DNA of 64,000 bases. Origin: Pseudomonadota bacterium (GTDB lineage: Bacteria; Desulfobacterota; Desulfovibrionia; Desulfovibrionales; Desulfovibrionaceae). Location of the stretch: contig JAHIUW010000023.1 of the NCBI GenBank assembly GCA_018816865.1, forward strand, positions 1 through 64,000, read 5' to 3'. A model generated the notes under the pieces. That model was not told where the DNA came from, did not search any database, and was given only the letters and a program-made list of their open reading frames with translations. This document shows, in pieces, positions 1-64,000 of this stretch; positions within the stretch are counted from its first letter, which is position 1, and each line of letters opens with the position of its first letter. Position numbers and translations under genes: made by a program.

Positions 1-203
1 CTTCTTCCTCGTGGTCATGACGTTCTCCTGGCTTGAGGTTTCGGTGAAGTTTCGCAACTCCAGCCGTACCCCAACCAAGGGCGGCATGACCACGTTCACT
101 TTTGTGGCCAACTGTCAGGTGATAACCATCTCACTACAGTTGGTCTGCCCCATCGTAAGCCCGCCACCCCTGTTCCCAAGGATTGATCCATCGGCCACGC
201 CCC

Positions 204-1571
204 TCACCCCACCATGCGTTCCAGTTCCGGGCGCACCCGCTCGAACAGGCCCGCCAGCTCCACGCGCTCCAGCCCGGGCTGGTCTCCCTGGGCCTCGGGC
301 CAGATCAGCTGGGCCCGGCCCAGGCCGTCCACACGCAGCCGCAGCTTGAGGACCATGGCCCTGTCCAGCAGTTGGCCGTATTCGTCCGAGCCCAGGGTGG
401 GCAGTTCATCAAAGCCCAACTTCCGCACCTGGCAGGCCTGCCTGCGCAGTACATGCCCGGGCAGCCCGGCCAGGGCCCAATCCCGGATCGCCAATTGCCC
501 CACTAGGTCCCCCTGATCTTTGCCCAGGCGGCGGGGCACAGGCCAGCGCACGGCCTGGGGGTAGACCCTGTTCCAGGCAAATCTCCAGGCCCCGCGCGGA
601 GCAAAGTTCCAGGCCATGCGTGCCCCGGCCTGGTCGTTGTCCACCCCCACCAGGATCAGCTCGGCCCGGGTCAGGATCTCATGGGCCTCCTCATCCGGCG
701 CGTGCGAGGTGGAGCGCGTGGCCATCACCCCCAGGCCCAGGGCCCGCAGCTCCTGGAAGACCAGCATGGCGTCGCGCTCGGTCTCCAGCACCACCCAGTG
801 TCGCACCCGCGCCGGGTCGCCCAGCACCATGTAGCGGGTCTCGCTGCCCGGGATCTCGCGGTACTTGGAGCCCCCCTCATGTTCGGGCTCGTCCTGGCGG
901 ATCTTCAGCTGCACCACCTCCCCGTCAACGAACCAGGGCAGCACCAGCCCCGGCGGCAGGTAGATGCAGCGCTCGCGCCCCTGGTGGTTCTCGGCATAGG
1001 GCAGGCCCCAGCTGGTATAGGGCCGAAAGACCTTGTCCGGGTTCAGGCCCATGCGCAGCTCCCCGGCCGTGGTGCGCAGGATTCCCCAGCGCGTGCGCAG
1101 TTTCTCCAGGGCCTCGGCGTCCTGCTGCAACCGGGCCGCGCAATCCAGGGCAAAGGCCGTGGCCTTGGTCCGCCAGATCCGGGGCGCGAACTCCCTGCGC
1201 CGCGGGGCCCAGGCCTGGGGCGCCGCCCCCTCGATGCCCCGGCGCTGTCCGGGGCTCAGCTTGTGGCCCTGGCCAAAGGCCTTCACGAACAGCCTGAAGC
1301 CCTCGGGGTCGTCCTGGTCCCGGCCCTGGGTCACGTTCCACAGCCCGATCAGGTCCGCGCCCTGGCCGCAGGAATAGCAGTGGCCCCAGTCCCGCTCATA
1401 GTCGTAGCGAAAGGCCCCGCCCGGGGACCGCTCGCTGTGCAGCGGGCAATAGGCCCCCAGGGCCGTGGCCGTGCCGTGGCGTTGGCAGATCGCTTCCCCC
1501 ACGCCGCTCAGGATGTCCTGGGCGATGGCCTTGCGCTCCATGGCCGACAACAGCTCTAGTGCCGCCCCCAT
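204..1571 (-). CDS. Phage/plasmid DNA primase with CHC2 zinc-finger and TOPRIM domains (P4 alpha-like N-terminal module). Track ORF extends to 1598; the ATG at 1571 has a GGAGG RBS.
   Basis: CHC2 zinc-finger motif CPLHSERSPGGAFRY...GHCYSCG; acidic TOPRIM-like stretch LILVGVDNDQAG; a GGAGG lies 6 nt upstream of the internal ATG. Confidence 0.75.
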   Translation of the reverse strand: MGAALELLSAMERKAIAQDILSGVGEAICQRHGTATALGAYCPLHSERSPGGAFRYDYERDWGHCYSCGQGADLIGLWNVTQGRDQDDPEGFRLFVKAFGQGHKLSPGQRRGIEGAAPQAWAPRRREFAPRIWRTKATAFALDCAARLQQDAEALEKLRTRWGILRTTAGELRMGLNPDKVFRPYTSWGLPYAENHQGRERCIYLPPGLVLPWFVDGEVVQLKIRQDEPEHEGGSKYREIPGSETRYMVLGDPARVRHWVVLETERDAMLVFQELRALGLGVMATRSTSHAPDEEAHEILTRAELILVGVDNDQAGARMAWNFAPRGAWRFAWNRVYPQAVRWPVPRRLGKDQGDLVGQLAIRDWALAGLPGHVLRRQACQVRKLGFDELPTLGSDEYGQLLDRAMVLKLRLRVDGLGRAQLIWPEAQGDQPGLERVELAGLFERVRPELERMVG

Positions 1572-1598
1572 CCCCCTACCTCCGGTGTTCTCGGTCAA

Positions 1599-1917
1599 GG
1601 TCGATGAGCGCGGGCGCGCCCGGGCCCCAGACCATGGCCCCAGACCTTTGTGCCCTGTTTCCGTAGACCTTTGTCATGGTGTTTTCCTCGCTATTTCGCA
1701 GGCTTGTTTCCAGGCCCAGACCTTGGAGACCTTTGGCCCGACCCTTCTTCCCTTTTTTCATTTCCCTCTTCTTCTCTCTTTCCTTTCTCATTTCTTTTCA
1801 GAATAAGGTCTAAAAGGTCTAAAAAGAGCAAAGAGGGGAGTTCAACACGCCGGAATCCTGTTCCTTTTTCAGCCAGACCTTGACGCTGCCAAGGTCGATC
1901 CCATCCTCTGCCAGGGT
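1599..1917. promoter_or_regulatory. Iteron-like repeat region between the primase and helicase genes; candidate replication origin or regulatory region of the integrative element.
   Basis: At least seven copies of AGACCTT(T)G or its reverse complement AGGTCT, e.g. agacctttgt twice, agaccttgg, agacctttgg, and aggtctaaaaggtctaaaa; plus a roughly 100-nt CT-rich tract. Confidence 0.5.
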
Positions 1918-3942
1918 CTAGTCCCGGGCCTCGTCGTCCTGGCGCTCGCCCAGGGTCCTGCGCCAGTCCTCCTTCAGGCGCAGGCCGTGATATTCCACGA
2001 TATTCGTGCGCCGCGAGCGGAAGCGGGTCTTCATGTCCGTGCCCCACTTGCGTTGGGACTGGACCATCTTCACGGGGATGGATTTCTCGGTCACGCACCA
2101 GAATTTGAAGCTCTCGTACAGGGCCTTGGACTGCTCGAAATTGTCCGCCGGGTGGTTCACGCAGTTCTCGATCCACTCGCCCACCAGGTCCTGTTCCGCG
2201 GTGTATTCCTCGGTCTCGGCCATGACCCCGGCCGGGGCCGCCAGGTCCTCCTCGCGCAGATAGCGGTGGGCGCAGCGCACCAGATAGGCCAGGATCCCCG
2301 GCCCCTCGGCCCGGTACTTGCGCTCCACGTCCTTCATGTTTCCGGCCTGGTAGATGTGCTTGGCCGGGTCCAGCAGCGAGCGGTCGCGCGTGAACTTGGC
2401 CCGAAACGGGATCAGCCGCAGCCTGCGGTAAAAGGCCGGGTCGTTGCCCTTGCACTCGGGCATGTAGTTGGTGTGCAGCAGGATCTTGGCCGTGTTGTGG
2501 AAGTCCACCAGGTCCGCGAACAGCCCGCGCGCGGACATGGTGTCCCCGCCGGTCAGGCTCTTGATGGTCGAGACGTTGAACTTGGAGCCTTGCTCGGCCT
2601 CGGAGAAGATGGCCAGCCGCAGGCCCATCAGCTTCATCAGCTCCGGGTCCGGGCCCCCGCCCTTGCGCATCTCGGTCAACAGCGACACGGGCACGGTCTC
2701 GGCCATGTCGCCCATGACCCAGGCAATGGTCTCGCACCACGAGCTCTTGCCGTTGTCGTGGGTCGGGCCATAGGCCGCCCAGAGCTGCTTGTGGCTCAAA
2801 AGCCCCGTGACCATGTAGCCCAGCACCCGGTCCAGGTAGTCCACTAGGTCCGGGTCGTAGCACATCATGCGCCACAGGCTCTCCTCAAAAAACGGGGCCT
2901 CCAGGTGCGGGCCCAGGTACTCAATGGGCGAGGCTTGGCGGATGTACTGCTCGGGTCGGCCCGGGTGCAGACGCATGGTCTCCAGGTCGATCACCCCGTT
3001 GGCGCAGGCCAGCAGGGTGGGGTGGCGGTCCCAGATCTCGCTGGTCACCCCCAGGGTCCCGCGCCCGGCCACGGCGGTCTGCAGGATCTTGCGCACCACG
3101 GGCAGGCGGCGCAGGTCGTCGGCTCGCGAGCTGTAGGGTTTCACCGCGGCCACAAGGTCCTTGTGCTCGGGGCTGCCGGGCTTGAGCCCGTCCCTGATCC
3201 GCTCCTGGATGCCCTTGCGCCGGCGGATGGCCTCGCGCTCAAAGGGCAGGGCCAGATCCATGACTTGGCGCTGGGCGTCGCGGTACTCGTCGGGTCGCCA
3301 GCGGATCCCGTCAAAGATCATCCAGTGGTCGCTCTTCTGGCCGTCGGCCTTCTTGGTCACGTCCAGCTCGCAGCAGATCCGGTCCCGGACCTTGGCCATG
3401 TACAGTTCGGCCAGGCCCAGGTCGCTGCGGTTGATGGCCGCCTGCAGCTCCTTGGCCGAGGGCGCCCAGTTCTCTTTGCCTGGGGCATCCTGCTGCTTGT
3501 TCTTCTTTTTGTCCTTATACCCCTGACCTGTGTCCGCGCCCCGGCCTGTGCCCGTGGGAGTGCCCTCACGCCCCTGACCTGTGTCCGTGCCCCGGCCTGT
3601 GCCCGTGGGAGTGTCCTCACGCCCCTGACCTGTGTCCGCGCCCCGGCCTGTGCCCGTGGGAGTGTCCAGACCGTCTTGGTCCTTGCCCGGAACACGGCCC
3701 CCTTGCTTGCCCTTCTTTCTGTCTCCGCGCTCCTTGTCTTGGCCAGTGTCCAGGGCCAGCATGGCCCGGCGCTCGTTCTCCACCTCGCCCAGGATCTCGG
3801 CCCGCAGCTCCTCGTCGCGCCACGCGCAAAGGTCAAACTCCCCCTTGCCCGAAACACAGCCCCGAGCGTCAAAGGCGTTTGGTCCCCTGGGCGCGTTGGT
3901 TACGTTGGACGCGTTGGTATGATCCTTTGAGGATTCAGGCAT
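1918..3942 (-). CDS. Phage/plasmid primase C-terminal D5_N/P4-family NTPase (helicase-like) protein. Probable start is the ATG at 3942, with an AGGGA RBS.
   Basis: Walker A GPTHDNGKSS. Conserved D5/P4 primase C-terminal region (VDYLDRVLGYMVTG...FNVSTIKSLTGGDTMSARGLF). N-terminal low-complexity repeat region. Confidence 0.8.
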   Translation of the reverse strand: MPESSKDHTNASNVTNAPRGPNAFDARGCVSGKGEFDLCAWRDEELRAEILGEVENERRAMLALDTGQDKERGDRKKGKQGGRVPGKDQDGLDTPTGTGRGADTGQGREDTPTGTGRGTDTGQGREGTPTGTGRGADTGQGYKDKKKNKQQDAPGKENWAPSAKELQAAINRSDLGLAELYMAKVRDRICCELDVTKKADGQKSDHWMIFDGIRWRPDEYRDAQRQVMDLALPFEREAIRRRKGIQERIRDGLKPGSPEHKDLVAAVKPYSSRADDLRRLPVVRKILQTAVAGRGTLGVTSEIWDRHPTLLACANGVIDLETMRLHPGRPEQYIRQASPIEYLGPHLEAPFFEESLWRMMCYDPDLVDYLDRVLGYMVTGLLSHKQLWAAYGPTHDNGKSSWCETIAWVMGDMAETVPVSLLTEMRKGGGPDPELMKLMGLRLAIFSEAEQGSKFNVSTIKSLTGGDTMSARGLFADLVDFHNTAKILLHTNYMPECKGNDPAFYRRLRLIPFRAKFTRDRSLLDPAKHIYQAGNMKDVERKYRAEGPGILAYLVRCAHRYLREEDLAAPAGVMAETEEYTAEQDLVGEWIENCVNHPADNFEQSKALYESFKFWCVTEKSIPVKMVQSQRKWGTDMKTRFRSRRTNIVEYHGLRLKEDWRRTLGERQDDEARD
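3520..3668. repeat. Near-perfect 3x51-bp in-frame tandem repeat inside the helicase gene, encoding (TGTGRGADTGQGREDTP)x3.
   Basis: Direct read: the unit cccctgacctgtgtccgcgccccggcctgtgcccgtgggagtg(c/t)cctcacg is repeated at 3520, 3571 and 3622. Confidence 0.9.
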
Positions 3943-4470
3943 CCCAGGCTCCCTTGCCGTTGAGGGTGACGCCGTCATAATTTGCTTGGCCGTCTGCCAT
4001 GCCATGAAAAATAGAGGTGATGGAGGTAACACGATCAGGCAGAAGAGTAGTCAGATTGGCCCGCCAGCTCGCGCGGTTCCATCTTTCCATTCCAAAATTG
4101 AAATTGATCCCGCACGCACTTCGTGCTGCTACCGACCCCTGTGGTTTAAGACCATGGGAAGTACCTACGATGTGTGGCCCTGTTGATTTTCGCGGGACTA
4201 GACCTTTCTTTTGTTCTTGTACTGAGGGGGGTGTGGGGTGTGGATGATTTTCACCCGCGTTGAAGCAGTGGTTGCGATCGCTGACGCTCTCGCATCCTTG
4301 AGATTTCGGTAGAGAATATGGGAGTGGCCAATCCGGTGTTGAGGGGACCGGTTTGGGGTCAAAAGTGGGGACAAAACGAGTAGGATATGGGAGCGGTTTA
4401 TGCTTCAGTTGAAGCCGGGAATCCCTTAAGTAAAGGGGCATCGAGGTCTCCCAGCCCGTGTCCTTGCTGC

Positions 4471-4563
4471 CTCTCACGTCGGCAGCAGGGGTTCAAACCC
4501 CCTTGGGGACGCCAACAAAAGCCATGAAAAGTCAGGTAGTTACGCTACCTGGCTTTTCTTCTT
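4471..4563. repeat. Repeat family 1, copy A: a tRNA 3'-half-like segment (T-arm, acceptor 3' strand, discriminator and CCA; 4485-4514) followed by a terminator hairpin (4527-4556). Candidate attR of the upstream element.
   Basis: aggggTTCAAACcccct T-arm, then tggggac-g-cca. No matching acceptor 5' strand or D-arm upstream, so not a full tRNA. Stem gtcaggtag/ctacctggc followed by TTTT. Confidence 0.6.
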
Positions 4564-4629
4564 TTGTGGAAGGGAGAGGTGGGGGCGCGGTGTGCACTCG
4601 TTATGCCGGGAACGGCGCGGTGCCGCGGT

Positions 4630-5667
4630 TCAGGGTGATTCCGGCGTCCACTGGCTGGCGAGTCGTTCGGCTTGGGCTATTTGGTCGGGAGTCATGGACT
4701 GCTCGATATCCTGCGCGATTTGTGCCGCGGCCTCGTTACCTCGCTGGGCTGCCAGCGTGAGCCACATCAAGGCTCGTACGGGGTGGGGGGCGACGCCATT
4801 TCCCTTGGCGTAGGCCAGCCCCAGGTGGAGCTGGCCGGTGGCGTCTCCCTGTTGAGCTGCCCTGTGATACCATAGGGCGGCCATCTCCTTGTCCTGCTCG
4901 ATGCCCTCGCCCAGGTCGTAGGAAACCCCCAGGTTGAATTGGGCCTCGGGACATCCTTGCTGTGCCGCCTCGCGATACCAATGCACGGCCATCTCCTTGT
5001 CCTGCTCCACCCCGTCGCCCAGGTCGTAGGAAACCCCCAGGTTGAGTTGGGCGTCGGTGTCTCCCCCCAGTGCGGCCTTGCGATACCAATGCACGGCTTG
5101 TTCTTTGTCTTGTTCCACGCCTGTGCCGGTGTCGTACATGACCCCCAGGTTGAGTTGGGCGTCGGTGTCTCCCCCCAGTGCGGCCTTGCGATACCAATGC
5201 ACGGCTTGCACCTTGTCCTGCTCTACGCCTTCGCCCAGGGCGTAGGAGACTCCCAGGTTGAATTGGGCGTTAGCATCTCCCTGAACAGCGGCTTCGCGAT
5301 ACCACTGCACAGCCTGGGCCTTGTCCTGCTCCACGCCTTCGCCCAGGTCGTAGGAAACTCCCAAGTTGAATTGGGCGTCGGCGTCTCCTCCCAGTGCGGC
5401 CTTGCGATACCACTGCACGGCTTGTTCTTTGTCTTGTTCCACCCCTGTGCCGGTGTCGTACATGACCCCCAGGTTGAATTGGGCGGTGGCGTTCCCTTGC
5501 TCGGCCGCCTGGCGATAATGTTTTACGGCGAGGGCGTATTCCCCTTGGCTGTAGGCCTTTTTCCCCTCTTGGTAAGGGTTTTGCGTGGTCGCGCAGGACG
5601 TCAGGGCCAGGGCGACAAGGATCAGGGCGCAAGGTGTCAGCAAGGCGGGGATAGTCCTGTTGCGCAT
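4630..5667 (-). CDS. Sel1-repeat (SLR/HcpA-like) lipoprotein with signal peptide and lipobox.
   Basis: About eight tandem AQ(F/L)NLGV(M/S)YxxGxGVEQDxxxAVxWYRKAA units. N-terminal MRNRTIPALLTPCALILVALALTSC; the 36-aa units are also nearly identical at DNA level. Confidence 0.85.
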   Translation of the reverse strand: MRNRTIPALLTPCALILVALALTSCATTQNPYQEGKKAYSQGEYALAVKHYRQAAEQGNATAQFNLGVMYDTGTGVEQDKEQAVQWYRKAALGGDADAQFNLGVSYDLGEGVEQDKAQAVQWYREAAVQGDANAQFNLGVSYALGEGVEQDKVQAVHWYRKAALGGDTDAQLNLGVMYDTGTGVEQDKEQAVHWYRKAALGGDTDAQLNLGVSYDLGDGVEQDKEMAVHWYREAAQQGCPEAQFNLGVSYDLGEGIEQDKEMAALWYHRAAQQGDATGQLHLGLAYAKGNGVAPHPVRALMWLTLAAQRGNEAAAQIAQDIEQSMTPDQIAQAERLASQWTPESP

Positions 5668-6004
5668 GGGGGGGCTCCGTTGGGGCAAACAGTGTTTCGA
5701 GAATGAGGAACTAATAGCAAAGATTTCAGAATGTTTCGAGGAGGATTGGCCTGCCCCGTGCAATGTGTGCTCCGGGGAGGGGCAATGTGCGGGTGTGGCA
5801 GGGTGGGGGTTCCAACGCTGTCAGCGTATAAGTCTTCCACGTTTGGGCAGCTCAACATGCTGCGATATTTGAGGATCTTTTGTTGGTCCGCAGGGGGGCT
5901 GATTTTGCCTTGCCATTTTTCCTCGTGCGTATATAGCCTCCGGGGGTATGATCTGGGGCTGCGTTCTGCCAAGCCCCTTCTCGTACGGGAAATACTGCAT
6001 AAGG

Positions 6005-7552
6005 ATGGTGCCGACAATGAGTGAAGAGACTGAACACAAGCTGCAAACACGCCATCTCTGCATGGACGATTACGAAGCCCTGCGCGGTATCTACAGGCGG
6101 GTCTACAAGGGGGTCGACACCCCGTGGACGCGGGAGCAGATCGCCCTGCTGATCAGCATCTTCCCCGAAGGCCAGGTGTGCATCGAGGACAATGGAGAGC
6201 CGGTGGCCATCGCCTTGTCCATGGTCATCGACTTTAGCCTGTTCGGCGACCAGCACACCTATAACCAGATCATTGGCAACGGCACCTTCAAGTCCCATGA
6301 CCCGGAAGGGGATTACCTCTATGGGATTGAGGTCTTCGTGGACCCGGAATACCGGGGCATGCGCCTGGGGCGTCGGATGTATGATGCCCGCAAGGAGATC
6401 GCCGAAAATCTCAATCTCAAGGGCATCCTGCTGGGCGGACGCATCCCCGGCTACCACAAGGTCTCAAGCGAGATGACGCCCCAGGAGTATATCCTCAAGG
6501 TCAAAAGTCGCGAGATCTACGACTCGGTGCTCACCTTCCAGCTTTCCAACGATTTCCATGTCCGCAACCTGCTCGATGATTACTGGCCGGGCGACCACCT
6601 CTCCCGCGGCAATGCCGTGCTCCTTGAATGGATCAACATCTACTACCAGAAGAAGACTCGACTGGTGGGGCGGACCAAGTCCATCGCTCGCCTCGGCGTG
6701 GTCCAATGGGAGATGCGCCGCTTCGACTCCTTTGACGACTTCATGCAGCAGGTGGAGTTCTTTGTGGACACGGTCAGTGCCTACAAGGCGGACATCATCC
6801 TCTTTCCGGAACTGCTCAACGCTCCGCTGATCCGCATGTACGAGGGCATGAGCCCGTCCGATGCCATGCGCCATTTGGCGGAGCACACCGCTGATATGCG
6901 CCAGGCCATGACGGACATGGCCCTGAGCTACAACATCAACATCGTGACCGGGAGCGTGCCGCAAGTTCAGGAAGACGGCACCCTACACAACGTCAGTTTC
7001 CTGTGCCGCCGCGACGGGACCTGGGACAGCCAGACCAAGCTGCACATCACTCCGGAAGAAGAATCTCACTGGGGTTTCACGGGTGGCCATGATCTGAAGG
7101 TCTTTGACACGGATGTCGGCAAGGTGGGCATCCTCATCTGCTACGATGTGGAGTTCCCGGAACTGGCGCGTTTGCAGACCATGAAGGGCATGAAGATGTT
7201 GTTGGTCCCCTTTTGGACCGACACCAAGACAGGCTACCTGCGGGTTCGGCGTTGCGCCCAGGCCCGGGCCATCGAAAACGAGTGCTTTGTGGCCATCTCC
7301 GGCAGCGTTGGCAACATCCCCAAGGTGGAGACCATGGGAATCCAGTATTCCCAATCCGCCATCTTCACGCCCTCGGACTTCCCCTTCCCCCATGACGCCA
7401 TCGCATCGGAGGTGACACCGGGCATTGAGACAACGCTGATTACCGATGTTGACCTCGACCTGCTCAAGGAGTTGCGCTCCCAGGGCAGCGTGCGCAACGT
7501 CACCAGCCGCAGGACCGACCTCTACGAACTGCGCTGGATCGGGGGCAAATAG
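6005..7552 (+). CDS. GNAT N-acetyltransferase fused to a carbon-nitrogen hydrolase (nitrilase superfamily). Start is 6005 or 6017.
   Basis: N-terminal acetyl-CoA-binding-like region (VFVDPEYRGMRLGRRMY). C-terminal region carries Glu (ILFPEL), Lys and Cys (ILICYDVEFPE) candidates for the nitrilase-superfamily triad. Confidence 0.8.
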   Translation: MVPTMSEETEHKLQTRHLCMDDYEALRGIYRRVYKGVDTPWTREQIALLISIFPEGQVCIEDNGEPVAIALSMVIDFSLFGDQHTYNQIIGNGTFKSHDPEGDYLYGIEVFVDPEYRGMRLGRRMYDARKEIAENLNLKGILLGGRIPGYHKVSSEMTPQEYILKVKSREIYDSVLTFQLSNDFHVRNLLDDYWPGDHLSRGNAVLLEWINIYYQKKTRLVGRTKSIARLGVVQWEMRRFDSFDDFMQQVEFFVDTVSAYKADIILFPELLNAPLIRMYEGMSPSDAMRHLAEHTADMRQAMTDMALSYNINIVTGSVPQVQEDGTLHNVSFLCRRDGTWDSQTKLHITPEEESHWGFTGGHDLKVFDTDVGKVGILICYDVEFPELARLQTMKGMKMLLVPFWTDTKTGYLRVRRCAQARAIENECFVAISGSVGNIPKVETMGIQYSQSAIFTPSDFPFPHDAIASEVTPGIETTLITDVDLDLLKELRSQGSVRNVTSRRTDLYELRWIGGK

Positions 7553-7580
7553 TCGCCAAGGGCCCTCCAGAGGGGCAGCC

Positions 7581-7670
7581 CTCCACGTCCGGCAGGGATT
7601 CAAACCCCCTTTAGGACGCCAGATACAATCACTGAAAAGCCAGAGAGTTACGCTCTCTGGCTTTTCTTAT
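7581..7670. repeat. Repeat family 1, copy B: tRNA 3'-half-like segment plus terminator hairpin.
   Basis: cagggattcaaaccccctttaggacgcca, then aaaagccagagagttacgctctctggcttttctt. About 85% identical to copy A. Confidence 0.6.
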
Positions 7671-7885
7671 TTCAAATTTTTCAGAAACGAAGGACCAGTC
7701 CGCGATCGTGGGGCACCAGACTTTCCATTCACTCCCCATTCGCATAGAGAGGTCCATGCCCATGGACAAGCCGCGACGCCCCCAGGTGGGTTTGGCCCTC
7801 GGTCCTGGCCCTGGTTCCTGGCCGAGCATCCTGCGAGAGTCTCAAATCAATGCAATCCCCGGTTCGAATCTGGAGAGTCACCAAG

Positions 7886-9804
7886 TGAAGATCGTGAACG
7901 TTTTTGGAATGTCCTTAGCGTTGCTCCTCGTGTGCGGGGTGTTTTCTCCGCGGTCTGCTGCCTGGGCGCGGGATACCAGCCAGCCCAAGCCTGAACTCTA
8001 TCAGGCCATTGATCTGGGCGATCTTGCCCGGGCGCGGGTCGCCATCCAGAGCGCCGACGTGAATGCCATCTATGACCGGGATACAATGCTCTGCTGGGCG
8101 CTGCGAAACGAGAACCCGGAGATCACGAAGCTGCTGCTTCAGTCGCCCAGGGTGGACGTCAACAAGCGGGGCATTGGCTATGACGCCTACGGTGATTGGG
8201 AACGCACACCCTTGATCCTTGCCGCACACATGGGCCAGGCCGAGATGGTGGGCCTTTTGCTGCAGCGGGGCGCCAAAGTGAACGCCAGGGACCGCACGGA
8301 CAGCACACCGGAGGCGCGGGGGAACACCGCGCTGCTCAAGGCCGCGCAGAGAGATCACACGGAGGTGATCCGGGTGCTGCTCACCCAGGGGGCGGGCATT
8401 ACAGTCGATGCGCAGACCAAGGATGGCATGACGCCGCTGTGGTTCGTTGCGGAATATGAAAACCTTGAGGCGGTGCAGCTCCTGCTCGCCCACGGCGCAA
8501 AAATCAATCATCCCAACGTCGTGGGCCAGTCCCTGCTTGTGGGAACGTTTCTGCACAAAAAGTACGACGTCTTGGAGTTCCTTGTCGCCCAGGGCGCAGA
8601 CATCAATATGGTGGCAAATAGCGGGCTCACGCCGCTGATGGAGGCCGTCACCGAGCTCGGCGGTAAGAATGCAAAAACGGTCCTCAGGTACATTGAAAAA
8701 TTCATCACCTTCAAGCCCAAGCTGGACCTGGAGCAGATCAAGTCGAACGGTGGCGGCTTTAGTGCCCTGCATCTGGCCGCGCGCTTCGGGTTTGTGGATG
8801 CAGGCAAACTGCTGCTGGACAATGGCGCCAGCATCGACATCAAAGATCTGGCCACGGGCGGCACGCCCTTGCATTCCGCCGCAAGCGCCAACCAGGTCGA
8901 CTTCGCCAGGTTCCTGATCCAGCGCAAGGCCAACCTCGAGATTTTCGACAAAAGCGGCTCGACCCCGCTGATGGTGGCCGTCTATCAGGCTGACGCGGAC
9001 ATGGTGGAGGTCCTGGCGCAGGCCGGAGCGGCAATCAACACCAAATCACCCGTCAATATCCTTGTGACGCCCCTGGTGTATGCCGCCTCGAATCCCGATC
9101 CCTCCAAGCACAAGGACAACCTCTCCATCATCAAAATCCTCGTGGACAACAAGGGCGACATCAACTTCCAGTCCGCCAATGGCAGAACGGCGCTCATGGC
9201 CGCTGCCGCGTGCTCTGACCAAGCGAATGGATACGAGAAAGGGGCCTTGCTGCTCAACCACGGTGCGGACCCCGATGTCGTGAACGACAAGGGAGAGACG
9301 GCCCTGATGCTTGCTGCGGGCGCAGGGAATGAAAAACTCGTTAAGCTCCTCGTGGATAAGGGCGCCGACGTTACAAAAAAGAACGGCGCCGATGAAACGG
9401 TGATGAGCTATGCCAACCGATCCGGCAACAAGGGCAGTACGAGGTTGCTGGAATCCAAAGGCGTCGTGCCTGAAGCCCCCATTGTCAGAAAGAGCGTCAT
9501 TGTCGACGCACTGATCGGAACCTGGAAGGGCTTTCAGGATGGGCTTCCCCAGGCCTTGTACACCGTGGTCCTGAACAAGGACGGCAGCTTTGACTTCACT
9601 TCAAGGTTCACGCCCGAGGCCCTGAAGCAGTTCCCCAAGGGCGCAGTGAATCCGATCATTGCCGCCCAGAAGGGGACGTATACGTTCAACAATGATATCA
9701 TGATCTGGAATCTTGTCGGTGCCCCTCCCACGTCCATGAAGTGGAAGCTGGAGAACGGCGTGCTGGTCATCGACAACAAAATCAGACTGAAAAAGACCAA
9801 GTAA
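7886..9804 (+). CDS. Secreted ankyrin-repeat protein with a C-terminal beta-rich, lipocalin-like tail. Probable GTG start at 7886; the track ORF begins at 7708.
   Basis: Signal peptide VKIVNVFGMSLALLLVCGVFSPRSAAWA. At least eight ankyrin units (TPLxxAAxxGxxExVxLLLxxGAxVN). GGAGAG RBS 8 nt upstream of the GTG. Confidence 0.8.
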
Positions 9805-10029
9805 CCCCAGCAGGGGGCGCGCCAATCGTCCAGAGGCAGGAGAGACCGCACCCCCGCGGGAGCGAACGCCGCGGCCCTTTCAGCAGATGAAAGGCCCCGG
9901 CGAGGGGGCTGGGTGAGCGACCCTTGCCTCTTCCCGAGATGCGTGGCAGTGGGCGGACAGACAGCGTTGATTTCCCGCTCTCTCCAGGGACTGGAGGAGA
10001 TGCGCTTGTGAACAATTCGTAGGACCCAG

Positions 10030-11082
10030 GTGACAATGCCCAAGACCAAAGACTTTTTTTTCAATGAGCACACCAGGCACGGCCTCAAGGTCGGGCTGGC
10101 GAGTGTCTTGGCGTACGTCGCGTCCGGTCTGCTTGGGTTGCCCTATGCGTATTGGGCCGTCATCACCACGGTCATCGTCATGCAGATGCATGTGGCGGAC
10201 TCCATCCAGATGTGTCTGTATCGGTTCACCGGGACGGCCATCGGTGCGGCCATGGGCATCGCCATGATCCTGATCTTTCCGCCCACACCCCTGTTCACAC
10301 TGCTCGGGATCTTTGTCGGGACAAGTGTTTGCGCCTATCTGACGCGGTACAACACGCGCTTCCGCATGGCGGCCATTACCGTGGCCATCGTCTATCTGAC
10401 CAGCCTTGGCGACGCGCATCGCATTCAGTTCACGCTGTTTCGGGTGGCGGAAATAGGCATGGGCGTGCTGTGCGCTTTCTTTGTTTCGGTGGTCGTGTGG
10501 CCCCAAAGGGTCGCCGGAGCCTTGCGGGAAAGGCTGCGAGGTCAGTTTGTCGAACTCGCGGAATTGGCCGCACTGCTCATGGACAACTTTCTCTCTCTGC
10601 AAAAAAAGACCGACCCTAAGCTTTTCGACGATCTCGCGAGGGAGAACGAGAAGAACAGGGAAATGTTCCATAAGGTCTTCGTCACGGAGAGGCGGTTGTT
10701 CCGGGACGACGTGGGGCTGCTCTCCCTGCAGGTGAGCGCGTTCAGTTCCGTGCTGGAGAGGCTGCGGGCCATGCTCATCCTGCTGAATGAAGCGGAGGGC
10801 GAGGGCTTCGAGATCATTATGGCCCCGGAGCTGGGAGAGCTGACGCAGGCGACCGCCGCGGCACTGCGGGACCTGGGGGCGGGACTCACGCATGACTGTA
10901 GCCGCCTGGAGCGCGCCATCAGCGCCATTGAGCCCCGGTTCGTCGAGCTGCGCCGGCAAGGGGTGACGCAGCGCTTTGATGCCCAGCGCCTCTTCCAGGT
11001 GCTTGGGATCATCAATTCGGCGCAACACCTGGGGGACTATGTCCTCGAAAAGCTCAGGCGCGAGGACGCTCCCCATAGCTGA
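10030..11082 (+). CDS. FUSC/ArAE-family (fusaric acid resistance-like, aromatic acid exporter) membrane protein.
   Basis: N-terminal multi-TM region (YAYWAVITTVIVMQ...) followed by a cytoplasmic coiled region; architecture typical of YccS/AaeB-like proteins. Confidence 0.65.
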   Translation: MTMPKTKDFFFNEHTRHGLKVGLASVLAYVASGLLGLPYAYWAVITTVIVMQMHVADSIQMCLYRFTGTAIGAAMGIAMILIFPPTPLFTLLGIFVGTSVCAYLTRYNTRFRMAAITVAIVYLTSLGDAHRIQFTLFRVAEIGMGVLCAFFVSVVVWPQRVAGALRERLRGQFVELAELAALLMDNFLSLQKKTDPKLFDDLARENEKNREMFHKVFVTERRLFRDDVGLLSLQVSAFSSVLERLRAMLILLNEAEGEGFEIIMAPELGELTQATAAALRDLGAGLTHDCSRLERAISAIEPRFVELRRQGVTQRFDAQRLFQVLGIINSAQHLGDYVLEKLRREDAPHS

Positions 11083-11213
11083 GCCTGCCCGGCATCCGAC
11101 TCCCGAAATGGAATCTTCTTTGAAGCTCGTCCTGGAAACGGTTTGGACAGGTAGAAAAGGACGGGCTTGGTAAAGCCGGAGGGCTTCGACCTGGTTCAGG
11201 GAATAAACAACTT

Positions 11214-11304
11214 TCTCATGTCGCCAGTGGGGGTTAAACCACTCTGGGGCGCCAAATAAAATCATCGGAAAGCCAGGGAGTGACGCTCTCTGGCTTTATT
11301 TTGC
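11214..11304. repeat. Repeat family 1, copy C: the most diverged tRNA 3'-half-like segment plus terminator hairpin.
   Basis: gtgggggttaaaccactctggggcgcca, then ggaaagccagggagtgacgctctctggctttatttt. Confidence 0.55.
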
Positions 11305-11422
11305 GTTTCCGGAAACGTAGGTCGAGATCGGGAGGCTTGCTTGGAGAGAATCCCCAGGTCGGGGCGTTTTCCAGGGAGAATGCAGGGACCTTCTCTCCGA
11401 CTGCCTGTCGTAGTGCAAAGGA

Positions 11423-11446
11423 GAGGCCCCGCTGGGGCAGGGCCTC
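11423..11446. terminator. Repeat family 2 GC-rich hairpin (GAGGCCCCGC-TGGG-GCAGGGCCTC) with a conserved TGCAAAGGA 5' flank. Likely terminator of the minus-strand operon ending at 11645.
   Basis: 10-bp inverted repeat. A second copy with 90%-identical flanks sits at 16575-16598. Confidence 0.6.
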
Positions 11447-11644
11447 GGTGGAATCAGGAGTAAAAAGGAGGGGCACTACATCAGGGCCGCACGGCTCCTG
11501 TCTTCCAGGGCCTCTCCTTTGCAACACACCGCCGTCTGCCACGACCTGTCGCAATTCCTGTCGTTATTCGACGGTCCTGGATCGTCCCGCCATCCGAAGT
11601 CAGAAACTCAGACTATAGCCCGGACAGTCACGTCCACCGGGGCC

Positions 11645-12070
11645 TCAGCACTCTTTGGAAGCAGAGCGGCAGGCATTGGTAAGCCTGTTCTCAATATACT
11701 GATAAAACTCGTCATCGAACTCGTAGAGATCGAAACACTTGGCGTCTTCGCCCAACAGGCCTTCGGGGACCTCGTCTCCACGCTGGTCCGGGTCGTCCAC
11801 GAGTTCGTTATAAAAACAGACCGAGAGCCATCGGTCAGCAGGGTCGTCATCGATAATGTCCACCATGGCGAACAGGCTCCGCTTTTGCTGGTTGGCATGA
11901 GAGGCGCGCAACGAATAGGTGATGCCCGGGCGGGCGATAAAAGTGAGGTTTACGTCACTGAGTCCCTCAAGGTGCTCCATGAAGCGAAGGAAGCATCGCT
12001 TGGTCCGATTCGGGTCTTTCGACCAGGATTCAAGGAATAATGTCAGTTCCTCGGTGCAGGTGGCATCCAT
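11645..12070 (-). CDS. Acidic hypothetical protein, last gene of the Cys-rich operon.
   Basis: Intact 141-aa ORF in a lower-GC stretch. The opposite-strand ORF 11519-12040 is less plausible. No recognisable motif. Confidence 0.4.
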   Translation of the reverse strand: MDATCTEELTLFLESWSKDPNRTKRCFLRFMEHLEGLSDVNLTFIARPGITYSLRASHANQQKRSLFAMVDIIDDDPADRWLSVCFYNELVDDPDQRGDEVPEGLLGEDAKCFDLYEFDDEFYQYIENRLTNACRSASKEC

Positions 12071-12124
12071 TGTTTCGGTTCTCCTCGCTTGTTGATTTGC
12101 CTATGTAGTCCACGACTCCAGCCA

Positions 12125-12622
12125 TCAGATATGGGGGATGTTACGGACAAAATCCTCCAGGAATATTTTCAGGTCATCCACCTTTTGGCTGCTGATGGTC
12201 GGGACGTCGGTGGCCAGGGCTTGCACCTTGTCCAGGGGAACGTTGATCGCCTTGTGCACCGTATAGGATTCCACGTCCTCGCCTTCCGGGACTCGGCCGC
12301 AGCCGCCGATGATGCCGATGAATTCATCATTCGCAAAGATGGGGGTACAGATTTTGAGCATTCCCGCGTCGCACTGCTCGAGGATCGTTTTCCCTGTGGA
12401 CCGGGCCTGTTTGGCCATGTGCTGATGCGCTACGGAACAGATCGCCTGGATTCCCTCAGGGTGAGATTTGATCTCGGCGCACAAGGGGTTGATGAAGTTC
12501 TTGAAGCCCGTAAAGGTCATCCCCTTGGCGTCATAGGCGCATGCGTTGACTCCCCAGTTGTTGTGCAGGTTCTTTTCCAGGTCGGCCCATTGATTCTTGG
12601 AAAGCAGGTCAGTCATTTCCAT
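12125..12622 (-). CDS. Cys/His-containing hypothetical protein, possibly ligand-binding (PocR-like?). Family not recognised with confidence.
   Basis: 165-aa ORF 45 nt downstream of the CGGC-like gene. Conserved-looking C...C/H pattern (CAEIKSHPEGIQAICSVAHQH, IGIIGGCG). Confidence 0.45.
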   Translation of the reverse strand: MEMTDLLSKNQWADLEKNLHNNWGVNACAYDAKGMTFTGFKNFINPLCAEIKSHPEGIQAICSVAHQHMAKQARSTGKTILEQCDAGMLKICTPIFANDEFIGIIGGCGRVPEGEDVESYTVHKAINVPLDKVQALATDVPTISSQKVDDLKIFLEDFVRNIPHI

Positions 12623-12664
12623 GGTGATCTCCTTGTTCTCAGATGTTCTGGTGTGGATGAGGCG

Positions 12665-13039
12665 TTAGATTTCAGGGGAGTATCCTTCGGGCAGATGAGC
12701 CGTGCCCTTGATGCAGGGAATGCCGGTGGCTTCGCGCATCTGGGAAAGCAATTGTTCGTGCTTTTCGCAAAAACCATCGCCTTCCAAAACCCACTTTCCA
12801 TCGACCTTGTTTGCAAAAAGACAAGTGGCGACGTGAATAACCTCAGCGCCTTTGGCCTTGAGGATCTTGGCCAGATTGACCACATTGTCCCCAGGGCAGC
12901 GGCAGGTGAAAATGCCTGCAAGCGTTGCCGCATCATAGGACTTGAAGCCCTGCGTTCTTTGCTCCAGGCAGGTGATACAGCCCGTTAACGGGCAGGTAGT
13001 TTCGTTTTTTTCGCAGCGGATGATTCCAATTTTTGTCAT
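12665..13039 (-). CDS. CGGC-domain-like Cys-rich putative metal-binding protein. Start at MTKIGIIRCE.
   Basis: The start MTKIGIIRCEKNETTCPLTGCITC resembles the CGGC-domain family; several Cys pairs (CRCPGD, CLFANK, CEKHE). Confidence 0.45.
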   Translation of the reverse strand: MTKIGIIRCEKNETTCPLTGCITCLEQRTQGFKSYDAATLAGIFTCRCPGDNVVNLAKILKAKGAEVIHVATCLFANKVDGKWVLEGDGFCEKHEQLLSQMREATGIPCIKGTAHLPEGYSPEI

Positions 13040-13070
13040 GCTGTCTACCTGTGTTGAATAGAATGTGTTG

Positions 13071-13517
13071 TTATTTTTCCTTTTCCATACGCAAGGTGCG
13101 TTTGTAGTAATCCCCCACGGCCTCTTGGAGGGCATTTGCCGCTAACGAGGCGCAATGCGCGTCATCGTCGGGAAGGCCTCCCAGGCGATGGAGGATGACC
13201 TTTCCGGTGATGGCGGAGAGGGCGTCGCTGTGTTTGTTCAGGGCGAGTTCCGCAGCCATGGAGCCACAGATCAGACTGGAGCCGCAGCCGGTTGTTTGGA
13301 ACCCGGACTGACAGACCATGTCGTCTTCGATATTCAAGAAAATGGTTATGTTGTCGCCACACTCTCCGGTCATGGAGCCCCGACAGTTGGTCTGTGGCGG
13401 TTCCCCCATGTTGGGAGGATTGCGCCAGCGGTCATAGGCCTTCTGGCCGTAGAGCGCGCTGGTTTCTTTGTCCATGCGATCTTGCAGGTCGTTGACGAAA
13501 TCATTGATGTCAGCCAT
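13071..13517 (-). CDS. NifU/IscU-like Fe-S cluster scaffold protein.
   Basis: The three scaffold Cys motifs GECGD, GCGSSLI and HCASLA at canonical spacing. Confidence 0.8.
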   Translation of the reverse strand: MADINDFVNDLQDRMDKETSALYGQKAYDRWRNPPNMGEPPQTNCRGSMTGECGDNITIFLNIEDDMVCQSGFQTTGCGSSLICGSMAAELALNKHSDALSAITGKVILHRLGGLPDDDAHCASLAANALQEAVGDYYKRTLRMEKEK

Positions 13518-13609
13518 GGCCCGTTCGTCTCCTTTTGATGGAATATATAGCGATCACCAAGCGTGGGCCCGGTGATCGCCGTAGGGTGGGCAGTACTGAC
13601 CGGGAACAC

Positions 13610-13954
13610 CTATTCGGCGTCCCTTTGATCCAGTTCGGCCATGCGCCGTTGGATGGCCTTTAGTTCTGATTCAAGAATCCTTGCTTGGTTTTGTAGGGCC
13701 TGTTGCTCGTCTTGCGGGCTGGGCGTGAATGCGGCCCCGGCAAGGGGAAGGCCCTGCCAGCCTCCGCAGCGGCCACCACGACCTCCCCGGAAGCCAAAGC
13801 CATAACGCAGGCGCATGCCGTTTGGCCCGTAGCCTGCCCCGTAGCCTGCGCCATACCCCCATGGGGTCGGGGCGTTGACGCCGGTGCACCCACCTAGGCC
13901 CCGGCCCGAGGCCGGGCCGATTCCCATAGGACCCGTTCCGTCTCTGCGTGGCAT
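13610..13954 (-). CDS. DUF5320-family protein. Start at MPRRDGTGPMGIGP.
   Basis: The N-terminus MPRRDGTGPMGIGPASGRGLGGCTG matches the DUF5320 signature; Gly/Tyr-rich middle; C-terminal coiled coil. Confidence 0.6.
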   Translation of the reverse strand: MPRRDGTGPMGIGPASGRGLGGCTGVNAPTPWGYGAGYGAGYGPNGMRLRYGFGFRGGRGGRCGGWQGLPLAGAAFTPSPQDEQQALQNQARILESELKAIQRRMAELDQRDAE

Positions 13955-13974
13955 GATTGCCTCCTTTGCTAATG

Positions 13975-14667
13975 TTACGCCCGCACCAGTGGCGCGTGGC
14001 AGTTCGAACATCTTCGTTGCGAGCAGGGGATGCCAGGCACAGCCTCAACCCTTTGTCCGCAGTGTGGGCATCGGCATGAGACCTGTTTCCGGTTCAAGGA
14101 CGATGCCTCCGGCGGTGTGGCGGGTTCCTCGCGCACATTGCCCTCGCCTGGTTCCATGAGTTGACCGCGTCTGTGCGCATGCCTGCCCTGACCCGACCAG
14201 GACTGCCCCCCTCGTCCGAATCTTCCGGCCCAGAGGAGGTTGCCAGCGGTTGGTTGAGAGCCGCGGGTCATGGAAAGCCTCCCGGCGTATCCTGGAACCA
14301 TGAATTGCTGATTGTCGAGTTGGTCGGCCCGCCATGCTGTGATGAGTTCTTCCAGGTCACCCATGAGGAAAGAGTGAACCGTGATGCCTTGCGCGGCAAT
14401 GACGCCGGACAGCTGCCGCGAGATGGCTCCGCACACCAGGACATCCACTCGCCATCTCTGCAACGCGGCGGTGGTGGCGTATGGTGCTTCGGTCGGCATG
14501 CGCACCACGCGGAGTGGTGTTTTGCAACAAGGGTCCTTCGCCACAAGGACGGCCTGCGACGCGACATCAAAGACCGGCGCTATCCGCTCTTCCCAGACGC
14601 TGAAAGCTGCGTTCATGGTGGGGCCTGCTCCTTCTTGCATTGAAAGAGCAGTATCCATGCCAAGCAA
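13975..14667 (-). CDS. NifX/NafY/NifB-type dinitrogenase FeMo-cofactor-binding domain protein (MTH1175-like) with a C-terminal zinc-ribbon extension. Start uncertain.
   Basis: RIAPVFDVASQAVLV...VDVLVCGAISRQLSGVIAAQGITVH matches the Nif_FeMo_cofactor fold. C-terminal CRCPHCG...CSNCH. Confidence 0.65.
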   Translation of the reverse strand: MLGMDTALSMQEGAGPTMNAAFSVWEERIAPVFDVASQAVLVAKDPCCKTPLRVVRMPTEAPYATTAALQRWRVDVLVCGAISRQLSGVIAAQGITVHSFLMGDLEELITAWRADQLDNQQFMVPGYAGRLSMTRGSQPTAGNLLWAGRFGRGGQSWSGQGRHAHRRGQLMEPGEGNVREEPATPPEASSLNRKQVSCRCPHCGQRVEAVPGIPCSQRRCSNCHAPLVRA

Positions 14668-14744
14668 CAGCCCTGCGCCGTTTGTTTCTATTTGGCTGTC
14701 TTTATTGAACTAAAATTGATTTGCAGGAGGGGAATGTCGTTGAT

Positions 14745-14786
14745 GGGTCGCAATGCTGCGACCTTTCGGAGTGAAAGGGTCGCAGT
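14745..14786. promoter_or_regulatory. Array of three alternating GGTCGCA/TGCGACC half-sites between the sigma-54 activator gene and the NifX-like operon. Candidate UAS/operator, with a weak sigma-54 -24/-12-like element overlapping on the minus strand.
   Basis: GGTCGCAatgcTGCGACCtttcggagtgaaagGGTCGCA. On the minus strand aGGtcgcagcaTTGCg has correct GG-N10-GC spacing about 65 nt upstream of the ORF start. Confidence 0.4.
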
Positions 14787-14790
14787 TCTG

Positions 14791-16182
14791 CTACTCGTTC
14801 TCGGGGTTGGGCAAGGCCGAGTTGTTGCCCCGTGGGGGTGATTCGATGCCCAGTTCTTTGATCTTCCGGAACAGGGTGCTTTTGTGAATGCGAAGATCCT
14901 TCGCTGTCTCCAGTCGGTTGCCGCCGGCGCGCTGAAGCGCGTTCAGGATTAGTTGCGCTTCCATGCTCCTCAGCGTCGCGGCCAGACCGAGCGGGGACGG
15001 ACCCAAGGTGGAGGAATCCGGCGTTAAGAATTCTTCGGGCAGGTGACAGGGCTCGATCATCCCCCGATCACAGACGATGAAGGCCCGTTCGATGACATTG
15101 CGCAGTTCTCGAACATTGCCGGGCCAGAAGTGGTAGGTCAGTAAAGCCAGGGTCTCAGGAGCAAGGGCCTCGACTTGCTTGCCCTGGAGTGCGTTGAAAT
15201 GTTGGATGAAATGCATGCATAGCAGGGGAATGTCCTCCTTGCGGCAGCGCAGGGGTGGCAATTCCACTCGGGCTACATCAATCCGGTAGTACAGGTCTTC
15301 GCGGAAACTCCCTTCCTGGACCAGTTCCTCAAGGCGACGGTTCGTGGCGGCGATTATTCGCACATCCGAGGTCACCGATGCGACGCCGCCCAGGGGTTCG
15401 TAGACATGTTCCTGCAGGACCCGCAACAGCCGGACCTGCATGGCCGGACTGATATTGCCCAGTTCATCAAGAAAGAGAGTTCCGCCCGAAGCCAAGGCGA
15501 AACGACCCGGCTTGTCCCTGTGCGCCCCAGTAAAAGCTCCGGCCTTGTAGCCGAAAAGTTCGGACTCAAGCAGAGACTCCGGCAGGGCTCCGCAGTTCAG
15601 CGCCACAAAGGGGGCACCCTTGCGAGGGCTGAGGGCGTGGATGGTGCGAGCGATCAGTTCCTTGCCCGTGCCTGTCTCCCCCTGGATAAGCACGGTGCTG
15701 GAACTGGCGGCGATGGGTTCAAGGGAGGCGAAGATGCGCTGCATCAGCGGACTGCGGCTGACAAGATCGCCAACACGGAATCGTCCCTCGAGTTCGTGGC
15801 GCAGGGCCTCCACTTCGCTCAGATCACGGAAGGTCTCGGCACCTCCGATGACTTCTCCTGCAGCATTGCGCAGGACGGCCGTGGACAAGCTGATGGGAAT
15901 CTGGTTTCCCGAGGCGTCGATGATGTAGCCCGTGCGACCGATCAGGGGCTTGCCGGTGCGCTGGGTTTCGCGCAGACAGCAATGGTCGCCGCACATGGAG
16001 GATCTGAATACTTCCGAACAACGCTTGCCGAGTGCTTCATGGCGGGGGATGCCGGTGATCTCCTCGGCGGCCCGATTGAACGAGAGGATTCGCCAGTCGG
16101 GGTCCACCGTGAACACACCGTCCGAGATGCTTTCCAGGATTGCCTCATACTGGTCGGGTGATGGTATGGGTTTGATGGTCAT
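14791..16182 (-). CDS. Sigma-54-dependent Fis-family transcriptional activator with an N-terminal PAS domain.
   Basis: PAS (SISDGVFTVD). AAA+ sigma-54 interaction domain with GETGTGKE, the GAFTGA motif and ESELFGY. C-terminal HTH. Confidence 0.9.
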   Translation of the reverse strand: MTIKPIPSPDQYEAILESISDGVFTVDPDWRILSFNRAAEEITGIPRHEALGKRCSEVFRSSMCGDHCCLRETQRTGKPLIGRTGYIIDASGNQIPISLSTAVLRNAAGEVIGGAETFRDLSEVEALRHELEGRFRVGDLVSRSPLMQRIFASLEPIAASSSTVLIQGETGTGKELIARTIHALSPRKGAPFVALNCGALPESLLESELFGYKAGAFTGAHRDKPGRFALASGGTLFLDELGNISPAMQVRLLRVLQEHVYEPLGGVASVTSDVRIIAATNRRLEELVQEGSFREDLYYRIDVARVELPPLRCRKEDIPLLCMHFIQHFNALQGKQVEALAPETLALLTYHFWPGNVRELRNVIERAFIVCDRGMIEPCHLPEEFLTPDSSTLGPSPLGLAATLRSMEAQLILNALQRAGGNRLETAKDLRIHKSTLFRKIKELGIESPPRGNNSALPNPENE

Positions 16183-16574
16183 AGCCGAAATCCTTCACTC
16201 CTGTTTCATCTGGCTCTGGCTCAGGCAAGGCTTACGCGGTTTCATCACCTTCTAGGGTCTTCAGGGTGCTCTCAAGCGTTTCACCGGCAGGATTGAAAAT
16301 ATACTTCTCCTGAAAGATTGATGCGTCAAATAGGTGTGTTGATGCAGAGTTGACAATCAACCACCGAAATCCGCCCGAGTCAATTTATCGAAAAAAGATT
16401 CGAAGGTAATCCTTAAGTTGATTGGCTGGATTGGAAGAGCGGTTGGCGAGTGTCCCTTGTCTGATTCGCAGTTCTGGTGCCGTGCGGTTCCGGCACCAGG
16501 GTGGGGGACTTTTGCTGAAAGGACATCTTCCCCTCATTCTTGACTGGTCGAGCGTTGCAAAGAAGAGGCCCCGC

Positions 16575-16598
16575 TGGGGCGGGGCCTCGACGGAGAAC
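16575..16598. terminator. Repeat family 2 hairpin (GAGGCCCCGC-TGGG-GCGGGGCCTC) downstream of modC, with the conserved TGCAAAGAAGA flank.
   Basis: Perfect 10-bp inverted repeat; the minus-strand reading is followed by TTCTTTGCA. Confidence 0.6.
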
Positions 16599-16625
16599 CA
16601 GAAGTGAAGAGGATGGAAAGGGTCG

Positions 16626-17315
16626 TCAGGGTCGCTGGGCGGCCGTCTGCATCCCTGCGAAATCCCCCTGCACGACACGCTGCAACCAGTTCTCCGAAAG
16701 GCAGCCCCGCTCCAGGGCCAGGGTCTGGTCGGCCAGGTAGGCGGCTTCTTCCAGGTCGTGGGTCACGTGCAGGATGGGGATGGGCAGGACTTGCTTCAGA
16801 TCCCGCAGTTCCCGGCGCAGGGAGCGGCGGGTGTCCACGTCCAGGGCCGAGAAGGGCTCGTCCAGCAGCAGCAACACGGGCTCGCGGGCCAGGGCCTGGC
16901 AGAAGGCCGCGCGCTGGCGCTCACCCCCGGAGATGGCCGCCGGGCGCTTGTCCGCCAGATGGCTGATGCCGAAGGTCGTGAGCAACTCCGCCACGCGGTC
17001 CCTGTCCTTGGTGGCGAAGCCCACGTTGTCGCGCACGCTTAAGTGCGGGAACAGCGGATAGTCCTGAAAGACCAGCCCCAGGCCGCGTCGCTGCGGCGGC
17101 AGGAAAGTCTTGGCCGCAGTATCCACGAACACCGTGTCTCCCAGGGTGACCCGCCCCTCATCCGGCTTCTCCAGTCCGGCCAGGATGCGCATCAAAGTGG
17201 ACTTGCCCGCGCCAGACGGGCCGACGATGGCCGTCAGCTGTCCGGGGGGGCAGCTCAGGCAGACCGCAAGGTCGAAGTGGGGCAGGCGTTTGCTGATCTG
17301 AACGTGCAGGGTCAT
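16626..17315 (-). CDS. modC: Molybdate/tungstate ABC transporter ATP-binding protein (ModC/TupC-like, short form without TOBE domain).
   Basis: Walker A GPSGAGKST, signature ISGGERQR, Walker B LLLDEP. ATGA overlap with the upstream permease gene. Confidence 0.8.
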   Translation of the reverse strand: MTLHVQISKRLPHFDLAVCLSCPPGQLTAIVGPSGAGKSTLMRILAGLEKPDEGRVTLGDTVFVDTAAKTFLPPQRRGLGLVFQDYPLFPHLSVRDNVGFATKDRDRVAELLTTFGISHLADKRPAAISGGERQRAAFCQALAREPVLLLLDEPFSALDVDTRRSLRRELRDLKQVLPIPILHVTHDLEEAAYLADQTLALERGCLSENWLQRVVQGDFAGMQTAAQRP

Positions 17316-17971
17316 GAGCGGCTCCCGTTGCCCAGGCGGTTGATGGTCATCAAGGCCGCAAAGCTGATGGGGATCAGCGCCAGGGACAGATACAGGGCGT
17401 CGTCGTAGCGCAGGGCCTCCACGGCCTCGAAGATGGCGATGGAGGCCACCTTGGTGGACCCGGGCATGCTGCCGCCCACCATCAGGATCACCCCGAATTC
17501 CCCCAGGGAATGGGCGAAGACCAGCACCGACGCCGCGCACAGCCCCGGCAGGCTGTTGGGCAGCACCACCCGGAAGAAGGCCGCCGTGGGCGATAGTCCG
17601 AGGACTGCGGCGGCCTCCAGCAGGCGATGGTCGAGCTTCTGAAAGGCGGCGCGCATGGGTTGCACCGCAAAGGGCAAGTTGTAGACCAGGGACGCGATGA
17701 GGATACCCGCGAAGCTGAACACCAGGCGTTGACCGAACAGGGACTCCCAGGCCGCACCCAGAGGCGCCCCCGGACTCATGCAGACCAGCAGGGCGAAGCC
17801 CAGCACCGTCGGCGGCAGCACCATGGGCAAGGATACCAGGGCGTCGGCCACGCTCTTGCCCCTGAAGCGGAAGAAGGCCAGGGCATAGGCGATGGGCGCG
17901 GCCACCAGCGGCAGCAGCAGGGTGGTCAGCAGCGCCAGCTTGGCGGAGATCACCAGAGGTGTCAGATCCAT
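17312..17971 (-). CDS. modB: Molybdate/tungstate ABC transporter permease.
   Basis: Six-TM MetI-type permease with the EAA loop (EAAAVLG...); translationally coupled to modC. Confidence 0.8.
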   Translation of the reverse strand: MDLTPLVISAKLALLTTLLLPLVAAPIAYALAFFRFRGKSVADALVSLPMVLPPTVLGFALLVCMSPGAPLGAAWESLFGQRLVFSFAGILIASLVYNLPFAVQPMRAAFQKLDHRLLEAAAVLGLSPTAAFFRVVLPNSLPGLCAASVLVFAHSLGEFGVILMVGGSMPGSTKVASIAIFEAVEALRYDDALYLSLALIPISFAALMTINRLGNGSRS

Positions 17972-17999
17972 CGATTTACCCTCATCTCTTCATCCTCAT

Positions 18000-18752
18000 T
18001 TATTCGTATCCGAACTTGGCCTTGATGCTCTTGACCTCGGGGCTGGTCAAGAACTCGATGAATTTGCGCGCGGCCTCGGGATGGGGGGCGCTCTTCAGCA
18101 GACAGGCGGACTGGACCACGGGCGGGGCCTCGACCATGGGCGTGAAGCAGCCCTTGCGACCGAGTTCCGTGAACACCGAGGAATAGGCGACAAAGCCCGC
18201 ATCCGCCGCCCCGGTCTGGGCGAACTGGAAGGCCTGGGCGATGCTCTGGCCGAAGACCAGCTTGGGCTGCATGGAGTCCCAGATGTCGGTCTTCTGCATG
18301 GCCAGCATGGCGGCGGTGCCGTAGGGGGCGGTTTCGGTGTTGGCGACGGCGACCTTGATCGCGCTGGCATCCATGGCGGCCTCATGCCAGGGGCGGTTGC
18401 ACAGCTCCTGCTTCAGGGACCAGAACACGACCTTGCCCAGGGCGTAGACAAAGGGTTTCTCCGCCAGACCGTCGGCAAACAGCTTGTTTGGGCGTTTCTC
18501 GTCGGCGGCCAGGAACAGGTCGTGGGGCGAGCCGTTGCTGATCTGGGCGTAGAGCTTGCCGGTGGAGGCGTAGGTGGCCTCGGCCTTGATGCCGCTGGCC
18601 GCCTCGAAGGCCGGGATGATTTCCGCCATGGCGGGCATGAAATTAGCGGCCTGGGCGATGAGCAGATCAGCGGCGCGGGCCGGGGCCGACATCGTCAGCA
18701 TCAGCCCCAGGGCGAGCAGCAGGGCAGCTGTTTTCAGAAAGTTGCGTTTCAT
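18000..18752 (-). CDS. modA: Molybdate/tungstate-binding periplasmic protein. Start MKRNFLK at 18752.
   Basis: Signal peptide MKRNFLKTAALLLALGLMLTMSAPARA; cluster-D SBP fold; operon with modBC. Confidence 0.8.
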   Translation of the reverse strand: MKRNFLKTAALLLALGLMLTMSAPARAADLLIAQAANFMPAMAEIIPAFEAASGIKAEATYASTGKLYAQISNGSPHDLFLAADEKRPNKLFADGLAEKPFVYALGKVVFWSLKQELCNRPWHEAAMDASAIKVAVANTETAPYGTAAMLAMQKTDIWDSMQPKLVFGQSIAQAFQFAQTGAADAGFVAYSSVFTELGRKGCFTPMVEAPPVVQSACLLKSAPHPEAARKFIEFLTSPEVKSIKAKFGYE

Positions 18753-18922
18753 AGTATTTTGCTCCGGTTCTTGCGCTTGTTGAAGGTTTTCTGGATGCTC
18801 CGAATGGTTCGAGCATGTAGCCATAGGGCGCGCAGGCAAAATGGGCAACGCGGTTACGTTTTCATCGGAAAACGTGACCGAACAGCAGCGCAGGGGCGAC
18901 ATGTGCAACCAGGAGCAAGGCA

Positions 18923-20050
18923 ATGAGCGGCGATCAGGACCCAAACAGACCACGGGATACGGTCCCAAAGACAACCCCGGACACGGCACGGGACACGGCG
19001 GAAGCGGCCAGACCGGCGCGGTTGGCGCCGCACAAGTTTTTTACCGTGCCCGATGGGCTGCGCCATCTCGATGCGGGGCAGTTGGCGCAGTTCGAGGCGT
19101 CGTTCCGTACCTGGGTCGAGGGGGCGCGCCGGGCCGATGCGCGCCGCGCGCGGGAACGCACGCGCCTGCTTTTTCTGCTGTTGCGCTACACCGGGGCGCG
19201 GCTGGGCGAGGTCGTGGGCCCGAACGACCTGGGCTATCTGGACCTTGCGGGCAGCAGGGCCGTGTTCGACGCGAACGGCGGCCAACGCCTGGTGCCGCTG
19301 TCGCGCATGCTCTGCCGCGAGCTGAGTCTGTTCCTGGACGGGCCCATGGGCGCGGGTCTCAGCGGCAATGTCTTTGCGGCGGACCCGGGCTATGTGCGCC
19401 GGGTGTTCTATGCCCGGGCCGAGGCCTGCGGCCTGCCCCGCGAGTTGGGCACGCCCCGGGTGCTGCGCACCTCGCGGGCGGTGGAACTGTTGCGCAGCGG
19501 GGTGCCGCTGGCCGTGGTGCGCGACGTGCTCGGCCAGTCCTCGACGTCTCTGTCCACCGTCTACCAGGCCTACAGCAGCGAGGATTCCCAGCACATCGTG
19601 CGTCGCCTGGCCCCGGATGACCTGCCCCTGCGCAGCAGCGCCCGCAACAGCTTCCCCTGCCGTGTGGAACAGGTCCGTTGCGACGGCGTGTTGGCCGAGG
19701 TCCAACTGCGGACCTACGCGGGAGCGCCCCTGTCTGCGGTGATCACGATGGAGAGTTCGCAGAATCTCGGGCTGGAGCCGGGGGTGCCGGTGGTCGCCAC
19801 GATCAAGGCCCCGCTGGTGGACGTGGGTCAGGCGGACGGGGGCAGGGGCTGCATGTGCAACGCCTTGGCCGCCGTGATCACGGAGGTGCGCAGCAACGAG
19901 GTCGTGGCCGAGGTCATGGGCGAAGCCGCAGACGGAGCGAAACTCTGCGCCCTGGTCAGCGCCGGGGCCCTGCACGACAGCGGCGTGGGTGAAGGCGATT
20001 TGGTCCAGTTCCGGTTCAAGGCCCTGGCCGTGGTTCTGGGCGCCTTGTAG
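18923..20050 (+). CDS. ModE-like Mo-responsive regulator: a tyrosine-recombinase-fold N-terminal domain fused to two TOBE (Mop) molybdate-binding domains.
   Basis: Integrase-like box I (YTGARLGE) and C-terminal LRTSRAVELLRSGVPLAVVRDVLGQSS...TVYQAY. Two Mop repeats (SARNSFPCRVEQV...ATIKAPLV and CMCNALAAVITEV...FRFKAL). Confidence 0.8.
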   Translation: MSGDQDPNRPRDTVPKTTPDTARDTAEAARPARLAPHKFFTVPDGLRHLDAGQLAQFEASFRTWVEGARRADARRARERTRLLFLLLRYTGARLGEVVGPNDLGYLDLAGSRAVFDANGGQRLVPLSRMLCRELSLFLDGPMGAGLSGNVFAADPGYVRRVFYARAEACGLPRELGTPRVLRTSRAVELLRSGVPLAVVRDVLGQSSTSLSTVYQAYSSEDSQHIVRRLAPDDLPLRSSARNSFPCRVEQVRCDGVLAEVQLRTYAGAPLSAVITMESSQNLGLEPGVPVVATIKAPLVDVGQADGGRGCMCNALAAVITEVRSNEVVAEVMGEAADGAKLCALVSAGALHDSGVGEGDLVQFRFKALAVVLGAL

Positions 20051-20123
20051 CGCGCTGGTCAGCCAGCGGCAAAGAGAGATTCCGTAACGAATCAGTTCCT
20101 GAGTAAAACAGGTCCGCAACGAA

Positions 20124-22013
20124 TCAATGCCGTCGCGAATCGGCCACCTCTGGCCTTGCCGCTCCATTCCCCCGTCGTCTCACAAATCCGGTCACGGCCA
20201 TCAGGGCCACGGCCAGGATGATCAGCCCGGCGGCCACGGCCGCGATGACCGGGTCCATCTGGTCGCGGATGCCGTCCCACATCTGTTTGGGCAGGGTGGT
20301 CGAGCGCGCCCCGCTGATGAACAGGGCAACGATCAACTCGTCGAAGCTGGCGATGAAGGCGAAGATGGCGGCGGTGAGCAGCCCCGGGCGGATCAGGGGC
20401 AGGGTGACGTGCGCAAAGGTCCGCAGCCGTCCGGCCCCCAGGCTGTGGCTGGCCTGTTCCAGCCCGTGGTCCAGGCCGTGGAGGGTGGTGGTCATGACGA
20501 TGATCACAAAGGGCACGGCCAGCACGGTGTGGGCCAGGACTAGTCCGGTGATGGTGCCGATGAGTTTCAGTTTGGCCATGAAGAAGTACATGGCCACGGC
20601 GTTGATGATGGCCGGCAGGACCAGGGGGCTGATGAACAGGCCATAGGCGGTCTGGCGGGCCGCCCCTTTGAGGCGGGCGATGCCCATGGCCGCCAGGGTG
20701 CCCAGGACCGTGGCCAGGAGCATCACCGGGGCGGCTACGCGCAGGCTGTTCATGGTGGCCCGCATCCAGGGGCCGGAGCTGAAGAACGATTTGAAGAGCC
20801 CCAGGCCCACGGTCTGGGGCGGGAAGCGCAGGATGGTGTCGTTGGAAAAGGCGATGGGCAGGATCACGCCCAGGGGCAGGATCAGATAAGCCGCTCCCAG
20901 GGCGCAGATCGTCCGCAGCCCCCACAGCCCCCAGGGCACCCTGCGCAGCCCCTGGGGCAGGCGGCAGGCCAGGGCTTCAAAGAGCTGTGTGGTCCGGCGG
21001 GTCCATTGCAGGTGGATTGTCTCGCAACTGTCCAGCCAGCGCTCGGCCCCCCAGTGCATGAGCCTGGTCATGAGGGTCGCCCTCAGGCCGCGTCGTGAGG
21101 CGCGCGGGCCGCTGTGGCCCCCGGGCTTGGAGCCGAACAGGGATTCCAGGCCCATGAAGCGCAGGCACAGGGCAAAGAGCAGCATCACCGTCAGCAGCAG
21201 AACCACGCTCAGCACCCCGGCAAAGGCCCAGTCGTTGACGATCTCCAGCTGGGAATTGATGCTCATGGCGATGACGGTCTCCCTGGGGCCGCCCGTGAGG
21301 GTGGGCGTGACAAAGGTGCCCGCGCCGACGATGAAGGTCAGCAAAAAGGCCGCGGCCACGCCGGGCAGGCTCAGCGGCAAAAAGACCCGGCACAGGCGCT
21401 GCAGGGGCGAGGACCCCAAGCTGTCGGCGGCCCGCAGCAGGTTGCGGTCGATGCCCAGCATGACGCTGTGCATGGGCAGCACGGCATAGGGCAGCAGCAC
21501 GTAGGTCAGGCTGAGGTAGACCCCGCAGCGGTTGTACATCAGCTCCAGGGGGGCCTGGGTCAGCCCCGTCCATTGCAGCAGGCTGTTGACCACCCCGAAA
21601 CGGCCCAGGATGATCATCCATGAATAGGTGCGCACCAGCACCGAGATCCAGAAGGGCAGGGTCACGGCGGCCATGAGCAGCGTGCGCCAGGCAGGGCCGA
21701 AAAAGGTCATGCCGTAGGCCAGGGGGTAGCCCAGCAGCACGGCGGCTGTGGTGGCCCAGAAGCTGATCTCCAGCGTGTTCAGCAGAACCTTTAGATAGAC
21801 GGGGTGTCGCCACAGGTTCGCGTAGTGTTCCAGGGTGAAGTCCGGGGAAAACAGGCTTTGCTGCAGCACCCCTGCCAGGGGCAGCAGATAGAAGACCAGT
21901 AGATAGAGGGCCAGGGGCCCGAGCAGCAGAGCCACGGCCCAGTGGGGCCGCAGCGCGTGCAGCAGGGCGGGCCAGAGGCCCGCCCTGCGTGTTGTGGTGA
22001 GGTGGTGTTCCAT
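20124..22013 (-). CDS. ABC importer permease with two fused MetI-type permease domains (FbpB/ThiP/PotBC-like).
   Basis: 629 aa, about 12 TM, internal duplication; operon with the SBP and ATPase below. Confidence 0.8.
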   Translation of the reverse strand: MEHHLTTTRRAGLWPALLHALRPHWAVALLLGPLALYLLVFYLLPLAGVLQQSLFSPDFTLEHYANLWRHPVYLKVLLNTLEISFWATTAAVLLGYPLAYGMTFFGPAWRTLLMAAVTLPFWISVLVRTYSWMIILGRFGVVNSLLQWTGLTQAPLELMYNRCGVYLSLTYVLLPYAVLPMHSVMLGIDRNLLRAADSLGSSPLQRLCRVFLPLSLPGVAAAFLLTFIVGAGTFVTPTLTGGPRETVIAMSINSQLEIVNDWAFAGVLSVVLLLTVMLLFALCLRFMGLESLFGSKPGGHSGPRASRRGLRATLMTRLMHWGAERWLDSCETIHLQWTRRTTQLFEALACRLPQGLRRVPWGLWGLRTICALGAAYLILPLGVILPIAFSNDTILRFPPQTVGLGLFKSFFSSGPWMRATMNSLRVAAPVMLLATVLGTLAAMGIARLKGAARQTAYGLFISPLVLPAIINAVAMYFFMAKLKLIGTITGLVLAHTVLAVPFVIIVMTTTLHGLDHGLEQASHSLGAGRLRTFAHVTLPLIRPGLLTAAIFAFIASFDELIVALFISGARSTTLPKQMWDGIRDQMDPVIAAVAAGLIILAVALMAVTGFVRRRGNGAARPEVADSRRH

Positions 22014-22032
22014 GCCGGGTCCTGGCGTCCCC

Positions 22033-23052
22033 TTACTGCATCTTCCAGGCTTCCCACCTGGCGGTGACTTCCTTGCCGTGCTCGCGGTACCATTCGCCGT
22101 CGATGACCACGGCGTTCTTCATGTTGTCCGGGTGACTGGGCATCTGACGGGCCAGCTCATCGGGGATGTAGTCGTAGGCCTTGAGGTTGGAGGGGCCGTA
22201 ATAGCTGGCCATGGCCAACGCGGCCTGGCGCTTGGGGTCGGTGGAGTACTTGATGAACTTCATGGCCGCTTCCTTGCGGGGGCAGCCCTTGAGGATGACC
22301 AGATAGTCCAGGTCCACGATGGAGCCGTTCCATTCCACGGCCACGGGCACGCCGTCCTTGGCGATGTCCAGCATCCGGCCCGCGGCAAAGCTGCCCGTGT
22401 CGGCCTCGTGGGCGCGCATGACCTGTTGGGCCTGGGCGCCGTTCTTCCAGTAGACCTTGATCTGCGGCTTGAGTTCGTCGAGCTTCTTGAAGGCCCGGTC
22501 CACGTCAATGGGGTAGATCTGGCTGGGCGGCACGCCATCGGCCAACAGGGCGGCTTCGAGGTTGGAATAGGCCGTGTACTTCACGGCCCTGGGGCCGGGG
22601 AACTTTTCGGTGTCCCAGACGTCGGCCCAGGTCTTGGGGCCCTGGCCCGCAGGCCAGACATCGGTGCGGTAAGCGACGTTGTGCGAATAATAGACCGTGG
22701 ACACGCCAAAGGGCTGGATGCCGCCCTTCACGAAGTCCTCCACCGGGATGCCCGTGAGATCCAGGGGCTCGAACAGGCCGTCATGGGCGCCCAGCACGTA
22801 GCCGTTGATGGACGGTTCCACCACATCCCATTCGATGTTGCCGCTCTGTACCTGGGCCTTCATCTTGGCGTAGTTGGGGAAGGAGACGAAGACGACCTCG
22901 ATCCCGGTTTCCTTGGTGAAAGGTTGGGCGATGGCTTCGTCCAGGGCCTTGTTGTAGGTGCCGCCGTAGCTGCACACGGTGATGGTCTCGGCTTGGGCGA
23001 TCCCGGTGGCTGCGAACAGACACAGGGCCACGACGAGTAAGGCGCGTTTCAT
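22033..23052 (-). CDS. Periplasmic substrate-binding protein, cluster D (PotD/FbpA/ThiB-like).
   Basis: Signal peptide MKRALLVVALCLFAATGIAQA; 339 aa; family-1 extracellular solute-binding fold. Confidence 0.75.
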   Translation of the reverse strand: MKRALLVVALCLFAATGIAQAETITVCSYGGTYNKALDEAIAQPFTKETGIEVVFVSFPNYAKMKAQVQSGNIEWDVVEPSINGYVLGAHDGLFEPLDLTGIPVEDFVKGGIQPFGVSTVYYSHNVAYRTDVWPAGQGPKTWADVWDTEKFPGPRAVKYTAYSNLEAALLADGVPPSQIYPIDVDRAFKKLDELKPQIKVYWKNGAQAQQVMRAHEADTGSFAAGRMLDIAKDGVPVAVEWNGSIVDLDYLVILKGCPRKEAAMKFIKYSTDPKRQAALAMASYYGPSNLKAYDYIPDELARQMPSHPDNMKNAVVIDGEWYREHGKEVTARWEAWKMQ

Positions 23053-23101
23053 ATTGAGGACTCCAAAGTGTAAAAGGGTTGCTGCAAATCGATCCCGGCC
23101 A

Positions 23102-24199
23102 TCAGATCACGAAGGTGGCGTCATCGGGCCGCCAGCCAAAGTCGATCCTGTCTCCGGGGAGGAACTTGGGGGTCTCCCCCCGATTGTGCATCTTCATGAC
23201 CACCAATCCACCTGTGCCTTCGCTGTCAAAGCCCTTGGGACGGATGAAATACTTGATGGTATCGCCTTGGTGGATGAGGTTCTCCAATTGCCCCTTCATG
23301 GCGCAGAGGCTGCCCGCATTGCCGTTGACGAAGCTCAGCTTCTCGGGCCGGATGGACAGGAAGCCTTGCTGTCCGGAGTGCAGCAGACAGCAGGTCCGAG
23401 CCGCGGTGCAGTCCCCGTTGGGCATGCGCACCGCCAAGTTCGACTCGCTGGCGTCCAGGGTCGTTGCCCGGAAGAGATTGGTCTCGCCGATGAACTCGGC
23501 CACGAAGCGGTTGGCGGGCGAATCGTAGATCTGGGCCGCCGGACCGAGTTGCTCCACCCGGCCCTCGTTGATGACCGCGATGCGGTCGGACATGGTCAGG
23601 GCCTCCTGCTGGTCGTGGGTCACGTAGAGCACGGTGATGCCCAGACGTCGTTGCAGGTCCTTGAGCTCCAACTGCATGTGCTCGCGCAGGTTCTTGTCCA
23701 GGGCGCTCAGGGGTTCGTCCATGAGCAGTACGGGCGGATTGAAAACCATGGCCCTGGCCAGGGCCACCCGCTGCTTCTGGCCGCCCGAGAGCTGGGAGGG
23801 CATGCGCTCCTCCAGGCCTTCCAGACGCACGGAGGCGATGGTTTCGGCGACCTGTCTGGCGCGTTCGGCCCTGGGGATACGGCGCATGCGCAGGGGATAT
23901 TCGATGTTCTGGCAGACGTTCATGTGCGGGAACAGGGCGTAGTTCTGGAAGACCACGCCCAGGTTGCGCCGGAACGGGGCCAGGCGGGTCACGTCGCGTT
24001 CGCCGATGGCCACGAACCCGGCCTCGGGGGTGGCGAAACCGGCCACCACCATCAGCAGGGTCGTCTTGCCCGAGCCCGAGGGCCCCAACAGGGTCACGAA
24101 CTCTTTTTCCTTCACATCCAGACGGACCTTGTCCAGGGCCGTTACGGGCCCGTAGAACTTGGAGACGTCGTGGATGCGGATTCCCTTAGCAGTGCTCAT
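23102..24199 (-). CDS. ABC transporter ATP-binding protein with C-terminal TOBE-like domain (PotA/FbpC-like).
   Basis: [28 protein letters not shown]. Its start ATG overlaps the stop of the oxidoreductase gene (ATGA). Confidence 0.85.
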
Positions 24200-26292
24200 G
24201 ACTGTTCTCCAGCAAGACCCTCGACGCGGCAGGCCATGCCCCGCAAGGTCGGCGAGCCCAGTTCTCGGCCGCACGGGCCGTCGGCGTCCGTGAGCAGATT
24301 CAGGTTTGCCTGTTGCCAGCCAAAGCCATTGTCCGCTCCCTGTTCCGGAAACCACCAGCCGTGTTCGGCCATCACCACCCGCGGGTCCAGGCGGCTGTCC
24401 AGACGCACCCGTTGGACGATGGTGCCCCGGGCAGTGGCCAGGCGGGCCATGTCGCCGTCGCCCAGACCCAGGGGCCGGGCCGTGTCCGGGTGCAGGCTCA
24501 GGGTCGGTTCGGGGTTCGCCTTGCGCAGGGAGGCCAGTTGGCGACCGCAAGAGTGGTAGAAGGTGGCGGATTTGCGGCTGGCCAGCACCAGGGGGAAGGC
24601 GGTCCCCAGGGGCGCGGGCTCAAGATAGGTCGGCAGGGGGGCGACCCCCCAGCCCTCAAGGGTGCTGGAATACAGCTCCACCAGCCCCGAAGGGGTGGGA
24701 AAGCCATGGGTTTCGTGGGCCCGGGGTTGCCCGGGGCCGTATATCACTCCCTTGGCCCGGAATTCGTCGAAGCTCAGGCCCGAGGGCTGAAGATAGAAGT
24801 CCAGGAACTGGCGCGTGTCCGCAAAGGCCTGTTCGCCGCTGCCCATGCGCCGGGCCAGGTCGTTGCAGATCTGGCCCTCGCTGCGGGTCTGGCCCGGGTC
24901 GGCGGCGCGCTGCTGCACCGTGGCCGCGGGCCAATGCCAGGGCTGTTCCACGCTGTCGTGCTCCAGGTACATGGAGGCCGGGAACACGATGTCCGCCAGG
25001 GCGGTGGTGGGAGTCATGAAATGGTCCGTGGTGGCAAAGAATTCGAGTTTTTCCAGGGCCCGGGCCATGAGCTGCGAGTCGGCGCTGGTGCACAGCAGGT
25101 TGCCGCCCTGGAGATAGACCCCCCGGACGGGGTAGGGCTCGTCGTCCAGGATGGCCTTGGCCACCAACTGGTGGGGCACATAGGGGAAATCGGGTAGCAT
25201 TCCAGCACCGGCACCCAGGCGTTGGGCGGTCATGCCTTGGGGCAGCAGGTCCGGGCGCGTGAACAGGGGGGAGCGGCGTAGCAATTCGCCCTCGTCGGAC
25301 CACAGGATGTCCGAGCCCGGGGCCCCAAGATTGCCCGTCAGGGCCCGCAGGATGCAGATGGCGCGGCAGGTCTGGTAGTTGTTGGGGCCGGATTCCAGGG
25401 CGTTGCCCCAGAGGATGCATCCGGGGCGGATCGTGGCGTAGAGGCGGGCGGCCTTGCGGATGTCCTCGGCCGCGACCCAGGTCATGGCCTCGACCCGTTC
25501 GGGGGTATAGGGTTCCAGATGGGCGCAGAGGCGTTTGAAACCCACGGTCCAGCGCTCGATGAACTCCTGGTCCTGAAGGCCCTCGGTGATGATGACCCGG
25601 GCCATGCCCAGGGCCAGCGCCCCGTCAGAGCCCGGACGCGGCCTCAGCTGGAGTTCGGCTCGCTCGGCCTTGGCGCAGGGGTCGATGACCAGCAGCTTGG
25701 CTCCGGCGGACATGGCCCGAACCACTTCCTGGTGCAGGGCGGGGTGGGTGGCCCGGGGGTTCATGCCCCAGAGGACCATGCACCGGGGTGGGTGCTCCAT
25801 GTCCGGGTAGGCCCAGAAGCCGTAGGTATGCTTGGAGGCCAGGGCGCAGGGTGCGTAGCAGATGGACGAGGTGGTGGAGACGTTGGGCGAGCCGAAGATG
25901 TTTGCCAGGCGGGTCAGATGGTCGTCGCTGGTGCCTTTGGAACCGCCGCGCATGAAGGCCACGGCCTGCGGCCCCAGGCGGTCGCTGACCTGGGTCAATC
26001 CCTGGATCGTGGCGTCCAGGGCCTCGTCCCAGGAAATGGGCTCCCACTGCCCGCCGCCGCGCGGTCCGCTCCGTTTGAGGGGTCGGCGAAGCCGCTGTGG
26101 GTGGTCCAGCATCTCCAGGGCCGCCCGTCCGCGGGGGCAGAGCCTGCCCCGGCTCAAGGGGTGATCCGGGTCGCCCGTGACGTGCACCGGCCGTGCGTCG
26201 CGCACATGAACCAGCACACCGCATCCGTTGTAGCAGAGGCGACAGGTGCTTCTGATGGTCGCGGAGCCCTGTGTCGCGGGCTTGTCCGACAT
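24196..26292 (-). CDS. Cytoplasmic molybdopterin oxidoreductase (MopB/DMSO-reductase superfamily) with an N-terminal [4Fe-4S] motif. Substrate unknown.
   Basis: CRLCYNGCG...C FeS motif. MopB core (ICYAPCALAS..., WGMNPRATHP). No Tat signal. No partner electron-transfer subunit genes adjacent. Confidence 0.8.
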   Translation of the reverse strand: MSDKPATQGSATIRSTCRLCYNGCGVLVHVRDARPVHVTGDPDHPLSRGRLCPRGRAALEMLDHPQRLRRPLKRSGPRGGGQWEPISWDEALDATIQGLTQVSDRLGPQAVAFMRGGSKGTSDDHLTRLANIFGSPNVSTTSSICYAPCALASKHTYGFWAYPDMEHPPRCMVLWGMNPRATHPALHQEVVRAMSAGAKLLVIDPCAKAERAELQLRPRPGSDGALALGMARVIITEGLQDQEFIERWTVGFKRLCAHLEPYTPERVEAMTWVAAEDIRKAARLYATIRPGCILWGNALESGPNNYQTCRAICILRALTGNLGAPGSDILWSDEGELLRRSPLFTRPDLLPQGMTAQRLGAGAGMLPDFPYVPHQLVAKAILDDEPYPVRGVYLQGGNLLCTSADSQLMARALEKLEFFATTDHFMTPTTALADIVFPASMYLEHDSVEQPWHWPAATVQQRAADPGQTRSEGQICNDLARRMGSGEQAFADTRQFLDFYLQPSGLSFDEFRAKGVIYGPGQPRAHETHGFPTPSGLVELYSSTLEGWGVAPLPTYLEPAPLGTAFPLVLASRKSATFYHSCGRQLASLRKANPEPTLSLHPDTARPLGLGDGDMARLATARGTIVQRVRLDSRLDPRVVMAEHGWWFPEQGADNGFGWQQANLNLLTDADGPCGRELGSPTLRGMACRVEGLAGEQS

Positions 26293-26894
26293 GGCTCTGG
26301 CTTGCCACATGCTGTTTCCCCCTCGCCTGTGTCGAAGATGATTGCGTAGAAAAAATAAGTATCAGTAATAACTATCTAAGGTATCATACTGGTCAATAGT
26401 TTGAATTGCAAAAGGTTTGGGCCTTGCTCAAACTCATGCACCTGAATCAAGGGGCTGCATTCTTGAATTCTCAGCAGTGACAAGCTTGTTGATGATGAGC
26501 TGGGCCAAACTTGGTGGTGGGAAGAATTGCCGGGAGAAGACAGGGGGGCAGGCCAAAAACAATGCCGGGGAGCGGACTCTCTGGCTTTTTCCATGACATC
26601 GGAGGAGATCACAGGATTTGTCGGCGCTGCTGATGGGCAGGTGGTCCTCGGCCCGGTTCTGCTGCAGTTCGTCGCGAGAGGTCCTTGCCCGAACGGGCAG
26701 GTCAGAACAGGAAAAACTCTATTTTTGATTTTAAGAGAGCGTGGATTGTCAGTCTTGAGAACTGAGTGTTTGTATCTTTCACAGCGACTTACGGATTGCA
26801 AAGCATATGAAAAGTGGCTAAATATCAAACCACCTATCATGGACGGGGCTGACTGGATCGCGGGTCATCGTGAACAGTACGAGGGGGGGGCAGC

Positions 26895-27485
26895 TTGGGG
26901 TATCTCATCATTTTCATCACCAGTTTTCTGGTGTTTTTGGCCATGAATTTTCTGTCGTTCGACGGAGGGGATGGCGATGTGTCGGACCCCGGGGACGATC
27001 CAGGGGCTGATGTCGCCGACCTGGCCGACGGCGGCGATGATCTGGACGTCACCGAACCGAGCTCCTCGTCCGGGGGGCTTTTCCAATACCTCACCTTTCG
27101 CAACTGCATCAATTTCTTGATCGGCTTCGGTGCAGCGGGATATCTGGCGCAACGCGCGGAGTTGCATCCGGCGTTGGCCGCAAATTGCGGCCTTCTGGGC
27201 GGCACCGTGTCCGCCGTTTTGATGTACAAGCTGATGGCTGCCTTTCACCAGTTGTCCGAAGAACAGCTGGCCGACGGGCGTGAGGCCCTGGGGCAGTTGG
27301 GCCGCGTCTACATCGAGATCGGGGCCAACCGCTCCTGTCGCGGCAAGGTCCTGGTCACCGTGATGAGCGCCCAACGCGAATACCCGGCTGTCACAGACAG
27401 TCCCAGTCCCCTCAAGCTCAACTCCATGGTGCGTATCCTGGACTATGAGGGCGGTTGTTTTGTGGTGGCCCCCGCAGAGGAATGA
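26895..27485 (+). CDS. NfeD-like membrane protein (short form) with a C-terminal OB-fold.
   Basis: Two N-terminal TM helices, an acidic linker, and a C-terminal beta/OB region (GRVYIEIGANRSCRGKVLVTV...VRILDYEGGCFVV). Confidence 0.7.
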   Translation: MGYLIIFITSFLVFLAMNFLSFDGGDGDVSDPGDDPGADVADLADGGDDLDVTEPSSSSGGLFQYLTFRNCINFLIGFGAAGYLAQRAELHPALAANCGLLGGTVSAVLMYKLMAAFHQLSEEQLADGREALGQLGRVYIEIGANRSCRGKVLVTVMSAQREYPAVTDSPSPLKLNSMVRILDYEGGCFVVAPAEE

Positions 27486-27653
27486 TTCGAATCCGCGAAC
27501 CCTTCAATCAATGGCATTGATGGTCCCGTAGCAAGGGCATGGCTGCATTCCTGGGGTGGAACCGGATGGCTCCCCGCCAGCTGGAATGATCCGTACGAAA
27601 GCCCTTCTGAAACCAGCGCCGGGTAACGAAACATACTACCACAGGAGTTCCCA

Positions 27654-29237
27654 ATGTATATCGGATCACTCTTCACCAACATCTCTCTGTTTATTGCGCT
27701 GATCATCATCATTGGCTTTGCGACGTTCATGTCGCTGATAAAATTCTATAAACGCTGCCCCCCTGACAAGATCCTGGTTGTTTTCGGCCGCATGGGCCGG
27801 ACGGCCGATGGGCAAAGCAAGAGCGCCAAGTGCGTCCATGGCGGGGCGACTTTCGTCATTCCCGTCCTGCAGGATTATCGCTTTCTGGACCTGACCCCGC
27901 TGACCATCGACATCGATTTGAGAAGCGCCCTTTCCAGAGAGAATATCCGGGTCAACGCGCCATCCACCTTCACGGTGGGCATCTCCTCCTCTCCCACCGT
28001 GATGAACAATGCCGCAGAGCGACTGCTCGACCTCAGCATGGAGGAGATCGAGAAAACGGCCTCGGACATCATCTTCGGGCAGTTCAGGGCGACCATCGCC
28101 ACCATGAAAATCGAAGAGATCAACGCCGACCGCGAGATGTTCCAGAAGACCGTCATGGAGAACGTCGAAGACGAGCTGGCCAAGATCGGTTTGAGACTCA
28201 TCAACGTGAACATCAAGGACGTCACGGACGAAAGCGGCTACCTGGAGGCCCTGGGCAAACGGGCGGCGGCCGAGGCCATCAACAAGGCCAAGGTCGAGGT
28301 GGCTGAACAGGAGCGCAACGGTTCGGTGGGTGAGGCCATGGCCGTGAAAGAGCGCGACATCAGCGTTGCCGAAGCCTCGCGTGATACTCGCAAGGCCAGG
28401 GCCATGGCCGATGCCGAGGCCGTGAAGGGCGAGCGCGAGGCAAAGGCCATCGAGGCGGATGCCCAAGGTGCCTTGCGTGTGCGCGAGGCCGCTGCGGCTG
28501 CCCACGCCGTCAAGGGTGAAAAGGAATCCATGCAGATCGAAGCCGCCGCCGAAAGCGCCTTGCGCATCAAGCGCGCCGAGGTGGATTCCGATGCGGCCAA
28601 GGCCGAGCGCATCCGCATGGCCCAGGCGACCACCGAGGCCCTGCAGGCAGAAAAAATTACCGAAGAAGCACGCAAGGATCGCGAGGTTGCCGCCCAGTTG
28701 GCGAGCACAATCCCGACTGCCGAGGCCGCCAAGCAGGAGCTGGTCATCCAGTCCGAAGCGCAAAAAATGCAGCGGGTGATCGGTGCCGAGGCAGAGAAGG
28801 AAGCGGCCCAGCGGCGCGGCGAAGGCGCAGGCCTGGAGATTCGGGCGCGCATGGAGAACGAGGCCAAGGGTCTTGAAGCCCTGCTGAGTGCACAGGCCGA
28901 TGGTCTGGGCAAGATCGTCTCCGCCGCTGGCGGTGATGCGGGCAAGGCCTTCATGCTGATGATGGCCGACAAGATGCCCGAGCTTTTCAAGCTGCAAAGC
29001 GATGCCCTGCAGAACCTGCGCATCGACAAGGTCCTGGTCATGGATGGCGGCTCCGGCGCAGGTGTCTCCAAATTCGTGCAGGGCTTTGCCCAGGCCTTGC
29101 CCTTTGCGCACGAGATCGCGAAATTGGGCGGCGTGAAATTGCCGGGTCTGTTCATGGGTGACGACCCTTGCGAGGAGGAGTGCGTTGTCGACAAGGACGC
29201 GCAGGAAGCGACGGGCGAGGCCGAGGGCGGCAAGTAA
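27654..29237 (+). CDS. Flotillin-like SPFH/band-7 protein (FloT/YuaG/YqiK-type).
   Basis: N-terminal membrane anchor, SPFH domain, long Ala/Glu-rich coiled coil; paired with the upstream NfeD gene. Confidence 0.85.
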   Translation: MYIGSLFTNISLFIALIIIIGFATFMSLIKFYKRCPPDKILVVFGRMGRTADGQSKSAKCVHGGATFVIPVLQDYRFLDLTPLTIDIDLRSALSRENIRVNAPSTFTVGISSSPTVMNNAAERLLDLSMEEIEKTASDIIFGQFRATIATMKIEEINADREMFQKTVMENVEDELAKIGLRLINVNIKDVTDESGYLEALGKRAAAEAINKAKVEVAEQERNGSVGEAMAVKERDISVAEASRDTRKARAMADAEAVKGEREAKAIEADAQGALRVREAAAAAHAVKGEKESMQIEAAAESALRIKRAEVDSDAAKAERIRMAQATTEALQAEKITEEARKDREVAAQLASTIPTAEAAKQELVIQSEAQKMQRVIGAEAEKEAAQRRGEGAGLEIRARMENEAKGLEALLSAQADGLGKIVSAAGGDAGKAFMLMMADKMPELFKLQSDALQNLRIDKVLVMDGGSGAGVSKFVQGFAQALPFAHEIAKLGGVKLPGLFMGDDPCEEECVVDKDAQEATGEAEGGK

Positions 29238-29351
29238 CGCACCCCGGCCCTCACGCTGTTCGGCCCTCTGGGCGACACATTGGGCGACAGCCCGACGGGC
29301 ACACAGGCCGACACCCTGGTCGGCAATGATGCCTTCAGGACGCAGAATAAG

Positions 29352-29383
29352 AAACGGGTTGCAGCAGACGCTGCAACCCGTTT
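29352..29383. terminator. Bidirectional intrinsic terminator between the convergent flotillin and radical-SAM genes.
   Basis: AAACGGGTTGCAGC-agac-GCTGCAACCCGTTT: perfect 11-bp stem with A/T tracts on both sides. Confidence 0.8.
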
Positions 29384-29482
29384 CATCTCGTTCCCTGTTC
29401 AGGAAAATTTCTGAATCTCCATGCCACCCAATCCAATGTCCCTTGTCCGGTTTTTCAGCTGTGGCAGGCGGTTGAGGCTGTC

Positions 29483-30499
29483 CTATTCTCCATAGGTCTG
29501 GGGCGGGGCAAGCTGCTCCGGGAAAGATGCGCGCAAGGCCTTGCGGGTCAGGTAGCAGAGGTGGCAGGCGTCCACATAGCCCTGGGCAAAGCCGTGCTCG
29601 CGGTCCAGGCCGTGCTCGCGGTCCAGGCCGTGCTCCTGGGCCAAAGCCGCCGGGCCTCCGCGCAGCAGGGGACCGCAGATCGGGTGCTCCTCCGGGACAT
29701 AGGCGGCCATGATCTCGGTCAGAGGGCGTTCCCAGACATTGCCGATGCAGATGCCCTGGCAGAGGTGCACGAAGCCCAGGGCGTCGATGTGCACGCGCCC
29801 TGGCGCGGCAAAGTCCTCATCCGGGCACTGGCCGAAGCTCTGCCAGTCGGTCAGGGGCAGTCCGCCCGTGAGCTTGTCCACGGCCCGCCCCCGGAAGCGG
29901 ACGTCGCCCCCGACAATGGGCGCGCCCTTCTCCCTGCCCTGGGCAGACGCTTCGGTCACGCAGGGTGGGTCGATGCGAAAGGCATGATTCTGCATCTGCA
30001 GTTCTTGGGCAGCTTGCAGTGCGGCCTTGGCCGGGGAAGGGGTCGCGTCACCGTGATGGAACTCGTCGTCACTGACGTTCAGGATGGTCAACCCGGCCTG
30101 GACCAGCGGTTCCAGCCAGACCTTGGCGTCCTCGCTGTCCTGCGCCCAGTAGCCGTTGCTGATCACCTCGACCTCGAAGCCGAGCTTGTGGGCATATTCG
30201 ATGCCGCGCAGCATGGTGGGGTAGAACAGAAAAGGCTCCCCGCCCTCGATGGAGATGCGACGTACGGTCGTCAGCTCCGCGGCCTGGTCCAGCAGGCGCG
30301 TGAGCTGCGCGAGGGTAAAGGTGCCCTGCGAGCCGGGCGAACAGTGCAGAAAGCAGTGGTCGCACTGATAAAGGCATGTGTAGCTTAAGAGTATGTGTAC
30401 ACCGGTTAGCATGGATATGCCATAACCGATGGTCGGAGCGGATGCAAGGGGGGAGGGGGAAGAGTGAGACGCAGTGTTCTTGCCCAGCGCGGAGTTCAC
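29483..30499 (-). CDS. Radical SAM domain protein. Alternative start at 30412.
   Basis: CLYQCDHC (CxxxCxxC); Gly-rich SAM-binding stretch ISIEGGEPFL. Confidence 0.7.
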   Translation of the reverse strand: MNSALGKNTASHSSPSPLASAPTIGYGISMLTGVHILLSYTCLYQCDHCFLHCSPGSQGTFTLAQLTRLLDQAAELTTVRRISIEGGEPFLFYPTMLRGIEYAHKLGFEVEVISNGYWAQDSEDAKVWLEPLVQAGLTILNVSDDEFHHGDATPSPAKAALQAAQELQMQNHAFRIDPPCVTEASAQGREKGAPIVGGDVRFRGRAVDKLTGGLPLTDWQSFGQCPDEDFAAPGRVHIDALGFVHLCQGICIGNVWERPLTEIMAAYVPEEHPICGPLLRGGPAALAQEHGLDREHGLDREHGFAQGYVDACHLCYLTRKALRASFPEQLAPPQTYGE

Positions 30500-30589
30500 T
30501 GAAGGTGGTCGGAAAAAGGGCGTGGGTGTCGCTTATGAAGCAACCCACACCCTGTTGTGACATATCCATCTGGAATTCTGTCGGAAACT

Positions 30590-32104
30590 CTACTCCACCC
30601 AGTCAAAGGTCCGTTGCACGGCCTTTTGCCAGCCGTGGCAGGCCGCGGCACGGGCCTCGGCCTCCATGGCCGGTTGCCAGGTGCGATCCTCGGCCCAGTT
30701 CTGCCTGAGTTCGTCCAGCCCGCCCCAATAGCCCACGGCCAGCCCGGCGGCATAGGCCGCGCCCAGGCAGGTGGTCTCCGAGACCTTGGGCCGGATCACC
30801 GGCACGTCCAGAATGTCGGCCTGGAACTGCATCAGCAGGTTGTTGGCCACCATGCCGCCGTCCACCTTGAGGCTGGTCAGGTCTGTGCCCGAGTCGCGGT
30901 TCATGGCCTCAACGATGTCCCGGGTCTGGTAGGCGTTGGCCTCCAGCACGGCGCGGGCGATGTGGTTCTTGGTGGCGTAGCGGGTCAGGCCGCACATCAC
31001 CCCGCGGGCGTCGGGCCGCCAGTAGGGCGCGAACAGGCCCTGGAACGCGGGCACGATGTACACCCCGCCGTTGTCGCCCACCTTGGCGGCCAGCTCCTCC
31101 ACCTCCGCCGAACTCTGGATCAGGCCCAGATTGTCGCGCAACCACTGCACCAGGGCCCCGGCAATGGCGATGGAGCCCTCCAGGCAATAGCAGGGCTTCT
31201 GGCCGCTCATCTGGTAGGCCACGGTGGTGATCAGGCCCTGGGTGGAGGGCACGGGCGTGTTGCCGGTGTTCATCAGCAGGAAGCAGCCGGTGCCGTAAGT
31301 GTTCTTGGCCTGGCCCACGTCGAAGCAGGCCTGACCCACCAGGGCCGCCTGCTGGTCGCCGAGCGCCCCGCACACGGGCACCCGCGCCCCCAGCGGTCCG
31401 TCCTCCATGGTCGGGCCCCAGGATTCGCCGTCGGACGATGGCACGATGCGCGGCAAACAGTCGCGCGGGATGCCAAGCTCGCCCAGGATGGCGTTGTCCC
31501 AGGTCAGGGTCGCCAGGTCCATGAGCATGGTCCGGCTGGCGTTGGTCACGTCGGTCACGTGCGCGCCGCCCTTGGGCCCGCCGGTCAGCCACCAGATGAT
31601 CCAGGTCTCCATGGTGCCGACAATGGCCGTGCCGTCGGCCACGGCGTGGGCCGCCTCGGGCACGTTGTCCAGAATCCATTTGATTTTTGGGCCGCTGAAA
31701 TAAGTGGCCACGGGCAGGCCCGTGGTGGCGCGGAAGCGGTCCTGCCCGCCGTTGGCGATGAGCTGTTTGCAGATCTCGTGGGTGCGAGTGCACTGCCAGA
31801 CGATGGCGTTGTAGAAGGGCTTGCCCGTGCGGCGGTCCCAGATCACGGTGGTCTCGCGCTGGTTGGTGATGCCGATGGCCGCCAGGTCCGAGCCTTTGAG
31901 GCCCGCCTTGCGCAATGCACCCTGGATGACCTCGCCGGTGTTCTTCCAGATCTCCATGGGGTCGTGCTCGACCCAGCCGGGCTTGGGGAAGATCTGCTTG
32001 TGTTCCTTCTGGTCCACGGCCTTGATGCGGCCCTTCTTGTCGAAGATGATGAAGCGGCTGCTGGTGGTGCCCTGGTCCACCGCGCCGATGTACTGCTGTG
32101 CCAT
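30590..32104 (-). CDS. glpK: Glycerol kinase.
   Basis: Full-length FGGY kinase with hallmark motifs ([32 protein letters not shown]). Confidence 0.95.
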
Positions 32105-32212
32105 GTCTTTTCTCCTCATCAATCTGGGGATTGCTCTGTCACTTCGTGGGGTTAGGGGTGCGTTGCCCACCGCTTCTGATTTGTGGCGCCCTGCCCGGGC
32201 CTGGGATTTGGT

Positions 32213-33229
32213 TCATCCTTCATGCCCCAAGGACGAGGGATGGACAAGGGGGGCGGGCAGTTCGGTCAACCCCAACTCCTCGGGCGAGAGTCCGATGCCC
32301 AGGCCGATGAGCTGCGCCGCCAGCATCGCCGGGGGCATGGCTCCTTGTGGCTGGTCTTCGGCCAGTTGCGTGGCTGCAGAAGGCCAGGGTCGTGCGCCGG
32401 GTTGGTCATCGTTGGCGTCAACAGTGGGGCTGCCCTGAGCCTGTGTATCGCGTGCTTCAGGAGCCGTGACCTGTTGTGCGATCGCCGTGTCGAGGGGCGG
32501 GCTGGTCTGGTTCTCATCCTGTTGCGCGAACTGCATCTGGCAATAGGTGCAGGCCGTGACCAGCAAGTGCGCCCCGGCGTCGCGGGCATCAATCAGCTTG
32601 CGGGCCTTCAGGGCCAGGGAGAGCTTGTCGCGCTTGCCGCGCAGCGGGTGCCCGCAGCATTCCAGGCGCAGGGCCCAGGGCACGGGCATGGCCCCCACCC
32701 GGCGCAGCAGGCGCTCGAAGACGCTGGGGTTCAGGGGGTCGTCGAAATTCGTGACATTGCCCGGGCGCAGAGCATGGCAGCCGTAATGTGCGGCCACGCG
32801 CAATCCGCAGAGCCGTTCCCCGGCGCGGGCCGCCAGTTCGTCGGGCTGCAGGTCCCGGTCCAGGACCGTGAGCAGGTGCAGGACCTGCGGCTCCTCGGGC
32901 AGGACCAGACCTTCCTCGGCCAGGGTCGAGGCCACCAGGGAGCGCAACTCGCGGTTTTCGCGCAGCCAGTAGGCCGCGTGCTTCAAGGACCCGAAACAGC
33001 ACTTGCAGGGGGTCATGATGGCCAGTCCGGCTTGCTGGGCCAGGGCCAGATTGCGCCCGGCGGACTGGGCCCAGGCCTCGAAACTGCGGTGGCGCAGTGG
33101 CTCGCCGCAGCAGTTGAACTCCAGGGGTGTCAGCCCGATGTCCAGGGCCGCGCACAGGGCGGTCACGGCCTGACCGTAGGCGGGCAGATGGTGGGGGATC
33201 TTGCAGCCCGGAAAATAGGCGTAGCTCAT
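32213..33229 (-). CDS. CCG-domain (HdrB/GlpC C-terminal-like) cysteine-rich protein. Start at MSYAYFPGC.
   Basis: Two CCG domains: YFPGC...NCCGEP and HYGCH...ECCGHP. Confidence 0.8.
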   Translation of the reverse strand: MSYAYFPGCKIPHHLPAYGQAVTALCAALDIGLTPLEFNCCGEPLRHRSFEAWAQSAGRNLALAQQAGLAIMTPCKCCFGSLKHAAYWLRENRELRSLVASTLAEEGLVLPEEPQVLHLLTVLDRDLQPDELAARAGERLCGLRVAAHYGCHALRPGNVTNFDDPLNPSVFERLLRRVGAMPVPWALRLECCGHPLRGKRDKLSLALKARKLIDARDAGAHLLVTACTYCQMQFAQQDENQTSPPLDTAIAQQVTAPEARDTQAQGSPTVDANDDQPGARPWPSAATQLAEDQPQGAMPPAMLAAQLIGLGIGLSPEELGLTELPAPLVHPSSLGHEG

Positions 33230-35118
33230 GCCTCGTCCCCCTTGGTTTCGGGCTCGGGTTGGGTCCCGGCAAGGGTGCTGGGCATCGGCTGGATCGTCGG
33301 CGCATCTGCGGTTCGGGACATGGCTCTGGCTGCGTGGTCCCCTCTGGCAGCGGACCACGCATCGCGCCCGGTTTCAACGCTGCGCTCACCCCCGGTTGCA
33401 TGTCCGGTCCCGGCTGTCGCTCCGGTCTCGGCCCAGGCCTCGGGGTGTTCGCGCAGCCGCGCCCAGGCCAGGGTGCGCAGCTCGTAGAGCACGTCGGCCA
33501 CACGCACGCCCTGGGGGCAATTTTCCTGGCACTTGTAGCAGGTCACGCAGCTCCAGACCATTTCCGCGCCCAGGGCCTCTTCCTTCAGGCCCATGCGCAG
33601 CATGTTCATGATCTGTTGCGGGGTCAGGTCCAGCTCGCGGGCCGGGGCCTGGCTGGCGGCCACCACCGGGCAGACGCTGGTGCAGGTGGTGCACTGGATG
33701 CAGCCCCAGAACGAGGCGCGGTTGTCGCAGAGCTTCACGCTGCGCGCGGCCTCGACCCTGGCCGGGGGCAGGCTGCGGAAGGTCGCGGCCCAGTCGCGCA
33801 GGGGACGCTGGGCGAGAACCAGGTGGGGCTCGCCCGGGCCGGTCTCGCGCAGCCGGGTCCTGGACTGCATCCATAGGTCCTGAAGATCGATGCCCGAGGG
33901 GCAGAGGGTGGTGCAGCGTAGGCATTCGGTGCAGATCTGGCTGCCCTCGGCAAAGGCCCGTAGGGCCGGGCCACGCAGCCGGGCGGCGGCGTGACGCTTG
34001 AGGGAAGAAAGCTTTTCCGAGGGCAGGATGTCCGGCGTGCCCAGGGCCAGGAAGGCCGGGGCCACGGAACAGTGTTCGCTGCAGGCCCCGCAGTGGGTGC
34101 AGGCGTCCAGGCCCAGGGGCCGCAGCACCGCGGCCAGGGCCGGGGGCTTCGTGCCTGTGTCGCTGCTGGTCCTGCCCTGGCGCAGGGTCAGGTTGAGCGG
34201 GGCGGACAAGGGGTGCATGAACTTGCCCCAGGGCAGCAGCGCCAGCCCCAGAAAGCACAGGCCCACGTGCAGATAGTAGAAAAGCAGGTCCGCGCGCAGA
34301 TTGTTCAGGGCGTCGCCCAGCGGGGCCATGGTCTTGGCCAGGGGGTAGGACACAAAGGCCGAGGTGGGCCGCGAATGGCAGTAGACGCAGCTGCCCTCGT
34401 GGGCCTCGCGTCCTTGGGCCAAGGCCTCGTCCGAGTGCGGCGGCGGCATGAGGAAGATCACCCCGTATTCTTCGGACCACAGCAGGCGCAGGTCGTTGAT
34501 TTCGGCCTCGTCGTCCGTGCCCAGGTACTGCTCGACCATGGAGTCGAAGACCTGGGGCGAGATGATCTTCGCGGCCTCCAGGCCCAATCCCGAGATCATG
34601 ATCCCGCCCAGCAGCGCGATCAGCGCCCAGTCCTGGGCGCCCGTGGTGCGCCTGACCCGGGGCAGCATCCTGCGTCGCCACACGGCCACAGCCAGCCCTC
34701 CCAGGGTCAGGACGCCGAACAGGTTGCGTAACCACTGGTAGGGATCAAGGGCCGGGGCGTAGCCCGCGAACCAGCGCTCGCTGGTCAGTTCGTCCAGGCC
34801 GTGCATGATCAGCAGGCCCATGAACCCGGCGAAGATGGCCAGATGCATCAGCCAGCGCTCCACGCCGTTACCCGCGATACGCCGTTGCAGCAGTCCGTCC
34901 ATGACCAGGGCGCGGCCCCAGCGAGCGGCGCGGTGCGGCGCAAGATTGCGCACCAGGCTTCGGGCCAGGGCGCTGAGTCGAGCGGCCATGCCTGGAGGCG
35001 GTCCCGGGGCGATGGTCAGCCGCAGCCAGGACAGGGCTTTGGCACCCAGACCCAGGCCCAGAGCCGTCAGGGACAGCGCAAGCCCCGTGTCGAAGAAGTC
35101 CATGCCGCCCCAGATCAT
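33226..35118 (-). CDS. Membrane-anchored Fe-S oxidoreductase: an HdrE/NarI-like polytopic N-terminus fused to a 2x[4Fe-4S] ferredoxin domain (HdrC/GlpC N-terminal-like).
   Basis: Five or six TM helices, then CTHCGACSEHC, CTECLRCTTLCP, CIQCTTCTSVCP and CVTCYKCQENCP; start overlaps the CCG-protein gene. Confidence 0.8.
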   Translation of the reverse strand: MIWGGMDFFDTGLALSLTALGLGLGAKALSWLRLTIAPGPPPGMAARLSALARSLVRNLAPHRAARWGRALVMDGLLQRRIAGNGVERWLMHLAIFAGFMGLLIMHGLDELTSERWFAGYAPALDPYQWLRNLFGVLTLGGLAVAVWRRRMLPRVRRTTGAQDWALIALLGGIMISGLGLEAAKIISPQVFDSMVEQYLGTDDEAEINDLRLLWSEEYGVIFLMPPPHSDEALAQGREAHEGSCVYCHSRPTSAFVSYPLAKTMAPLGDALNNLRADLLFYYLHVGLCFLGLALLPWGKFMHPLSAPLNLTLRQGRTSSDTGTKPPALAAVLRPLGLDACTHCGACSEHCSVAPAFLALGTPDILPSEKLSSLKRHAAARLRGPALRAFAEGSQICTECLRCTTLCPSGIDLQDLWMQSRTRLRETGPGEPHLVLAQRPLRDWAATFRSLPPARVEAARSVKLCDNRASFWGCIQCTTCTSVCPVVAASQAPARELDLTPQQIMNMLRMGLKEEALGAEMVWSCVTCYKCQENCPQGVRVADVLYELRTLAWARLREHPEAWAETGATAGTGHATGGERSVETGRDAWSAARGDHAARAMSRTADAPTIQPMPSTLAGTQPEPETKGDEA

Positions 35119-36554
35119 TTGCCGCTCCTGTTGGTACGGGCACTGATTATCTGGCTCTGAATCAAAAAACTATGGCTGTTCAGGCTCTGGCTCGATTCAC
35201 TGCCGTGCGGTGCAGTGCCGTCAGTTGGAATCTCTTCAGGGGTCGCCCGGCTTGGGGGCGCTGGTTTCACGGCGGTGGGCTTCAGGGCCTCCCGGGCCGA
35301 GGCCACGGCCTGGAAGGCCGTGGTGATGGCCAGCCCGGCCCCGCATTTCTGGCGCATCCAGTCCTGGTGGGCCAGGATGGACCCGGCCGCAAACAGTCGG
35401 GGATGCACGGCTTTGCCGTGGTCATTCAGCGGACGCAGGGCGTTGTCCGTCTCCACGCCCGTGTTGTTCAGTTCGTGTCCCCGGGGGTCGTAGAATTCCG
35501 GGCTATGCCAGGAGTCGCGCTTGCCGGGCTGGTACAGCGGAAGGTCGAAGACCGCCTCGCGCACCCGGCCCCGGTCGGCCACAAGCCCCTTGCCGAAGAA
35601 ACGGCCCGTGGCCAGGATCACCGCTTTGGCCTGGATCGTGGTCTCGATGCGCTCCTTGCCCAAACCGAGGCGAAAGCCGCCGTCGGGCAGGGGCTGTTGG
35701 GAGAGGACCATGCGCTGGGAATAGAGATGCACCCCGCGCCCGGGCAGGCCCCGGTCAAAGGCCGCGCGCAGCCGCGAACCGGCCAGGGACGGTGGCAGGG
35801 TGGGGATCTCGAAGACCCGCGCGCCCAGGAGGGTCTCCAGATCCGCGCGCACGACCTCGGCCTGTTCGCGGCCCAGCAGTGCCGGGAAACCGACGAATCG
35901 GGCCTCGGCCAGATGCGGGCGCACGGTATCGGCCAGGGCGCGGCGCAAGGCGGGTTCGTGCAGGGCCGTTGCCATGTGCTCGGGATACAGCTCCTCCTTC
36001 CAGCCGGGGAAGGGCACCCGCAGGGTTCGCAGCCCGGGCCAATCGGCCCCGGCCACCTCGCGGATCTGCACGGCGGAAAAGCCTTTCAGGCCCTGGAAGT
36101 CCACCAGCAGGCAGGGAGCCTTGCCGCTCAGGGCCTCGGCCCCGGCCCACATGGAGCGCGGGGCGCGGAAGGTGTGCTTGGCCGTGCCCATGGCCGTCAG
36201 GATGCGGGTGTTCTTCCTGGCGTGGCCCTCCATGGGCATGCCCATGTCGCCCAGAAAGGCGCAGAATTCGTCCATGGCCCGAGCCATGGTTCCGGAATCA
36301 AGGCGGGCATAGGGGTGCTGCGGGCTGTGCTCGCGCAGGGCCTCGATGCAGGCCCAGGGGTCGTCCCAGACGCGGCCTTCTTCCAGGGGATGCACGGCCA
36401 GGAGGTCGATCAACCCGGTGCTGAAGTCGATGCCGCCCACGGACCCGGCCAGGGCCACGGACAGCCCCCGGTTTGATGCGAAGAGAGCGGCGGCCATGCC
36501 CGCCATGCCCGCGCCCATGACCATCAGGTCGAAGGTGGTTTTGTCGCGGCTCAT
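35115..36554 (-). CDS. glpB: Anaerobic glycerol-3-phosphate dehydrogenase subunit B.
   Basis: FDLMVMGAGMAGMAAAL FAD motif plus GlpB-like overall sequence; coupled to glpA. Confidence 0.85.
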   Translation of the reverse strand: MSRDKTTFDLMVMGAGMAGMAAALFASNRGLSVALAGSVGGIDFSTGLIDLLAVHPLEEGRVWDDPWACIEALREHSPQHPYARLDSGTMARAMDEFCAFLGDMGMPMEGHARKNTRILTAMGTAKHTFRAPRSMWAGAEALSGKAPCLLVDFQGLKGFSAVQIREVAGADWPGLRTLRVPFPGWKEELYPEHMATALHEPALRRALADTVRPHLAEARFVGFPALLGREQAEVVRADLETLLGARVFEIPTLPPSLAGSRLRAAFDRGLPGRGVHLYSQRMVLSQQPLPDGGFRLGLGKERIETTIQAKAVILATGRFFGKGLVADRGRVREAVFDLPLYQPGKRDSWHSPEFYDPRGHELNNTGVETDNALRPLNDHGKAVHPRLFAAGSILAHQDWMRQKCGAGLAITTAFQAVASAREALKPTAVKPAPPSRATPEEIPTDGTAPHGSESSQSLNSHSFLIQSQIISARTNRSGK

Positions 36555-38293
36555 GGTGTGTCCTCTTCGGATAGTGGCCCGCCCGGAACGATGCTGTCCC
36601 CCGCGGACCCGTGCGAGCCGGTCTTATCCGGGAGATGCTCTGCTGCGGTGCCTGTCAACGGGGGTGTCTGTGTCCCGTCTTCCTTCAACGAGGGGTCTTC
36701 AGAGGCTGGGTCATGCGCTGCTTGGGCTGTGGGCTCGGGTCCGGGGGGGGCGAGTTCCAGCTCGAAGACCCCGCAGTGCAGGGCCTCCTGTAATTCGGCC
36801 TGCATCAGGTCCGTGCCCCAGAGCACCGGGGCCTTGCCGCGCCAGCGGCGCTGGATGAAGCGCTTGAGTTCGTGGATGCCCTGGTCCCCGTCGAGTTGCC
36901 CGATGTCGTAGAGGTGCGAGGTCACGCGCGGGCCGCAGAATCCGCCCTGACACGGGCCCTTGCCCATCCGGCTGCGCAGGCCGATGGCCGTGAGGGCCGA
37001 ACGCCCGCGCATCTCGCCCAGTTCATCGACAATGGCCGTCACGGTGTCGCGCGAGACCATCTCGCATTCGCAGAGGATCACGTCGTTGCGCCGCAGGCGG
37101 TCCACCCAGGCCCGGGCCGATTCCCCCGCTCGGGTCCAGCGGCCGTTGGCCGACGGGGGCAGCGGTTCCGTGCGCGTCAGGCAGGGGGCGCTCACGTTCA
37201 GCTTGCGGCAGACCAGGTCCGTGGCCCGCTCGGCCATCAGGCGGTAGGTGGTCAGCTTGCCGCCGGTGATGGTCAGGCAGTTGTCCACCCCGAAGCGGGC
37301 ATGGTCGATCAAGTCGAAGCCCCGGCTCACGGCGCGATCGTCTCCGGCCTCGCCGTGGGAGACCAGGGGCCGGACCCCCGCATAGGCGCGCATGTAGCGG
37401 GTGCTGTCCAGCACCGGGATCATGGCCCGGGCGTCGTCGATCATGCGGTCCACCTCGGCCACGCTGGGCCGGCAGAGATCCGGGGAGTCGATGCGCACCG
37501 AGGTGGTGCCCAGGATGGAGACCGTGCCCCCGGGCACCAGGATGTCGGCGTCCGTGGGCGGGCGCAGGCGGTTGATGGCGCGCCGGGTGATGCGATCCTG
37601 GGTGATGGCCAGGGTGCCTTGGGAACAGTGGACATTGATTTCGGCCCCGGCCATGCGAGCCAGGGGGCCGGACCAGGCCCCGGCGGCGATGATCACCTGC
37701 TCGGTCTGGATGGAAAAGGGCTGGCCCGTGGTCTCGTCCATGAGCTGCACGCGGGTGATGCACGCCCCGTTACGCTCAAAGGACAGCACGCGGGCGTTGC
37801 GCCGGACCCGCGCCCCTAGGCTCAGGGCCTGGGCCAGATTGTCCAAGGAGAGCATGAACGGGTCCACGCTGGCGTCGTCCACCTCGAAGGCGGCGAACAC
37901 CCGCTCGCACAGGGCCGGCTCCAACTCCCTGGCCCGGGCCGGGTCGATTTCGCGGCAGGGCACATGGTTTTGTTCGCAGAGGACCGGAAATTGATGCGCA
38001 AAGGTCTCGTCGTCACCGTCCACGGCTACGAACAGCCCGCCGCAGTCGTCGATGCAGTGCGGGGCCAGGCGCTTCAGGAGCGCGCCCTCGTCGCGGCATT
38101 CGATTGCGGCCTCGGGATCCGAGAGTACGTAGCGTGCGCCGCTGTGCAGCAGACCGTGGTTGCCGCCCGAGGCCCCGGCATTGACGTCGCGTTGTTCGAC
38201 CACCAGGCAGGACACGCCGCGCAGGGCGAGATCCCTGGCGATGCCGGTGCCCGTGGCCCCTGCGCCGATGATCAGTACGCTGGTTTGCATCAT
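36551..38293 (-). CDS. glpA: Anaerobic glycerol-3-phosphate dehydrogenase subunit A (FAD, BFD-like [2Fe-2S]).
   Basis: VLIIGAGATGTGIARDLALRG dinucleotide fold; BFD-like CECEMV...CQGGFC; GlpA-like length and order. Confidence 0.9.
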   Translation of the reverse strand: MMQTSVLIIGAGATGTGIARDLALRGVSCLVVEQRDVNAGASGGNHGLLHSGARYVLSDPEAAIECRDEGALLKRLAPHCIDDCGGLFVAVDGDDETFAHQFPVLCEQNHVPCREIDPARARELEPALCERVFAAFEVDDASVDPFMLSLDNLAQALSLGARVRRNARVLSFERNGACITRVQLMDETTGQPFSIQTEQVIIAAGAWSGPLARMAGAEINVHCSQGTLAITQDRITRRAINRLRPPTDADILVPGGTVSILGTTSVRIDSPDLCRPSVAEVDRMIDDARAMIPVLDSTRYMRAYAGVRPLVSHGEAGDDRAVSRGFDLIDHARFGVDNCLTITGGKLTTYRLMAERATDLVCRKLNVSAPCLTRTEPLPPSANGRWTRAGESARAWVDRLRRNDVILCECEMVSRDTVTAIVDELGEMRGRSALTAIGLRSRMGKGPCQGGFCGPRVTSHLYDIGQLDGDQGIHELKRFIQRRWRGKAPVLWGTDLMQAELQEALHCGVFELELAPPGPEPTAQAAHDPASEDPSLKEDGTQTPPLTGTAAEHLPDKTGSHGSAGDSIVPGGPLSEEDTP

Positions 38294-38560
38294 CGATCTC
38301 CGGTCCTGGTCAGGCAGGACTGTTCACGCGGCTTGACGTGATGCCGGTTGCTTGATCGCGCAAACAATATTGCTTCCTCATGAACCAATATTTCTTTTCG
38401 CTTGTGACGAAAGTGTGAACGTGCTACGATTTATCCGCATTTCCGAATCTATTTTTATCTCAAATTTGGCCTTATAGTAGCGTAAAACGAACATTGCGTC
38501 ATCTGCTTTCGAGTTTGAACATAATATGACCTGTTTTCTTTCGAAAGCGAAACGAATGAC
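38294..38560. promoter_or_regulatory. AT-rich divergent glpR/glpA promoter region with repeated TTTCG...CGAAA palindromes (candidate GlpR operators).
   Basis: CTTTCGAAAG perfect palindrome; ttttcgcttgtgacgaaagtg; acgaacattgcgtcatc; cgaaagcgaaacgaa. Confidence 0.45.
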
Positions 38561-39409
38561 GTGCAGGAGTGGTGGTTGTCGAGTCATGTAGATGCGGACA
38601 GGTCCTTTGCTGGAGGCGGCAGGGCCGTTTCCCAAGGCAAGCATGCGGCGGTCAGGCGGCGGCACGAAAAGATCCTGGAACTGATCCAGGTGGGCGGGTT
38701 CGTGGCCGTGGGCGATCTGGCCGGGCGATTTTCCGTGACGCCCCAGACCATGCGTCGGGACATCAACATCCTGGCCGAACAGGGGTTGTTGCAGCGTTTT
38801 CATGGCGGGGTGGGGCCCGCGCTGTCCACGGAGAACGTGGCCTACACCGATCGCAAGATCCTCTGCCGCGACGAGAAGCGGCGCATCGCCCGGGACATGG
38901 CCCAGTTCATCCCCCCCAAATCCTCGTTGTTCATCAACATCGGCACCACCACCGAGGAAGTGGCTCAGGCCTTGATGAACCACGAGCGTCTGCGGGTGAT
39001 CACCAACAACCTGAACGTGGCCAAGATCCTGACCGGGCACTCCAATATCGAGCTCATCGTGGCCGGGGGCGTGGTTCGGCACCGCGACGGCGGGATCGTG
39101 GGCGAGGCCGCGGCGGACTTCATCCGCCAGTTCAAGGTGGATTTCGGGATCATCGGCATCAGCGGCATCGACATGGACGGCACCCTGCTGGACTACGACT
39201 ACCGCGAGGTCCGCGCGGCCAGGGCCATCATCGAGAATTCGAGAAAGGTCTTTTTGGCCACGGACCATACCAAGTTCGGGCGCAACGCCATGGTTCGCCT
39301 GGGCCATCTTTCCGAGATCGACGCATTGTTCACCAACAGGATGCCCCCGGCGGCGCTGGAGGCCGTCCTGAAGGAAGCGGAGGTCGCCCTGCATGTGGCG
39401 GGCGGGTAG
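38561..39409 (+). CDS. glpR: DeoR-family transcriptional regulator (GlpR-like). Start uncertain.
   Basis: HTH ILELIQVGGFVAVGDLAGRFSVTPQTMRRDINILAEQGLLQRFHGG, then a DeoR C-terminal sugar-phosphate-binding domain. Confidence 0.85.
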   Translation: MQEWWLSSHVDADRSFAGGGRAVSQGKHAAVRRRHEKILELIQVGGFVAVGDLAGRFSVTPQTMRRDINILAEQGLLQRFHGGVGPALSTENVAYTDRKILCRDEKRRIARDMAQFIPPKSSLFINIGTTTEEVAQALMNHERLRVITNNLNVAKILTGHSNIELIVAGGVVRHRDGGIVGEAAADFIRQFKVDFGIIGISGIDMDGTLLDYDYREVRAARAIIENSRKVFLATDHTKFGRNAMVRLGHLSEIDALFTNRMPPAALEAVLKEAEVALHVAGG

Positions 39410-39510
39410 GGACTCCCGCCCCGGCGCGCGGAACGACCGGCATATTCACGGCAATCAGGCCTCAATCCGTGCCCCTTCGGCGCGGCGGGCCACAGACTGG
39501 GAGATGACAG

Positions 39511-40593
39511 GTGGGGCTGAGACTCACGGATATCAGTAGAACCGTCGGCCAGGAGATGCATCTTGCGGATGTGAATCTTGAGCTCAAGACGGGCTCGCGG
39601 TATATCATTCTGGGGCGGACCCTGGCCGGCAAGACCTCGCTGTTGCGGATCATGGCCGGGTTGGATCGCCCGGGCACGGGGAAGGTGCTGGCGGACGACA
39701 AGGACGTGACCGGGGTCTCCGTGCGCAAGCGCGATGTGGCCATGGTCTACCAGCAGTTCATCAACTATCCCTCGCTGACCATCTATAAAAACATCGCCTC
39801 TCCCCTGAAGATCGCCGGAGTGTCCAGGGCCGAGGTCGACCGCCGTGTGCGCGAGGTCGCCAGGACCCTGCAGCTTGATCCCTTGCTGGATCGGCTGCCG
39901 GCCGAGCTGTCGGGCGGGCAGCAGCAGCGCACGGCCATTGCCCGGGCGCTGGTCAAGGAATCGCATCTGCTGCTCCTGGACGAACCCCTGGTCAACCTGG
40001 ACTACAAGCTGCGCGAGGAACTGCGCGAGGAATTGCAGCACATCTTCATGGAGCGCGAATCCATCGTGGTCTACACCACCACCGAGCCCACCGAAGCCCT
40101 GATGATGGGCGGCAACGTCGTGGTCATGGACCAGGGGCGCATCCTGCAGATCGGCAAGACCACCGAGGTCTTCAACCACCCGCGGAACATGAAGGTGGCC
40201 GAGGTCTTCAGCGATCCGCCCATGAATTTCATCCCGGCTCGGATCGTGGACGGCCAGGCCCGCCTGAGCGCCTGCATGCAGGCACCTCTGGTGGGCGGTT
40301 TGCAGGGGCTGACCCCCGGTGAATACACCTTTGGCGTACGAGCCAGCCGGGTGTTCCTGAACCAGCGGCACGAGTCGGACATCAGCCTGTGCGGAGAGGT
40401 TGCGCTGAGCGAGATCAACGGCTCGGAGACCTTCATCCACGTGGGCTGCGGCAGGATCAAGCTGGTGGCTCAGGAGGACGGAATCCACGGGATCAAGGGC
40501 GGCAGCAACCTGCCCCTGTTCATCAACCCTGAGGACTTTTACGTCTTTGACGCGAACGGCGATCTGCTGATTGCCCCGACCGCGATGGACTAA
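39511..40593 (+). CDS. ABC ATPase paralogue with a degenerate Walker A (GlpS-like); first of two ATPases in a glycerol-type ABC importer.
   Basis: GRTLAGKTS in place of GxxGxGKST. LSGGQQQR and LLLDEP retained. MalK-like C-terminal domain. Confidence 0.8.
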   Translation: MGLRLTDISRTVGQEMHLADVNLELKTGSRYIILGRTLAGKTSLLRIMAGLDRPGTGKVLADDKDVTGVSVRKRDVAMVYQQFINYPSLTIYKNIASPLKIAGVSRAEVDRRVREVARTLQLDPLLDRLPAELSGGQQQRTAIARALVKESHLLLLDEPLVNLDYKLREELREELQHIFMERESIVVYTTTEPTEALMMGGNVVVMDQGRILQIGKTTEVFNHPRNMKVAEVFSDPPMNFIPARIVDGQARLSACMQAPLVGGLQGLTPGEYTFGVRASRVFLNQRHESDISLCGEVALSEINGSETFIHVGCGRIKLVAQEDGIHGIKGGSNLPLFINPEDFYVFDANGDLLIAPTAMD

Positions 40594-40606
40594 GCGGAGG
40601 CCGACA

Positions 40607-41692
40607 GTGGCGCGAATCGACCTGGTAGAGGTGGCGCACAGCTACCACCCCCGGCCCAAGGGCCCTGAAGATTTCGTCTTCAAGCGCATCCACACCACCT
40701 GGGAGGACGGCGGGGCCTATGCCCTGCTCGGCCCTTCCGGATGCGGCAAGACCACCATGCTCAACCTGATCTCGGGCCTGCTGGCCCCGTCGCACGGCAA
40801 GATCCTCTACGACGAGCGCGATGTGACCCGCCTGCCGCCCGAGCAGCGCAACATCGCCCAGGTCTTCCAGTTCCCGGTGCTCTACGACACGATGAGCGTC
40901 TACAACAATCTGGCCTTCCCCCTGCGCAACCGCGGAATGAGCGAGACCGAGGTCAGGGAGCGCGTGGGCATCGTGGCCGAGATCCTGGGCCTGTCCGCCG
41001 ACCTGGACAAGCGTGCGGCCGGGCTGGCCGCCGATGCCAAGCAGAAGATATCGCTCGGTCGGGGGTTGGTGCGCAGCGACGTGGCGGCCATTCTGTTCGA
41101 CGAGCCCTTGACCGTCATCGATCCGCACCTGAAGTGGCAACTTCGCAGGAGTCTGAAGGAGATCCACAAGGAATTCGGGCTGACCATGATCTATGTGACC
41201 CACGACCAGGTGGAGGCCATGACCTTCGCCGACAAGGTCGTGATCATGTACGACGGTGAACTGGTCCAGACCGGGGCCCCCGACGAGCTGTTCGAGACAC
41301 CGGAACACACCTTTGTGGGCTATTTCATCGGCAGTCCGGGCATGAATTTCATGGACTGCACCCTGGAGGGTGGCGTGGCCCACGCCAATGGTTCAGCGAT
41401 CCCCGTGGACGCCGAGTACGCGGCCCGGGCACAGGCCACGGGCAGTTCCCTGAAGATGGGCATCCGCCCCATGTACCTGGAGGTGCGCGAGTCCGAGGTC
41501 ACGGGCAGCGTCCCGGGCCGGGTGACCCATGTCGAGGATCAGGGGCACTGCAAGATCGTCACGATCAAGCTGGGCGAATTGACCCTCAAGGCGCGCATCA
41601 TGGACGGCCGGGCCATTCCCGCCGGGAGCTGCCACCTGGTGTTTCCGCCTGAAAAGATCAAATTCTTCGCTGATGACCGGCTGGTGAAATAA
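40607..41692 (+). CDS. Canonical ABC ATPase (GlpT/UgpC/MalK-like). GTG start with GGAGG RBS; the track ORF starts at 40571.
   Basis: GPSGCGKTT, LGRGLV, FDEPL; C-terminal TOBE/MalK regulatory domain. Confidence 0.85.
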   Translation: MARIDLVEVAHSYHPRPKGPEDFVFKRIHTTWEDGGAYALLGPSGCGKTTMLNLISGLLAPSHGKILYDERDVTRLPPEQRNIAQVFQFPVLYDTMSVYNNLAFPLRNRGMSETEVRERVGIVAEILGLSADLDKRAAGLAADAKQKISLGRGLVRSDVAAILFDEPLTVIDPHLKWQLRRSLKEIHKEFGLTMIYVTHDQVEAMTFADKVVIMYDGELVQTGAPDELFETPEHTFVGYFIGSPGMNFMDCTLEGGVAHANGSAIPVDAEYAARAQATGSSLKMGIRPMYLEVRESEVTGSVPGRVTHVEDQGHCKIVTIKLGELTLKARIMDGRAIPAGSCHLVFPPEKIKFFADDRLVK

Positions 41693-41703
41693 CGGAGACC
41701 GAT

Positions 41704-42573
41704 ATGGAAAAATGGGAAAGCAACAAGGCCTGGTTCCTGATCCTGCCCGTCATCGTCATCGTGGCCTTTTCAGCCATCATCCCCCTGATGACGGTGGTCA
41801 ACTACTCGGTCCAGGACATCTTCGGACCCGGGCAGCGGATGTTCATCGGCACCGAATGGTTCAAGGATGTCCTCTCGGACACGCGCCTGCACGACGCCTT
41901 GGGGCGTCAGCTGATGTTCTCGGGTCTGGTGCTGCTGATCGAGATGCCGCTGGGGGTGCTCATCGCCCTGGGCATGCCCAAGAAGGGCTGGGGCTCGTCC
42001 CTGTGTCTGGTGCTGCTGGCCCTGCCGCTGCTCATCCCCTGGAACGTCATTGGCACCATCTGGATCATCTTCACCCGGCCCGACATCGGGCTGTTCGGCG
42101 CGACCATCAATTACCTGGGACTGAGTTTCGACCATACGGCCCATGCCCTGGATGCCTGGGTCACGGTGATGCTGATGGAGGTCTGGCACTGGACGCCGCT
42201 GGTGGCTTTGTTGGCCTACGCGGGCCTGCGGGCCATCCCCGACGCCTTCTATCAGGCCGCCAAGATCGACGGTGCGTCCCGCCTGGCCGTGTTTTGCTAC
42301 ATCGAACTGCCCAAGATGCGCGGGGTGCTGACCATCGCGCTGCTCTTGCGGTTCATGGACAGTTTCCTGATCTATGCCGAGCCCTTTGTGCTCACTGGCG
42401 GCGGCCCCGGCAACGCCACCACCTTCTTGTCCATCTATCTGGTCAAGGTCGCGGTGGGGCAGTTCGACCTGGGCCCGGCGGCGGCCTTCTCGCTGATCTA
42501 CTTCCTGATCGTGCTGCTGTTCTGTTTCCTGTTCTATCAAGCCCTGCAGTCCGTCGGGAAGGGGGAGCGCTGA
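41704..42573 (+). CDS. ABC importer permease (GlpP/UgpA-like).
   Basis: Six-TM MetI family permease. Confidence 0.85.
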   Translation: MEKWESNKAWFLILPVIVIVAFSAIIPLMTVVNYSVQDIFGPGQRMFIGTEWFKDVLSDTRLHDALGRQLMFSGLVLLIEMPLGVLIALGMPKKGWGSSLCLVLLALPLLIPWNVIGTIWIIFTRPDIGLFGATINYLGLSFDHTAHALDAWVTVMLMEVWHWTPLVALLAYAGLRAIPDAFYQAAKIDGASRLAVFCYIELPKMRGVLTIALLLRFMDSFLIYAEPFVLTGGGPGNATTFLSIYLVKVAVGQFDLGPAAAFSLIYFLIVLLFCFLFYQALQSVGKGER

Positions 42574-42574
42574 G

Positions 42575-43378
42575 ATGAAAATCAAGAAGAAATACTTCGT
42601 CCTGGGCTTCTATCTGCTGTTGTTGATGCTGCCCATCTACTGGATGCTGAACATGAGTCTGCGGACCAATGCGGATATCCTGGGCCATTTCGCCCTGTAC
42701 CCCAGCGAGCCCACCCTGGCCAACTATATGAAGATCTTCGGGGACCCGTCGTGGTATTCGGGCTATATCAATTCCATCATCTACGTCAGCATCAACACCG
42801 CGATCTCGTTGTTCACGGCGCTGCCCGCGGCCTACGCCTTTTCGCGCTACCGTTTCATCGGCGACAAGCACGTCTTCTTCTGGCTGTTGACCAACCGCAT
42901 GGCCCCGCCGGCGGTCTTTCTGCTGCCGTTCTTCCAGCTCTATTCCACCTTCGGGCTCATCGACACCCACATCGCCGTGGCCCTGGCCCACTGTCTGTTC
43001 AACGTGCCCCTGGCGGTCTGGATCCTGGAAGGCTTCATGTCCGGGGTGCCCAAGGAGATCGACGAGACCGCCTTCATCGACGGTTACAGCTTCCCGCGCT
43101 TCTTCCTGACGGTTTTCATCCCGCTGATCCGGGCCGGCATCGGCGTGACCGCATTCTTCTGCTTCATGTTCAGCTGGGTGGAGCTGCTCCTGGCGCGGAC
43201 CCTGACCACCACCAACGCCAAGCCCATCGCCGCCATCATGACCCGCACCGTGAGCGCCTCGGGTTTGGACTGGGGCCTGTTGGCCGCGGCGGGGATCCTG
43301 ACAATCGTGCCCGGGGCATTGGTGATCTGGTTCGTGCGCAATCATCTGGCCAAGGGCTTTGCCCTGGGCCGGGTCTAA
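42575..43378 (+). CDS. ABC importer permease (GlpQ/UgpE-like).
   Basis: Six-TM MetI family permease; translationally coupled. Confidence 0.85.
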   Translation: MKIKKKYFVLGFYLLLLMLPIYWMLNMSLRTNADILGHFALYPSEPTLANYMKIFGDPSWYSGYINSIIYVSINTAISLFTALPAAYAFSRYRFIGDKHVFFWLLTNRMAPPAVFLLPFFQLYSTFGLIDTHIAVALAHCLFNVPLAVWILEGFMSGVPKEIDETAFIDGYSFPRFFLTVFIPLIRAGIGVTAFFCFMFSWVELLLARTLTTTNAKPIAAIMTRTVSASGLDWGLLAAAGILTIVPGALVIWFVRNHLAKGFALGRV

Positions 43379-43396
43379 CCCCCAAGGAGCACCATC

Positions 43397-43675
43397 ATGC
43401 AACTCGAATGGATGGCCTGGACTCCGGTGACCGCGGGGTTCTTCATCGTGATCGTGGTCATGCTCATCGGCATGACAACCTGGGAGGTCGTTTCCCCCAA
43501 TATCGAACGCAAGGGCTTCTTGCCCATCGCCACCACCCGTGGGGATCGCCTGTTCATCGGGCTGCTTGGCAGCGCCTATATCCATCTGGCCTGGATCGGC
43601 CTGACGGATCTGAGTCTTTGGATCGCCACTGTCATCTCGGTTGGGTTCATGGTCGGTCTGATGCGTTGGGGCTAG
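43397..43675 (+). CDS. DUF2160-family small membrane protein (GlpU-like).
   Basis: 92 aa, two TM helices; WEVVSPNIERKGFLPIATTRGDRLFIGLL is typical of DUF2160 proteins found in glycerol ABC loci. Confidence 0.65.
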   Translation: MQLEWMAWTPVTAGFFIVIVVMLIGMTTWEVVSPNIERKGFLPIATTRGDRLFIGLLGSAYIHLAWIGLTDLSLWIATVISVGFMVGLMRWG

Positions 43676-43766
43676 GCCCCGACGCCATGCAGAGCCGACG
43701 AAGAGGGACAGGGGGTCCTGTTGTTAACGGGAGTCTGTACGAAACGTGCAAACGAGGAGGATGATC

Positions 43767-45506
<1,740 letters not shown>

Positions 45507-45528
45507 GAACGATCAACTGAACCAAGCA

Positions 45529-45559
45529 AGGGCGCTCCCGCGAGGGGGCGCCCTTTTTG
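45529..45559 (+). terminator. Intrinsic terminator after the SBP gene.
   Basis: GGGCGCtcccgcgagggGGCGCCC followed by TTTTT. Confidence 0.8.
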
Positions 45560-45824
45560 CTGGCGTCGCATCTGCAACGCGGCCTTCGGATCGTCGCCGG
45601 GGGCTTGAAGAACATGGTTTCCGGGTATAGAATTGAAGCGATGCGTTGTGTCCCGGGCCAGGGACCGCAGCGCGCGGCCTTGTTCTGCTCCACCCTTCCG
45701 CCGGGCCTGTCCGGCGACCTCCTTCTCCGTCTGCCCACTGCGCCCGCCCGCTGATCGCTGTGTGCCAGATCTTTAAGTCTCTTTGGCCGGAGCATGGATT
45801 GCGGTTCTAAGAAGGAGGTGCGCC

Positions 45825-46844
45825 ATGAGTACCGTCCCCGATGCGGCCCAGGAACTGCCGAGTGTCGACGCCCTGCGCCAGGCCCTCAAACCGTATGCCA
45901 AACCTGCCTTGGCACCCGCCCTGTGGCAGTTGTCCAGCACCTTGGGGGCCTATCTGGCCCTGTGGGTGCTGATGGCCGTGTTCGTGCGCTACGATCTGCC
46001 CTTCTGGGCGTTCATCGTGCCCGTGGCTTTGGCCGCGGGGCTGCTGGTGCGGCTGTTCATCTTCTTCCACGACTGCACCCACAGTTCGTTTCTGCCCTCA
46101 CGCCGGGCCAACCGCTTGGTGGGCTATCTGACCGGAGTGTTGACCTTCACGCCCTTCGAATCCTGGGGGCGGGCGCATCTGGTGCACCACGGCACCTACG
46201 CAGACCTGGACCGGCGGGGTCAGGGCGACATCTGGACCCTGACGGTGGAGGAATACAGGGCGGCACCCTGGTACAAGCGTCTGGGCTACCGCTTGTTCCG
46301 CAACCCGTTGGTCTTTCTGGGGGTCGGCCCGGCCTATCAGTTCCTGATCGTCAACCGGCTGTACGTCAAGGGCCAGGGGGCCAAGGAGCGGCGCAGTGTG
46401 AACATCACCAATGCGCTGATCCTGGCCATGATCGCCCTTGGGGGCTGGACCGTGGGCTGGGGGGCCTATTTCGCCCTGCAACTGGCCGTGATGCTCATGG
46501 CCGGGGTCCTGGGCGTCTGGCTGTTCTATGTGCAGCATCAGTTCGAGGGCGGCTATTGGGCGCGCCACGAGCAGTGGGACCCGGTGGCCGCGGCCCTGAA
46601 GGGCTGCTCGTACTATAAGCTGCCCCGGGTCTTGCAATGGATTTCCGGCAATATCGGGTTGCACCATGTGCACCACCTGCTGCCGCGCATCCCCAACTAT
46701 CGGCTGCAAGAGTGTTATGACGAGGTGCCCGTGCTGCAACAGGTCGCGCCCCTGACCCTGCGCGCAAGCCTCAAGTCCCTGTGGCTCAACCTCTGGGATG
46801 AGCAACGTGAGCGGCTGGTCAGTTTCCGTTCGTTGAAGGCCTAG
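45825..46844 (+). CDS. Membrane fatty-acid desaturase (di-iron, three His boxes).
   Basis: HDCTHSS, HLVHHGTYADLD and HHVHHL; GAAGGAGG RBS. Confidence 0.85.
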   Translation: MSTVPDAAQELPSVDALRQALKPYAKPALAPALWQLSSTLGAYLALWVLMAVFVRYDLPFWAFIVPVALAAGLLVRLFIFFHDCTHSSFLPSRRANRLVGYLTGVLTFTPFESWGRAHLVHHGTYADLDRRGQGDIWTLTVEEYRAAPWYKRLGYRLFRNPLVFLGVGPAYQFLIVNRLYVKGQGAKERRSVNITNALILAMIALGGWTVGWGAYFALQLAVMLMAGVLGVWLFYVQHQFEGGYWARHEQWDPVAAALKGCSYYKLPRVLQWISGNIGLHHVHHLLPRIPNYRLQECYDEVPVLQQVAPLTLRASLKSLWLNLWDEQRERLVSFRSLKA

Positions 46845-46897
46845 GCCGTACCGCGGCGACGGAAGAGGGCCTCGCCGCTTGTTGCCTGGAGTGGAGT

Positions 46898-47444
46898 CTA
46901 ATCCTGTCGTGCAGAGGGATCTGGGAGCGGTTCATCCTGTGGCAAGGCGGTGTCCTTGTCTCCCTCGGGCGCATGGACCGGCGTGGCGTTCTGTGCGGTT
47001 GCCGGGGCGCCCTTGGCAGCGGAACGCTTGTACATGATTCGGCCCACGATTCCGGCGATGACAGTGGTGCCGATGACGATGCCCATTTTAGTCGCTCCAA
47101 TAGTTGCGGTTACTGCCCAAGGTCGGCGGGGCTTCACCATGCTCATGGCGGGCCTTCACGTAGCGCTTCCAGCCCGGACAGAACGAGGTGTGCCAGACCC
47201 AGAGCTTGCCCAGGAATGAAAACGGTGATTTGTCTGCCAGGCGTCTGAAGGGGCAGGCATCGCACGACATCTTGGGGCAGGGGCTCGATTGTGGCGTGTC
47301 GGTCATGGCCTGTCTCCCTGGGGTCGAGGTGTTTCGCGCTGATCGCCGTGGCGGCGCCCAATGACCCTTGGGCTTGTTGCGAATTGGTTGGAAATCTCTT
47401 TGGTCACGGGGAATGGCGGACCATGAAGGGGGCGACGTCTGCAC
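46898..47444 (-). CDS. One or two small ORFs (Cys-containing MSCDACPF...; membrane-anchored MSMVKP...). Possibly a frameshifted single small protein.
   Basis: Only ORF evidence; the overlapping frames 47088-47444 and 46898-47146 are both minus strand. Confidence 0.25.
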
Positions 47445-47481
47445 CGTGCGGCATCACCCGCGCCGGGTTGGCATCGGGCCC

Positions 47482-48102
47482 TTAGCGGTCGGCCAGGGCC
47501 AGCCGGATCCCGAAGTAGAGCATCATCCCGCCCAGGGCCTTGGTCAGCAGCCCCTGCACCCGGGACAGGCCCGCCTTGACGCGCGGGTTGGTGACCACGG
47601 TGCCCAGGAACAGAAACCAGCCCGTGACCACGACGACGCTTTCGGCCCCGTAGAGCAGGCGGATGCCGCGGGGTGTGTCCGGTGTCAGAATCACGCTGAA
47701 CAGGGCGATGTAGAACAGCGGGGCCTTGGGGTTGAGCAGGTTGCACAGGAACCCTTGGCGGAAGGCTTCGCGTGCGGGCAAATCCCTGGGCTCGCGCGGC
47801 ACGTCACAGGGCTGCGGGCCGCCGCCCTTGGCCAGCAGGCTGCGGATGCCCAGCCAGCAGAGGTAGGCCGCGCCCAGGTACTTGATGATGGTGAAGGCCA
47901 GGATGGACTTGGAGATGATCACGGCCAGGCCAAGCAGGCTGTAGGTGGTGTGGACAATGAGGCTCGCACCGATGCCCAGGGCCGTCAGCCAGGCGCTCTT
48001 GCGGCTGTAGAGCATGGAATTCTTGATCATCACGGCAAAGTCGGCGCCGGGTGCCATGGCCCCCAGCAGGAAGAACAGGGTCACGCCGAGAAATTCCATC
48101 AT
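47482..48102 (-). CDS. LysE/RhtB-family amino-acid exporter.
   Basis: 206 aa, six TM; GAMAPGADFA N-terminal motif of the RhtB/LeuE family. Confidence 0.8.
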   Translation of the reverse strand: MMEFLGVTLFFLLGAMAPGADFAVMIKNSMLYSRKSAWLTALGIGASLIVHTTYSLLGLAVIISKSILAFTIIKYLGAAYLCWLGIRSLLAKGGGPQPCDVPREPRDLPAREAFRQGFLCNLLNPKAPLFYIALFSVILTPDTPRGIRLLYGAESVVVVTGWFLFLGTVVTNPRVKAGLSRVQGLLTKALGGMMLYFGIRLALADR

Positions 48103-48138
48103 GTCGCTGTACCTCGAAAAGCGGGATTGTGGAGCACC

Positions 48139-49035
48139 TCAGGCGGATAGCATGGACGGCCCACCTCTGACCAGGGCCTGGGCCAGGGCAGAAAGCAGCG
48201 GGGAGTCCAGGTTCCAGCAGTGCCAGGACAGGGTCACGGGCAGGGGATGGTCCGGGGCCAGATCCACCAGCGCCCCGCTCGCAAGTAGTTCGCGGCTTTG
48301 TTGTTCGGGCAGGGTGCCATAGCCCCAGCCGGCTGCGATGACGTTTACGAACTGCTCGGACGAGGGCACGTAATGCGTGGGATAGGGTGTGGGGACTTGG
48401 CCGAAGACGCGTCTCAGGATGACGTTGATGGACTCGTCCACCCGGTTGAAGGTCACGGCCGGGGCCCGGCGCACGGCCTCCATGGTCAGGCCCTGGGGGA
48501 ACCAGCGGTGCGCGAAGCCAGGTGCGGCCAGCAGCCGGTATTCCATGCGGCCCAGGGTCGCCACGCGGCAGCCCTGCATGGGCTCGGCCCGGGCGCTGAC
48601 GCAGCCTACCACATCCCCGTCGCGCAATAGCTTGTGCGTCTCGTCCTGGTCATCCACGCGCAGGTCCAACAGCACTTGGTGCTGATGCACAAAAGGTTGC
48701 ACCGCGGGCAGGAACCAGGTGGCCAGGCTGTCGGCGTTGACGGCCAGGGCCAGGGTCCGGCCATACTCTGCGCCGTTTTTGTCTGCACCGATTTCCGGGT
48801 CCAGATCGCCTTCCAGGAGTCTGACCTGACGGTAGTGCTTGAGCAGTCGGACACCCGCCGCAGTGGGGGTGGGCGGCGCACTGCGGGCCACCAGAATCTG
48901 GCCGGTCTGTTCCTCCAGCAGGCGCACCCGCTGGGACACGGCGGATTGCGTCAGATTGAGGACCCGGGCGGCCCGTTCGAAACCGCCCTCGGTGACCACG
49001 GTCCCCAGGGCTTCGAGCAGTTTGTAGTCGAGCAT
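48139..49035 (-). CDS. argP: LysR-family regulator (ArgP/IciA-like), divergent from argO.
   Basis: HTH FERAARVLNLTQSAVSQRVRLLE; ArgP-like C-terminal domain; synteny with ArgO. Confidence 0.75.
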   Translation of the reverse strand: MLDYKLLEALGTVVTEGGFERAARVLNLTQSAVSQRVRLLEEQTGQILVARSAPPTPTAAGVRLLKHYRQVRLLEGDLDPEIGADKNGAEYGRTLALAVNADSLATWFLPAVQPFVHQHQVLLDLRVDDQDETHKLLRDGDVVGCVSARAEPMQGCRVATLGRMEYRLLAAPGFAHRWFPQGLTMEAVRRAPAVTFNRVDESINVILRRVFGQVPTPYPTHYVPSSEQFVNVIAAGWGYGTLPEQQSRELLASGALVDLAPDHPLPVTLSWHCWNLDSPLLSALAQALVRGGPSMLSA

Positions 49036-49135
49036 GGTTGATTATTAGCAATTCTAATGCAAGATGAAAACTATTCATTTTGCTGTTGTCTGCCTCCGCC
49101 CTAGGATGTCCTCAAACACATCAGGGAGTAGCACA

Positions 49136-49750
49136 ATGGTTTCACCGTATCTTCAGGGCATGGCCGTGGGCGGCGGACTGATCGTGGCCATCGGGGCCCA
49201 GAACGCCTTTGTGCTGACCCAGGCCGTGCGGCGCAAGCATACCCTGGCCATCACCCTGGTCTGTTGCCTGTGCGACGTGTTCTTCATCGGTCTGGGCGTG
49301 ACCGGAGTGGGGGCCGCCGTGGCCGCCAACCCCGCCCTGGCCCAGGCTGCGGCCTGGGGCGGGGCCGTTTTCCTGGCCTGGTACGGCTGGGGGGCGTTTC
49401 GTTCGGCCTTGCGGGGCGGGACCCTGGAGGCCAAGGGCGAGGGTGCCGGTTCCCTTGGCGCGACCCTGGTGGCCTTGCTGGCCGTGACCCTGCTCAACCC
49501 GCATTTCTATCTGGACACCGTGGTCCTCATGGGCAGCATCAGCGGCCAGTTCGCCCCGGATGCCCGGACCCTGTTCGGGGCAGGGGCCATCACCGCTTCG
49601 TGCCTCTGGTTTAGCGCACTGAGCCTGGGTGGGCGCATCCTGGCCCCGGTCTTCGCCCGGCCCCTGGCCTGGCGCGTGCTGGACGGGCTGGTCTGCCTGG
49701 TCATGTGGTCCCTGGCCGTGTCCCTGGTCCGCCCGCAACTGGGGGGTTGA
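49136..49750 (+). CDS. argO: Arginine exporter ArgO (LysE family).
   Basis: MVSPYLQGMAVGGGLIVAIGAQNAFVL typical ArgO N-terminus; AGGGAG RBS. Confidence 0.8.
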   Translation: MVSPYLQGMAVGGGLIVAIGAQNAFVLTQAVRRKHTLAITLVCCLCDVFFIGLGVTGVGAAVAANPALAQAAAWGGAVFLAWYGWGAFRSALRGGTLEAKGEGAGSLGATLVALLAVTLLNPHFYLDTVVLMGSISGQFAPDARTLFGAGAITASCLWFSALSLGGRILAPVFARPLAWRVLDGLVCLVMWSLAVSLVRPQLGG

Positions 49751-49819
49751 GCCAGGGCAATAACTTGCAAGAGGGACTTGCCCAAGGGTAGTATGGTTCA
49801 GCATTGAGAGGAAGAGTCC

Positions 49820-50641
49820 ATGAAACCCCTGCTGAACGTCCATTTTCGGCGCGACGGGGACCTGCCCGGCCTGGAGGTCGCCGAGGTCCGCGAGAGCGCC
49901 CACATCTTCCCCAACCATTCCCATGACCATTACGCCATCGGGATCATGGACAAGGGGGCCAGCTATTGCGTGGGCAAGGGACGCGACGGCACCTGTGTGG
50001 CCAGCGGGCAGGTGGCGCTGATCAACCCCGGACAGGTGCATGCGGGCATGCCCGCCTACGACGGCCGCATCTCCTACCGCATGCTTTACGTCGATCCGGG
50101 CTGGATGCGTCGCTTGGCTCGGGAACTGTGCGATCGTGACGGAGCCGCCCCGGAGTTTCCGCGCTGGGTGGCCCCGGACCCGGTTCTGCATGCCATGCTG
50201 CATCGTCTCTGCCTGCTGGTGGACAAAGGGACCGAGTGCCTGGAAAAGGACTCCGCCATGGTCGGGGCCTTTTCGCGCATGCTGACCGACTGGGGCAACG
50301 TGCGTGACACCCTGCCGGTCAAGGGCCGGGAGCACCGGGCCGTGAGCCTGGTCAAGGAGGTCCTGCGGGCGCGCCTGGGCGAGAAGGTGTCCCTGGACGA
50401 GCTGGCGACCCACGCCGGGCTGTCGCGGTTCTATCTGCTACGGGTGTTCAAGGCCGAGACCGGTCTGGGCCCCCATGCCTTTCACACCCAGCTGCGCATC
50501 GACTGCGCCAAGGGGCTGTTGCTCTCGGGCGCGTCCATCGCGGATGCCGCCTTGGAGTCGGGTTTCTCGGACCAGAGCCACTTCACCAACACTTTCCGCC
50601 GTCTGGTGGGGGCGACCCCGGGCCAGTACCTGTCCCTGTAG
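49820..50641 (+). CDS. AraC-family transcriptional regulator with N-terminal cupin.
   Basis: Cupin HSHDHYAIGI; C-terminal double HTH (LSRFYLLRVFKAETGLGPHAF...HFTNTFRR). Confidence 0.85.
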   Translation: MKPLLNVHFRRDGDLPGLEVAEVRESAHIFPNHSHDHYAIGIMDKGASYCVGKGRDGTCVASGQVALINPGQVHAGMPAYDGRISYRMLYVDPGWMRRLARELCDRDGAAPEFPRWVAPDPVLHAMLHRLCLLVDKGTECLEKDSAMVGAFSRMLTDWGNVRDTLPVKGREHRAVSLVKEVLRARLGEKVSLDELATHAGLSRFYLLRVFKAETGLGPHAFHTQLRIDCAKGLLLSGASIADAALESGFSDQSHFTNTFRRLVGATPGQYLSL

Positions 50642-50934
50642 CGAGGGCGAGTTGTCCGTTCTCCAGCATCTTCCTGTCCCGATTCCCTGAGCCTTGGATC
50701 TTGGCCGAATCTGTTCCCTGGTTATGAGGCCCGGGTGCGGGTGATGGCCCAGTTTTTTGGCCCTGTGCTGCCTGGACGATGTCTTTTGGGGTTGCACTCC
50801 TGGGGATAGACAAGGGGCACTCCAAGGGGCTTCCGGGTCGCTGGAGCAGGGGCACTGGTCTGTGGCTTGGACTGCAATATCCTCCAATACCGGGCCAGGG
50901 GAAAGGTCTAGATAAGACTCAGTGGAGGATATTC

Positions 50935-51867
50935 ATGAGAGAGTTCGCACGTACCCTGTCCCTGGGGCGGCCCGCCGTCCCGAGTCAAACCCTGACCCAA
51001 TGGCTGCCCGTGGCGGCCATCCTGGCCGCCGTGCTGCTGTGGGGCGGGTCGTTTTCGGCCATGAAGCTCGCCGGGCGCGAGTTGGATCCCTGGTCCATGA
51101 TGTGGGCCAGGATGATGGTCGCCCTGATCTGTCTGGCACCCTTTCTGGGCAGGCTCGTGCCCCGGAATTATTCGCCAGGGGACTGGAAGCTGCTGGCACC
51201 GCTGGTGTTGTTCATGCCCTGCCTGTATTTTTATCTGGAGTCCCATGCCCTGACCCACACGACCTCCACCCAGGCCGGGGTGGTCTCGGCCTCGGTGCCG
51301 CTGCTGGTGGCCGCCGGGGCGCGTCTGTTCCTGGGCGAGGCCGTGTCGCGTGGGACCTGGCTGGGACTGGCGCTGTCGGTCTGTGGGGTGGTCTGGCTGA
51401 CCCTGGCGGGCAGTCCGGCCCAGGACGCGCCCAATCCGCTGCTGGGCAACCTGCTGGAGTTGGGGGCCATGGCCAGCGCCGCGGCGTACATGCTGCTGAT
51501 GCAACAGTTGGGCTCGCGCTATAGCCCCTGGACCATCACGGCCATGCAGACTGTGGCCGGGGCGCTTTTCTTCCTGCCCGGGGCCCCGGGTCTGCTGGCC
51601 GCTGCCGGGAGCCTGACCTGGCCTACGGTCCTGGCCGTGCTGTTCATGGGCGCGGGTGCGTCCCTGGTGGCCTTCGGTCTCTACAACTGGGCCATCAGCC
51701 GACTGCGGGCCAGCCAGGCCTCGGCCTACATCAATCTTGTGCCCGTGGTGGCCGTGAGCCTTGGCTGGATCACCCTGGGTGAGGCCTTGAACCCCATGCA
51801 GCTGGCCGGGGCCGGGTGCGTGTTCCTGGGGGTCTGGCTGAGTCAGCGCGGGAGCGTGGGCAGCTAG
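50935..51867 (+). CDS. DMT-superfamily (EamA) transporter.
   Basis: Ten TM helices and two EamA repeats; GGAGG RBS before MREFART. Confidence 0.8.
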   Translation: MREFARTLSLGRPAVPSQTLTQWLPVAAILAAVLLWGGSFSAMKLAGRELDPWSMMWARMMVALICLAPFLGRLVPRNYSPGDWKLLAPLVLFMPCLYFYLESHALTHTTSTQAGVVSASVPLLVAAGARLFLGEAVSRGTWLGLALSVCGVVWLTLAGSPAQDAPNPLLGNLLELGAMASAAAYMLLMQQLGSRYSPWTITAMQTVAGALFFLPGAPGLLAAAGSLTWPTVLAVLFMGAGASLVAFGLYNWAISRLRASQASAYINLVPVVAVSLGWITLGEALNPMQLAGAGCVFLGVWLSQRGSVGS

Positions 51868-52015
51868 GCGTTGGATTGTTGCGAAAGACAAAGCCCTTTG
51901 GTCAAGGCAAAAAAAACAGCAATACCCAAAGACTGCGGCTGCCGGGCGCAAAAGCCGGGTCCGGCCAGTAGGCCAGACCCGGCGGTTCAGGTCTGGGCAA
52001 GGTCCCCTGCAGGGG

Positions 52016-52969
52016 TCAGTCTGCCGTCTCCTTGGCCGGTTCCTCGCTGGTCACGGCCCCGGACTGGTCGTAGAACATGCCGCAACGCAGGTCGAAGTGG
52101 CGGTTGATGCTCATGGTGGGGCAGCTGGCGTTGAGGGCCACTTGGGCCACGGTGGAGCCGAGATAGGCCTCCTCGGGATCCTTTACCTTGCTGTGGTGGG
52201 CCATCAGGATCAGGTCGGCCTTCTTCATCCGGGCGTACTTCAGGATCTCCATGCTGGGCACTCCTTCCCAACATTCGTAGCTGACCTCGTGGATGCCTTC
52301 CAGGCGCGGGCCGAACTCCTGCTCCATGCGGGCCTTGGCCGTGGCGATGCCTTCCTCGATCTCCTCCTGCGAGGGCGTGTCGTGCCCCTGCGGGATATCC
52401 AGGACCGAGAAGACATGCAGGGCCGCCTTGTACTGGCGGGCCAGTTGCCCGCCGTAGCCCACAGCGCATTCGGCCTGGAACGAGAAGTCCGTGGCCACCA
52501 CGATGTTGCTGAACTGCATCCGTTCCTCGGGCACTTCGCGGGCCACGATCATCACCGGGCAGCGGGCCTTCTGGCTGACGCGCTCGATGTTCGAACCGGC
52601 CACGCCCCACATCTTGGCGCGGCGGTGCAGGTCGTCCTTGGTGCAGCAGCCCATGACGATGAGATCCGCATTTCTCTTGCGCGCCAGGCGTAGGACTTCG
52701 GCATGCGGGATGCCCGGAACGACAGTCACCTTGCAGTCCTCGCAATCGGCGAGGTGCTTGGCGTAGTGCTTTTCGATGGCCCCCTTGATCTGGTCCACCT
52801 CACCGGAGGGCATCATGTGTTCGATGGCGCCCCAGCCGTGGGACGGCAGGCCGCAGACATGGATCATTGCCAGGTTGGATTCGTGCTTCTTGGCGAACGC
52901 GAAGGCCGCGTCGGCCGCGCACTGACACACATCGGACGGGGTTACTGCCAAAATGATGTCCTTAAACAT
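52016..52969 (-). CDS. Tandem universal stress protein (two UspA domains).
   Basis: Two Usp folds, each with an ATP-binding G-x2-G-x9-G(S/T)-like motif (VMGCCTKDD..., LMAHHSKVKD...GSTV). Confidence 0.8.
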   Translation of the reverse strand: MFKDIILAVTPSDVCQCAADAAFAFAKKHESNLAMIHVCGLPSHGWGAIEHMMPSGEVDQIKGAIEKHYAKHLADCEDCKVTVVPGIPHAEVLRLARKRNADLIVMGCCTKDDLHRRAKMWGVAGSNIERVSQKARCPVMIVAREVPEERMQFSNIVVATDFSFQAECAVGYGGQLARQYKAALHVFSVLDIPQGHDTPSQEEIEEGIATAKARMEQEFGPRLEGIHEVSYECWEGVPSMEILKYARMKKADLILMAHHSKVKDPEEAYLGSTVAQVALNASCPTMSINRHFDLRCGMFYDQSGAVTSEEPAKETAD

Positions 52970-53091
52970 GTCGATACCCCCTTTGCTCAGGGTTTGCCTC
53001 GGCCGCTGCCCGGACATACCGGGCGATGATGACCCGCCGGTTGGGTGCGCATCCCTTCCGGCAGGCCGCCCCGCAGGGCAGGGATTCGCGG

Positions 53092-54063
53092 TCAGTCGGC
53101 CTCGCCGATCGCGACTCCTTCCTCTTCGGGCACGGGCGGCGGTGGCGGCCCGGCCGTGAACTTGTCCATGAACCCGCGGGTCAGCGCCAGGTTCTTGTCG
53201 AGCATCAATTCATGTCGCGACAGGCCCATGGCCAGCCCCAGCAACTGGGGCAGATAGAGGATGGTCATGGGCTCGCGGATCCCGGCCTGCTTCTGGAAGC
53301 TCTCCAGGTTCATCTGGCACATGGGGCAGACCGTAACGATGGCATCGGCCCCTGTGGCCGCGTCCAGAACCTCTTGGATGCGCGGCAGGGCGGCGGCGCG
53401 GTGCGTGGTGGCCAAGGAGGCCCCGCAGCAGCGTGCCCCCTTGTCCCAGGTGTGGATGTGTGCGCCCGTGGCCGTGAGGATGGCCTCCATGCTCACGGGA
53501 CGTTCCGGATCGTCGAACTGGGCGTAGGGCCGCAGCGTCTGGCAGCCGTAATAGGGCGCGAGGGAAAAGCCCTCCAGGGAGTGGCTGATCTGCCCGGCGA
53601 TGGCGTCTGGCCCCACGTCGAAGGCCAGCACGTCCAGCAGGTGGCGGACCTCGGTGAAGTTCTCCCAGGTCAGACCCTCGGCCAGGAGGACCTCCTCCAC
53701 CCGGGCGGAGAGTGCGCGGTCGGCGCGGGCCTCCTCGCGGGCGGCCAACAGGTTCAGATAGCAGGCGCTGCACGGGGCCAGGACGTCGCGTCCGGCCAGA
53801 TCGCGCTCGGCCAGGGCCAGGTTGCGGGCGGGCAGGGCAAAGGCCAACAACTCGCTCACGGCCTGACCGGCGCTGGCTCCGCAGCAGGTCCAGTCCGGGA
53901 TATCGACCAAGTCCGCACCCAGGCGCGCAAGCAGCGCGCGGGTGCTGGCGTCGAATTCCACGGCCGTGCCGGTCAAGGAACAGCCGGGGTAATAGGCGTA
54001 CTTGATCTGCTTCTTCATGCCCCTGCTCGTTTCGCTCTGATCGTGCTTTTGCTTTGTCATCAT
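53092..54063 (-). CDS. hdrB: Heterodisulfide reductase subunit B (two CCG domains).
   Basis: YYPGCSL...WTCCGAS and YYGCQTL...CCGASL; ATGATGA overlap with hdrC. Confidence 0.85.
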   Translation of the reverse strand: MMTKQKHDQSETSRGMKKQIKYAYYPGCSLTGTAVEFDASTRALLARLGADLVDIPDWTCCGASAGQAVSELLAFALPARNLALAERDLAGRDVLAPCSACYLNLLAAREEARADRALSARVEEVLLAEGLTWENFTEVRHLLDVLAFDVGPDAIAGQISHSLEGFSLAPYYGCQTLRPYAQFDDPERPVSMEAILTATGAHIHTWDKGARCCGASLATTHRAAALPRIQEVLDAATGADAIVTVCPMCQMNLESFQKQAGIREPMTILYLPQLLGLAMGLSRHELMLDKNLALTRGFMDKFTAGPPPPPVPEEEGVAIGEAD

Positions 54064-54623
54064 GGTTGGCCCTCCATCTCGGCGGCCTTGTGGAACAACG
54101 GCTCCAGGCTGGTCACCTCGGGTGCGTGCGGGGCGGTCAGGTGCACCTTGCCCTTGGCCATCAGCTTCAGGCCCAGGGGTGCGAATTGCATGGCCAGGGC
54201 GGGGCTCTTCATGGCCAGGAACCAGCGCTGCATCAGTTCGGTCTCCTGCACGCGGCCGTGGCGGCGTACGTTGTCCATGAAGGTCCGGTAGAAGGCCCCC
54301 TTGCGGGCCAGGGCCTTGTCGCCGCCCTGGGCCGCGATGCGTTTTAAGGCATTCATGGCCCGGGTCAGAGGCAGGCCGCGCGGGCAGCGCAGGCTGCAAG
54401 AATAGCAGTTGGAGCACAGCCAGAAGGCCGTACTGGCGAAGACCTGCTCCTGTTGGCCCAACAGGGTCAGGCGCCACATGCGCCGGGGGCTCATGTCCAT
54501 GGCCTCGGCATTGGGGCACGAGGCGCTGCACGTCCCGCATTGCATGCAGGCCGAGATCATCTCGCGCACCGGTTCCAGCGCGCTGTGGGGTTCTTGGGTG
54601 ACGAGGATCGCTGTCCTGGTCAT
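54060..54623 (-). CDS. hdrC: Heterodisulfide reductase subunit C (2x[4Fe-4S]).
   Basis: CMQCGTCSASCP and CSNCYSCSLRCP. Confidence 0.85.
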   Translation of the reverse strand: MTRTAILVTQEPHSALEPVREMISACMQCGTCSASCPNAEAMDMSPRRMWRLTLLGQQEQVFASTAFWLCSNCYSCSLRCPRGLPLTRAMNALKRIAAQGGDKALARKGAFYRTFMDNVRRHGRVQETELMQRWFLAMKSPALAMQFAPLGLKLMAKGKVHLTAPHAPEVTSLEPLFHKAAEMEGQP

Positions 54624-54640
54624 GGTTCGCCTCCTGGGTC

Positions 54641-57600
54641 TCAGTTCAGGTCGGACAGGGCCGCGTCGATCTCGCGCATGACCTGGCCGTCCTTGAATCC
54701 GGTGAGCACGCTGGCGCTGTTGGGGCAGACCGCCGCGCATGAGCCGCAGCCCTGGCAGAGTAGTTCGTCCACCACGGCCACCCCCGCCTCCAGGTCCAGG
54801 GACCTCGCCCCGTATGGGCAGGCGGGCACGCAGCGCCCGCAGGTGGAGCACAGGCTGGCGCGGACCTCGGCCTTGATGCGCCCGCCGATGACGGTCTCCT
54901 GGGAGAGGATGCGCATGGACCGCGAGGCCGCGGCCTTGGCCGAGGCGATGGTCTCGGACATGTTGCGCGGGCTGGAACAGACCCCGCACAGGAACACGCC
55001 CTGGCGCAGGAAATCCACGGGCCGCCACTTGGACTCGGCCTCCTGGAAGAATCCGTCGCCATTGAGCGGCACCTGGAAGACCTCGGCCATTTCGTCTGCG
55101 CCTGCGGGCTCCATGCCCACGGACAGCACCAACAGGTCCGTGCTCACGGCGATCTCGCGGCCCAGGATGGGGTCCGTGGCCGTGACCGTGGGCCGATGCT
55201 CGGTATCGAAGGTCACCCGCGGCTTGTCCGTGGGCTCGTAGCGGATGAAGATCACCCCCTTCTTGCGGGCCTGGGTGAAGAAGCGCTCGGCAAAGCCGTA
55301 GCTCATGATGTCGCGGTAGAAGACGTACACGGGCAGGTCCGGGTTGCGTTCCTTCAGGGTCAGGGCGTTCTTCAGGGCCGAGGCGCAGCAGACCCGCGAG
55401 CAGTAGTTGCGGGGTTCCTCGCGGGATTCCACGCACTGGATCATGGACACGCCCGAAAGCGCGCCCGTGTCCAGGGAGCCGTCGTTCAATCCGGCCTCCA
55501 GCTCGCTCTGGCGCAGCACGCTCTTATGCACCCGGTAGCCGTAGGAATCGGGCACGACTTCGCTGGCGCCCGTGGCCAGGATGGTCACCCCGTGTTCCAG
55601 GGTCATGGCTGTGCCCTCGTCCATGGCCACGGCGCTCATGAAGCGTCCGGCCCGACCCAGGGAGAGCATGATCCGCGAGTTGAGGAAGGTCTTGATGTTC
55701 GGGTGGCGCTGGACCTGGTCCACCAGGTCCTCCAGGAAGCCGCGTGCGTCGCCTCCGCCCAGGGTGGTTTGTACGTTCAGGGCCAGCCCGCCCAGTTGGT
55801 CGGACTGTTCCACCAGACAGACCTCGTAGTCCTGGTCGGCCAGGGCCATGGAGGCGGTCATGCCCGCTAGGCCACCGCCCACCACCAGGGCGCGCGGGGT
55901 CACGGGGGACTTGCCCAACAGCGGCGAGGGGTCGGCGTCGGCCAGGCGCACGGCGGCCATGGTCAGGGAAATGTAGACCTCCCGCGCCAGGGCGTCGTCG
56001 GAGCTCATGGCCCCCGGGAAGGTCGGGGTGTAGACGTCCACCACGTCCATGAAGGCTGGGTCCAGGGCGATGCGGGCGCCCAGTTCCCGCAGCCTGGGTA
56101 CGTAAGCGTAGGGCATGCAGGCCCCGATCAGGATGCGGTTGGGCAGATGCTTCTCGGCCAGGGCTTGGATCTCGCCCCAGCCGCCACCGCCGCAGGCATT
56201 GCTGATGGAGGCCACGTGGATCACTGTGGACAGGTCCGCCAGTTGGGTAGCCAGGGCGTCCATATCCACGCGGGCCGTCAGGGTCGGGCAGTCCGTGCAT
56301 AGAGCCACCAGCATTCGGGGCTCCTCGCGGGTCACGTCGCGGTATTCGGGCGCAGGCTCGGGTTCGGCCTCGCGCGGCGGCGAATAGATCTTGTAGGTCC
56401 TGGCCGCGCCTAAGGCTGCGGCCCCGGACTGGATAACCGAGTCGGCGATGTCCCGGGGCTGGCCCATGGCCCCTGCGGCGAACACGCCCAGGCGCGAGGT
56501 GCGTGCAGGCTGGAATTCGCCGGTCAGGGCGAAGCCCGTGTCCAGGGTCTCGATGCCAGCGGCCTCGGCCAGTTCGGCCATCTTTGCCGGGGGCCTGACC
56601 CCGGTGGAGAGCACGAACAGGTCGAAGACCTCGGTCTCGAGCTCGCCCTTGTCGTTCACGTAGCGTACGGGCACGCCCTGGGCGTCTGGGCCAGCCTCGA
56701 TGGAGTGCAGGCGGGTGCGCACGAAGCGCACGCCCTGTTCATGCTCGGCGCGGTCGCGGTAACGCTGGAAGTCCTTACCAAAGGTGCGCATGTCCATGTA
56801 AAAGATGGTGGTTTCGGCCTGGCCAGCGGTGAGACGCTTGGCCAAGAGGGCCTCCTTGATGGCGAACATGCAGCAGATGGACGAGCAGAAATCGGCGTTG
56901 CGGTTCACATCGCGGCTGCCCACGCATTGCAGCCAGCCGATCTTGCGGGCGGGTTGGCCGTCCGGGCGCAGCAGCTGGCCGCCCGAGGGGCCGGTGCCCG
57001 AGCACATGCGCTCGAATTCCACGGCGGTCATCACGCCGGGGATGGTCCCGTAGCCCCAGAGCTGGCCGCCTTTGGCGGGGTTGAAGCATTCGAACCCCGC
57101 GGCCAGGACAACGGCCCCGACTTCCAGTTCGTGGCGGATGTCGGACATCATGCGGATGTAGGTCTTGTCCAGCCAGCGCCCCACCTGCTTGCTCAACGGC
57201 GTGACCAGATAGTCCCTGGCTCCTTCCTCGATCAGGCGTTCGGCCAGGTCCTGCTGCTCCGGGTCGATGATCAGCACGACTCGCAGGTCGGGGTATAGCT
57301 CCAGGCCGCGGCGCATGACCTTCTCGAAATCGATGTCCTGTGCAGTCAGATCCAGGAACAGCAGTTGCGTGGGCGTTGCCTCCAGCAGATCGCGGGCCTG
57401 GTCCGTGGTCAGGGCCGCGTGCGCGGGCAGTTTGATCTTGCCGCACCAGCCGGTCAGTTGTTCCCCTAGCTCCTGGCCCGCTGCGATCAGGATGTGGAAG
57501 TCCGGCCGGGCCTCGTCCTTGAAGTCCACGGCTCCGGTGGGGCAGGCCTCGAAGCAGGCCCGGCAGCGGGTGCAGCGTTCCAGGTCCACTACGTAGCGAT

Positions 57601-58066
57601 TGGGGATGGCGTGGGGCACGGGCAGATGAATGGCCGTGCGCGTAGAGAGTCCCGCATTGAATTCGCTGGGCACGCTCACCGGGCAGACCTTGGCGCATTC
57701 CCCGCAGCTGATGCAGCGCTCGGGGTTGACGAAGCTGGACCGCTGCCGCAGCGTCGCCCGGAACTTGCCCGGGTCGCCGGTCAGCGTTGCCAGTTCAGTG
57801 CCGGTCAGGATGTCGATGTTCTTGTGGAACAGACCTTTGCGCATGCAGAACTGGCTGGAGGCGTCCCGGCTGGTCAGCGGCAGCATCTTGCACATGCCGC
57901 AATGGTCGCTGGGGAATTGGTGGTCGAGTTGGGTCAGGATGCCGCCGATGCCGGGGCGCTTGTCGATCAGCGCCACCTTGTGTCCGGACTCGGCCAGGTC
58001 CAGGGCGGAGCGGATGCCCGCGATGCCGGCTCCGACCACCAATGCTGCATAGTGCTTCCTGTTCAT
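54641..58066 (-). CDS. Giant HdrA-like flavoprotein (HdrL-type): two tandem HdrA FAD/Fe-S modules, an internal MvhD-like domain and a receiver-like insert.
   Basis: Two dinucleotide motifs (VVGAGIAGIRSA, LVVGGGLAGMTAS). Two HdrA Cys clusters (LQCVGSRD...CSSICC, IQCVESRE...CSRVCC). Four ferredoxin CxxCxxCxxxCP motifs. MvhD-like CTDC...ACGGGGW...ACMPYAY. Confidence 0.8.
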   Translation of the reverse strand: MNRKHYAALVVGAGIAGIRSALDLAESGHKVALIDKRPGIGGILTQLDHQFPSDHCGMCKMLPLTSRDASSQFCMRKGLFHKNIDILTGTELATLTGDPGKFRATLRQRSSFVNPERCISCGECAKVCPVSVPSEFNAGLSTRTAIHLPVPHAIPNRYVVDLERCTRCRACFEACPTGAVDFKDEARPDFHILIAAGQELGEQLTGWCGKIKLPAHAALTTDQARDLLEATPTQLLFLDLTAQDIDFEKVMRRGLELYPDLRVVLIIDPEQQDLAERLIEEGARDYLVTPLSKQVGRWLDKTYIRMMSDIRHELEVGAVVLAAGFECFNPAKGGQLWGYGTIPGVMTAVEFERMCSGTGPSGGQLLRPDGQPARKIGWLQCVGSRDVNRNADFCSSICCMFAIKEALLAKRLTAGQAETTIFYMDMRTFGKDFQRYRDRAEHEQGVRFVRTRLHSIEAGPDAQGVPVRYVNDKGELETEVFDLFVLSTGVRPPAKMAELAEAAGIETLDTGFALTGEFQPARTSRLGVFAAGAMGQPRDIADSVIQSGAAALGAARTYKIYSPPREAEPEPAPEYRDVTREEPRMLVALCTDCPTLTARVDMDALATQLADLSTVIHVASISNACGGGGWGEIQALAEKHLPNRILIGACMPYAYVPRLRELGARIALDPAFMDVVDVYTPTFPGAMSSDDALAREVYISLTMAAVRLADADPSPLLGKSPVTPRALVVGGGLAGMTASMALADQDYEVCLVEQSDQLGGLALNVQTTLGGGDARGFLEDLVDQVQRHPNIKTFLNSRIMLSLGRAGRFMSAVAMDEGTAMTLEHGVTILATGASEVVPDSYGYRVHKSVLRQSELEAGLNDGSLDTGALSGVSMIQCVESREEPRNYCSRVCCASALKNALTLKERNPDLPVYVFYRDIMSYGFAERFFTQARKKGVIFIRYEPTDKPRVTFDTEHRPTVTATDPILGREIAVSTDLLVLSVGMEPAGADEMAEVFQVPLNGDGFFQEAESKWRPVDFLRQGVFLCGVCSSPRNMSETIASAKAAASRSMRILSQETVIGGRIKAEVRASLCSTCGRCVPACPYGARSLDLEAGVAVVDELLCQGCGSCAAVCPNSASVLTGFKDGQVMREIDAALSDLN

Positions 58067-58084
58067 GATGCCCCCCGGGGTGCG

Positions 58085-59230
58085 TTAGTGCGAGCCACCT
58101 GTGACCTCCGCGAATTCGTCCTCGCGGAAGATGGTCATGGGCGGCGCTTCGTCAGGGTTCATGCCCGGCGTGTAGCCGAAGGCTGCCTGCGTCTTGTGGG
58201 ATACGGTACGGAACAGCTCCATCACGGGCACGTTGTTGGGGCAGGCGTTGGAGCACTGGCCGCAGCCCACGCAGGAGGTGCTCATGTGCGCCAGCCGAGT
58301 CAGGTGGAAGAACACCGTGTCCGTGGGCATCTTCAGGGATCCGTGCTTCTTGGCCCAGCCCAGGTACTGATCGGGCTTGTAGTCGAAGACGTCGGTCAGA
58401 AAGACGCATTCCTTGCAGTAACAGACCGGGCAGGCCGCGCGGCAGTTGTAGCAGTTGATGCAGCTTGAGAGGTGCTCGGCCAGTCCGGCCAAGGTGCTCG
58501 TGGCTGCGTGGGTTGTCTCGAACATGGCGTCGCGGAAGTTTTCGCGCTTGGCCACCACCTCGGCCACGACCGCCTCGCGCGCTCCATTGGCAGGGGCATC
58601 GGAATAGCCCAGCCGGGTCAGCACGCCTTCGCCGCGGGCGGTGTTGGCGATGAGCTGGATCTCCTTGGTCGGGTCGCTGCCGAACAACCCCAGGATCAGG
58701 TCCGCGCCTTCGGGCACGGGATGTTCGCAGGCCTGGCAGGCCTTGGCGATGGGCAGCCCGTCTATCTCGGTCTGGCCTCCCAGGGCCTGGAGCATGAACT
58801 TTTCACTCAGGGCCATGGGCTCGCCCTGGGCCGCGTAGTGCTGGTTGTCCGCGTTGGTCAGTGCGCCCAGGCAATCGCTGCCGATGAGCAGCACATGGTC
58901 CATGCTGCCCTGGTTGAGCTTGACCAGTTCGATGAAGGCCCGGATCTCGCAGGGCCGGAGCACCGCCGCCACGGGCCTGCCCCCTGCGCCCTTGGTCAGG
59001 CGCGAGATCATCTTGGCCGCGTTGAGGGGAAAGGCCGGAGACAGGGGATCGGCCTGCGCCATGTCTGCGGGGTCACTGACCAGGGTGGGCATCACCGCGC
59101 CCTTGATGGGCATGTGGCGGGGCGTGAGAATCGCCGTCGCCTCGCCCCGTTCCAGAAGCTGGACGAGCAGGCCCTGGATTGCGCGCACAGGCCCCTCGGG
59201 TCCGACTTCGATACGTGCTGTGGTCGCCAT
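58085..59230 (-). CDS. FrhB/FdhB-like FAD and Fe-S subunit (coenzyme F420 hydrogenase beta-subunit family-like).
   Basis: C-terminal CINCYNCRAACP and CVGCGQCSNACP. Start MATTARIE with a GGAGGGAGAA RBS. Family call is tentative. Confidence 0.6.
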   Translation of the reverse strand: MATTARIEVGPEGPVRAIQGLLVQLLERGEATAILTPRHMPIKGAVMPTLVSDPADMAQADPLSPAFPLNAAKMISRLTKGAGGRPVAAVLRPCEIRAFIELVKLNQGSMDHVLLIGSDCLGALTNADNQHYAAQGEPMALSEKFMLQALGGQTEIDGLPIAKACQACEHPVPEGADLILGLFGSDPTKEIQLIANTARGEGVLTRLGYSDAPANGAREAVVAEVVAKRENFRDAMFETTHAATSTLAGLAEHLSSCINCYNCRAACPVCYCKECVFLTDVFDYKPDQYLGWAKKHGSLKMPTDTVFFHLTRLAHMSTSCVGCGQCSNACPNNVPVMELFRTVSHKTQAAFGYTPGMNPDEAPPMTIFREDEFAEVTGGSH

Positions 59231-59247
59231 GATTTTCTCCCTCCAGG

Positions 59248-59670
59248 TCAGAGAATGGCCGCTTGTCTGGCTTCGCCGGGACCCATCTCCCGGATCTCGG
59301 CCACCAGATCGTTGACGGTTGCGGCGAATTCGTTGCCCTCGCTGGCCCCGATCCAGGTCAGCTTGACCCGGCGTTCGTCGATGCCGAACTGGGTCAGCAA
59401 CTCTTTGAGAAGCTTCACCCGCCGCCGGGCCTTGTAGTTGCCGTTGATGTAGTGGCAGTCGCCCGGGTGGCAGCCGCTGATGAGCACGGCGTCTGCCCCG
59501 GCGAGCAGTGCCTTGATCACGTACTTGGGGTCCACCATGCCGGTGCACATCATGCGGATCAGTTTCAGGTTGGGCGGCTGGACCATTCGCGAGGTGCCCG
59601 CCAGATCCGCCGCAGTGTAGGTGCACCAGTTGCAGACAAAGGCCACGATGGTCGGTTCAAAATGTCCCAT
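59248..59670 (-). CDS. mvhD: MvhD/FlxD-like [2Fe-2S] electron-transfer protein.
   Basis: FVCNWCTY...MCTGMVDP...GADAVLISGCHPGDCHY matches the MvhD family. Confidence 0.85.
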   Translation of the reverse strand: MGHFEPTIVAFVCNWCTYTAADLAGTSRMVQPPNLKLIRMMCTGMVDPKYVIKALLAGADAVLISGCHPGDCHYINGNYKARRRVKLLKELLTQFGIDERRVKLTWIGASEGNEFAATVNDLVAEIREMGPGEARQAAIL

Positions 59671-59694
59671 GGGTCTCTCCTTGGTCGTCTCCGG

Positions 59695-61698
59695 TTAGGC
59701 CTGCGACTGTGCGCTGGGCACGGTGGTCGGTTCCGGCATGGTGGGGACCTCGTCCAGCAGGCCCTCCAGTTCCGAGAAGACCTGACGCTCGGTGAAGTGC
59801 TTGATCTGGGCCGCTCCGCTGGGGCAGTGCCCGGCGCAGCTGCCGCAGCCCTTGCACATGGCCTCGTTGACCACGGAGACCCCGCGGCGGCTGTCGAACT
59901 CGATGGCCGAGTAAGCGCACAGCCCGATGCAGGCCTTGCAGCCGATGCAGATGTCCGGGTCGATGTAGGACGTGGTGGGCGAGACCTCCACGGTGCCGCG
60001 GGCGGCCATGGCCAGGGATTGGGCCGCCGCGCCCGAGGCATGGGCCACGGCATCGGGGATGTCCTTGGGGCCCTGGCAGCTGCCGCCCAGGAAAATACCG
60101 TCCGTGGCCGTGGACACCGGCCCGAGCTTGGGGTGCTCTTCCAGGAAGAAGCCGTCCCGGCCCTGGGCCACGCCGAAGATGCGGGCCACCTCGGAAGTGT
60201 CGTGGCGACATTCCATGGCTGTGCAGAGGATGGCCATGTCCACGGGCACCTCCAGCAGCTGGGCGGAGAGGGTGTCCTCGGCGATGATCAGCAGCTTGCC
60301 GTCCTGGCGCTGACGGATTTCGGAGGGCCGGCCGCGGACGAAGGTCACGCCTTCCTTCTGCACGCGGACCAGGAATTCTTCGTAGCCCTTTCCGAAACAT
60401 CTCAGGTCGATGTAGAAATTGTAGATGGGCGTGTTGTGTCCTACCTTGTCCTTGATCAGGTGGTCGTACTTCAGGGCGTACATGCAGCAGACCCTGGAGC
60501 AGTATTCGTGGTGATTCACGTCGCGACTGCCCACGCAGTGCAGCACGGCCACGCTGCCCGGAGGCTGACCGTTCTTCATCAGGATTTTGCCGCCCGTGGG
60601 GCCCACGGCGTTGTTCAGGCGCTCGAACTGCAGGGCGGTGTAGACCTCTGGAAAGCGCCCGAAGCCGTATTGGGTGATGGGGGTGGGGTCCATGGCGTCG
60701 TAGCCCGTGGCCAGGATGATGCTGCCCACCTCCAGCTCGATGAGCTGCTCGGTCTGTTGGAAATCAATGGCCCCGGACGGGCAGAACTTCTCGCAGGCGC
60801 CGCACTTCTTGCCGTTCAGGACGCGGCAGTGCTCGGCGTCGATGACCGGGGTCGCGGGCACGCTCTGGGGCGAGTTGCGGTAGATGGCACGGCGCTGGGC
60901 CATGCCCTCCTCAAAGATCGAGTCCACGCGTGTGGGGCATTTTTCCAAGCACAGGCCACAGCCGGTGCACTTGGTGGCGTCCACATAGCGGGGCTTCATC
61001 TTGACCGTGGCCTTGTAGTTGCCCACAAAGCCCTCGACGTGGGTCACCTCGGACCAGGTCAAAAGATGGATGTTGGGGTCCTGGGCCACGGCCACCATCT
61101 TCGGTGTCGAGATGCAGGCCGCGCAGTCCAGGGTGGGGAAGGTCTTGTCGAATTGGGCCATGTGTCCGCCGATGGACGGGGCACGCTCGACGAGATGCAC
61201 CCGGTGGCCCGAACGGGCCACATCCAGGGCCGCCTGGATGCCCGCGATGCCGCCGCCCACGACCATCACGTCGGGGCTGACGGGTACCTCGCGTGAATGC
61301 AGCTCCTGATGCCAGCCCACGCGGGCCACGGCTGCCGCTACCAGGTGCTTGGCCTTGAGGGTGGCCTCGGCGGGGTCTGCGGTGACCCACGAACAGTGCT
61401 CGCGAATGCAGGTCATCTGGAAGAAATAGGGGTTCAGCCCGGCGCGGGCGCAGGCCTTCTGGAAGGTCTTTTCGTGCAGCCGGGGCGAGCATGAGGCCAC
61501 CACCACCCGGTTCACCCCGAGGTGCCGGATGTCGTCAATGATCATGTCCTGACCCGGGTCCGAGCACATGAATTTGTAGTCGCGGCTGACCACGACCCCG
61601 GGCAGGCTTTTGGCAAAATAGGCCACGCCTTCGCTGTCCACCTTGCCCGCGATGTTGGTTCCGCAGTGACAGACATAGACGCCGATTCGCTTGGCCAT
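59695..61698 (-). CDS. hdrA: Heterodisulfide reductase subunit A (canonical, about 660 aa).
   Basis: N-terminal VYVCHCGTNI; FAD motif MVVGGGIAGIQAALD; LHCVGSRD...CSRVCC; four [4Fe-4S] motifs. Confidence 0.9.
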   Translation of the reverse strand: MAKRIGVYVCHCGTNIAGKVDSEGVAYFAKSLPGVVVSRDYKFMCSDPGQDMIIDDIRHLGVNRVVVASCSPRLHEKTFQKACARAGLNPYFFQMTCIREHCSWVTADPAEATLKAKHLVAAAVARVGWHQELHSREVPVSPDVMVVGGGIAGIQAALDVARSGHRVHLVERAPSIGGHMAQFDKTFPTLDCAACISTPKMVAVAQDPNIHLLTWSEVTHVEGFVGNYKATVKMKPRYVDATKCTGCGLCLEKCPTRVDSIFEEGMAQRRAIYRNSPQSVPATPVIDAEHCRVLNGKKCGACEKFCPSGAIDFQQTEQLIELEVGSIILATGYDAMDPTPITQYGFGRFPEVYTALQFERLNNAVGPTGGKILMKNGQPPGSVAVLHCVGSRDVNHHEYCSRVCCMYALKYDHLIKDKVGHNTPIYNFYIDLRCFGKGYEEFLVRVQKEGVTFVRGRPSEIRQRQDGKLLIIAEDTLSAQLLEVPVDMAILCTAMECRHDTSEVARIFGVAQGRDGFFLEEHPKLGPVSTATDGIFLGGSCQGPKDIPDAVAHASGAAAQSLAMAARGTVEVSPTTSYIDPDICIGCKACIGLCAYSAIEFDSRRGVSVVNEAMCKGCGSCAGHCPSGAAQIKHFTERQVFSELEGLLDEVPTMPEPTTVPSAQSQA

Positions 61699-61710
61699 GA
61701 TCTTCCTCCT

Positions 61711-62157
61711 TTACCTCTGTGGCTCCCGGTCCGGATAATCTTTCAGGGCCAGGGTCAGCTCTGCGACGAGTTGCTTGAGTCTTGCGTTCTCGCTCCGGAG
61801 TTCGGCTTCGGCGCGGGTCTTGCGGCCATCCTCGAACAGTCGGGGCAGATTGCTCGTCAGTCTCTCCTGCCACTTGTAGTATTGGCTGGGGCAGATGCCG
61901 TAGTGCTCACACAGTAGGGAGACCGGGGTGCCCTTGATCCCCTGAAGCACGATTTCGGCCTTGGTGTTGGGGTCCCAGCGCCTGCGTCTCACCTTCGCCT
62001 CCGCATCCGCCTGCGCCCCGCCCGTTACGGGCGTGACAACCTCCCAAGAACAAGAAGCGTACCCGTACCGGAATTTGTTTGCCTTTTCAGGGGTTTTTCG
62101 CTGTGGGGTTCCTTGATTGCAGCGGGGACACAAGGGAAAAACTGTCTTGCTGTGCAA
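61711..62157 (-). mobile_element. IS3-family transposase OrfA remnant (no OrfB), abutting the hdrA start.
   Basis: RRRWDPNTKAEIVLQGIKGTPVSLLCEHYGICPSQYYKWQERL HTH and a leucine-zipper tail (LRSENARLKQLVAELTLALK); no transposase catalytic ORF follows. Confidence 0.65.
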
Positions 62158-62419
62158 GATTTATCTTGTCTGGCAAGACTCGAAGCCTTGGGCTGAGGCA
62201 CCGGAAACGCTGAGGATTATCCGAGGGCTGGATATCTTCAGTGCCGGGGGCAGCGGGGTTTGCGCTGGCAGGGTGCAGGTCCTGGCTCCAACTGTCTTGC
62301 CCGACAAGATCATCCCAGTGTTTTCCTGGGAATTCGAGGAAGTTGACATCATGCGCTTTTTCTTCCCATAGTGGACACTCAAAGGACCCCTGGCGCAGCG
62401 GGGAGCGGAGGGAAAGGCC

Positions 62420-64000
62420 ATGGCGAGCTCCAAGCCATCGGGATTAAAGACAGCAGAGACTGTCCGCAGCGAGGACTGGGCCGATCTGACAACCGGCACC
62501 AGTTTCGCACTGCTCATCGCCCCTGACGGGACCATCCTGGCGGCCAATGAGGCCGTGGCTCAGAGGCTGGAGATCCCCCTGTCCAGATTCGTGGGCAGTT
62601 GCATCTACGATCATTTCCCTGTGGAAACCGCCGCGCGCAGGCGGGCCATGGCGGCCATGGCCCTGGAGACGGGTGTCGCCCAGTCCTATGAGGATGTCTC
62701 CAGTTCCGGCAATGTGCTGGACACGGTGATCCATCCCGTGCTGGGGGCGGATGGCAAGGCGGTGACCCTGGCGGTGTTCGCCACCGATGTCACCGGGCAG
62801 CGGCGGATCATGCATGAACGCCTGCGCATGGCCACGGCCATTGAACAGGCCGTGGAGGCCGTGGTCATCTACGACACGGATTTCAGTATCCGCTACGTGA
62901 ATCAGGCCTTTGAGGAGATGACCGGCTATTCCCAGAGCGAGGTCCGGGGCCGGTCCGGAGAGTTGCTCTATCAGGGCCGTCATCAGCAGAAGTCCCTGGG
63001 GCTCATCAGGACAGCCATGGCCGAGGGCGAGGCCTGGACCGGGCGGACCTTCAACACCCGCAAGGACGGGCGGGTGATCCAGGTGGAGAAGACTGTCTCG
63101 CCCATCCGGGGGCGGTTCGGGGTGCCCTTGGGTTGGGTCAGCGTCTGGCGCGACGTGACGCACGTGGCCGTCTTGGAAAAGCAGCTCAGGCAGGCCCAGA
63201 GCATGGAGGCCATCGGCACTCTGGCTGGGGGCATTGCCCACGATTTCAACAATATCCTGGGACCCATTATTCTGCACTCGGAATTGGGTCAGACAATGGT
63301 CCCCGAGGGGAGCCCGGCACACCTGAGCTTTTCAGAGATCCTGGAGGCCGCCAACCGGGCCCGGGCCCTGGTGGACCAGATCCTGTCCCTGTCGCGCAAG
63401 CATGAGGCCGACGAGCCAGTACTCTTCCGTTTGTCCAGTATCTGCAAGGAATGCATCAAGTTCCTGCGGCCTTCTCTGCCCGCCACCATCGCCATCGTCG
63501 AGGACCAGCGCGCCGAGGATGATACGATTCTGGCCGACCCCACGCAGATTCATCAGGTGGTCATGAACCTGGCCACCAACGCGGCCTACGCCATGCGCGA
63601 GCAGGGCGGCACACTGACCCTGGCGGTCCAGGCCGTGGATCTGGACCTGTCCATGCGTTCGCTGTTCCCGGATGCGGGGGTCGGGAGCTATGTGATGCTG
63701 ACCGTCAAGGACACGGGCCAGGGCATGCCCAAAGAGCATCTGGAACGGGTCTTCGACCCCTTCTTCACCACCAAGAAGAGCCTGGGCACGGGCCTGGGCC
63801 TGACCGTGGTCCACAACATCGTGACCCGCCATGGCGGGGCCGTGCGTCTGGAGAGCTCGCCAGGCGTCGGCACGGCCTTTCACGTGCTCCTGCCGCGCAG
63901 CGAATCGCCCGGACTGGTCCCGGCCGAGACCCTGATCGCCAGTCCGATCCTGGGCAGCGGTCAGGTACTGTTTGTGGACGACGAGGCCGCGCTGCGCACG
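62420..64000 (+). CDS. PAS/PAC hybrid sensor histidine kinase, 3'-partial (the receiver domain begins at the window end). Not in the ORF track because there is no stop codon in the window.
   Basis: Own translation from atggcgagctcc. Two PAS domains. H-box GIAHDFNNIL. HATPase G-boxes (DTGQGM, GTGLGLTVV). VLFVDDEAAL is a receiver start. Confidence 0.75.
   Translation, partial: MASSKPSGLKTAETVRSEDWADLTTGTSFALLIAPDGTILAANEAVAQRLEIPLSRFVGSCIYDHFPVETAARRRAMAAMALETGVAQSYEDVSSSGNVLDTVIHPVLGADGKAVTLAVFATDVTGQRRIMHERLRMATAIEQAVEAVVIYDTDFSIRYVNQAFEEMTGYSQSEVRGRSGELLYQGRHQQKSLGLIRTAMAEGEAWTGRTFNTRKDGRVIQVEKTVSPIRGRFGVPLGWVSVWRDVTHVAVLEKQLRQAQSMEAIGTLAGGIAHDFNNILGPIILHSELGQTMVPEGSPAHLSFSEILEAANRARALVDQILSLSRKHEADEPVLFRLSSICKECIKFLRPSLPATIAIVEDQRAEDDTILADPTQIHQVVMNLATNAAYAMREQGGTLTLAVQAVDLDLSMRSLFPDAGVGSYVMLTVKDTGQGMPKEHLERVFDPFFTTKKSLGTGLGLTVVHNIVTRHGGAVRLESSPGVGTAFHVLLPRSESPGLVPAETLIASPILGSGQVLFVDDEAALRT

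What the first reader, a model, noticed from the sequence alone, without database searches (positions are those of the whole stretch)
1..4440. Right-end replication module of a P4-like integrative element, truncated by the window edge
A CHC2/TOPRIM primase and a D5/P4-type NTPase (helicase-like) lie on the minus strand. Between them is an iteron-like region (1599-1917). Downstream is a lower-GC non-coding stretch (4033-4440) that ends at a tRNA 3'-end-like copy at 4485-4514.

This layout matches P4-type satellites and integrative elements, which insert at tRNA 3' ends and leave a partial tRNA copy (attR) at the far side from the integrase. The integrase and tRNA would lie left of the window.

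Such elements often carry defence or accessory hotspots. The gene order, with the helicase upstream of the primase as two separate ORFs, is atypical.
Basis: partly seen in the sequence, partly recalled or inferred. Interest (0 to 1): 0.6.

Follow-up and report, generated by a model that had tools for sequence, protein, structure and literature searches.

The report
Prophage end: replication module and attR
This is the tRNA-side end of a prophage in a sulfate-reducing bacterium, carrying the phage's helicase, replication origin, primase and attachment-site scar; it is a well-defined but ordinary example, not a P4-type satellite.

Summary
On the minus strand lie a P4/D5-family SF3 helicase (1918-3942) and a DnaG-type zinc-ribbon/TOPRIM primase (204-1571). 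Between them is a dense repeat array (1572-1917). Next come a lower-GC non-coding stretch and a tRNA 3' fragment.

The fragment spans 4469-4514. It is 46/46 identical to the 3' part of tRNA-Glu(CUC) of Pseudodesulfovibrio.

The window's left edge is the end of the source contig. A second contig, apparently from the same MAG, carries the intact tRNA-Glu followed directly by a tyrosine integrase and phage early genes. That is the predicted other end.

The "P4-like satellite" reading does not hold. In 86 related loci the helicase is followed by this primase (83). Where sequence allows, small terminase (69), large terminase (50) and portal follow. One 36.7-kb phage contig has integrase, a tRNA-Glu attP and the helicase in this order.

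The spacer has the layout of a SaPI-type origin. Tandem AGACCTT repeats point in opposite directions around a 58-nt purine-rich, AT-rich tract. Relatives keep the layout but use lineage-specific repeats.

Verdict: attR-proximal replication module of a temperate phage, a new member of a known kind.

The parts
1..18 (-). First 6 codons (MTTRKK) of the next gene, running off the window and contig end. By synteny it is probably the small terminase.
   Evidence: Read directly from the sequence, with a GGAGA ribosome-binding site upstream. In relatives the gene after the primase matches phrog_57, terminase small subunit. The contig ends here.
204..1571 (-). DnaG-type primase, 455 aa, with a CHC2 zinc ribbon and a TOPRIM catalytic domain. 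It is not the chromosomal DnaG.
   Evidence: Pfam PF01807 22.3 bits, below cutoff. phrog_47 'DNA primase' 3.2e-10. Invariant CxH..CxxC, E263 and D311xD313. The profile hits DnaG zinc-binding domains in the PDB. The model hits DnaG, T4 gp61 and T7 gp4 primase structures. TIGR01391 scores 17.5 bits against a cutoff of 283.6.
1572..1917 (.). Candidate origin of replication. AGACCTT iterons lie in opposite orientations around an AT-rich, strand-asymmetric tract.
   Evidence: Exact AGACCTT on + at 1642, 1665, 1718, 1727 and 1875. Exact on - at 1805-1811 and 1814-1820. One-mismatch copies at 1597-1603, 1629-1635 and 1891-1897. The same layout with lineage-specific repeats occurs in L004-L009 and more loosely across the 84 spacers analysed. 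It matches the SaPI ori description in PMC9371898.
1742..1799 (-). 58-nt tract, 97% purine on the gene-sense strand, with local GC 0.35-0.38. Proposed DNA-unwinding element.
   Evidence: A 40-nt window of at least 85% purine on the sense strand occurs in 66 of 84 related spacers; only 4 have the pyrimidine equivalent.
1918..3942 (-). D5_N plus SF3 helicase of the P4 'primase C-terminal' family, 674 aa. It has no primase domain. Proposed self-loading initiator-helicase.
   Evidence: Pfam D5_N and DUF5906. TIGR01613 above cutoff. The profile hits ASFV C962R (8e-34), poxvirus D5 (7e-22) and SaPI5 PriRep5 7OLA (5.7e-21). In the model, residues 160-670 are confident and 1-157 mostly disordered. The model matches AsfvPrimPol at E=8e-26, TM 0.57.
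3520..3699 (-). 51-bp tandem repeat, about 3.5 copies, encoding 17-aa repeats in the disordered N-terminus of the helicase.
3943..4468 (.). Phage-derived P arm of attR, plus the leader and regulatory region of the helicase gene.
   Evidence: GC 0.52-0.56; no gene is called here in the public records. Tandem GGGGTCAAAA gt GGGGACAAAA at 4355-4376 are the only two hits to GGGGWCAAAW in 64 kb. The same repeat type sits next to the integrase on the attL contig and in both arms of L006 attP. Box GGGGCATCGAGG (4435-4446) lies at the same distance from the core as in L006. Boxes 4113-4144 and 4077-4095 are shared with L007.
4469..4514 (+). attR core: the displaced 3' fragment of tRNA-Glu(CUC), from the anticodon loop to CCA.
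   Evidence: 46/46 identical to L010 and 47/47 to L012 intact tRNA-Glu(CUC). 89% identical to the attP of phage contig L006, in the same position and orientation relative to the helicase gene.
4526..4558 (+). Intrinsic terminator directly after the tRNA fragment. It marks the host side of the junction.
   Evidence: 15-bp stem followed by a T run. Fold z-score -5.4.

Best explanation
Window 1-4514 is the attR-proximal end of a temperate phage integrated into the tRNA-Glu(CUC) gene of a Pseudodesulfovibrio-like bacterium.

Integration. A tyrosine integrase recombined a phage attP carrying a copy of the tRNA's 3' half, starting at the anticodon loop, with the host gene. The intact tRNA now sits next to the integrase at the far end. 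The displaced 46-nt 3' fragment, with the tRNA's own terminator, sits here (4469-4514 and 4526-4558). It is preceded by the phage P arm, which carries tandem integrase arm-type repeats (4355-4376).

Replication. The first phage genes inward form the replication module.
- A P4/D5-family SF3 helicase without a primase domain is proposed to act as a self-loading initiator.
- It would bind the AGACCTT iterons just downstream of its own gene through its variable C-terminal domain.
- Hexamers would assemble in opposite orientations on either side of the 58-nt purine-rich, AT-rich tract and melt it.
- The separately encoded DnaG-type primase would then prime synthesis by host polymerase.

By synteny, the module leads straight into the packaging genes (small terminase, GpA-type large terminase, portal), which lie beyond the contig end.

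Shown here: the domain and fold assignments, the repeat architecture and its conservation, the att identity, and the synteny of relatives.
Inferred: iteron binding and melting, the physical linkage of the two contigs, and the presence of structural genes in this particular element.
For: Att site:
- 46/46 and 47/47 identity to intact tRNA-Glu(CUC).
- Phage contig L006 has integrase, then a tRNA-Glu 3' half antisense (89% identical), then the helicase, in the same geometry.
- A tRNA or tRNA 3' fragment lies 400-660 nt upstream of the helicase gene in ten relatives.

Far end:
- L012/L115 has an intact tRNA-Glu, then an integrase 44% identical to L006's, then CI-like repressor, Phage_CP76 and other genes up to the contig end.
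- That integrase is NCBI MBU1002505.1. The helicase and primase are MBU1002565.1 and MBU1002564.1, locus tags KKE73_08580 and KKE73_08575.
- The same arm-type repeat appears on both contigs.

Phage rather than satellite:
- Of 86 relatives, 83 have the primase after the helicase, 69 have TerS and 50 have TerL. TerS is assigned by PHROGs.
- The two ends together already exceed 11 kb without meeting.

Origin:
- Iteron density is about 70-fold above background.
- GC dips to 0.35.
- The layout is conserved while the repeat sequence is lineage-specific.
- Pairs sharing an iteron have at least 56% identical C-terminal domains. L008 and L039 have 63% identical helicase cores, only 28% identical C-termini, and different iterons.
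- The helicase is homologous to SaPI5 PriRep5. SaPI origins lie immediately downstream of rep, with at least two iterons on each side of an AT-rich centre pointing in opposite directions (PMC9371898).

Primase and helicase folds.
Against: - The contig ends 203 nt past the primase gene. No terminase, portal or capsid gene is seen for this element itself.
- The link between the attL contig and the window is indirect. It rests on the accession series, core identity and shared arm repeats, not on contiguity. No sequence overlap was found.
- No binding or replication data exist.
- In the more distant relatives most repeats lie on one side of the purine tract. Only 21 of 60 passed my crude test for an orientation switch.
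- No clear sigma-70 promoter was found upstream of the helicase gene.
- The early-gene region next to the integrase shares only the integrase with L006.
Confidence: 0.8

Rival explanations
1. This is a small P4-like or PICI-like satellite or integrative island. It carries only integrase, regulation and a replication module, and depends on a helper phage for its capsid.
For: The helicase belongs to the P4 'primase C-terminal' family and is homologous to SaPI5 PriRep5. The ori layout is SaPI-like. No structural gene is visible in the window, and the element is cut by the contig end.
Against: All relatives with enough sequence continue into TerS, TerL and portal. The closest relative has TerS directly after the primase. 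The two ends already total more than 11 kb without joining. There is no fused primase-helicase. The att block is anticodon-type and 46 nt long. The candidate integrase shows only PF00589.
Confidence: 0.08
2. This is a defective prophage remnant. The replication module and attR survive, but the rest has been deleted or rearranged. The integrase contig would then belong to a separate element at another copy of the tRNA.
For: Contiguity is not shown. A second, degenerate tRNA-Glu-like copy 3.1 kb downstream shows that this locus has a history of rearrangement or repeated integration.
Against: Both genes are intact and full length relative to homologues. The attR core is a perfect match to the functional tRNA. 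The arm-type repeats match those next to the integrase. The element's GC is still well above the host's.
Confidence: 0.1
3. The repeat array at 1572-1917 is not the origin. It would instead be an operator/promoter region for the primase and late genes, or a terminase recognition (cos/pac) site.
For: The packaging genes begin about 1.4 kb downstream in relatives. Repeated protein-binding sites also characterise cosB-type sites and operators. A single AGACCTT also lies upstream of the helicase gene at 4200-4206, which suggests a regulatory role for the same binding protein.
Against: The array lies immediately after the SF3 helicase gene, as in SaPI origins. It surrounds a GC 0.35 tract. The repeat sequence co-varies with the helicase C-terminal domain. 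A cos/pac site would be expected next to the small terminase gene, meaning the 19-203 spacer.
Confidence: 0.12

Closest known systems
SaPI (Staphylococcus aureus pathogenicity island) pri-rep-ori replicon, e.g. SaPI5 PriRep5 (PDB 7OLA) and SaPI1 Rep1
   Same: The SF3 helicase is homologous to PriRep5 (profile E=5.7e-21). The origin lies immediately downstream of the helicase ORF. It is built of short iterons, with at least two on each side of an AT-rich centre pointing in opposite directions (PMC9371898; window). A separate primase gene is adjacent.
   Different: The gene order here is helicase-ori-primase; SaPIs have pri-rep-ori. The primase is of the DnaG zinc-ribbon/TOPRIM type. The host is a Desulfovibrionaceae bacterium. 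In relatives the module belongs to full phages with their own terminase and portal, not to satellites.
Satellite phage P4 (alpha primase-helicase, ori/crr iterons, integration at a tRNA 3' end)
   Same: The helicase scores above the cutoff for TIGR01613, 'phage/plasmid primase, P4 family' C-terminal domain. Both replicate from iterons and integrate at a tRNA gene, leaving a 3' fragment.
   Different: From my own knowledge, P4 alpha is a single fused primase-helicase-DNA-binding protein, and P4 lacks packaging and capsid genes. Here the primase is a separate gene and relatives carry TerS, TerL and portal. The att block is 46 nt and anticodon-centred. The candidate integrase shows only PF00589.
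tRNA-integrated prophages and islands as defined in Islander (regenerated tDNA plus displaced 3' fragment; anticodon-centred attP class)
   Same: A displaced 3' tDNA fragment in the correct orientation. An intact tDNA with an adjacent tyrosine integrase. An anticodon-centred identity block. These are the commonest classes in Islander: 3760 of 3919 islands have a 3' fragment, and 2083 have an anticodon-centred attP (PMC4383910).
   Different: Nothing essential. The two ends lie on different contigs, so the island's length is unknown.
NCLDV D5-type primase-helicases (ASFV C962R, poxvirus D5/E5)
   Same: Best structural and sequence matches for the D5_N plus SF3 helicase plus C-terminal part.
   Different: The viral proteins carry an N-terminal AEP primase-polymerase. 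This protein has a disordered, repeat-containing N-terminus instead and relies on a separate DnaG-type primase.

Membership tests
P4-type satellite phage | Single fused primase-helicase (alpha-like) replication protein | tested here: not met
   The 674-aa protein has D5_N plus SF3 helicase only. Residues 1-157 are disordered or repetitive. The primase is a separate downstream gene.
P4-type satellite phage | P4-family 'primase C-terminal' domain (TIGR01613: D5_N plus SF3 NTPase) | tested here: met
   185.8 bits against a cutoff of 108.7.
P4-type satellite phage | No terminase, portal or capsid genes of its own (helper-dependent) | tested here: inconclusive
   The contig ends 203 nt after the primase. 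Among relatives, 69 of 86 have TerS and 50 of 86 have TerL downstream; portal appears where sequence allows. The closest relative has TerS next.
P4-type satellite phage | P4-type integrase and a short 3'-end/T-loop att core | tested here: not met
   The identity block is 46 nt and starts at the anticodon loop, Islander's anticodon-centred attP class. The candidate integrase P0215 and L006's integrase carry only PF00589. Caveat: the integrase is on another contig.
tRNA-integrated temperate phage (Islander-type definition) | Displaced 3' tDNA fragment identical to the functional tDNA, oriented with its 3' end away from the element | tested here: met
   4469-4514 is 46/46 and 47/47 identical to intact tRNA-Glu(CUC). 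The fragment's 5' side abuts the phage genes and its 3' side abuts a terminator.
tRNA-integrated temperate phage (Islander-type definition) | Intact tDNA with an adjacent tyrosine integrase at the other end | tested here: met
   L012/L115 has tRNA-Glu(CUC) at 6854-6929 and an integrase at 7004-8170 pointing toward it. NCBI accession MBU1002505.1 falls in the same series as the window's MBU1002564/5. The arm-type repeats match. Physical contiguity with the window is not shown.
tRNA-integrated temperate phage (Islander-type definition) | Virion packaging and morphogenesis genes in this element | not testable with these tools
   They would lie beyond the contig end. This is inferred only from synteny in relatives.
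SaPI-type Rep-ori replicon (works-like comparison) | SF3 initiator-helicase homologous to Rep/PriRep | tested here: met
   The profile of the helicase family hits 7OLA (PriRep5) at E=5.7e-21 over chain residues 432-742.
SaPI-type Rep-ori replicon (works-like comparison) | Origin directly downstream of rep, with at least 2 iterons on each side of an AT-rich centre in opposite orientation | tested here: met
   In gene-sense order: AGACCTT x2 at 1820-1805, then the tract 1799-1742 (GC 0.35-0.38), then the inverted copies x2 at 1733-1718, plus further copies.
SaPI-type Rep-ori replicon (works-like comparison) | Helicase binds and melts its cognate origin | not testable with these tools
   Only indirect support: the iteron sequence co-varies with the helicase C-terminal region.
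DnaG-type primase | CHC2 zinc ribbon | tested here: met
   C42, H45, C65 and C68 are invariant. The profile hits DnaG zinc-binding domains 2au3 and 1d0q. The Pfam score is just below cutoff.
DnaG-type primase | TOPRIM RNA-polymerase domain with E...DxD | tested here: met
   E263 and D311/D313 are invariant. The model matches DnaG RNA-polymerase domains, T4 gp61 and T7 gp4 (E from 2e-10 to 1e-3).
DnaG-type primase | Chromosomal DnaG equivalog (full-length score, DnaB-binding C-terminus) | tested here: not met
   TIGR01391 scores 17.5 bits against a cutoff of 283.6, matching the zinc finger only. The C-terminal 80 residues are variable or absent across the family.

The most novel reading that the evidence does not exclude
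The attP/attR of this phage type may hold more than a tRNA 3' half. It may encode a compact, D-arm-less tRNA-Glu mimic.

Just 5' of the anticodon stem, the phage arm carries an acceptor-5'-strand-like heptamer: GTCCTTG here (4460-4466) and GTCCCCA in L006. The region can fold as acceptor stem, anticodon-like arm, T arm and CCA. The three differences between the two phages all keep pairing through G-U wobble.

If transcribed, it could be a functional tRNA-like RNA, for example a decoy or processing substrate. Otherwise it is an evolutionary scar of attP capture.
Probability: 0.05. Interest if true: 0.55.

Novelty: new member of a known kind. Interest (0 to 1): 0.3.

Why it matters
The result fixes one prophage boundary to the base. 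It names the target tRNA and gives a testable origin and initiator pair for an uncultivated but widespread phage lineage.

- The lineage is represented by at least 80 IMG/VR contigs.
- The primase family has about 5,900 relatives among the 50%-identity representatives.
- None of the 50,697 GenBank phage records has a match to this primase.

The origin layout described for SaPI satellites is also used, in helicase-ori-primase order, by phage contigs that carry their own packaging genes. This bears on where satellite replication modules came from.

For genome annotation, a P4-family helicase next to a tRNA scar should not by itself be taken as a satellite.

Tried and rejected
- Extending the contig to the left. 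The window edge is the contig end in the ENA assembly. A Logan contig stops about 110 nt earlier.
- Scanning viral contigs for the P-arm box GGGGCATCGAGG-N13-GTCC. All 17 hits were chance matches with no tRNA-like sequence after them.
- Scanning viral contigs for a D-arm-less tRNA-Glu pattern. One hit came back, in an unrelated AT-rich phage, and the pattern itself forced the GTCC. Other att fragments in relatives lack the acceptor-like 5' strand. The idea therefore rests on two related sequences only.
- Searching viral contigs with the integrase. Only two weak relatives were found.
- Searching viral contigs with the single primase sequence. Only two weak hits were found.
- Using a 17-sequence helicase alignment for the locus search. 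It was too diverse, so a 7-sequence one was used.
- Rfam. Nothing reached gathering scores in the whole window. The low-score hits around both tRNA-like copies (miRNA, mascRNA, NrrF) are noise or reflect the hairpins.
- Searching GenBank phages with the primase. No match.
- Looking up the ENA/Logan variant of the integrase (P0335). It is not on record, so a shared ENA sample for the two contigs could not be shown.
- Testing for end overlap between the window and the integrase contig. None was found.
- Folding the origin region as single-stranded DNA. It is no more stable than shuffles (z=0.45).
- Treating the small ORFs in the helicase-primase spacer as genes. They differ in strand and position between relatives, and the repeats fall in different reading frames.
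- Treating ORF 3935-4477 as a gene. It starts inside the tRNA fragment and is not called in the public records.

Full report
**What is in the sequence**

Positions 1-4600 contain two long minus-strand ORFs.
- ORF 1918-4032 matches Pfam D5_N (6.9e-14), DUF5906 and NCBIfam TIGR01613 'phage/plasmid primase, P4 family' (185.8 bits, cutoff 108.7).
- An exact-sequence look-up recovers the 674-aa product that starts at ATG 3942. I take that as the gene start.
- ORF 204-1571 (455 aa, also recovered exactly) gives only a sub-threshold CHC2 zinc-ribbon hit (22.3 against 24.9 bits).

GC is 0.65-0.71 over the genes. It falls to 0.35-0.56 in the spacer between them and to 0.52-0.56 in 3943-4468. The rest of the window sits near 0.58. 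ARAGORN and Rfam find no RNA gene.

**The two proteins**

Helicase:
- A family profile hits ASFV C962R (8e-34), poxvirus D5/E5 (about 1e-21) and SaPI5 PriRep5, PDB 7OLA (5.7e-21). The identity of 7OLA is confirmed in PMC9371898.
- In the AlphaFold model, residues 160-670 are confident and residues 1-157 mostly disordered. It superposes on AsfvPrimPol over about 530 columns (E=8e-26, TM 0.57).
- No primase domain is present. The N-terminus instead holds a 51-bp tandem repeat (3520-3699).

Primase:
- Nine homologues keep CxH...CxxC, E263 (ETERDA) and D311xD313 invariant.
- The profile hits DnaG zinc-binding domains.
- The model (pLDDT 77) finds DnaG zinc-binding plus RNA-polymerase domains, T4 gp61, T7 gp4 and Twinkle.
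- It is not the chromosomal DnaG: TIGR01391 scores 17.5 bits against 283.6.
- The family is large, with 5,936 representatives at E<=0.001. It has no match in 50,697 GenBank phage records.

**The tRNA scar is an attR**

Positions 4469-4514 are 46/46 identical to tRNA-Glu(CUC) of a Pseudodesulfovibrio MAG (L010). They are 47/47 identical to the intact tRNA-Glu(CUC) in L012. The block runs from the last two bases of the anticodon-stem 5' strand to CCA.

A strong terminator follows at 4526-4558. The fragment's truncated 5' side faces the phage genes, and its 3' end faces the host. This is the geometry of a displaced 3' tDNA fragment. The anticodon-centred class is the commonest in Islander (PMC4383910).

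Phage contig L006 (36.7 kb) has, in order, integrase, a tRNA-Glu(UUC) 3' half antisense (89% identical to the window copy), and the helicase gene. Recombination at that attP would give exactly the arrangement seen in the window. In ten relatives a tRNA or a T-arm/acceptor/CCA fragment lies 400-660 nt upstream of the helicase gene.

The P arm carries tandem GGGGTCAAAA gt GGGGACAAAA at 4355-4376. These are the only two matches to GGGGWCAAAW in the window. It also carries a box, GGGGCATCGAGG, at the same spacing from the core as in L006.

**The other end**

The window's left edge is the end of contig k141_927785, so it cannot be extended.

The tRNA pattern search found JGI contig Ga0180007_10000863 (L012/L115).
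- It carries an intact tRNA-Glu(CUC), then 75 nt holding GGGGACAAAT ccc GGGGACAAAA.
- Next comes a tyrosine integrase pointing at the tRNA. It is 44% identical to L006's integrase.
- Then come a CI-like repressor, Phage_CP76, a KAP NTPase and small ORFs up to the contig end.

That integrase is NCBI MBU1002505.1. The primase and helicase are MBU1002564.1 and MBU1002565.1 (KKE73_08575 and KKE73_08580). The accessions are 59 apart, well inside one genome's block, and all three entries are labelled as a Proteobacteria MAG. I take them as the same MAG. This is an inference: contiguity is not shown and the contig ends do not overlap.

The 58 accessions in between could hold host genes, the missing phage middle, or both. 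This is a hint only.

**Phage or satellite**

Every relative with enough sequence continues from the primase into packaging and head genes.
- N. liaohensis (L004), D. mangrovi (L005), L006, L008 and L009 all do so.
- In 80 IMG/VR contigs plus six other loci, 83 of 86 have the primase directly after the helicase on the same strand.
- The gene after the primase is a small terminase by PHROGs, including in the closest relative L007, which is 58-64% identical.

The two ends of the present element already total more than 11 kb without meeting. The element is therefore most likely a complete temperate phage of roughly 35-45 kb. The helicase-then-primase order is the norm for this lineage.

**The spacer as origin**

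AGACCTT occurs seven times exactly, with three one-mismatch copies, in 1597-1897. That is 20 per kb against 0.3 per kb elsewhere. The repeats fall in different reading frames of the spurious ORFs there, so they act at the DNA level.

Read in the helicase gene's sense, the layout is:
- an inverted pair;
- a pyrimidine run;
- two tandem AGACCTT, 9 bp apart;
- a 58-nt tract that is 97% purine with GC 0.35-0.38 (1799-1742);
- two tandem inverted copies, followed by more inverted copies.

L004-L009 show the same layout with their own repeats: AGATTTT, TAGGGGA, TTAGACC and GCGGTTT. Across 84 spacers:
- 66 have a 40-nt window of at least 85% purine on the sense strand, against 4 with the pyrimidine equivalent;
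- 60 have a 7-mer present at least four times;
- the orientation switch is clear in the closer relatives, but only 21 of 60 passed my crude test overall.

The repeat sequence tracks the helicase C-terminal region.
- Pairs that share a repeat are at least 56% identical there.
- L008 and L039 are 63% identical in the helicase core, only 28% identical in the C-terminus, and use different repeats.

This matches the published SaPI origin. In SaPIs the iterons lie immediately downstream of rep. At least two sit on each side of an AT-rich centre in opposite orientation. They are bound by the winged-helix C-terminal domain of a self-loading SF3 Rep (PMC9371898). The model's C-terminus (three helices followed by two short strands) is compatible with such a domain, but I did not test this further.

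**Comparison with known systems, and verdict**

The element works like a SaPI/P4-type iteron replicon. By lineage, however, it belongs to tRNA-integrating temperate phages with lambda-type (GpA) packaging genes.
- P4-satellite membership fails on the fused alpha protein and on att and integrase type. It is untestable on the absence of structural genes.
- The finding is real and well resolved, but ordinary: a new member of a known kind.
- The only oddities are side observations: the D-arm-less tRNA-like fold spanning the phage arm and core, and the second degenerate tRNA-Glu copy with a co-varying terminator 3.1 kb downstream.

Noticed in passing
window 7580-7621 and 7636-7666 (compare 4469-4514 and 4526-4558): There is a second, degenerate tRNA-Glu-like copy, 84% identical over 45 nt to the real tRNA's 3' part and possibly a decayed near-full-length pseudogene starting GTCGCCA at about 7553. 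Its terminator is homologous to the one after the attR copy: same TTACG loop and flanks, with two fully compensatory stem changes. The 3.1 kb between the copies holds a Sel1-repeat gene and a GNAT-nitrilase gene. This could be a relic of an older integration (tandem-array history) or a duplicated tRNA locus.
   Followed up: partly
window 4460-4514; L006 7577-7631 (minus strand): Just 5' of the anticodon stem, the phage arm carries an acceptor-5'-strand-like heptamer: GTCCTTG here and GTCCCCA in L006. The region can therefore fold as a D-arm-less mini tRNA (fold z=-2.7; weak mascRNA-like Rfam hit). The three differences between the two phages all preserve pairing as G-U. Other att fragments in relatives lack this feature.
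   Followed up: partly
window 4077-4095, 4113-4144, 4160-4170 (minus strand): Non-coding boxes upstream of the helicase gene are conserved with L007: TTGGAATGGAAAGATGGAA, CCACAGGGGTCGGTAGCAGCACGAAGTGCGTG (which contains the hairpin GCACG-AAGTG-CGTGC) and TCGTAGGTACT. A 13-nt piece, CACAGGGGTCGGT, is also shared with L005. Their function is unknown; promoter, operator or leader are possibilities.
   Followed up: partly
window 4200-4206: A single AGACCTT copy lies upstream of the helicase gene. L007 has its variant (AATGTCTA) at a similar distance from the conserved TCGTAGGTACT box. The initiator may also regulate its own gene.
   Followed up: no
window 1-203 (contig end); L002 end: Two assemblies (ENA and Logan) break within about 110 nt of each other in the spacer between the primase and the next gene, probably the small terminase. 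An inverted repeat lies at 10-22 and 82-94. This is where a cos/pac site would be expected. The break could equally reflect strain variation or a shared repeat.
   Followed up: no
window 3520-3699: A 51-bp tandem repeat (about 3.5 copies, 86-96% matches) encodes 17-aa repeats (DTPTGTGRGADTGQGRE) in a disordered N-terminal extension of the helicase that homologues lack. The Logan contig L002 starts in or next to this repeat.
   Followed up: no
window 4878-5485: The Sel1-repeat gene (4630-5763, minus strand; seven Sel1 repeats) is built of 108-bp and 324-bp tandem DNA repeats that are 80-87% identical.
   Followed up: no
whole window: Outside the origin region, AGACCTT still occurs 19 times in 64 kb, whereas dinucleotide shuffles of the whole window give a mean of about 4 matches in total. 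This is probably a codon or composition effect of the host genome.
   Followed up: no
L005 9483-9569; L035 52-127; L036 1076-1169: Related prophages sit next to intact tRNA-Leu(CAA), tRNA-Thr and tRNA-SeC, with the tRNA reading toward the helicase gene. This is the opposite att polarity to the window. The lineage has therefore switched both target tRNA and orientation.
   Followed up: partly

Follow-up and report, generated by a model that had tools for sequence, protein, structure and literature searches.

Fragments of tRNA genes have been described as the ends of genomic islands, with attP sites centred on the anticodon (2083 islands) and with islands in tandem arrays (PMC4383910). Tandem islands without integration modules have also been described, and these were read as cis-mobilizable elements formed by accretion (PMC3146451). 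In accretion arrays, which include cis-mobilizable elements (CIMEs) that lack an integrase, several direct att repeats are located downstream of one target gene; examples are the ssrA islands of Dehalococcoides and, in Streptococcus thermophilus, elements related to ICESt1. The satellite phage P4 uses a tRNA-Leu gene.

The locus considered here is located in a stretch of 64,000 nt, which is called the window below. It resembles the Islander signature (PMC4383910) in having tRNA 3' fragments in direct orientation that begin at the anticodon loop (site class A) and reach the 3' end of the gene, with arm-type repeats adjoining the fragment and a phage-type element on the tRNA side. Unlike in that signature, the repeated block extends about 50 nt beyond CCA, through a terminator hairpin, and the left tRNA gene and integrase would lie beyond the contig end. 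Like CIMEs, the two segments between the repeats (segments 1 and 2) are bounded by att-type sites and carry cargo only, with no integration module. The target differs from those of the accretion arrays named above: here it is tRNA-Glu(CUC), in an uncultured Desulfovibrionaceae-like bacterium.

Organization of the repeated modules

A repeat search revealed three direct copies of one family on the + strand, at positions 4471-4566 (A), 7581-7674 (B) and 11214-11307 (C), with copy-to-copy spacings of 3108 nt and 3633 nt. The first-pass annotation had claimed three copies and this was borne out by the repeat family, local alignments, a hairpin pattern and a covariance model. The local alignments span 4470-4564, 7580-7672 and 11214-11297 and their scores were 66-92, against a shuffle maximum of 28. 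The hairpin pattern matched exactly A, B and C in the window (chance expectation 0), and the covariance model built from A, B and C gave 100-110 bits on the copies and at most 25 bits elsewhere in the 64 kb.

Each module leads from the anticodon loop to CCA and, after a short spacer, to the hairpin of an intrinsic terminator. The tRNA part includes the T arm, the 3' strand of the acceptor, the discriminator G and CCA. The spacer between CCA and hairpin is 11-13 nt long (about 20 nt with the A run at the stem base included), and the hairpins consist of 13-15 bp and a T run, with folding energies of -20 to -25 kcal/mol. The T arm, acceptor, CCA and hairpin had been recognized correctly at first reading, but the extent had not: the module starts at the anticodon loop CTCTCAC, further 5' than was claimed. 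The following parts were delimited:

4471-4514, + strand: tRNA part of copy A, which covers tRNA-Glu(CUC) from its anticodon loop (CTCTCAC) through CCA and is identical at 44/44 positions to the corresponding 3' part of the intact tRNA-Glu(CTC) of locus L033
4526-4566, + strand: terminator hairpin and T run of copy A, 15 bp stem, loop TAC, -22.1 kcal/mol
7581-7621, + strand: tRNA part of copy B, 37/44 identical to the parent
7634-7674, + strand: terminator hairpin and T run of copy B, 15 bp stem, -24.9 kcal/mol
11214-11255, + strand: tRNA part of copy C, the most decayed, 34/44 identical to the parent
11269-11307, + strand: terminator hairpin and T run of copy C, 13 bp stem, -20.1 kcal/mol, downstream of the FUSC gene

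These identities agree with the order of decay that had been proposed, in which A is the best preserved, followed by B and then C. The tRNA part of copy B contains one 1-nt deletion, one 2-nt deletion and four substitutions, one of which breaks a T-stem pair; in copy C the T loop is short of nucleotides and the T stem is broken. The hairpins of copies B and C keep their pairing, and two stem pairs of the B hairpin are changed on both sides relative to A with the pairing kept. The variant GTCGGCAGC is common to all three tRNA parts and to the tRNA of L033 and is lineage-specific.

No tRNA gene was found in the window by ARAGORN, and the 5' half of tRNA-Glu had no match in the window with up to 3 mismatches allowed. 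Both empty searches confirm the earlier remark that the modules lack a 5' tRNA half. No Rfam family exceeded the gathering threshold in the window, and local alignment revealed no significant homology among A, B and C on the 5' side of the anticodon loop. Copy A was also considered as a full tRNA-like element, with the GTCTCCC that precedes it as the 5' acceptor strand, and this candidate was dropped because the strand is not conserved in B and C.

A relic of the module had been suggested at 26560-26580. The hairpin found there (26561-26589) is complete and small and is not distinguishable from an ordinary terminator. Only 13 nt of it (CTCTCTGGCTTTT) are common to B and C, its alignment score was 26-27 against a shuffle maximum of 24-28, and the model gave 7.5-8.8 bits (E about 1-2). 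The region 29311-29392 was tried as a fourth copy and rejected; it scored 24.4 bits, and the same model gives 22-25 bits for ordinary terminators at unrelated loci. No relatives of the hairpin pattern were found in the representative genomes of 185,579 species, where the lone match was a chance look-alike terminator in a metagenome-assembled gammaproteobacterial genome.

Parent tRNA gene and related loci

As judged by sequence identity, the parent of all three modules is tRNA-Glu(CUC). A check of the parent tRNA had been proposed earlier, and it led to this gene, copy A agreeing with the 3' part of the intact gene throughout. The T-arm and acceptor pattern was found in 67 metagenome loci, mostly in intact genes; where checked, ARAGORN assigned these to tRNA-Glu(CTC). 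In A, B and C, and also in 11 loci that contain a fragment only and no tRNA, the homology begins in the anticodon loop, at CTCTCAC.

At other loci with an intact tRNA-Glu(CUC) gene, a spacer, a hairpin and short direct repeats come after the gene, and the module model, over all its 98 positions, is matched there with 40-66 bits. Neither the primary sequence of the hairpins nor the spacer had significant relatives among the other loci, and the A, B and C hairpins are therefore tied to these loci by architecture alone.

A gene encoding a tyrosine integrase is located 75 nt past tRNA-Glu(CUC) in L033. An integrase 59% identical to it is encoded in L076 in the same layout, beside tRNA-Glu(UUC). 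A search with the L033 integrase found relatives, none of them from the source sample. Tandem tRNA/fragment modules in other contigs were located using blastn-short. In L008, L030 and L048, a tRNA and a fragment are 1.2-2.7 kb apart, and L038 and L043 contain junctions that join two families of arm sites. L020 contains two fragment/hairpin/repeat modules, 140 nt long and nearly identical, which are 4.4 kb apart and flank one histidine kinase gene; no integrase was found between them or in the 6.5 kb examined rightward.

Arm-type repeats

Short repeats resembling arm-binding sites of integrases were found beside A and C, and this role is predicted from their offsets and motifs. In general, arm-type pairs are located at +45/+58 after intact tRNAs and at about -150/-125 before fragments. 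The sites in the window are as follows:

4355-4376, + strand: GGGGTCAAAA and GGGGACAAAA, arm-type-like direct repeats at a distance of 12 nt from each other, with the CCA of copy A about 150-160 nt further on
7683-7692, + strand: AGAAACGAAG, candidate decayed arm site of the GGAAACGGTT family (8/10 positions), 62 nt past the CCA of copy B
11134-11143, + strand: arm-type-like site GGAAACGGTT, 121 nt before the CCA of copy C, right arm of segment 2
11311-11320, + strand: GGAAACGTAG, candidate decayed arm site (8/10 against GGAAACGGTT), 56 nt past the CCA of copy C

The pair before A lies on the putative left arm of the attR of the left element. The motif GGGGWCAAAA has two matches in the window, both before A (0.2 expected). 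L007, an attR-like locus, contains this motif pair at -149/-137; in L006 and L033 the pair is located past the intact tRNA-Glu(CUC), at +45/+58. The alignment of the arm before A with the L007 arm gave a score of 35 against a shuffle maximum of 24. The site before C is the sole match of GGAAACGGTT in the window, even with 1 mismatch allowed, and its motif was also found at -136/-124 in the attR-like locus L038; the flank before C aligned with L038 at a score of 29 (shuffle maximum 25). The A-side (GGGGWCAAA) and C-side (GGAAACGGTT) motifs belong to different families.

In seven attL loci the GGAAACGGTT family has a site at +56/+58, and AGAAACGAAG is located close to that position; GGAAACGTAG sits at the attL offset of the same family. 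Each of them could possibly be a decayed arm-type site, and each is weak evidence when taken alone. The site GGAAACGTAG hints that the DNA to the right of C may also be a former inserted element. No right arm of segment 1 was recognizable; copy B begins 28 nt past a stop codon, that of the GNAT-hydrolase gene described below.

Left element, cargo segments and right side

To the left of copy A, the window contains the end of an element of prophage or satellite type:

1-4470, - strand: right-hand part of the left element, truncated at window position 1, where the contig ends
204-1571, - strand: Zn-ribbon protein (Pfam)
1918-3942, - strand: P4-family D5_N/DUF5906 primase (Pfam)
about 4033-4470, - strand: non-coding right arm

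The first-pass annotation called this element P4-like. The label holds for the primase, which is of the P4 family, and the element resembles P4 and P4-like elements in ending at a fragment of a tRNA gene. Otherwise it is only partly apt: among named homologues, those closest to the primase (35-40% identity) are the first genes of full prophages containing terminase, portal and capsid genes. The tRNA-Glu(CUC) used here also differs from the target of P4. Scans of viral contigs with the primase and with the 44-nt core gave no match.

Two cargo genes are located in each of the segments between the copies, segment 1 (A to B) and segment 2 (B to C):

4630-5667, - strand: Sel1-repeat protein, probable lipoprotein (Pfam Sel1, E = 9e-78), with 108-nt tandem repeats, segment 1
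6017-7552, + strand: fusion of GNAT acetyltransferase and carbon-nitrogen hydrolase (Pfam; the exact product is on record), segment 1
7762-9804, + strand: ankyrin-repeat protein, 680 aa (Pfam Ank families), segment 2
10036-11082, + strand: FUSC/aromatic acid exporter family membrane protein (Pfam FUSC, E = 2e-38), segment 2

The Sel1 gene is convergent with the hairpin of copy A, and its stop codon at 4630 lies towards that hairpin. The hairpin of copy B is likely the terminator of the GNAT-hydrolase gene.

The earlier description of the segments as about 3 kb long and free of integrase proved accurate: no integrase domain or relic was found in either segment, or anywhere else in the window. 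Since segments 1 and 2 have no integrase, they fail the strict Islander rule for tandem arrays. The G+C content is mostly 0.53-0.60 (up to 0.64) in the region of 4-16.5 kb versus 0.62-0.72 in that of 16.5-26 kb. A 7-gene sigma-54 operon to the right of C recurs in L074 and partly in L075. No tRNA-Glu or module was found beside the operon in these two loci, including the closest operon-bearing relative.

Origin of the array

The copies A, B and C are very probably attachment-site remnants of serial site-specific integration into one tRNA-Glu(CUC) gene. The same course of events, in which successive insertions pushed older attR copies outward, had been suggested at first reading; it is supported by the match to the parent, the start of the copies in the anticodon loop, the arm motifs and the direction of decay. 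According to this scheme, tyrosine integrases of several related element families would recombine at the anticodon loop of tRNA-Glu(CUC). Each attP would bring a copy of the tRNA stretch that reaches from anticodon loop to CCA and, behind it, the terminator hairpin and arm-type repeats that bind the integrase. Since the attP would carry both the 3' part of the tRNA and a terminator, insertion would restore a complete, terminated tRNA gene, and the previous 3' part with its terminator would be displaced to the far end of the new element.

The resulting array would consist of the tRNA gene and integrase (presumed to lie left of the contig end), the element with the P4-family primase, copy A, the Sel1 and GNAT-hydrolase genes, copy B, the ankyrin and FUSC genes and copy C. 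The order of the insertion events would follow this arrangement, with A as the youngest copy. Copy A is probably the still-working attR of the left element. Copies B and C would be older, displaced junctions of two small islands that lost their integrase or never had one; both islands resemble cis-mobilizable elements. The displaced tRNA parts, now useless, would decay, and the likely reason why the hairpins kept their pairing is a present role as terminators of the genes reading into them.

Within the anticodon-loop region and close to it, copies B and C have deletions and substitutions. Because these copies are decayed in the presumed crossover region, their present mobility is doubtful. In comparison with CIMEs, this decay argues against recombination in trans by the integrase of a neighbouring element.

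An unlikely variant of this history is that everything between A and C, perhaps together with the left element, accreted in another genome and then arrived as one composite island. The copies would in that case record events elsewhere and not three insertions in this place. Tandem islands can be mobilized as composites (PMC3146451), neither segment 1 nor segment 2 encodes an integrase, and the presence of the GTCGGCAGC variant in every tRNA part as well as in the L033 tRNA would fit such an arrival. Against it, the arm motifs on the A side and on the C side are of different families, and the graded decay (44, 37 and 34 of 44) suggests unequal ages. Both observations are nevertheless compatible with the composite variant, whose mechanism is that of serial integration.

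It is also improbable that the modules, instead of being dead scars, are the working boundaries of a gene-capture platform at tRNA-Glu(CUC) in several Desulfovibrionaceae-type lineages. In this reading, the integrases of resident prophages would excise, shuffle and re-insert integrase-less cassettes in trans, and every cassette would end in a portable tRNA 3' part with terminator; L020 shows a one-gene cassette between its two modules. If true, this would be an integron-like system founded on a tRNA attachment site.

Repeats derived from tRNAs exist in other organisms, and the first-pass annotation had offered as a second reading a gene-cassette or MITE-like repeat family that supplies terminators. 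The module would then be a small tRNA-derived dispersed repeat of MITE or REP type, or a cassette boundary, which spreads by itself. Copies B and C do directly follow + strand genes, and each of the three copies has a good terminator hairpin. However, the 64 kb contain only three copies, which share one orientation and fall within 7 kb beside a phage-type element. They have neither terminal inverted repeats nor target duplications, they begin exactly at the place of integrase crossover and are flanked by arm-type sites, and a search of representative genomes from 185,579 species gave no relative of the hairpin pattern. This reading thus found no support and is very unlikely.

Just as unlikely is an origin by unequal recombination or slippage, in which the 3' end of the tRNA was duplicated locally along with its terminator, free of any integrase, and unrelated genes later came to lie between the copies. 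The copies are direct repeats and no integrase is visible in the window, as such a duplication would have it. It leaves unexplained why every copy starts in the anticodon loop, as att fragments elsewhere do, why differing arm-type motifs occur at stereotyped offsets and why the cargo (ankyrin, Sel1) is of a foreign type with low G+C content.

The idea that the tRNA-like parts are functional RNA elements of 3' UTRs, e.g., processing signals for RNase P or RNase Z, can hardly be upheld. B and C share the orientation of the upstream genes and precede a terminator, and copy A weakly matches the tRNA-like mascRNA family (19.6 bits, E = 3.4). Against this, B and C have a broken T stem and C has lost T-loop nucleotides, the 5' strand of the acceptor is not conserved, no Rfam family reaches the threshold and A has no preceding + strand gene.

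Two further candidates were rejected: an integron attC cassette, as the repeat is a tRNA fragment with a terminator and has no attC-type palindrome and the window contains no integrase, and a functional tRNA or tRNA-like RNA, as there was no ARAGORN or Rfam call, the 5' half is absent and the T stem of B and C is broken.

Discussion

Serial integration at tRNA-Glu(CUC) is the reading adopted here. An array of leftover att sites at a tRNA gene is a well-known and ordinary pattern, and no general concept is changed by this locus. The finding accounts for the contig break inside the prophage. For annotation, it provides precise island boundaries and singles out four genes (ankyrin, Sel1, GNAT-hydrolase and FUSC) as cargo that was acquired.

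It also indicates a much-used hot spot of insertion at the tRNA-Glu(CUC) of sulfate-reducer-like bacteria, with at least two families of arm-type sites used in the window and more in other contigs. The elements at tRNA-Glu(CUC) carry a terminator besides the tRNA end, and therefore the rebuilt tRNA gene stays complete.

Repeat modules and their parent tRNA gene

The window contains three direct copies of one module (A, B and C), which separate the following features:

left of 4471, − strand: left element with genes for a P4-family primase (D5_N, DUF5906) and a Zn-ribbon protein
4471–4566, + strand: copy A
between A and B, − strand: Sel1-repeat protein gene
between A and B, + strand: GNAT/carbon-nitrogen hydrolase gene
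7581–7674, + strand: copy B
between B and C: ankyrin-repeat protein gene
between B and C: FUSC-family membrane protein gene
11214–11307, + strand: copy C
11645–16182, − strand: seven-gene block (sigma-54 activator, 213-aa protein, DUF5320, NifU_N, CGGC, PocR, 141-aa protein)

The repeat search of the window grouped 4495–4564, 7603–7672 and 11236–11305 into one family, and local alignment of 450-nt stretches set the limits of homology at 4470–4564, 7580–7672 and 11214–11297, with scores of 66–92 against at most 28 for shuffled controls. On the + strand, the hairpin pattern AAAGNCAGNNAGTNACGCTNNCTGGCTTT matched at A, B and C only (chance expectation: none), and a covariance model built from the copies gave 100–110 bits on them and at most 25 bits elsewhere in the window. 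The three copies proposed in the first-pass annotation were thus borne out. Each one includes a T arm, the acceptor 3′ strand, a discriminator G, CCA, a short spacer and a 13–15 bp hairpin with a T run. This content had been described correctly except for its start, which is not the T arm but the first base of the anticodon loop, as the match to the 3′ part of an intact tRNA-Glu(CUC) gene revealed. No tRNA gene was found in the window using ARAGORN, no Rfam family matched it at thresholds and no match to the 5′ half of the parent tRNA was detected in it, in agreement with the earlier statement that all copies lack this half.

Two other hairpins in the window, at 26561–26589 and 29311–29392, are terminator-like and loosely resemble that of the module. 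The former had been taken for a truncated relic of the hairpin arm (26560–26580), but it is a small complete hairpin sharing 13 nt with B and C; its alignment and model scores were not significant and were no better than those of ordinary terminators in unrelated DNA. The latter reached 24 bits with the model but was discarded, since ordinary terminators of unrelated loci reach 22–25 bits.

The likeness of the copies to the 3′ end of tRNA-Glu prompted a scan of metagenome contigs with TTCAAACCCCCTTNNGGACGCCA, which matched 67 loci (L-numbers below). Most of them contain the full gene, GTCCCCATCGTCTAGTGGCCTAGGAC-ACCGGC-CTCTCAC-GCCGG-TAAC-AGGGG-TTCAAAC-CCCCT-TGGGGAC-G-CCA, classified by ARAGORN as tRNA-Glu with the anticodon CTC in the loci checked. 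The gene in L033 is the exact variant of copy A (CTCTCACGTCGGCAGCAGGGG...), which identifies tRNA-Glu(CUC) as the parent; of the 44 positions compared with this gene, 44 are identical in A, 37 in B and 34 in C, in the order of decay suggested previously. In 11 other loci, only a fragment without the tRNA was found, with the same anticodon-loop start. For tRNA-targeting tyrosine integrases, this loop is a standard crossover site (PMC4383910).

Arm-type repeats and hairpins

Intact tRNA-Glu(CUC) genes of the metagenome loci are followed by pairs of short direct repeats, 44–47 and 56–60 nt past CCA and 12–13 nt apart, whose families include GGAAACGGTT, GGGGWCAAA, GGAAGTAC and GCGTGTCGAT. A tyrosine integrase gene follows the tRNA in L033, with the repeats located between the two; beside tRNA-Glu(UUC) in L076, the layout is the same. 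In fragment-only loci the same motifs occur upstream, at about −149/−137 (L007) and −136/−124 (L038). The window conforms to this pattern: its only two matches to the GGGGWCAAA-type motif, GGGGTCAAAA (4355) and GGGGACAAAA (4367), are located approximately 150–160 nt upstream of the CCA of copy A, and the single occurrence of GGAAACGGTT is 121 nt upstream of that of copy C. Alignment of the flank of copy A with the L007 arm scored 35 (shuffle maximum 24), and that of the flank of copy C with the L038 arm scored 29 (shuffle maximum 25). Because of these candidate arm motifs, A looks like the attR junction of a GGGGWCAAA-family element and the B–C segment like a remnant of a GGAAACGGTT-family element. 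AGAAACGAAG (+62, after B) and GGAAACGTAG (+56, after C) are located close to the attL offset and agree with GGAAACGGTT at 8/10 positions, which is weak evidence. In addition, GGCGCGGTG occurs twice, 30 nt apart (4584–4592 and 4614–4622), immediately 3′ of the hairpin of copy A; this pair may represent arm-type repeats of a further family or have arisen by chance in G+C-rich DNA.

At many of the other loci, a spacer, a hairpin and a T run separate the intact tRNA-Glu(CUC) gene from its arm-type repeats, and scores of 40–66 bits were obtained there with the complete 98-position module model. Elements using this tRNA therefore commonly carry a terminator in attP, which explains its presence in every displaced copy. 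Neither the other loci nor the representative genomes yielded a significant relative of the window hairpin sequence, which is lineage-specific. Copies A and B diverged about equally in the hairpin (5/33 positions) and the tRNA part (7/44), and four of the five hairpin changes form two compensatory pairs. Pairing was retained in 97.8% of the hairpin cells versus 86.7% of those of the T arm, which is statistically not strong for three sequences (104/500 shuffles reached this value). This pattern would fit selection for terminators behind the GNAT-hydrolase and FUSC genes, or else an origin of the hairpins in different elements.

Left element and cargo

The source contig (ENA ERZ27247128 k141_927785, 162,888 bp) stops at window position 1, which leaves the remainder of the left element, with the presumed integrase and intact tRNA, outside the data. 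No integrase domains or relics were found anywhere in the 64-kb window. The primase has its nearest named homologues in Nitratidesulfovibrio liaohensis and Desulfovibrio mangrovi, where they occupy the first gene position of full prophages; one of these prophages adjoins tRNA-Leu(CAA). The primase gene contains three tandem 51-nt units (3510–3699) encoding 17-residue repeats (TPTGTGRG[AT]DTGQGRE...), at which a Logan contig covering this region breaks. The left element includes another − strand gene that begins near position 17 (ATGACCACGAGGAAGAAG...) and is cut off by the contig end (1–20). The ENA and Logan breaks and the inferred NCBI break near position 1 lie within about 110–310 nt of one another, pointing to a repeat or heterogeneity among strains within the prophage.

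Beside copy A, the Sel1 repeats are encoded by 108-nt tandem units (4768–5499; 70–74% alike), within which a second Logan contig breaks. The G+C content is mostly 0.53–0.60 (up to 0.64) at 4–16.5 kb versus 0.62–0.72 at 16.5–26 kb. The seven-gene sigma-54 block right of C is complete in L074 (activator 81% identical) and partial in L075, with different neighbours each time, and may itself be island cargo. No tRNA-Glu lies beside it in L074; a tRNA-Phe gene in L075 and a tRNA-Glu(CUC) gene in L058 precede the activator gene by about 480 nt.

Origin of the array

Serial site-specific integration at tRNA-Glu(CUC) is the best explanation of the array and very probably correct. The parent match, the anticodon-loop start and the arm motifs support successive insertions at one tRNA 3′ end, as originally proposed. 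Each integration would displace the former tRNA 3′ part with its terminator; A would be attR of the most recent element, and B and C would be older junctions bounding two small islands without integrase. Less probably, this mechanism brought in the whole block as one composite. The MITE or cassette alternative of the first-pass annotation, in which the module would be a dispersed repeat supplying terminators, finds no support in the number and orientation of the copies, their start point, the arm sites beside them or the representative-genome scan. Integrase-free duplication of the tRNA 3′ end leaves the anticodon-loop start and the arm motifs unaccounted for, and the broken T stems contradict a functional tRNA-like RNA.

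The architecture of the array recurs at other loci. In L020, a single gene, for a hybrid histidine kinase, lies between two almost identical modules (1565–1700 and 5932–6070; about 140 nt each and 4.4 kb apart), both with a tRNA-Glu(CUC) fragment, a hairpin and GTCCACAT repeats. The locus lacks a tRNA; no integrase was found in the intervening segment or in the 6.5 kb examined on the right side, and an rve-type transposase is located on the left. In L008, L030 and L048, the tRNA and a decayed fragment are 1.2–2.7 kb apart. In L038 and L043, tRNA-Glu(CUC) fragments divide elements of the GGAAACGGTT and GGAAGTAC arm-site families in opposite orders, and therefore different integrase families alternate at this site. 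Given these loci, tandem occupation of tRNA-Glu(CUC), with small integrase-less segments, is common. Displaced tRNA 3′ fragments are a known mark of tRNA-gene islands (PMC4383910) and of tandem accretion with cis-mobilizable elements (PMC3146451), and the array in the window is thus a further instance of this well-known pattern.

Follow-up and report, generated by a model that had tools for sequence, protein, structure and literature searches.

Accessory genes between tRNA-Glu(CTC) fragments in a Desulfovibrionaceae genome: a probable tandem array of integrated elements

Genes and composition of the locus

We analyzed a window of 64,000 nucleotides (contig JAHIUW010000023.1, positions 1 to 64,000) from a Desulfovibrionaceae bacterium, in which position 1 is the contig end. 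Its core HdrA-like protein shares 92% identity with that of Desulfovibrio ferrophilus, and the host is a free-living-type sulfate reducer close to D. ferrophilus and Desulfocurvus. Near the contig end, three direct repeats delimit two pairs of cargo genes, which are preceded by a primase island and followed by a block of atypical composition (Table 1).

Table 1 Features of the locus
Feature	Position	Strand	Description
Primase-like protein, CHC2 zinc finger	204..1571	-	Zn_ribbon_DnaG E = 1.1e-4
P4-family primase/helicase (D5_N + DUF5906)	1918..4032	-	Last gene before repeat 1
Repeat 1	4470-4564	+	3' 45-46 nt of tRNA-Glu(CTC) to 4514; hairpin 4526-4558 with T-run
Sel1-repeat lipoprotein	4630-5667	-	345 aa, 7 repeats
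GNAT N-acetyltransferase + carbon-nitrogen hydrolase fusion	6017-7552	+	511 aa, called in public assemblies
Repeat 2	7578-7672	+	Degenerate tRNA-Glu 3' fragment to 7621; spacer; hairpin 7634-7666
Periplasmic ankyrin-repeat protein	7885-9804	+	639 aa; signal peptide, ~14 ANK repeats, C-terminal 8-stranded lipocalin-like barrel
Half-length FUSC/ArAE-type membrane protein	10036-11082	+	348 aa, Pfam and gene call
Repeat 3	11213-11305	+	Most degenerate tRNA-Glu-like fragment to 11254; spacer; hairpin 11269-11297
Atypical block	11414..16650	genes on -	hyp141, PocR, CGGC, NifU_N, DUF5320, hyp213, sigma-54 PAS regulator (Pfam)

The P4-type primase island (1-4469) is cut at position 1. Its primase/helicase (GC3 0.87) matched PF08706 at 52.8 bits and TIGR01613, 'phage/plasmid primase, P4 family', at 185.6 bits against a cut-off of 108.7. 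The primase-like gene (GC3 0.90) starts with an ATG (1571) preceded by a GGAGG ribosome-binding site; its exact product is also encoded on contig k141_927785, which ends ~200 nt past the gene. This gene is part of the integrated element that ends, on its right, at repeat 1. Like the P4-type satellites and islands that insert at tRNA genes, the left element has a P4-family primase and ends at a tRNA-derived att fragment. In contrast to them, it is present by its right end alone; an integrase, att partner and any capsid-redirecting genes would lie off the contig. We found no relatives of it in IMG/VR.

An earlier note, made from the sequence alone, had described the cargo as rich in repeat proteins, and its gene assignments largely held. 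Two of the four genes, Sel1 and ankyrin, do encode such proteins. The Sel1 lipoprotein was confirmed, with a PF08238 score of 255.6 bits (cut-off 30.7) over seven repeats. Its N-terminus, read from the gene, is MRNRTIPALLTPCALILVALALTSC followed by ATTQ; its n-region is basic, and a hydrophobic core leads to the lipobox L-T-S-C. The gene is made up of 108-nt DNA repeats (5.6 copies), and in a 98.7-99.5% identical assembly it has one repeat unit fewer. The closest NCBIfam models, each scored under its cut-off, were MerG, MotX, AlgK and ExoR, all of them envelope proteins of free-living bacteria. The GNAT-nitrilase fusion was equally sound: it matched PF00583 (GNAT, 31.5 bits) and PF00795 (CN_hydrolase, 110.6 bits), and its Glu/Lys/Cys motifs align with those of mouse Nit2 (PE, K.H, ICYD). 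It is 100% identical to P0001, and its best named matches are from Desulfomicrobium (88%, D. norvegicum). As for the proposed FUSC-type exporter, a gene of the family is present (PF04632, 132.8 bits; also FUSC_2, ArAE_1 and ALMT), but the match covers only profile positions 3-303 of 660, half of the full length.

The ankyrin gene had been placed at 7886-9804, a start that is out of frame. The in-frame start is the GTG at 7885, giving a 639-aa product that JGI calls as well (P0121, 100% identity and coverage). The described architecture itself stood. The protein scored 231 bits on Pfam Ank_2, and its N-terminus is MKIVNVFGMSLALLLVCGVFSPRSAAWA followed by RD, with a Sec-type signal peptide. In an AlphaFold model (pLDDT 92.6), the protein starts with a helix, continues with helical repeats at residues 37-524 and ends in eight beta strands at residues 545-637; the claimed 'beta-rich C-terminal tail' is therefore real. 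This barrel had no Pfam match, and it is only 10-19% identical to the lipocalin-like or calycin periplasmic domains of Bacteroides BT_0846 and BACUNI_01346 and Vibrio ToxS/VtrC.

The four cargo genes have GC3 values of 0.73-0.82 (Sel1, 0.73; FUSC, 0.80; GNAT-nitrilase, 0.82), compared to 0.844 ± 0.045 for the core (Mann-Whitney p = 0.008). The suggested comparison of 4.6-11.1 kb with its flanks thus gave a lower GC3, but the deviation is mild, and GNAT-nitrilase differs from the core by less than 1 sd. The low total GC of the ankyrin gene is a family trait, seen in every genome examined. The strongest anomaly lies outside the repeats, in the genes at 11.6-16.2 kb (block GC3 0.60-0.75; p = 1e-7 vs core), and the low-GC stretch extends to ~16.6 kb, so a region bounded at 4.6-11.1 kb was not borne out. 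A second repeat pair (11414-~11500 and 16556-~16650) encloses this block; its 25-mer is confined to these two sites, and a terminator scan identified the pair as minus-strand terminators. The block is probably part of the same accessory region.

tRNA-Glu(CTC) fragments and an integration hotspot

The three direct copies, of ~95 nt each and without further copies in the window, start at 4470, 7578 and 11213. Judged by its sequence, each is a piece of tRNA-Glu(CTC) running from the anticodon loop to the 3' end, with a spacer and then a terminator hairpin behind it. At 46/46 positions, repeat 1 matches the 3' terminus of a tRNA-Glu(CTC) that ARAGORN calls in locus L075. Searched with an nhmmer profile built from genuine tRNA-Glu 3' halves only, repeats 1 and 2 gave E = 6.7e-15 and 1.3e-5, respectively. 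Repeat 2 matches the 25-mer of repeat 1 with three mismatches and, when aligned, shows a deletion of 2-3 nt; 0/100 shuffles contained an exact 25-mer together with a three-mismatch copy. Repeat 3 aligns to the other two across ~95 nt. Because it reached only E = 0.43 on the profile, its tRNA origin is not independently recognizable, and we assign it by the spacer and hairpin that it shares with the others.

The hairpins of repeats 1, 2 and 3 are stable, at -27.6 (z = -7.7), -24.9 (z = -7.2) and -20.4 kcal/mol (z = -4.1). Pairing is kept through compensatory changes, two of them in repeat 2 relative to repeat 1, and overall identity among the repeats is only 66-71%. The hairpin sequence common to all three copies was found in no reference genome, so one lineage-specific source fits better than three unrelated elements.

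In other Desulfovibrionales genomes, tRNA-Glu(CTC) is an integration hotspot. We found the 25-mer of repeat 1 in 61 loci, nearly all from Desulfovibrionales, and in most of them it ends at the exact 3' end of an ARAGORN-called tRNA-Glu. It is a fragment instead in eight loci, counted among those with readable upstream sequence (L025, L034, L038, L039, L047, L049, L051 and L060). In all eight, as in the window, tRNA identity begins at CTCTCAC in the anticodon loop. An integrase lies directly 3' of an intact tRNA-Glu in L035 and L036, and in L038 a fragment lies between two integrases. L047 has a Prim-Pol primase-helicase just upstream of its fragment, the same order as in the window. L049 carries three fragments at spacings of 2.2 and 1.5 kb, the first islet holding a transaldolase and a beta-lactamase-family gene without an integrase. 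The layout of spacer, hairpin and T-run likewise follows native tRNA-Glu(CTC) genes. The earlier proposal that att repeats delimit the region is upheld by the identity of the three copies and by the same boundary flanking integrases and primase-helicases elsewhere.

Origin of the cargo genes

The region is accessory and delimited by att repeats, and its acquisition was probably horizontal. Acquisition, also proposed earlier, is made probable by the lower GC3 and by homologues of GNAT-nitrilase and the ankyrin protein that lie in unrelated neighborhoods elsewhere, with neither D. ferrophilus nor Desulfocurvus among the 120 matches listed for each. We searched for a close relative with an empty site and found none, and 4.5-17 kb holds no integrase remnant. 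Non-coding DNA within the two islets amounts to only ~1 kb, and the stop codon of GNAT-nitrilase lies 25 nt from repeat 2, which is unusually clean for decayed elements.

The three fragments, together with the same fragment type near integrases and primase-helicases elsewhere, point to a tandem array, and the region is likely to be the older part of such an array, formed by elements that integrated at a tRNA-Glu(CTC) gene. Going by known integrase behavior, Desulfovibrionales tyrosine-integrase elements would recombine in the tRNA-Glu anticodon loop and bring their own tRNA 3' half and terminator, so that each integration would rebuild the tRNA and displace the earlier 3' half downstream as a dead fragment. 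The intact tRNA-Glu and the integrase of the newest element would lie beyond the contig end. From left to right, the array would start with the right end of the P4-type primase element, fragment 1, in which the tRNA 3' half is unaltered, and islet A (Sel1 lipoprotein and GNAT-nitrilase), followed by fragment 2, islet B (periplasmic ankyrin-lipocalin protein and half-size FUSC), fragment 3 and the chromosome. Both islets are probably compact remnants from which integrase and arm sequences have gone, and would thereby resemble decayed elements of the 'CIME' type; given the mutated fragment cores, they are probably fixed. The kept hairpins may now terminate transcription of GNAT-nitrilase and FUSC, and the cargo probably came from other Desulfovibrionales-like anaerobes. 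The order of events, the decay route and the terminator role are what we infer, as is any physiological function; what the fragments are and where they begin, the hotspot elsewhere, the lack of an integrase, the domains and fold, and the non-syntenic distribution are observed.

CIMEs are described in a review (PMC5704250, on Pavlovic 2004 and Bellanger 2011) as cis-mobilizable, decayed ICEs or IMEs that keep attL and attR and have lost integration and transfer genes. As in tRNA accretion and CIMEs, direct repeats of the target-gene 3' end bound each window unit, and the units are without integrase and transfer genes, with a fuller element standing in tandem with them at that site. They differ from the CIMEs of streptococci in their taxon, Desulfovibrionaceae, and in being very small (3.1 and 3.6 kb) and free of pseudogene debris, and their att copies are diverged with mutated cores, making present-day mobilization doubtful.

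It is unlikely that all four genes instead form one module that moved as a unit, with the tRNA-derived repeats as incidental terminators, and a shared job in processing, binding or exporting a nitrogen-containing organic compound across the envelope is just as doubtful. The GNAT-nitrilase and ankyrin genes are adjacent here on the same strand, but a tRNA fragment with the standard att boundary separates them. In Maridesulfovibrio ferrireducens, an amidohydrolase gene lies 50 nt after the ankyrin homologue, and its 78%-identical orthologue directly precedes the GNAT-nitrilase homologue in L007. This three-way neighborhood link hints that the two genes may belong together and not to separate islets. 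L150 has separate CN_hydrolase and GNAT genes 3-4 kb from its ankyrin gene; however, this CN_hydrolase shares only 24% identity with its counterpart in the window, and a single example stands behind each link. The predicted lipocalin-like barrel suggests a small ligand, and FUSC/ALMT proteins move organic anions. Against a module, none of five GNAT-nitrilase contexts elsewhere contains the ankyrin, Sel1 or FUSC gene, and FUSC, Sel1 or a fused GNAT-nitrilase is found in 0/5 other ankyrin contexts.

We consider it quite improbable that the tRNA-half and terminator modules are sites still used by a resident integrase, with small integrase-less cassettes captured, excised and shuffled as in integron or CIME mobilization. 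The two compact two-gene units of the window and the 2.2-kb and 1.5-kb units of L049 share the same fragment type at their bounds, repeat 1 keeps a perfect core, and cis-mobilization of att-flanked decayed elements by a neighboring element is documented (PMC5704250). However, repeat 2 (CTC-CAC) and repeat 3 (TTCTCAT) carry changes in the overlap region, so strand exchange should be blocked. The low identity among the repeats, the absence of the hairpin-bearing module from reference genomes and the lack of an integrase within the available sequence, which starts at the contig end, also speak against active sites.

Exported repeat proteins and host interaction

Ankyrin and Sel1 repeat types are enriched in host-associated bacteria, and the earlier note had taken the cargo as 'eukaryotic-like' and suggestive of host interaction. 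That the two proteins have a eukaryotic host as their target, as in Legionella, Coxiella or Helicobacter, is the least probable reading, even with export signals on both and with Legionella Dot/Icm ankyrin effectors as the NCBIfam models closest to the ankyrin protein. On these models it scored 31-127 bits against equivalog cut-offs of 450-1400; the scores reflect the repeats alone. Its signal is Sec-type and periplasmic, and the annotated genes from 0.2 to 20 kb include no secretion-system gene. The window proteins share their repeat types with the Legionella/Coxiella Dot/Icm ankyrin effectors and the Helicobacter/Legionella Sel1 (SLR) virulence proteins, but they fall below all equivalog cut-offs and take a Sec/lipoprotein route, not a T4SS.

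The ankyrin protein belongs to a family in which length (~635 aa) and C-terminal barrel are conserved, and full-length identities range between 78% and 44% (best matches, 74-78%). The barrel is essentially always joined to this ankyrin array and hardly found elsewhere. Named carriers are Pseudodesulfovibrio, Humidesulfovibrio, Maridesulfovibrio ferrireducens, Holophaga foetida, Rhizomicrobium and Campylobacterales, every one of them within Desulfovibrionales, Holophaga, Rhizomicrobium or Campylobacterales. The cultured carriers we take to be free-living organisms of sediment or groundwater. In L148 and L014, the homologue sits among housekeeping genes. These features all count against a host-directed role.

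An exported bacterial ankyrin-repeat protein is also known from Pseudomonas aeruginosa, where full KatB catalase activity needs the periplasmic ankyrin-like AnkB (Howell 2000, as cited in PMC12754779). The role given to AnkB in that account lies outside pathogenesis, so periplasmic ankyrin proteins need not target hosts. The two differ in size, the window protein being far bigger with its ~14 repeats and lipocalin-like barrel, and no catalase gene lies near its gene.

In conclusion, given the family's carriers, the Sec signal, the barrel and the NCBIfam scores, the host-interaction reading was not borne out, and a role of the cargo proteins as host-directed effectors is not supported. The cargo consists of ordinary bacterial envelope and periplasmic proteins and cytoplasmic C-N-bond enzymes and, with no sign of host interaction, the region is best seen as an ordinary genomic-island remnant.

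Identity of the three direct repeats

The locus reads, from left to right, as a primase element, repeat 1, islet A, repeat 2, islet B and repeat 3. Islet A holds a Sel1 lipoprotein gene and a GNAT-nitrilase gene, transcribed divergently, and islet B holds an ankyrin-repeat (Ank) gene and then a FUSC gene. The islets measure 3.1 and 3.6 kb and contain ~1 kb of non-coding DNA in total.

Features of the locus and its flanks in the window
Feature	Position	Strand	Description
P4-type primase element, right end	1-4469		GC3 (third-position GC) 0.87-0.90, host-like
Repeats 1, 2, 3	begin 4470, 7578, 11213		~95 nt each; direct-repeat family, aligned
Sel1 lipoprotein gene	4630-5667	minus	seven Sel1 repeats, PF08238 255.6 bits
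GNAT-nitrilase fusion gene	6017-7552	plus	GNAT and carbon-nitrogen hydrolase domains; 511 aa in public assemblies
Ank gene	7885-9804	plus	GTG start at 7885 gives a 639-aa product, also the JGI call (matched protein P0121)
FUSC gene	10036-11082	plus	348-aa FUSC/ArAE/ALMT-type membrane protein
Second direct-repeat pair	11414-~11500, 16556-~16650	minus	terminators after hyp141 and after modC; brackets the seven-gene block
Seven-gene block	11645-16182		PocR, CGGC, NifU_N, DUF5320, sigma-54 PAS regulator, two hypotheticals

Each repeat consists of a tRNA-end-like segment (...GGTTCAAACCCCCTTGGGGACGCCA), a short A-rich spacer and a strong hairpin with a T-run. A search of the reference-genome collection for the exact 25-mer of repeat 1 gave 61 stretches, nearly all from Desulfovibrionales. 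In most of these, the match finishes exactly at the 3' end of a tRNA-Glu called by ARAGORN, mostly with anticodon CTC. Repeat 1 is identical at 46/46 positions to the 3' end of one such tRNA-Glu(CTC) (locus L075; L-numbers denote loci from other genomes or metagenome contigs). About 12 of the 25-mer loci have no ARAGORN call at the match. In the eight of these with readable upstream sequence (L025, L034, L038, L039, L047, L049, L051 and L060), the 25-mer lies within a tRNA fragment whose similarity to tRNA begins at CTCTCAC, in the anticodon loop, and repeats 1-3 begin at the same point. The repeats show the boundary of an att duplication by a tRNA-targeting tyrosine-integrase element, in which a direct repeat equals the 3' part of a tRNA and breaks in the anticodon or T loop.

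When scored with nhmmer against a profile of genuine tRNA-Glu 3' halves alone, repeat 1 matched at E = 6.7e-15, and repeat 2, which carries a small deletion, was degenerate yet significant (E = 1.3e-5). Repeat 3 reached only E = 0.43 and is assigned because of its full-length similarity to repeats 1 and 2. All three repeats are thus att-type remnants left at a hotspot of integration into tRNA-Glu(CTC). Rfam returned no meaningful RNA family at the repeats, by gathering or E-value level, and nhmmer found no fourth copy in the window. A weak hairpin-only match at 26.55 kb (E = 0.001) was judged to be no repeat copy; it sits in an AT-rich intergenic stretch (26340-26900) that gives a local GC dip of 0.56-0.58 over 26-28 kb. 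A T-loop-like GGTTCGAATC at 7860-7869 was also rejected as a tRNA remnant, because it is part of an Ank 5' leader and ribosome-binding region that is conserved with the Ank homologue of L016 (blastn alignment starting at 7867).

Repeats 1-3 all form stable hairpins (-20 to -28 kcal/mol, z = -4.1 to -7.7). Between repeats 1 and 2, two base pairs of the stem have changed in a compensatory manner, which suggests that the hairpins are kept by selection. The GNAT-nitrilase gene ends 25 nt before repeat 2 and the FUSC gene 130 nt before repeat 3, and we infer that the hairpins of these two repeats most simply act as the terminators of those genes. The conserved spacer and hairpin pattern had 0 matches in the reference genomes, indicating that the hairpin is lineage-specific.

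Origin and extent of the accessory region

At 59.7-61.7 kb, the window encodes an HdrA-like core protein with 92% identity to that of Desulfovibrio ferrophilus and 88% to that of a Desulfocurvus, which places the host in the D. ferrophilus/Desulfocurvus clade of the Desulfovibrionaceae. The cargo has other relatives. Among the matches listed, the best named relatives of the GNAT-nitrilase are from Desulfomicrobium (88%) and Pseudodesulfovibrio (85-86%), and the best relatives of the Ank protein are unnamed proteins from metagenomes (75-78%), followed by one from a Pseudodesulfovibrio MAG (74%); neither D. ferrophilus nor Desulfocurvus appears among the 120 matches listed for either protein. 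The GNAT-nitrilase gene occurs in five contexts (L002, L007, L010, L149 and smaller contigs) that are unlike each other and unlike the window. The five other contexts of the Ank gene (L013, L014, L016, L148 and L150) differ too, with FUSC or Sel1 in 0/5.

The earlier note had described an att-delimited accessory region at 4630-11082, and both the tRNA-Glu(CTC) identity of the repeats and the differing contexts elsewhere support this. The composition of the 4.6-11.1-kb interval agrees in part: the four cargo genes have a lower GC3 (0.73-0.82) than the 33 core ORFs of the window (0.844 +/- 0.045; Mann-Whitney p = 0.008), but the deviation is mild, with the GNAT-nitrilase within one sd of the core, and the atypical stretch is not confined to the interval. 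Seven genes past repeat 3, at 11.6-16.2 kb, have the lowest GC3 of the window (0.60-0.75, p = 1e-7) and are bracketed by the second repeat pair, which has a 39-nt core at 90% identity and a 25-mer unique to these two sites. Together, these features indicate an accessory region of ~12 kb, of which the interval first described is the tRNA-fragment-bounded part. In Desulfomicrobium genomes (L002, L004, L010 and L149), a NifU_N gene always lies within ~2-3 kb of the GNAT-nitrilase homologue; the NifU_N gene of the window (13071-13517, 53% identical) lies 5.5 kb from the GNAT-nitrilase, past islet B.

The relatives of the cargo, its differing contexts and its GC3 support acquisition, with the caveat of the mild deviation. 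The low total GC of the Ank gene was not counted in favour of transfer, because the gene is 4-7 points under its flanks in every genome checked. A search of metagenome contigs for an empty-site relative with ModA as anchor gave a best match of only 64% identity (L082), in which tunR-like/modABC synteny is present and tRNA-Glu is not.

Are the GNAT-nitrilase and Ank genes, the first immediately before the second at 6017-9804, functionally connected, or are they chance neighbours from two separate integrations? In M. ferrireducens, a gene for a 422-aa amidohydrolase (L150 7964-9232, Amidohydro_1/3) follows the Ank homologue by 50 nt, and on a metagenome contig (L007) a 78%-identical orthologue of this amidohydrolase (8653-9924) immediately precedes the GNAT-nitrilase homologue. 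Each edge of this three-way link has a single example, and we consider a functional connection unlikely.

Cargo proteins and the Ank-lipocalin family

All four genes described in the earlier note were recovered by Pfam and by reading of the ORFs; the Ank start had been set at 7886, one base off frame, and the GTG at 7885 is correct. The translated Sel1 ORF begins with MRNRTIPALLTPCALILVALALTSC, followed by A, a lipoprotein signal whose lipobox is L-T-S-C, and its tandem repeats score above the Pfam gathering threshold for Sel1-like repeats (SLR). Within the gene, 4878-5485 is a tandem array of 5.6 copies of a 108-nt (36-aa) unit, with 80% matches. A second assembly from the same population (L005 6013-6942) is 98.7-99.5% identical and has exactly one Sel1 unit fewer (309 vs 345 aa), and in a third assembly the break falls within the repeats of this gene; the repeat number may reflect population variation or an assembly artefact. 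The NCBIfam models matched by the Sel1 protein (MerG, MotX, AlgK and ExoR) all score far under cut-off, and for this protein and the Ank protein alike such scores reflect repeat similarity only.

The GNAT-nitrilase belongs to the nitrilase superfamily (CN_hydrolase, PF00795, 110.6 bits against a cut-off of 23.2). An alignment to the Nit2 structure 2w1v matches its PE, K.H and ICYD motifs, at positions (Glu-Lys-Cys) that we take to be the catalytic residues of the superfamily. The FUSC protein lacks the full-length (~650 aa), two-module architecture, as its match (132.8 bits) covers only profile positions 3-303 of 660, and it falls far under the cut-offs of the NCBIfam models AaeB, YccS and MdtO. 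It is a half-size member of its superfamily.

The N-terminus of the Ank protein reads MKIVNVFGMSLALLLVCGVFSPRSAAWA, followed by RD. Its ankyrin repeats score above the Pfam gathering thresholds (Ank_2 231.2 bits, Ank 224.3 bits), and its AlphaFold model (pLDDT 92.6) shows a signal helix, ~14 ankyrin repeats with helix pairs all along residues 37-524, and a C-terminal barrel of eight strands. This lipocalin-like barrel occurs almost nowhere outside the family. Full-length relatives are near-constant in length (~630-645 aa) at identities from 78% down to 44%, and an alignment of 64 sequences has 33 invariant columns, 12 of them within the last 95 residues. Named carriers among the matches listed are Pseudodesulfovibrio, Humidesulfovibrio, Maridesulfovibrio ferrireducens, Holophaga foetida, Rhizomicrobium and Campylobacterales.

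The earlier note had read the cargo as a host-interaction islet rich in eukaryotic-like repeat proteins. We found no sign of action on a eukaryotic host. The Ank protein is under cut-off in all nine NCBIfam models of Dot/Icm-type ankyrin effectors (AnkY, AnkH, AnkG, AnkX and others), the best score being 126.5 bits against a cut-off of 600. The protein is not a fast-evolving effector and is a member of a conserved periplasmic family. Periplasmic ankyrin proteins with housekeeping roles exist, as exemplified by AnkB of Pseudomonas, which is needed for KatB catalase activity according to the passage that cites it in PMC12754779. As a working guess, the cargo combines envelope or periplasmic functions with a cytoplasmic amide-bond enzyme, gained piecemeal.

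Several Ank-family genes adjoin RNA genes. Directly upstream of the Ank-family gene lies the 3' end of a tRNA-Arg(CCT) in L148 (12288-12364), that of a tRNA-Arg fragment followed by an integrase and a prophage in L016 (2940-3010), and those of tmRNA and tRNA-Met in L013 (10179-10864). The three loci represent two distinct contexts, and no tRNA-fragment repeats were found around the three homologues. They are compatible with repeated delivery by integrative elements and do not demonstrate it. A search of viral contigs with the Ank alignment returned generic Ank matches and L113, which is the L016 contig again; its Ank gene lies outside the prophage.

Nature of the tandem array

The tRNA-Glu(CTC) site is occupied in other genomes as well. 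In Pseudodesulfovibrio and relatives, the native gene is followed by the same A-rich spacer, hairpin and T-run, and within one MAG (L035, L025 and L051) the spacer and hairpin are common to the intact gene and the fragments, which indicates that the duplicated att block spans the anticodon loop through the tRNA terminator. An integrase directly follows the intact tRNA in L035 and L036, and two integrases flank a tRNA fragment in L038. In L047, a Prim-Pol/AAA_25 primase-helicase lies just upstream of a fragment; the window has the same layout, with 440 nt between its P4-family primase and repeat 1 downstream. In an unrelated MAG labelled 'delta proteobacterium' (L049 750-4617), three tRNA-Glu(CTC) fragments lie 2.2 and 1.5 kb apart, the first interval holding only a transaldolase and a beta-lactamase-family gene; this array resembles that of the window. 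A tBLASTn search with the window primases and cargo near the tRNA-Glu loci of other genomes gave no match, and the tRNA 25-mer had 0 matches in viral contigs.

The product of 1918-4032 is a P4-family primase (TIGR01613, 185.6 bits against a cut-off of 108.7), for which no relatives were found in viral contigs. Its gene contains a 51-nt tandem repeat at 3520-3699 (3.5 copies, 86-96% matches) that repeats a Thr/Gly/Arg/Asp-rich 17-aa linker. ARAGORN called no tRNA in the window, whose position 1 is the end of the 162.9-kb MAG contig; an intact tRNA and any integrase of the leftmost element would lie beyond it. No Phage_integrase domain or tblastn remnant was detected in 1-17 kb, although the gene of the leftmost element may lie past the contig end, and a translated search found no integrase remnants in 4.5-17 kb. 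The sole weak integrase match, at 19.2-19.6 kb, was read as a TOBE regulator and no mobile-element integrase. The gene concerned (18923-20050, plus strand) is divergent from modABC (16626-18752, minus strand) and encodes a protein that ends in a TOBE domain and whose N-terminal region is weakly like tyrosine integrases (tblastn E = 0.002). We presume that it resembles the TunR-type tungstate/molybdate-responsive regulator of sulfate reducers.

Cis-mobilizable elements (CIMEs) keep their flanking att sites and have lost their integration and transfer genes (PMC5704250). The islets have this structure: repeats 1 and 2 bound islet A, repeats 2 and 3 bound islet B, and each holds two cargo genes. 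Mobilisation through the att sites by the integrase of a neighbouring element is nevertheless disfavoured here, as the core loop expected for strand exchange is altered to CTC-CAC in repeat 2 and TTCTCAT in repeat 3. Because of these changes, we regard both islets as fixed fossils rather than active cassettes. The array also differs from an integron gene-cassette array, since there is no IntI integrase and the repeats are tRNA-derived and not attC. We think it most improbable that modules of tRNA-Glu 3' half and terminator bound small mobile cassettes, such that Desulfovibrionales would carry arrays of 1.5-3.6-kb integrase-less cassettes at tRNA-Glu(CTC) that are captured, reordered or exported by the integrases of arriving elements, one of them spreading the Ank-lipocalin gene; if true, such arrays would be a tRNA-based analogue of the integron, each cassette with its own terminator. 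The locus is a new example of a known phenomenon, in which integrative elements accumulate in tandem at a tRNA gene and decay there.

In conclusion, the locus is, taken as a whole, an ordinary case of genome plasticity, and it documents that tRNA-Glu(CTC) is a hotspot at which integration recurs in Desulfovibrionales. Neat islets of two genes can remain from old integrations, and the hairpins that they inherited are now putative terminators of the cargo genes. Secreted Ank and Sel1 proteins on an island are by themselves no indicator of host association. The Ank-lipocalin family is small and conserved, and would reasonably merit functional study in sulfate reducers.
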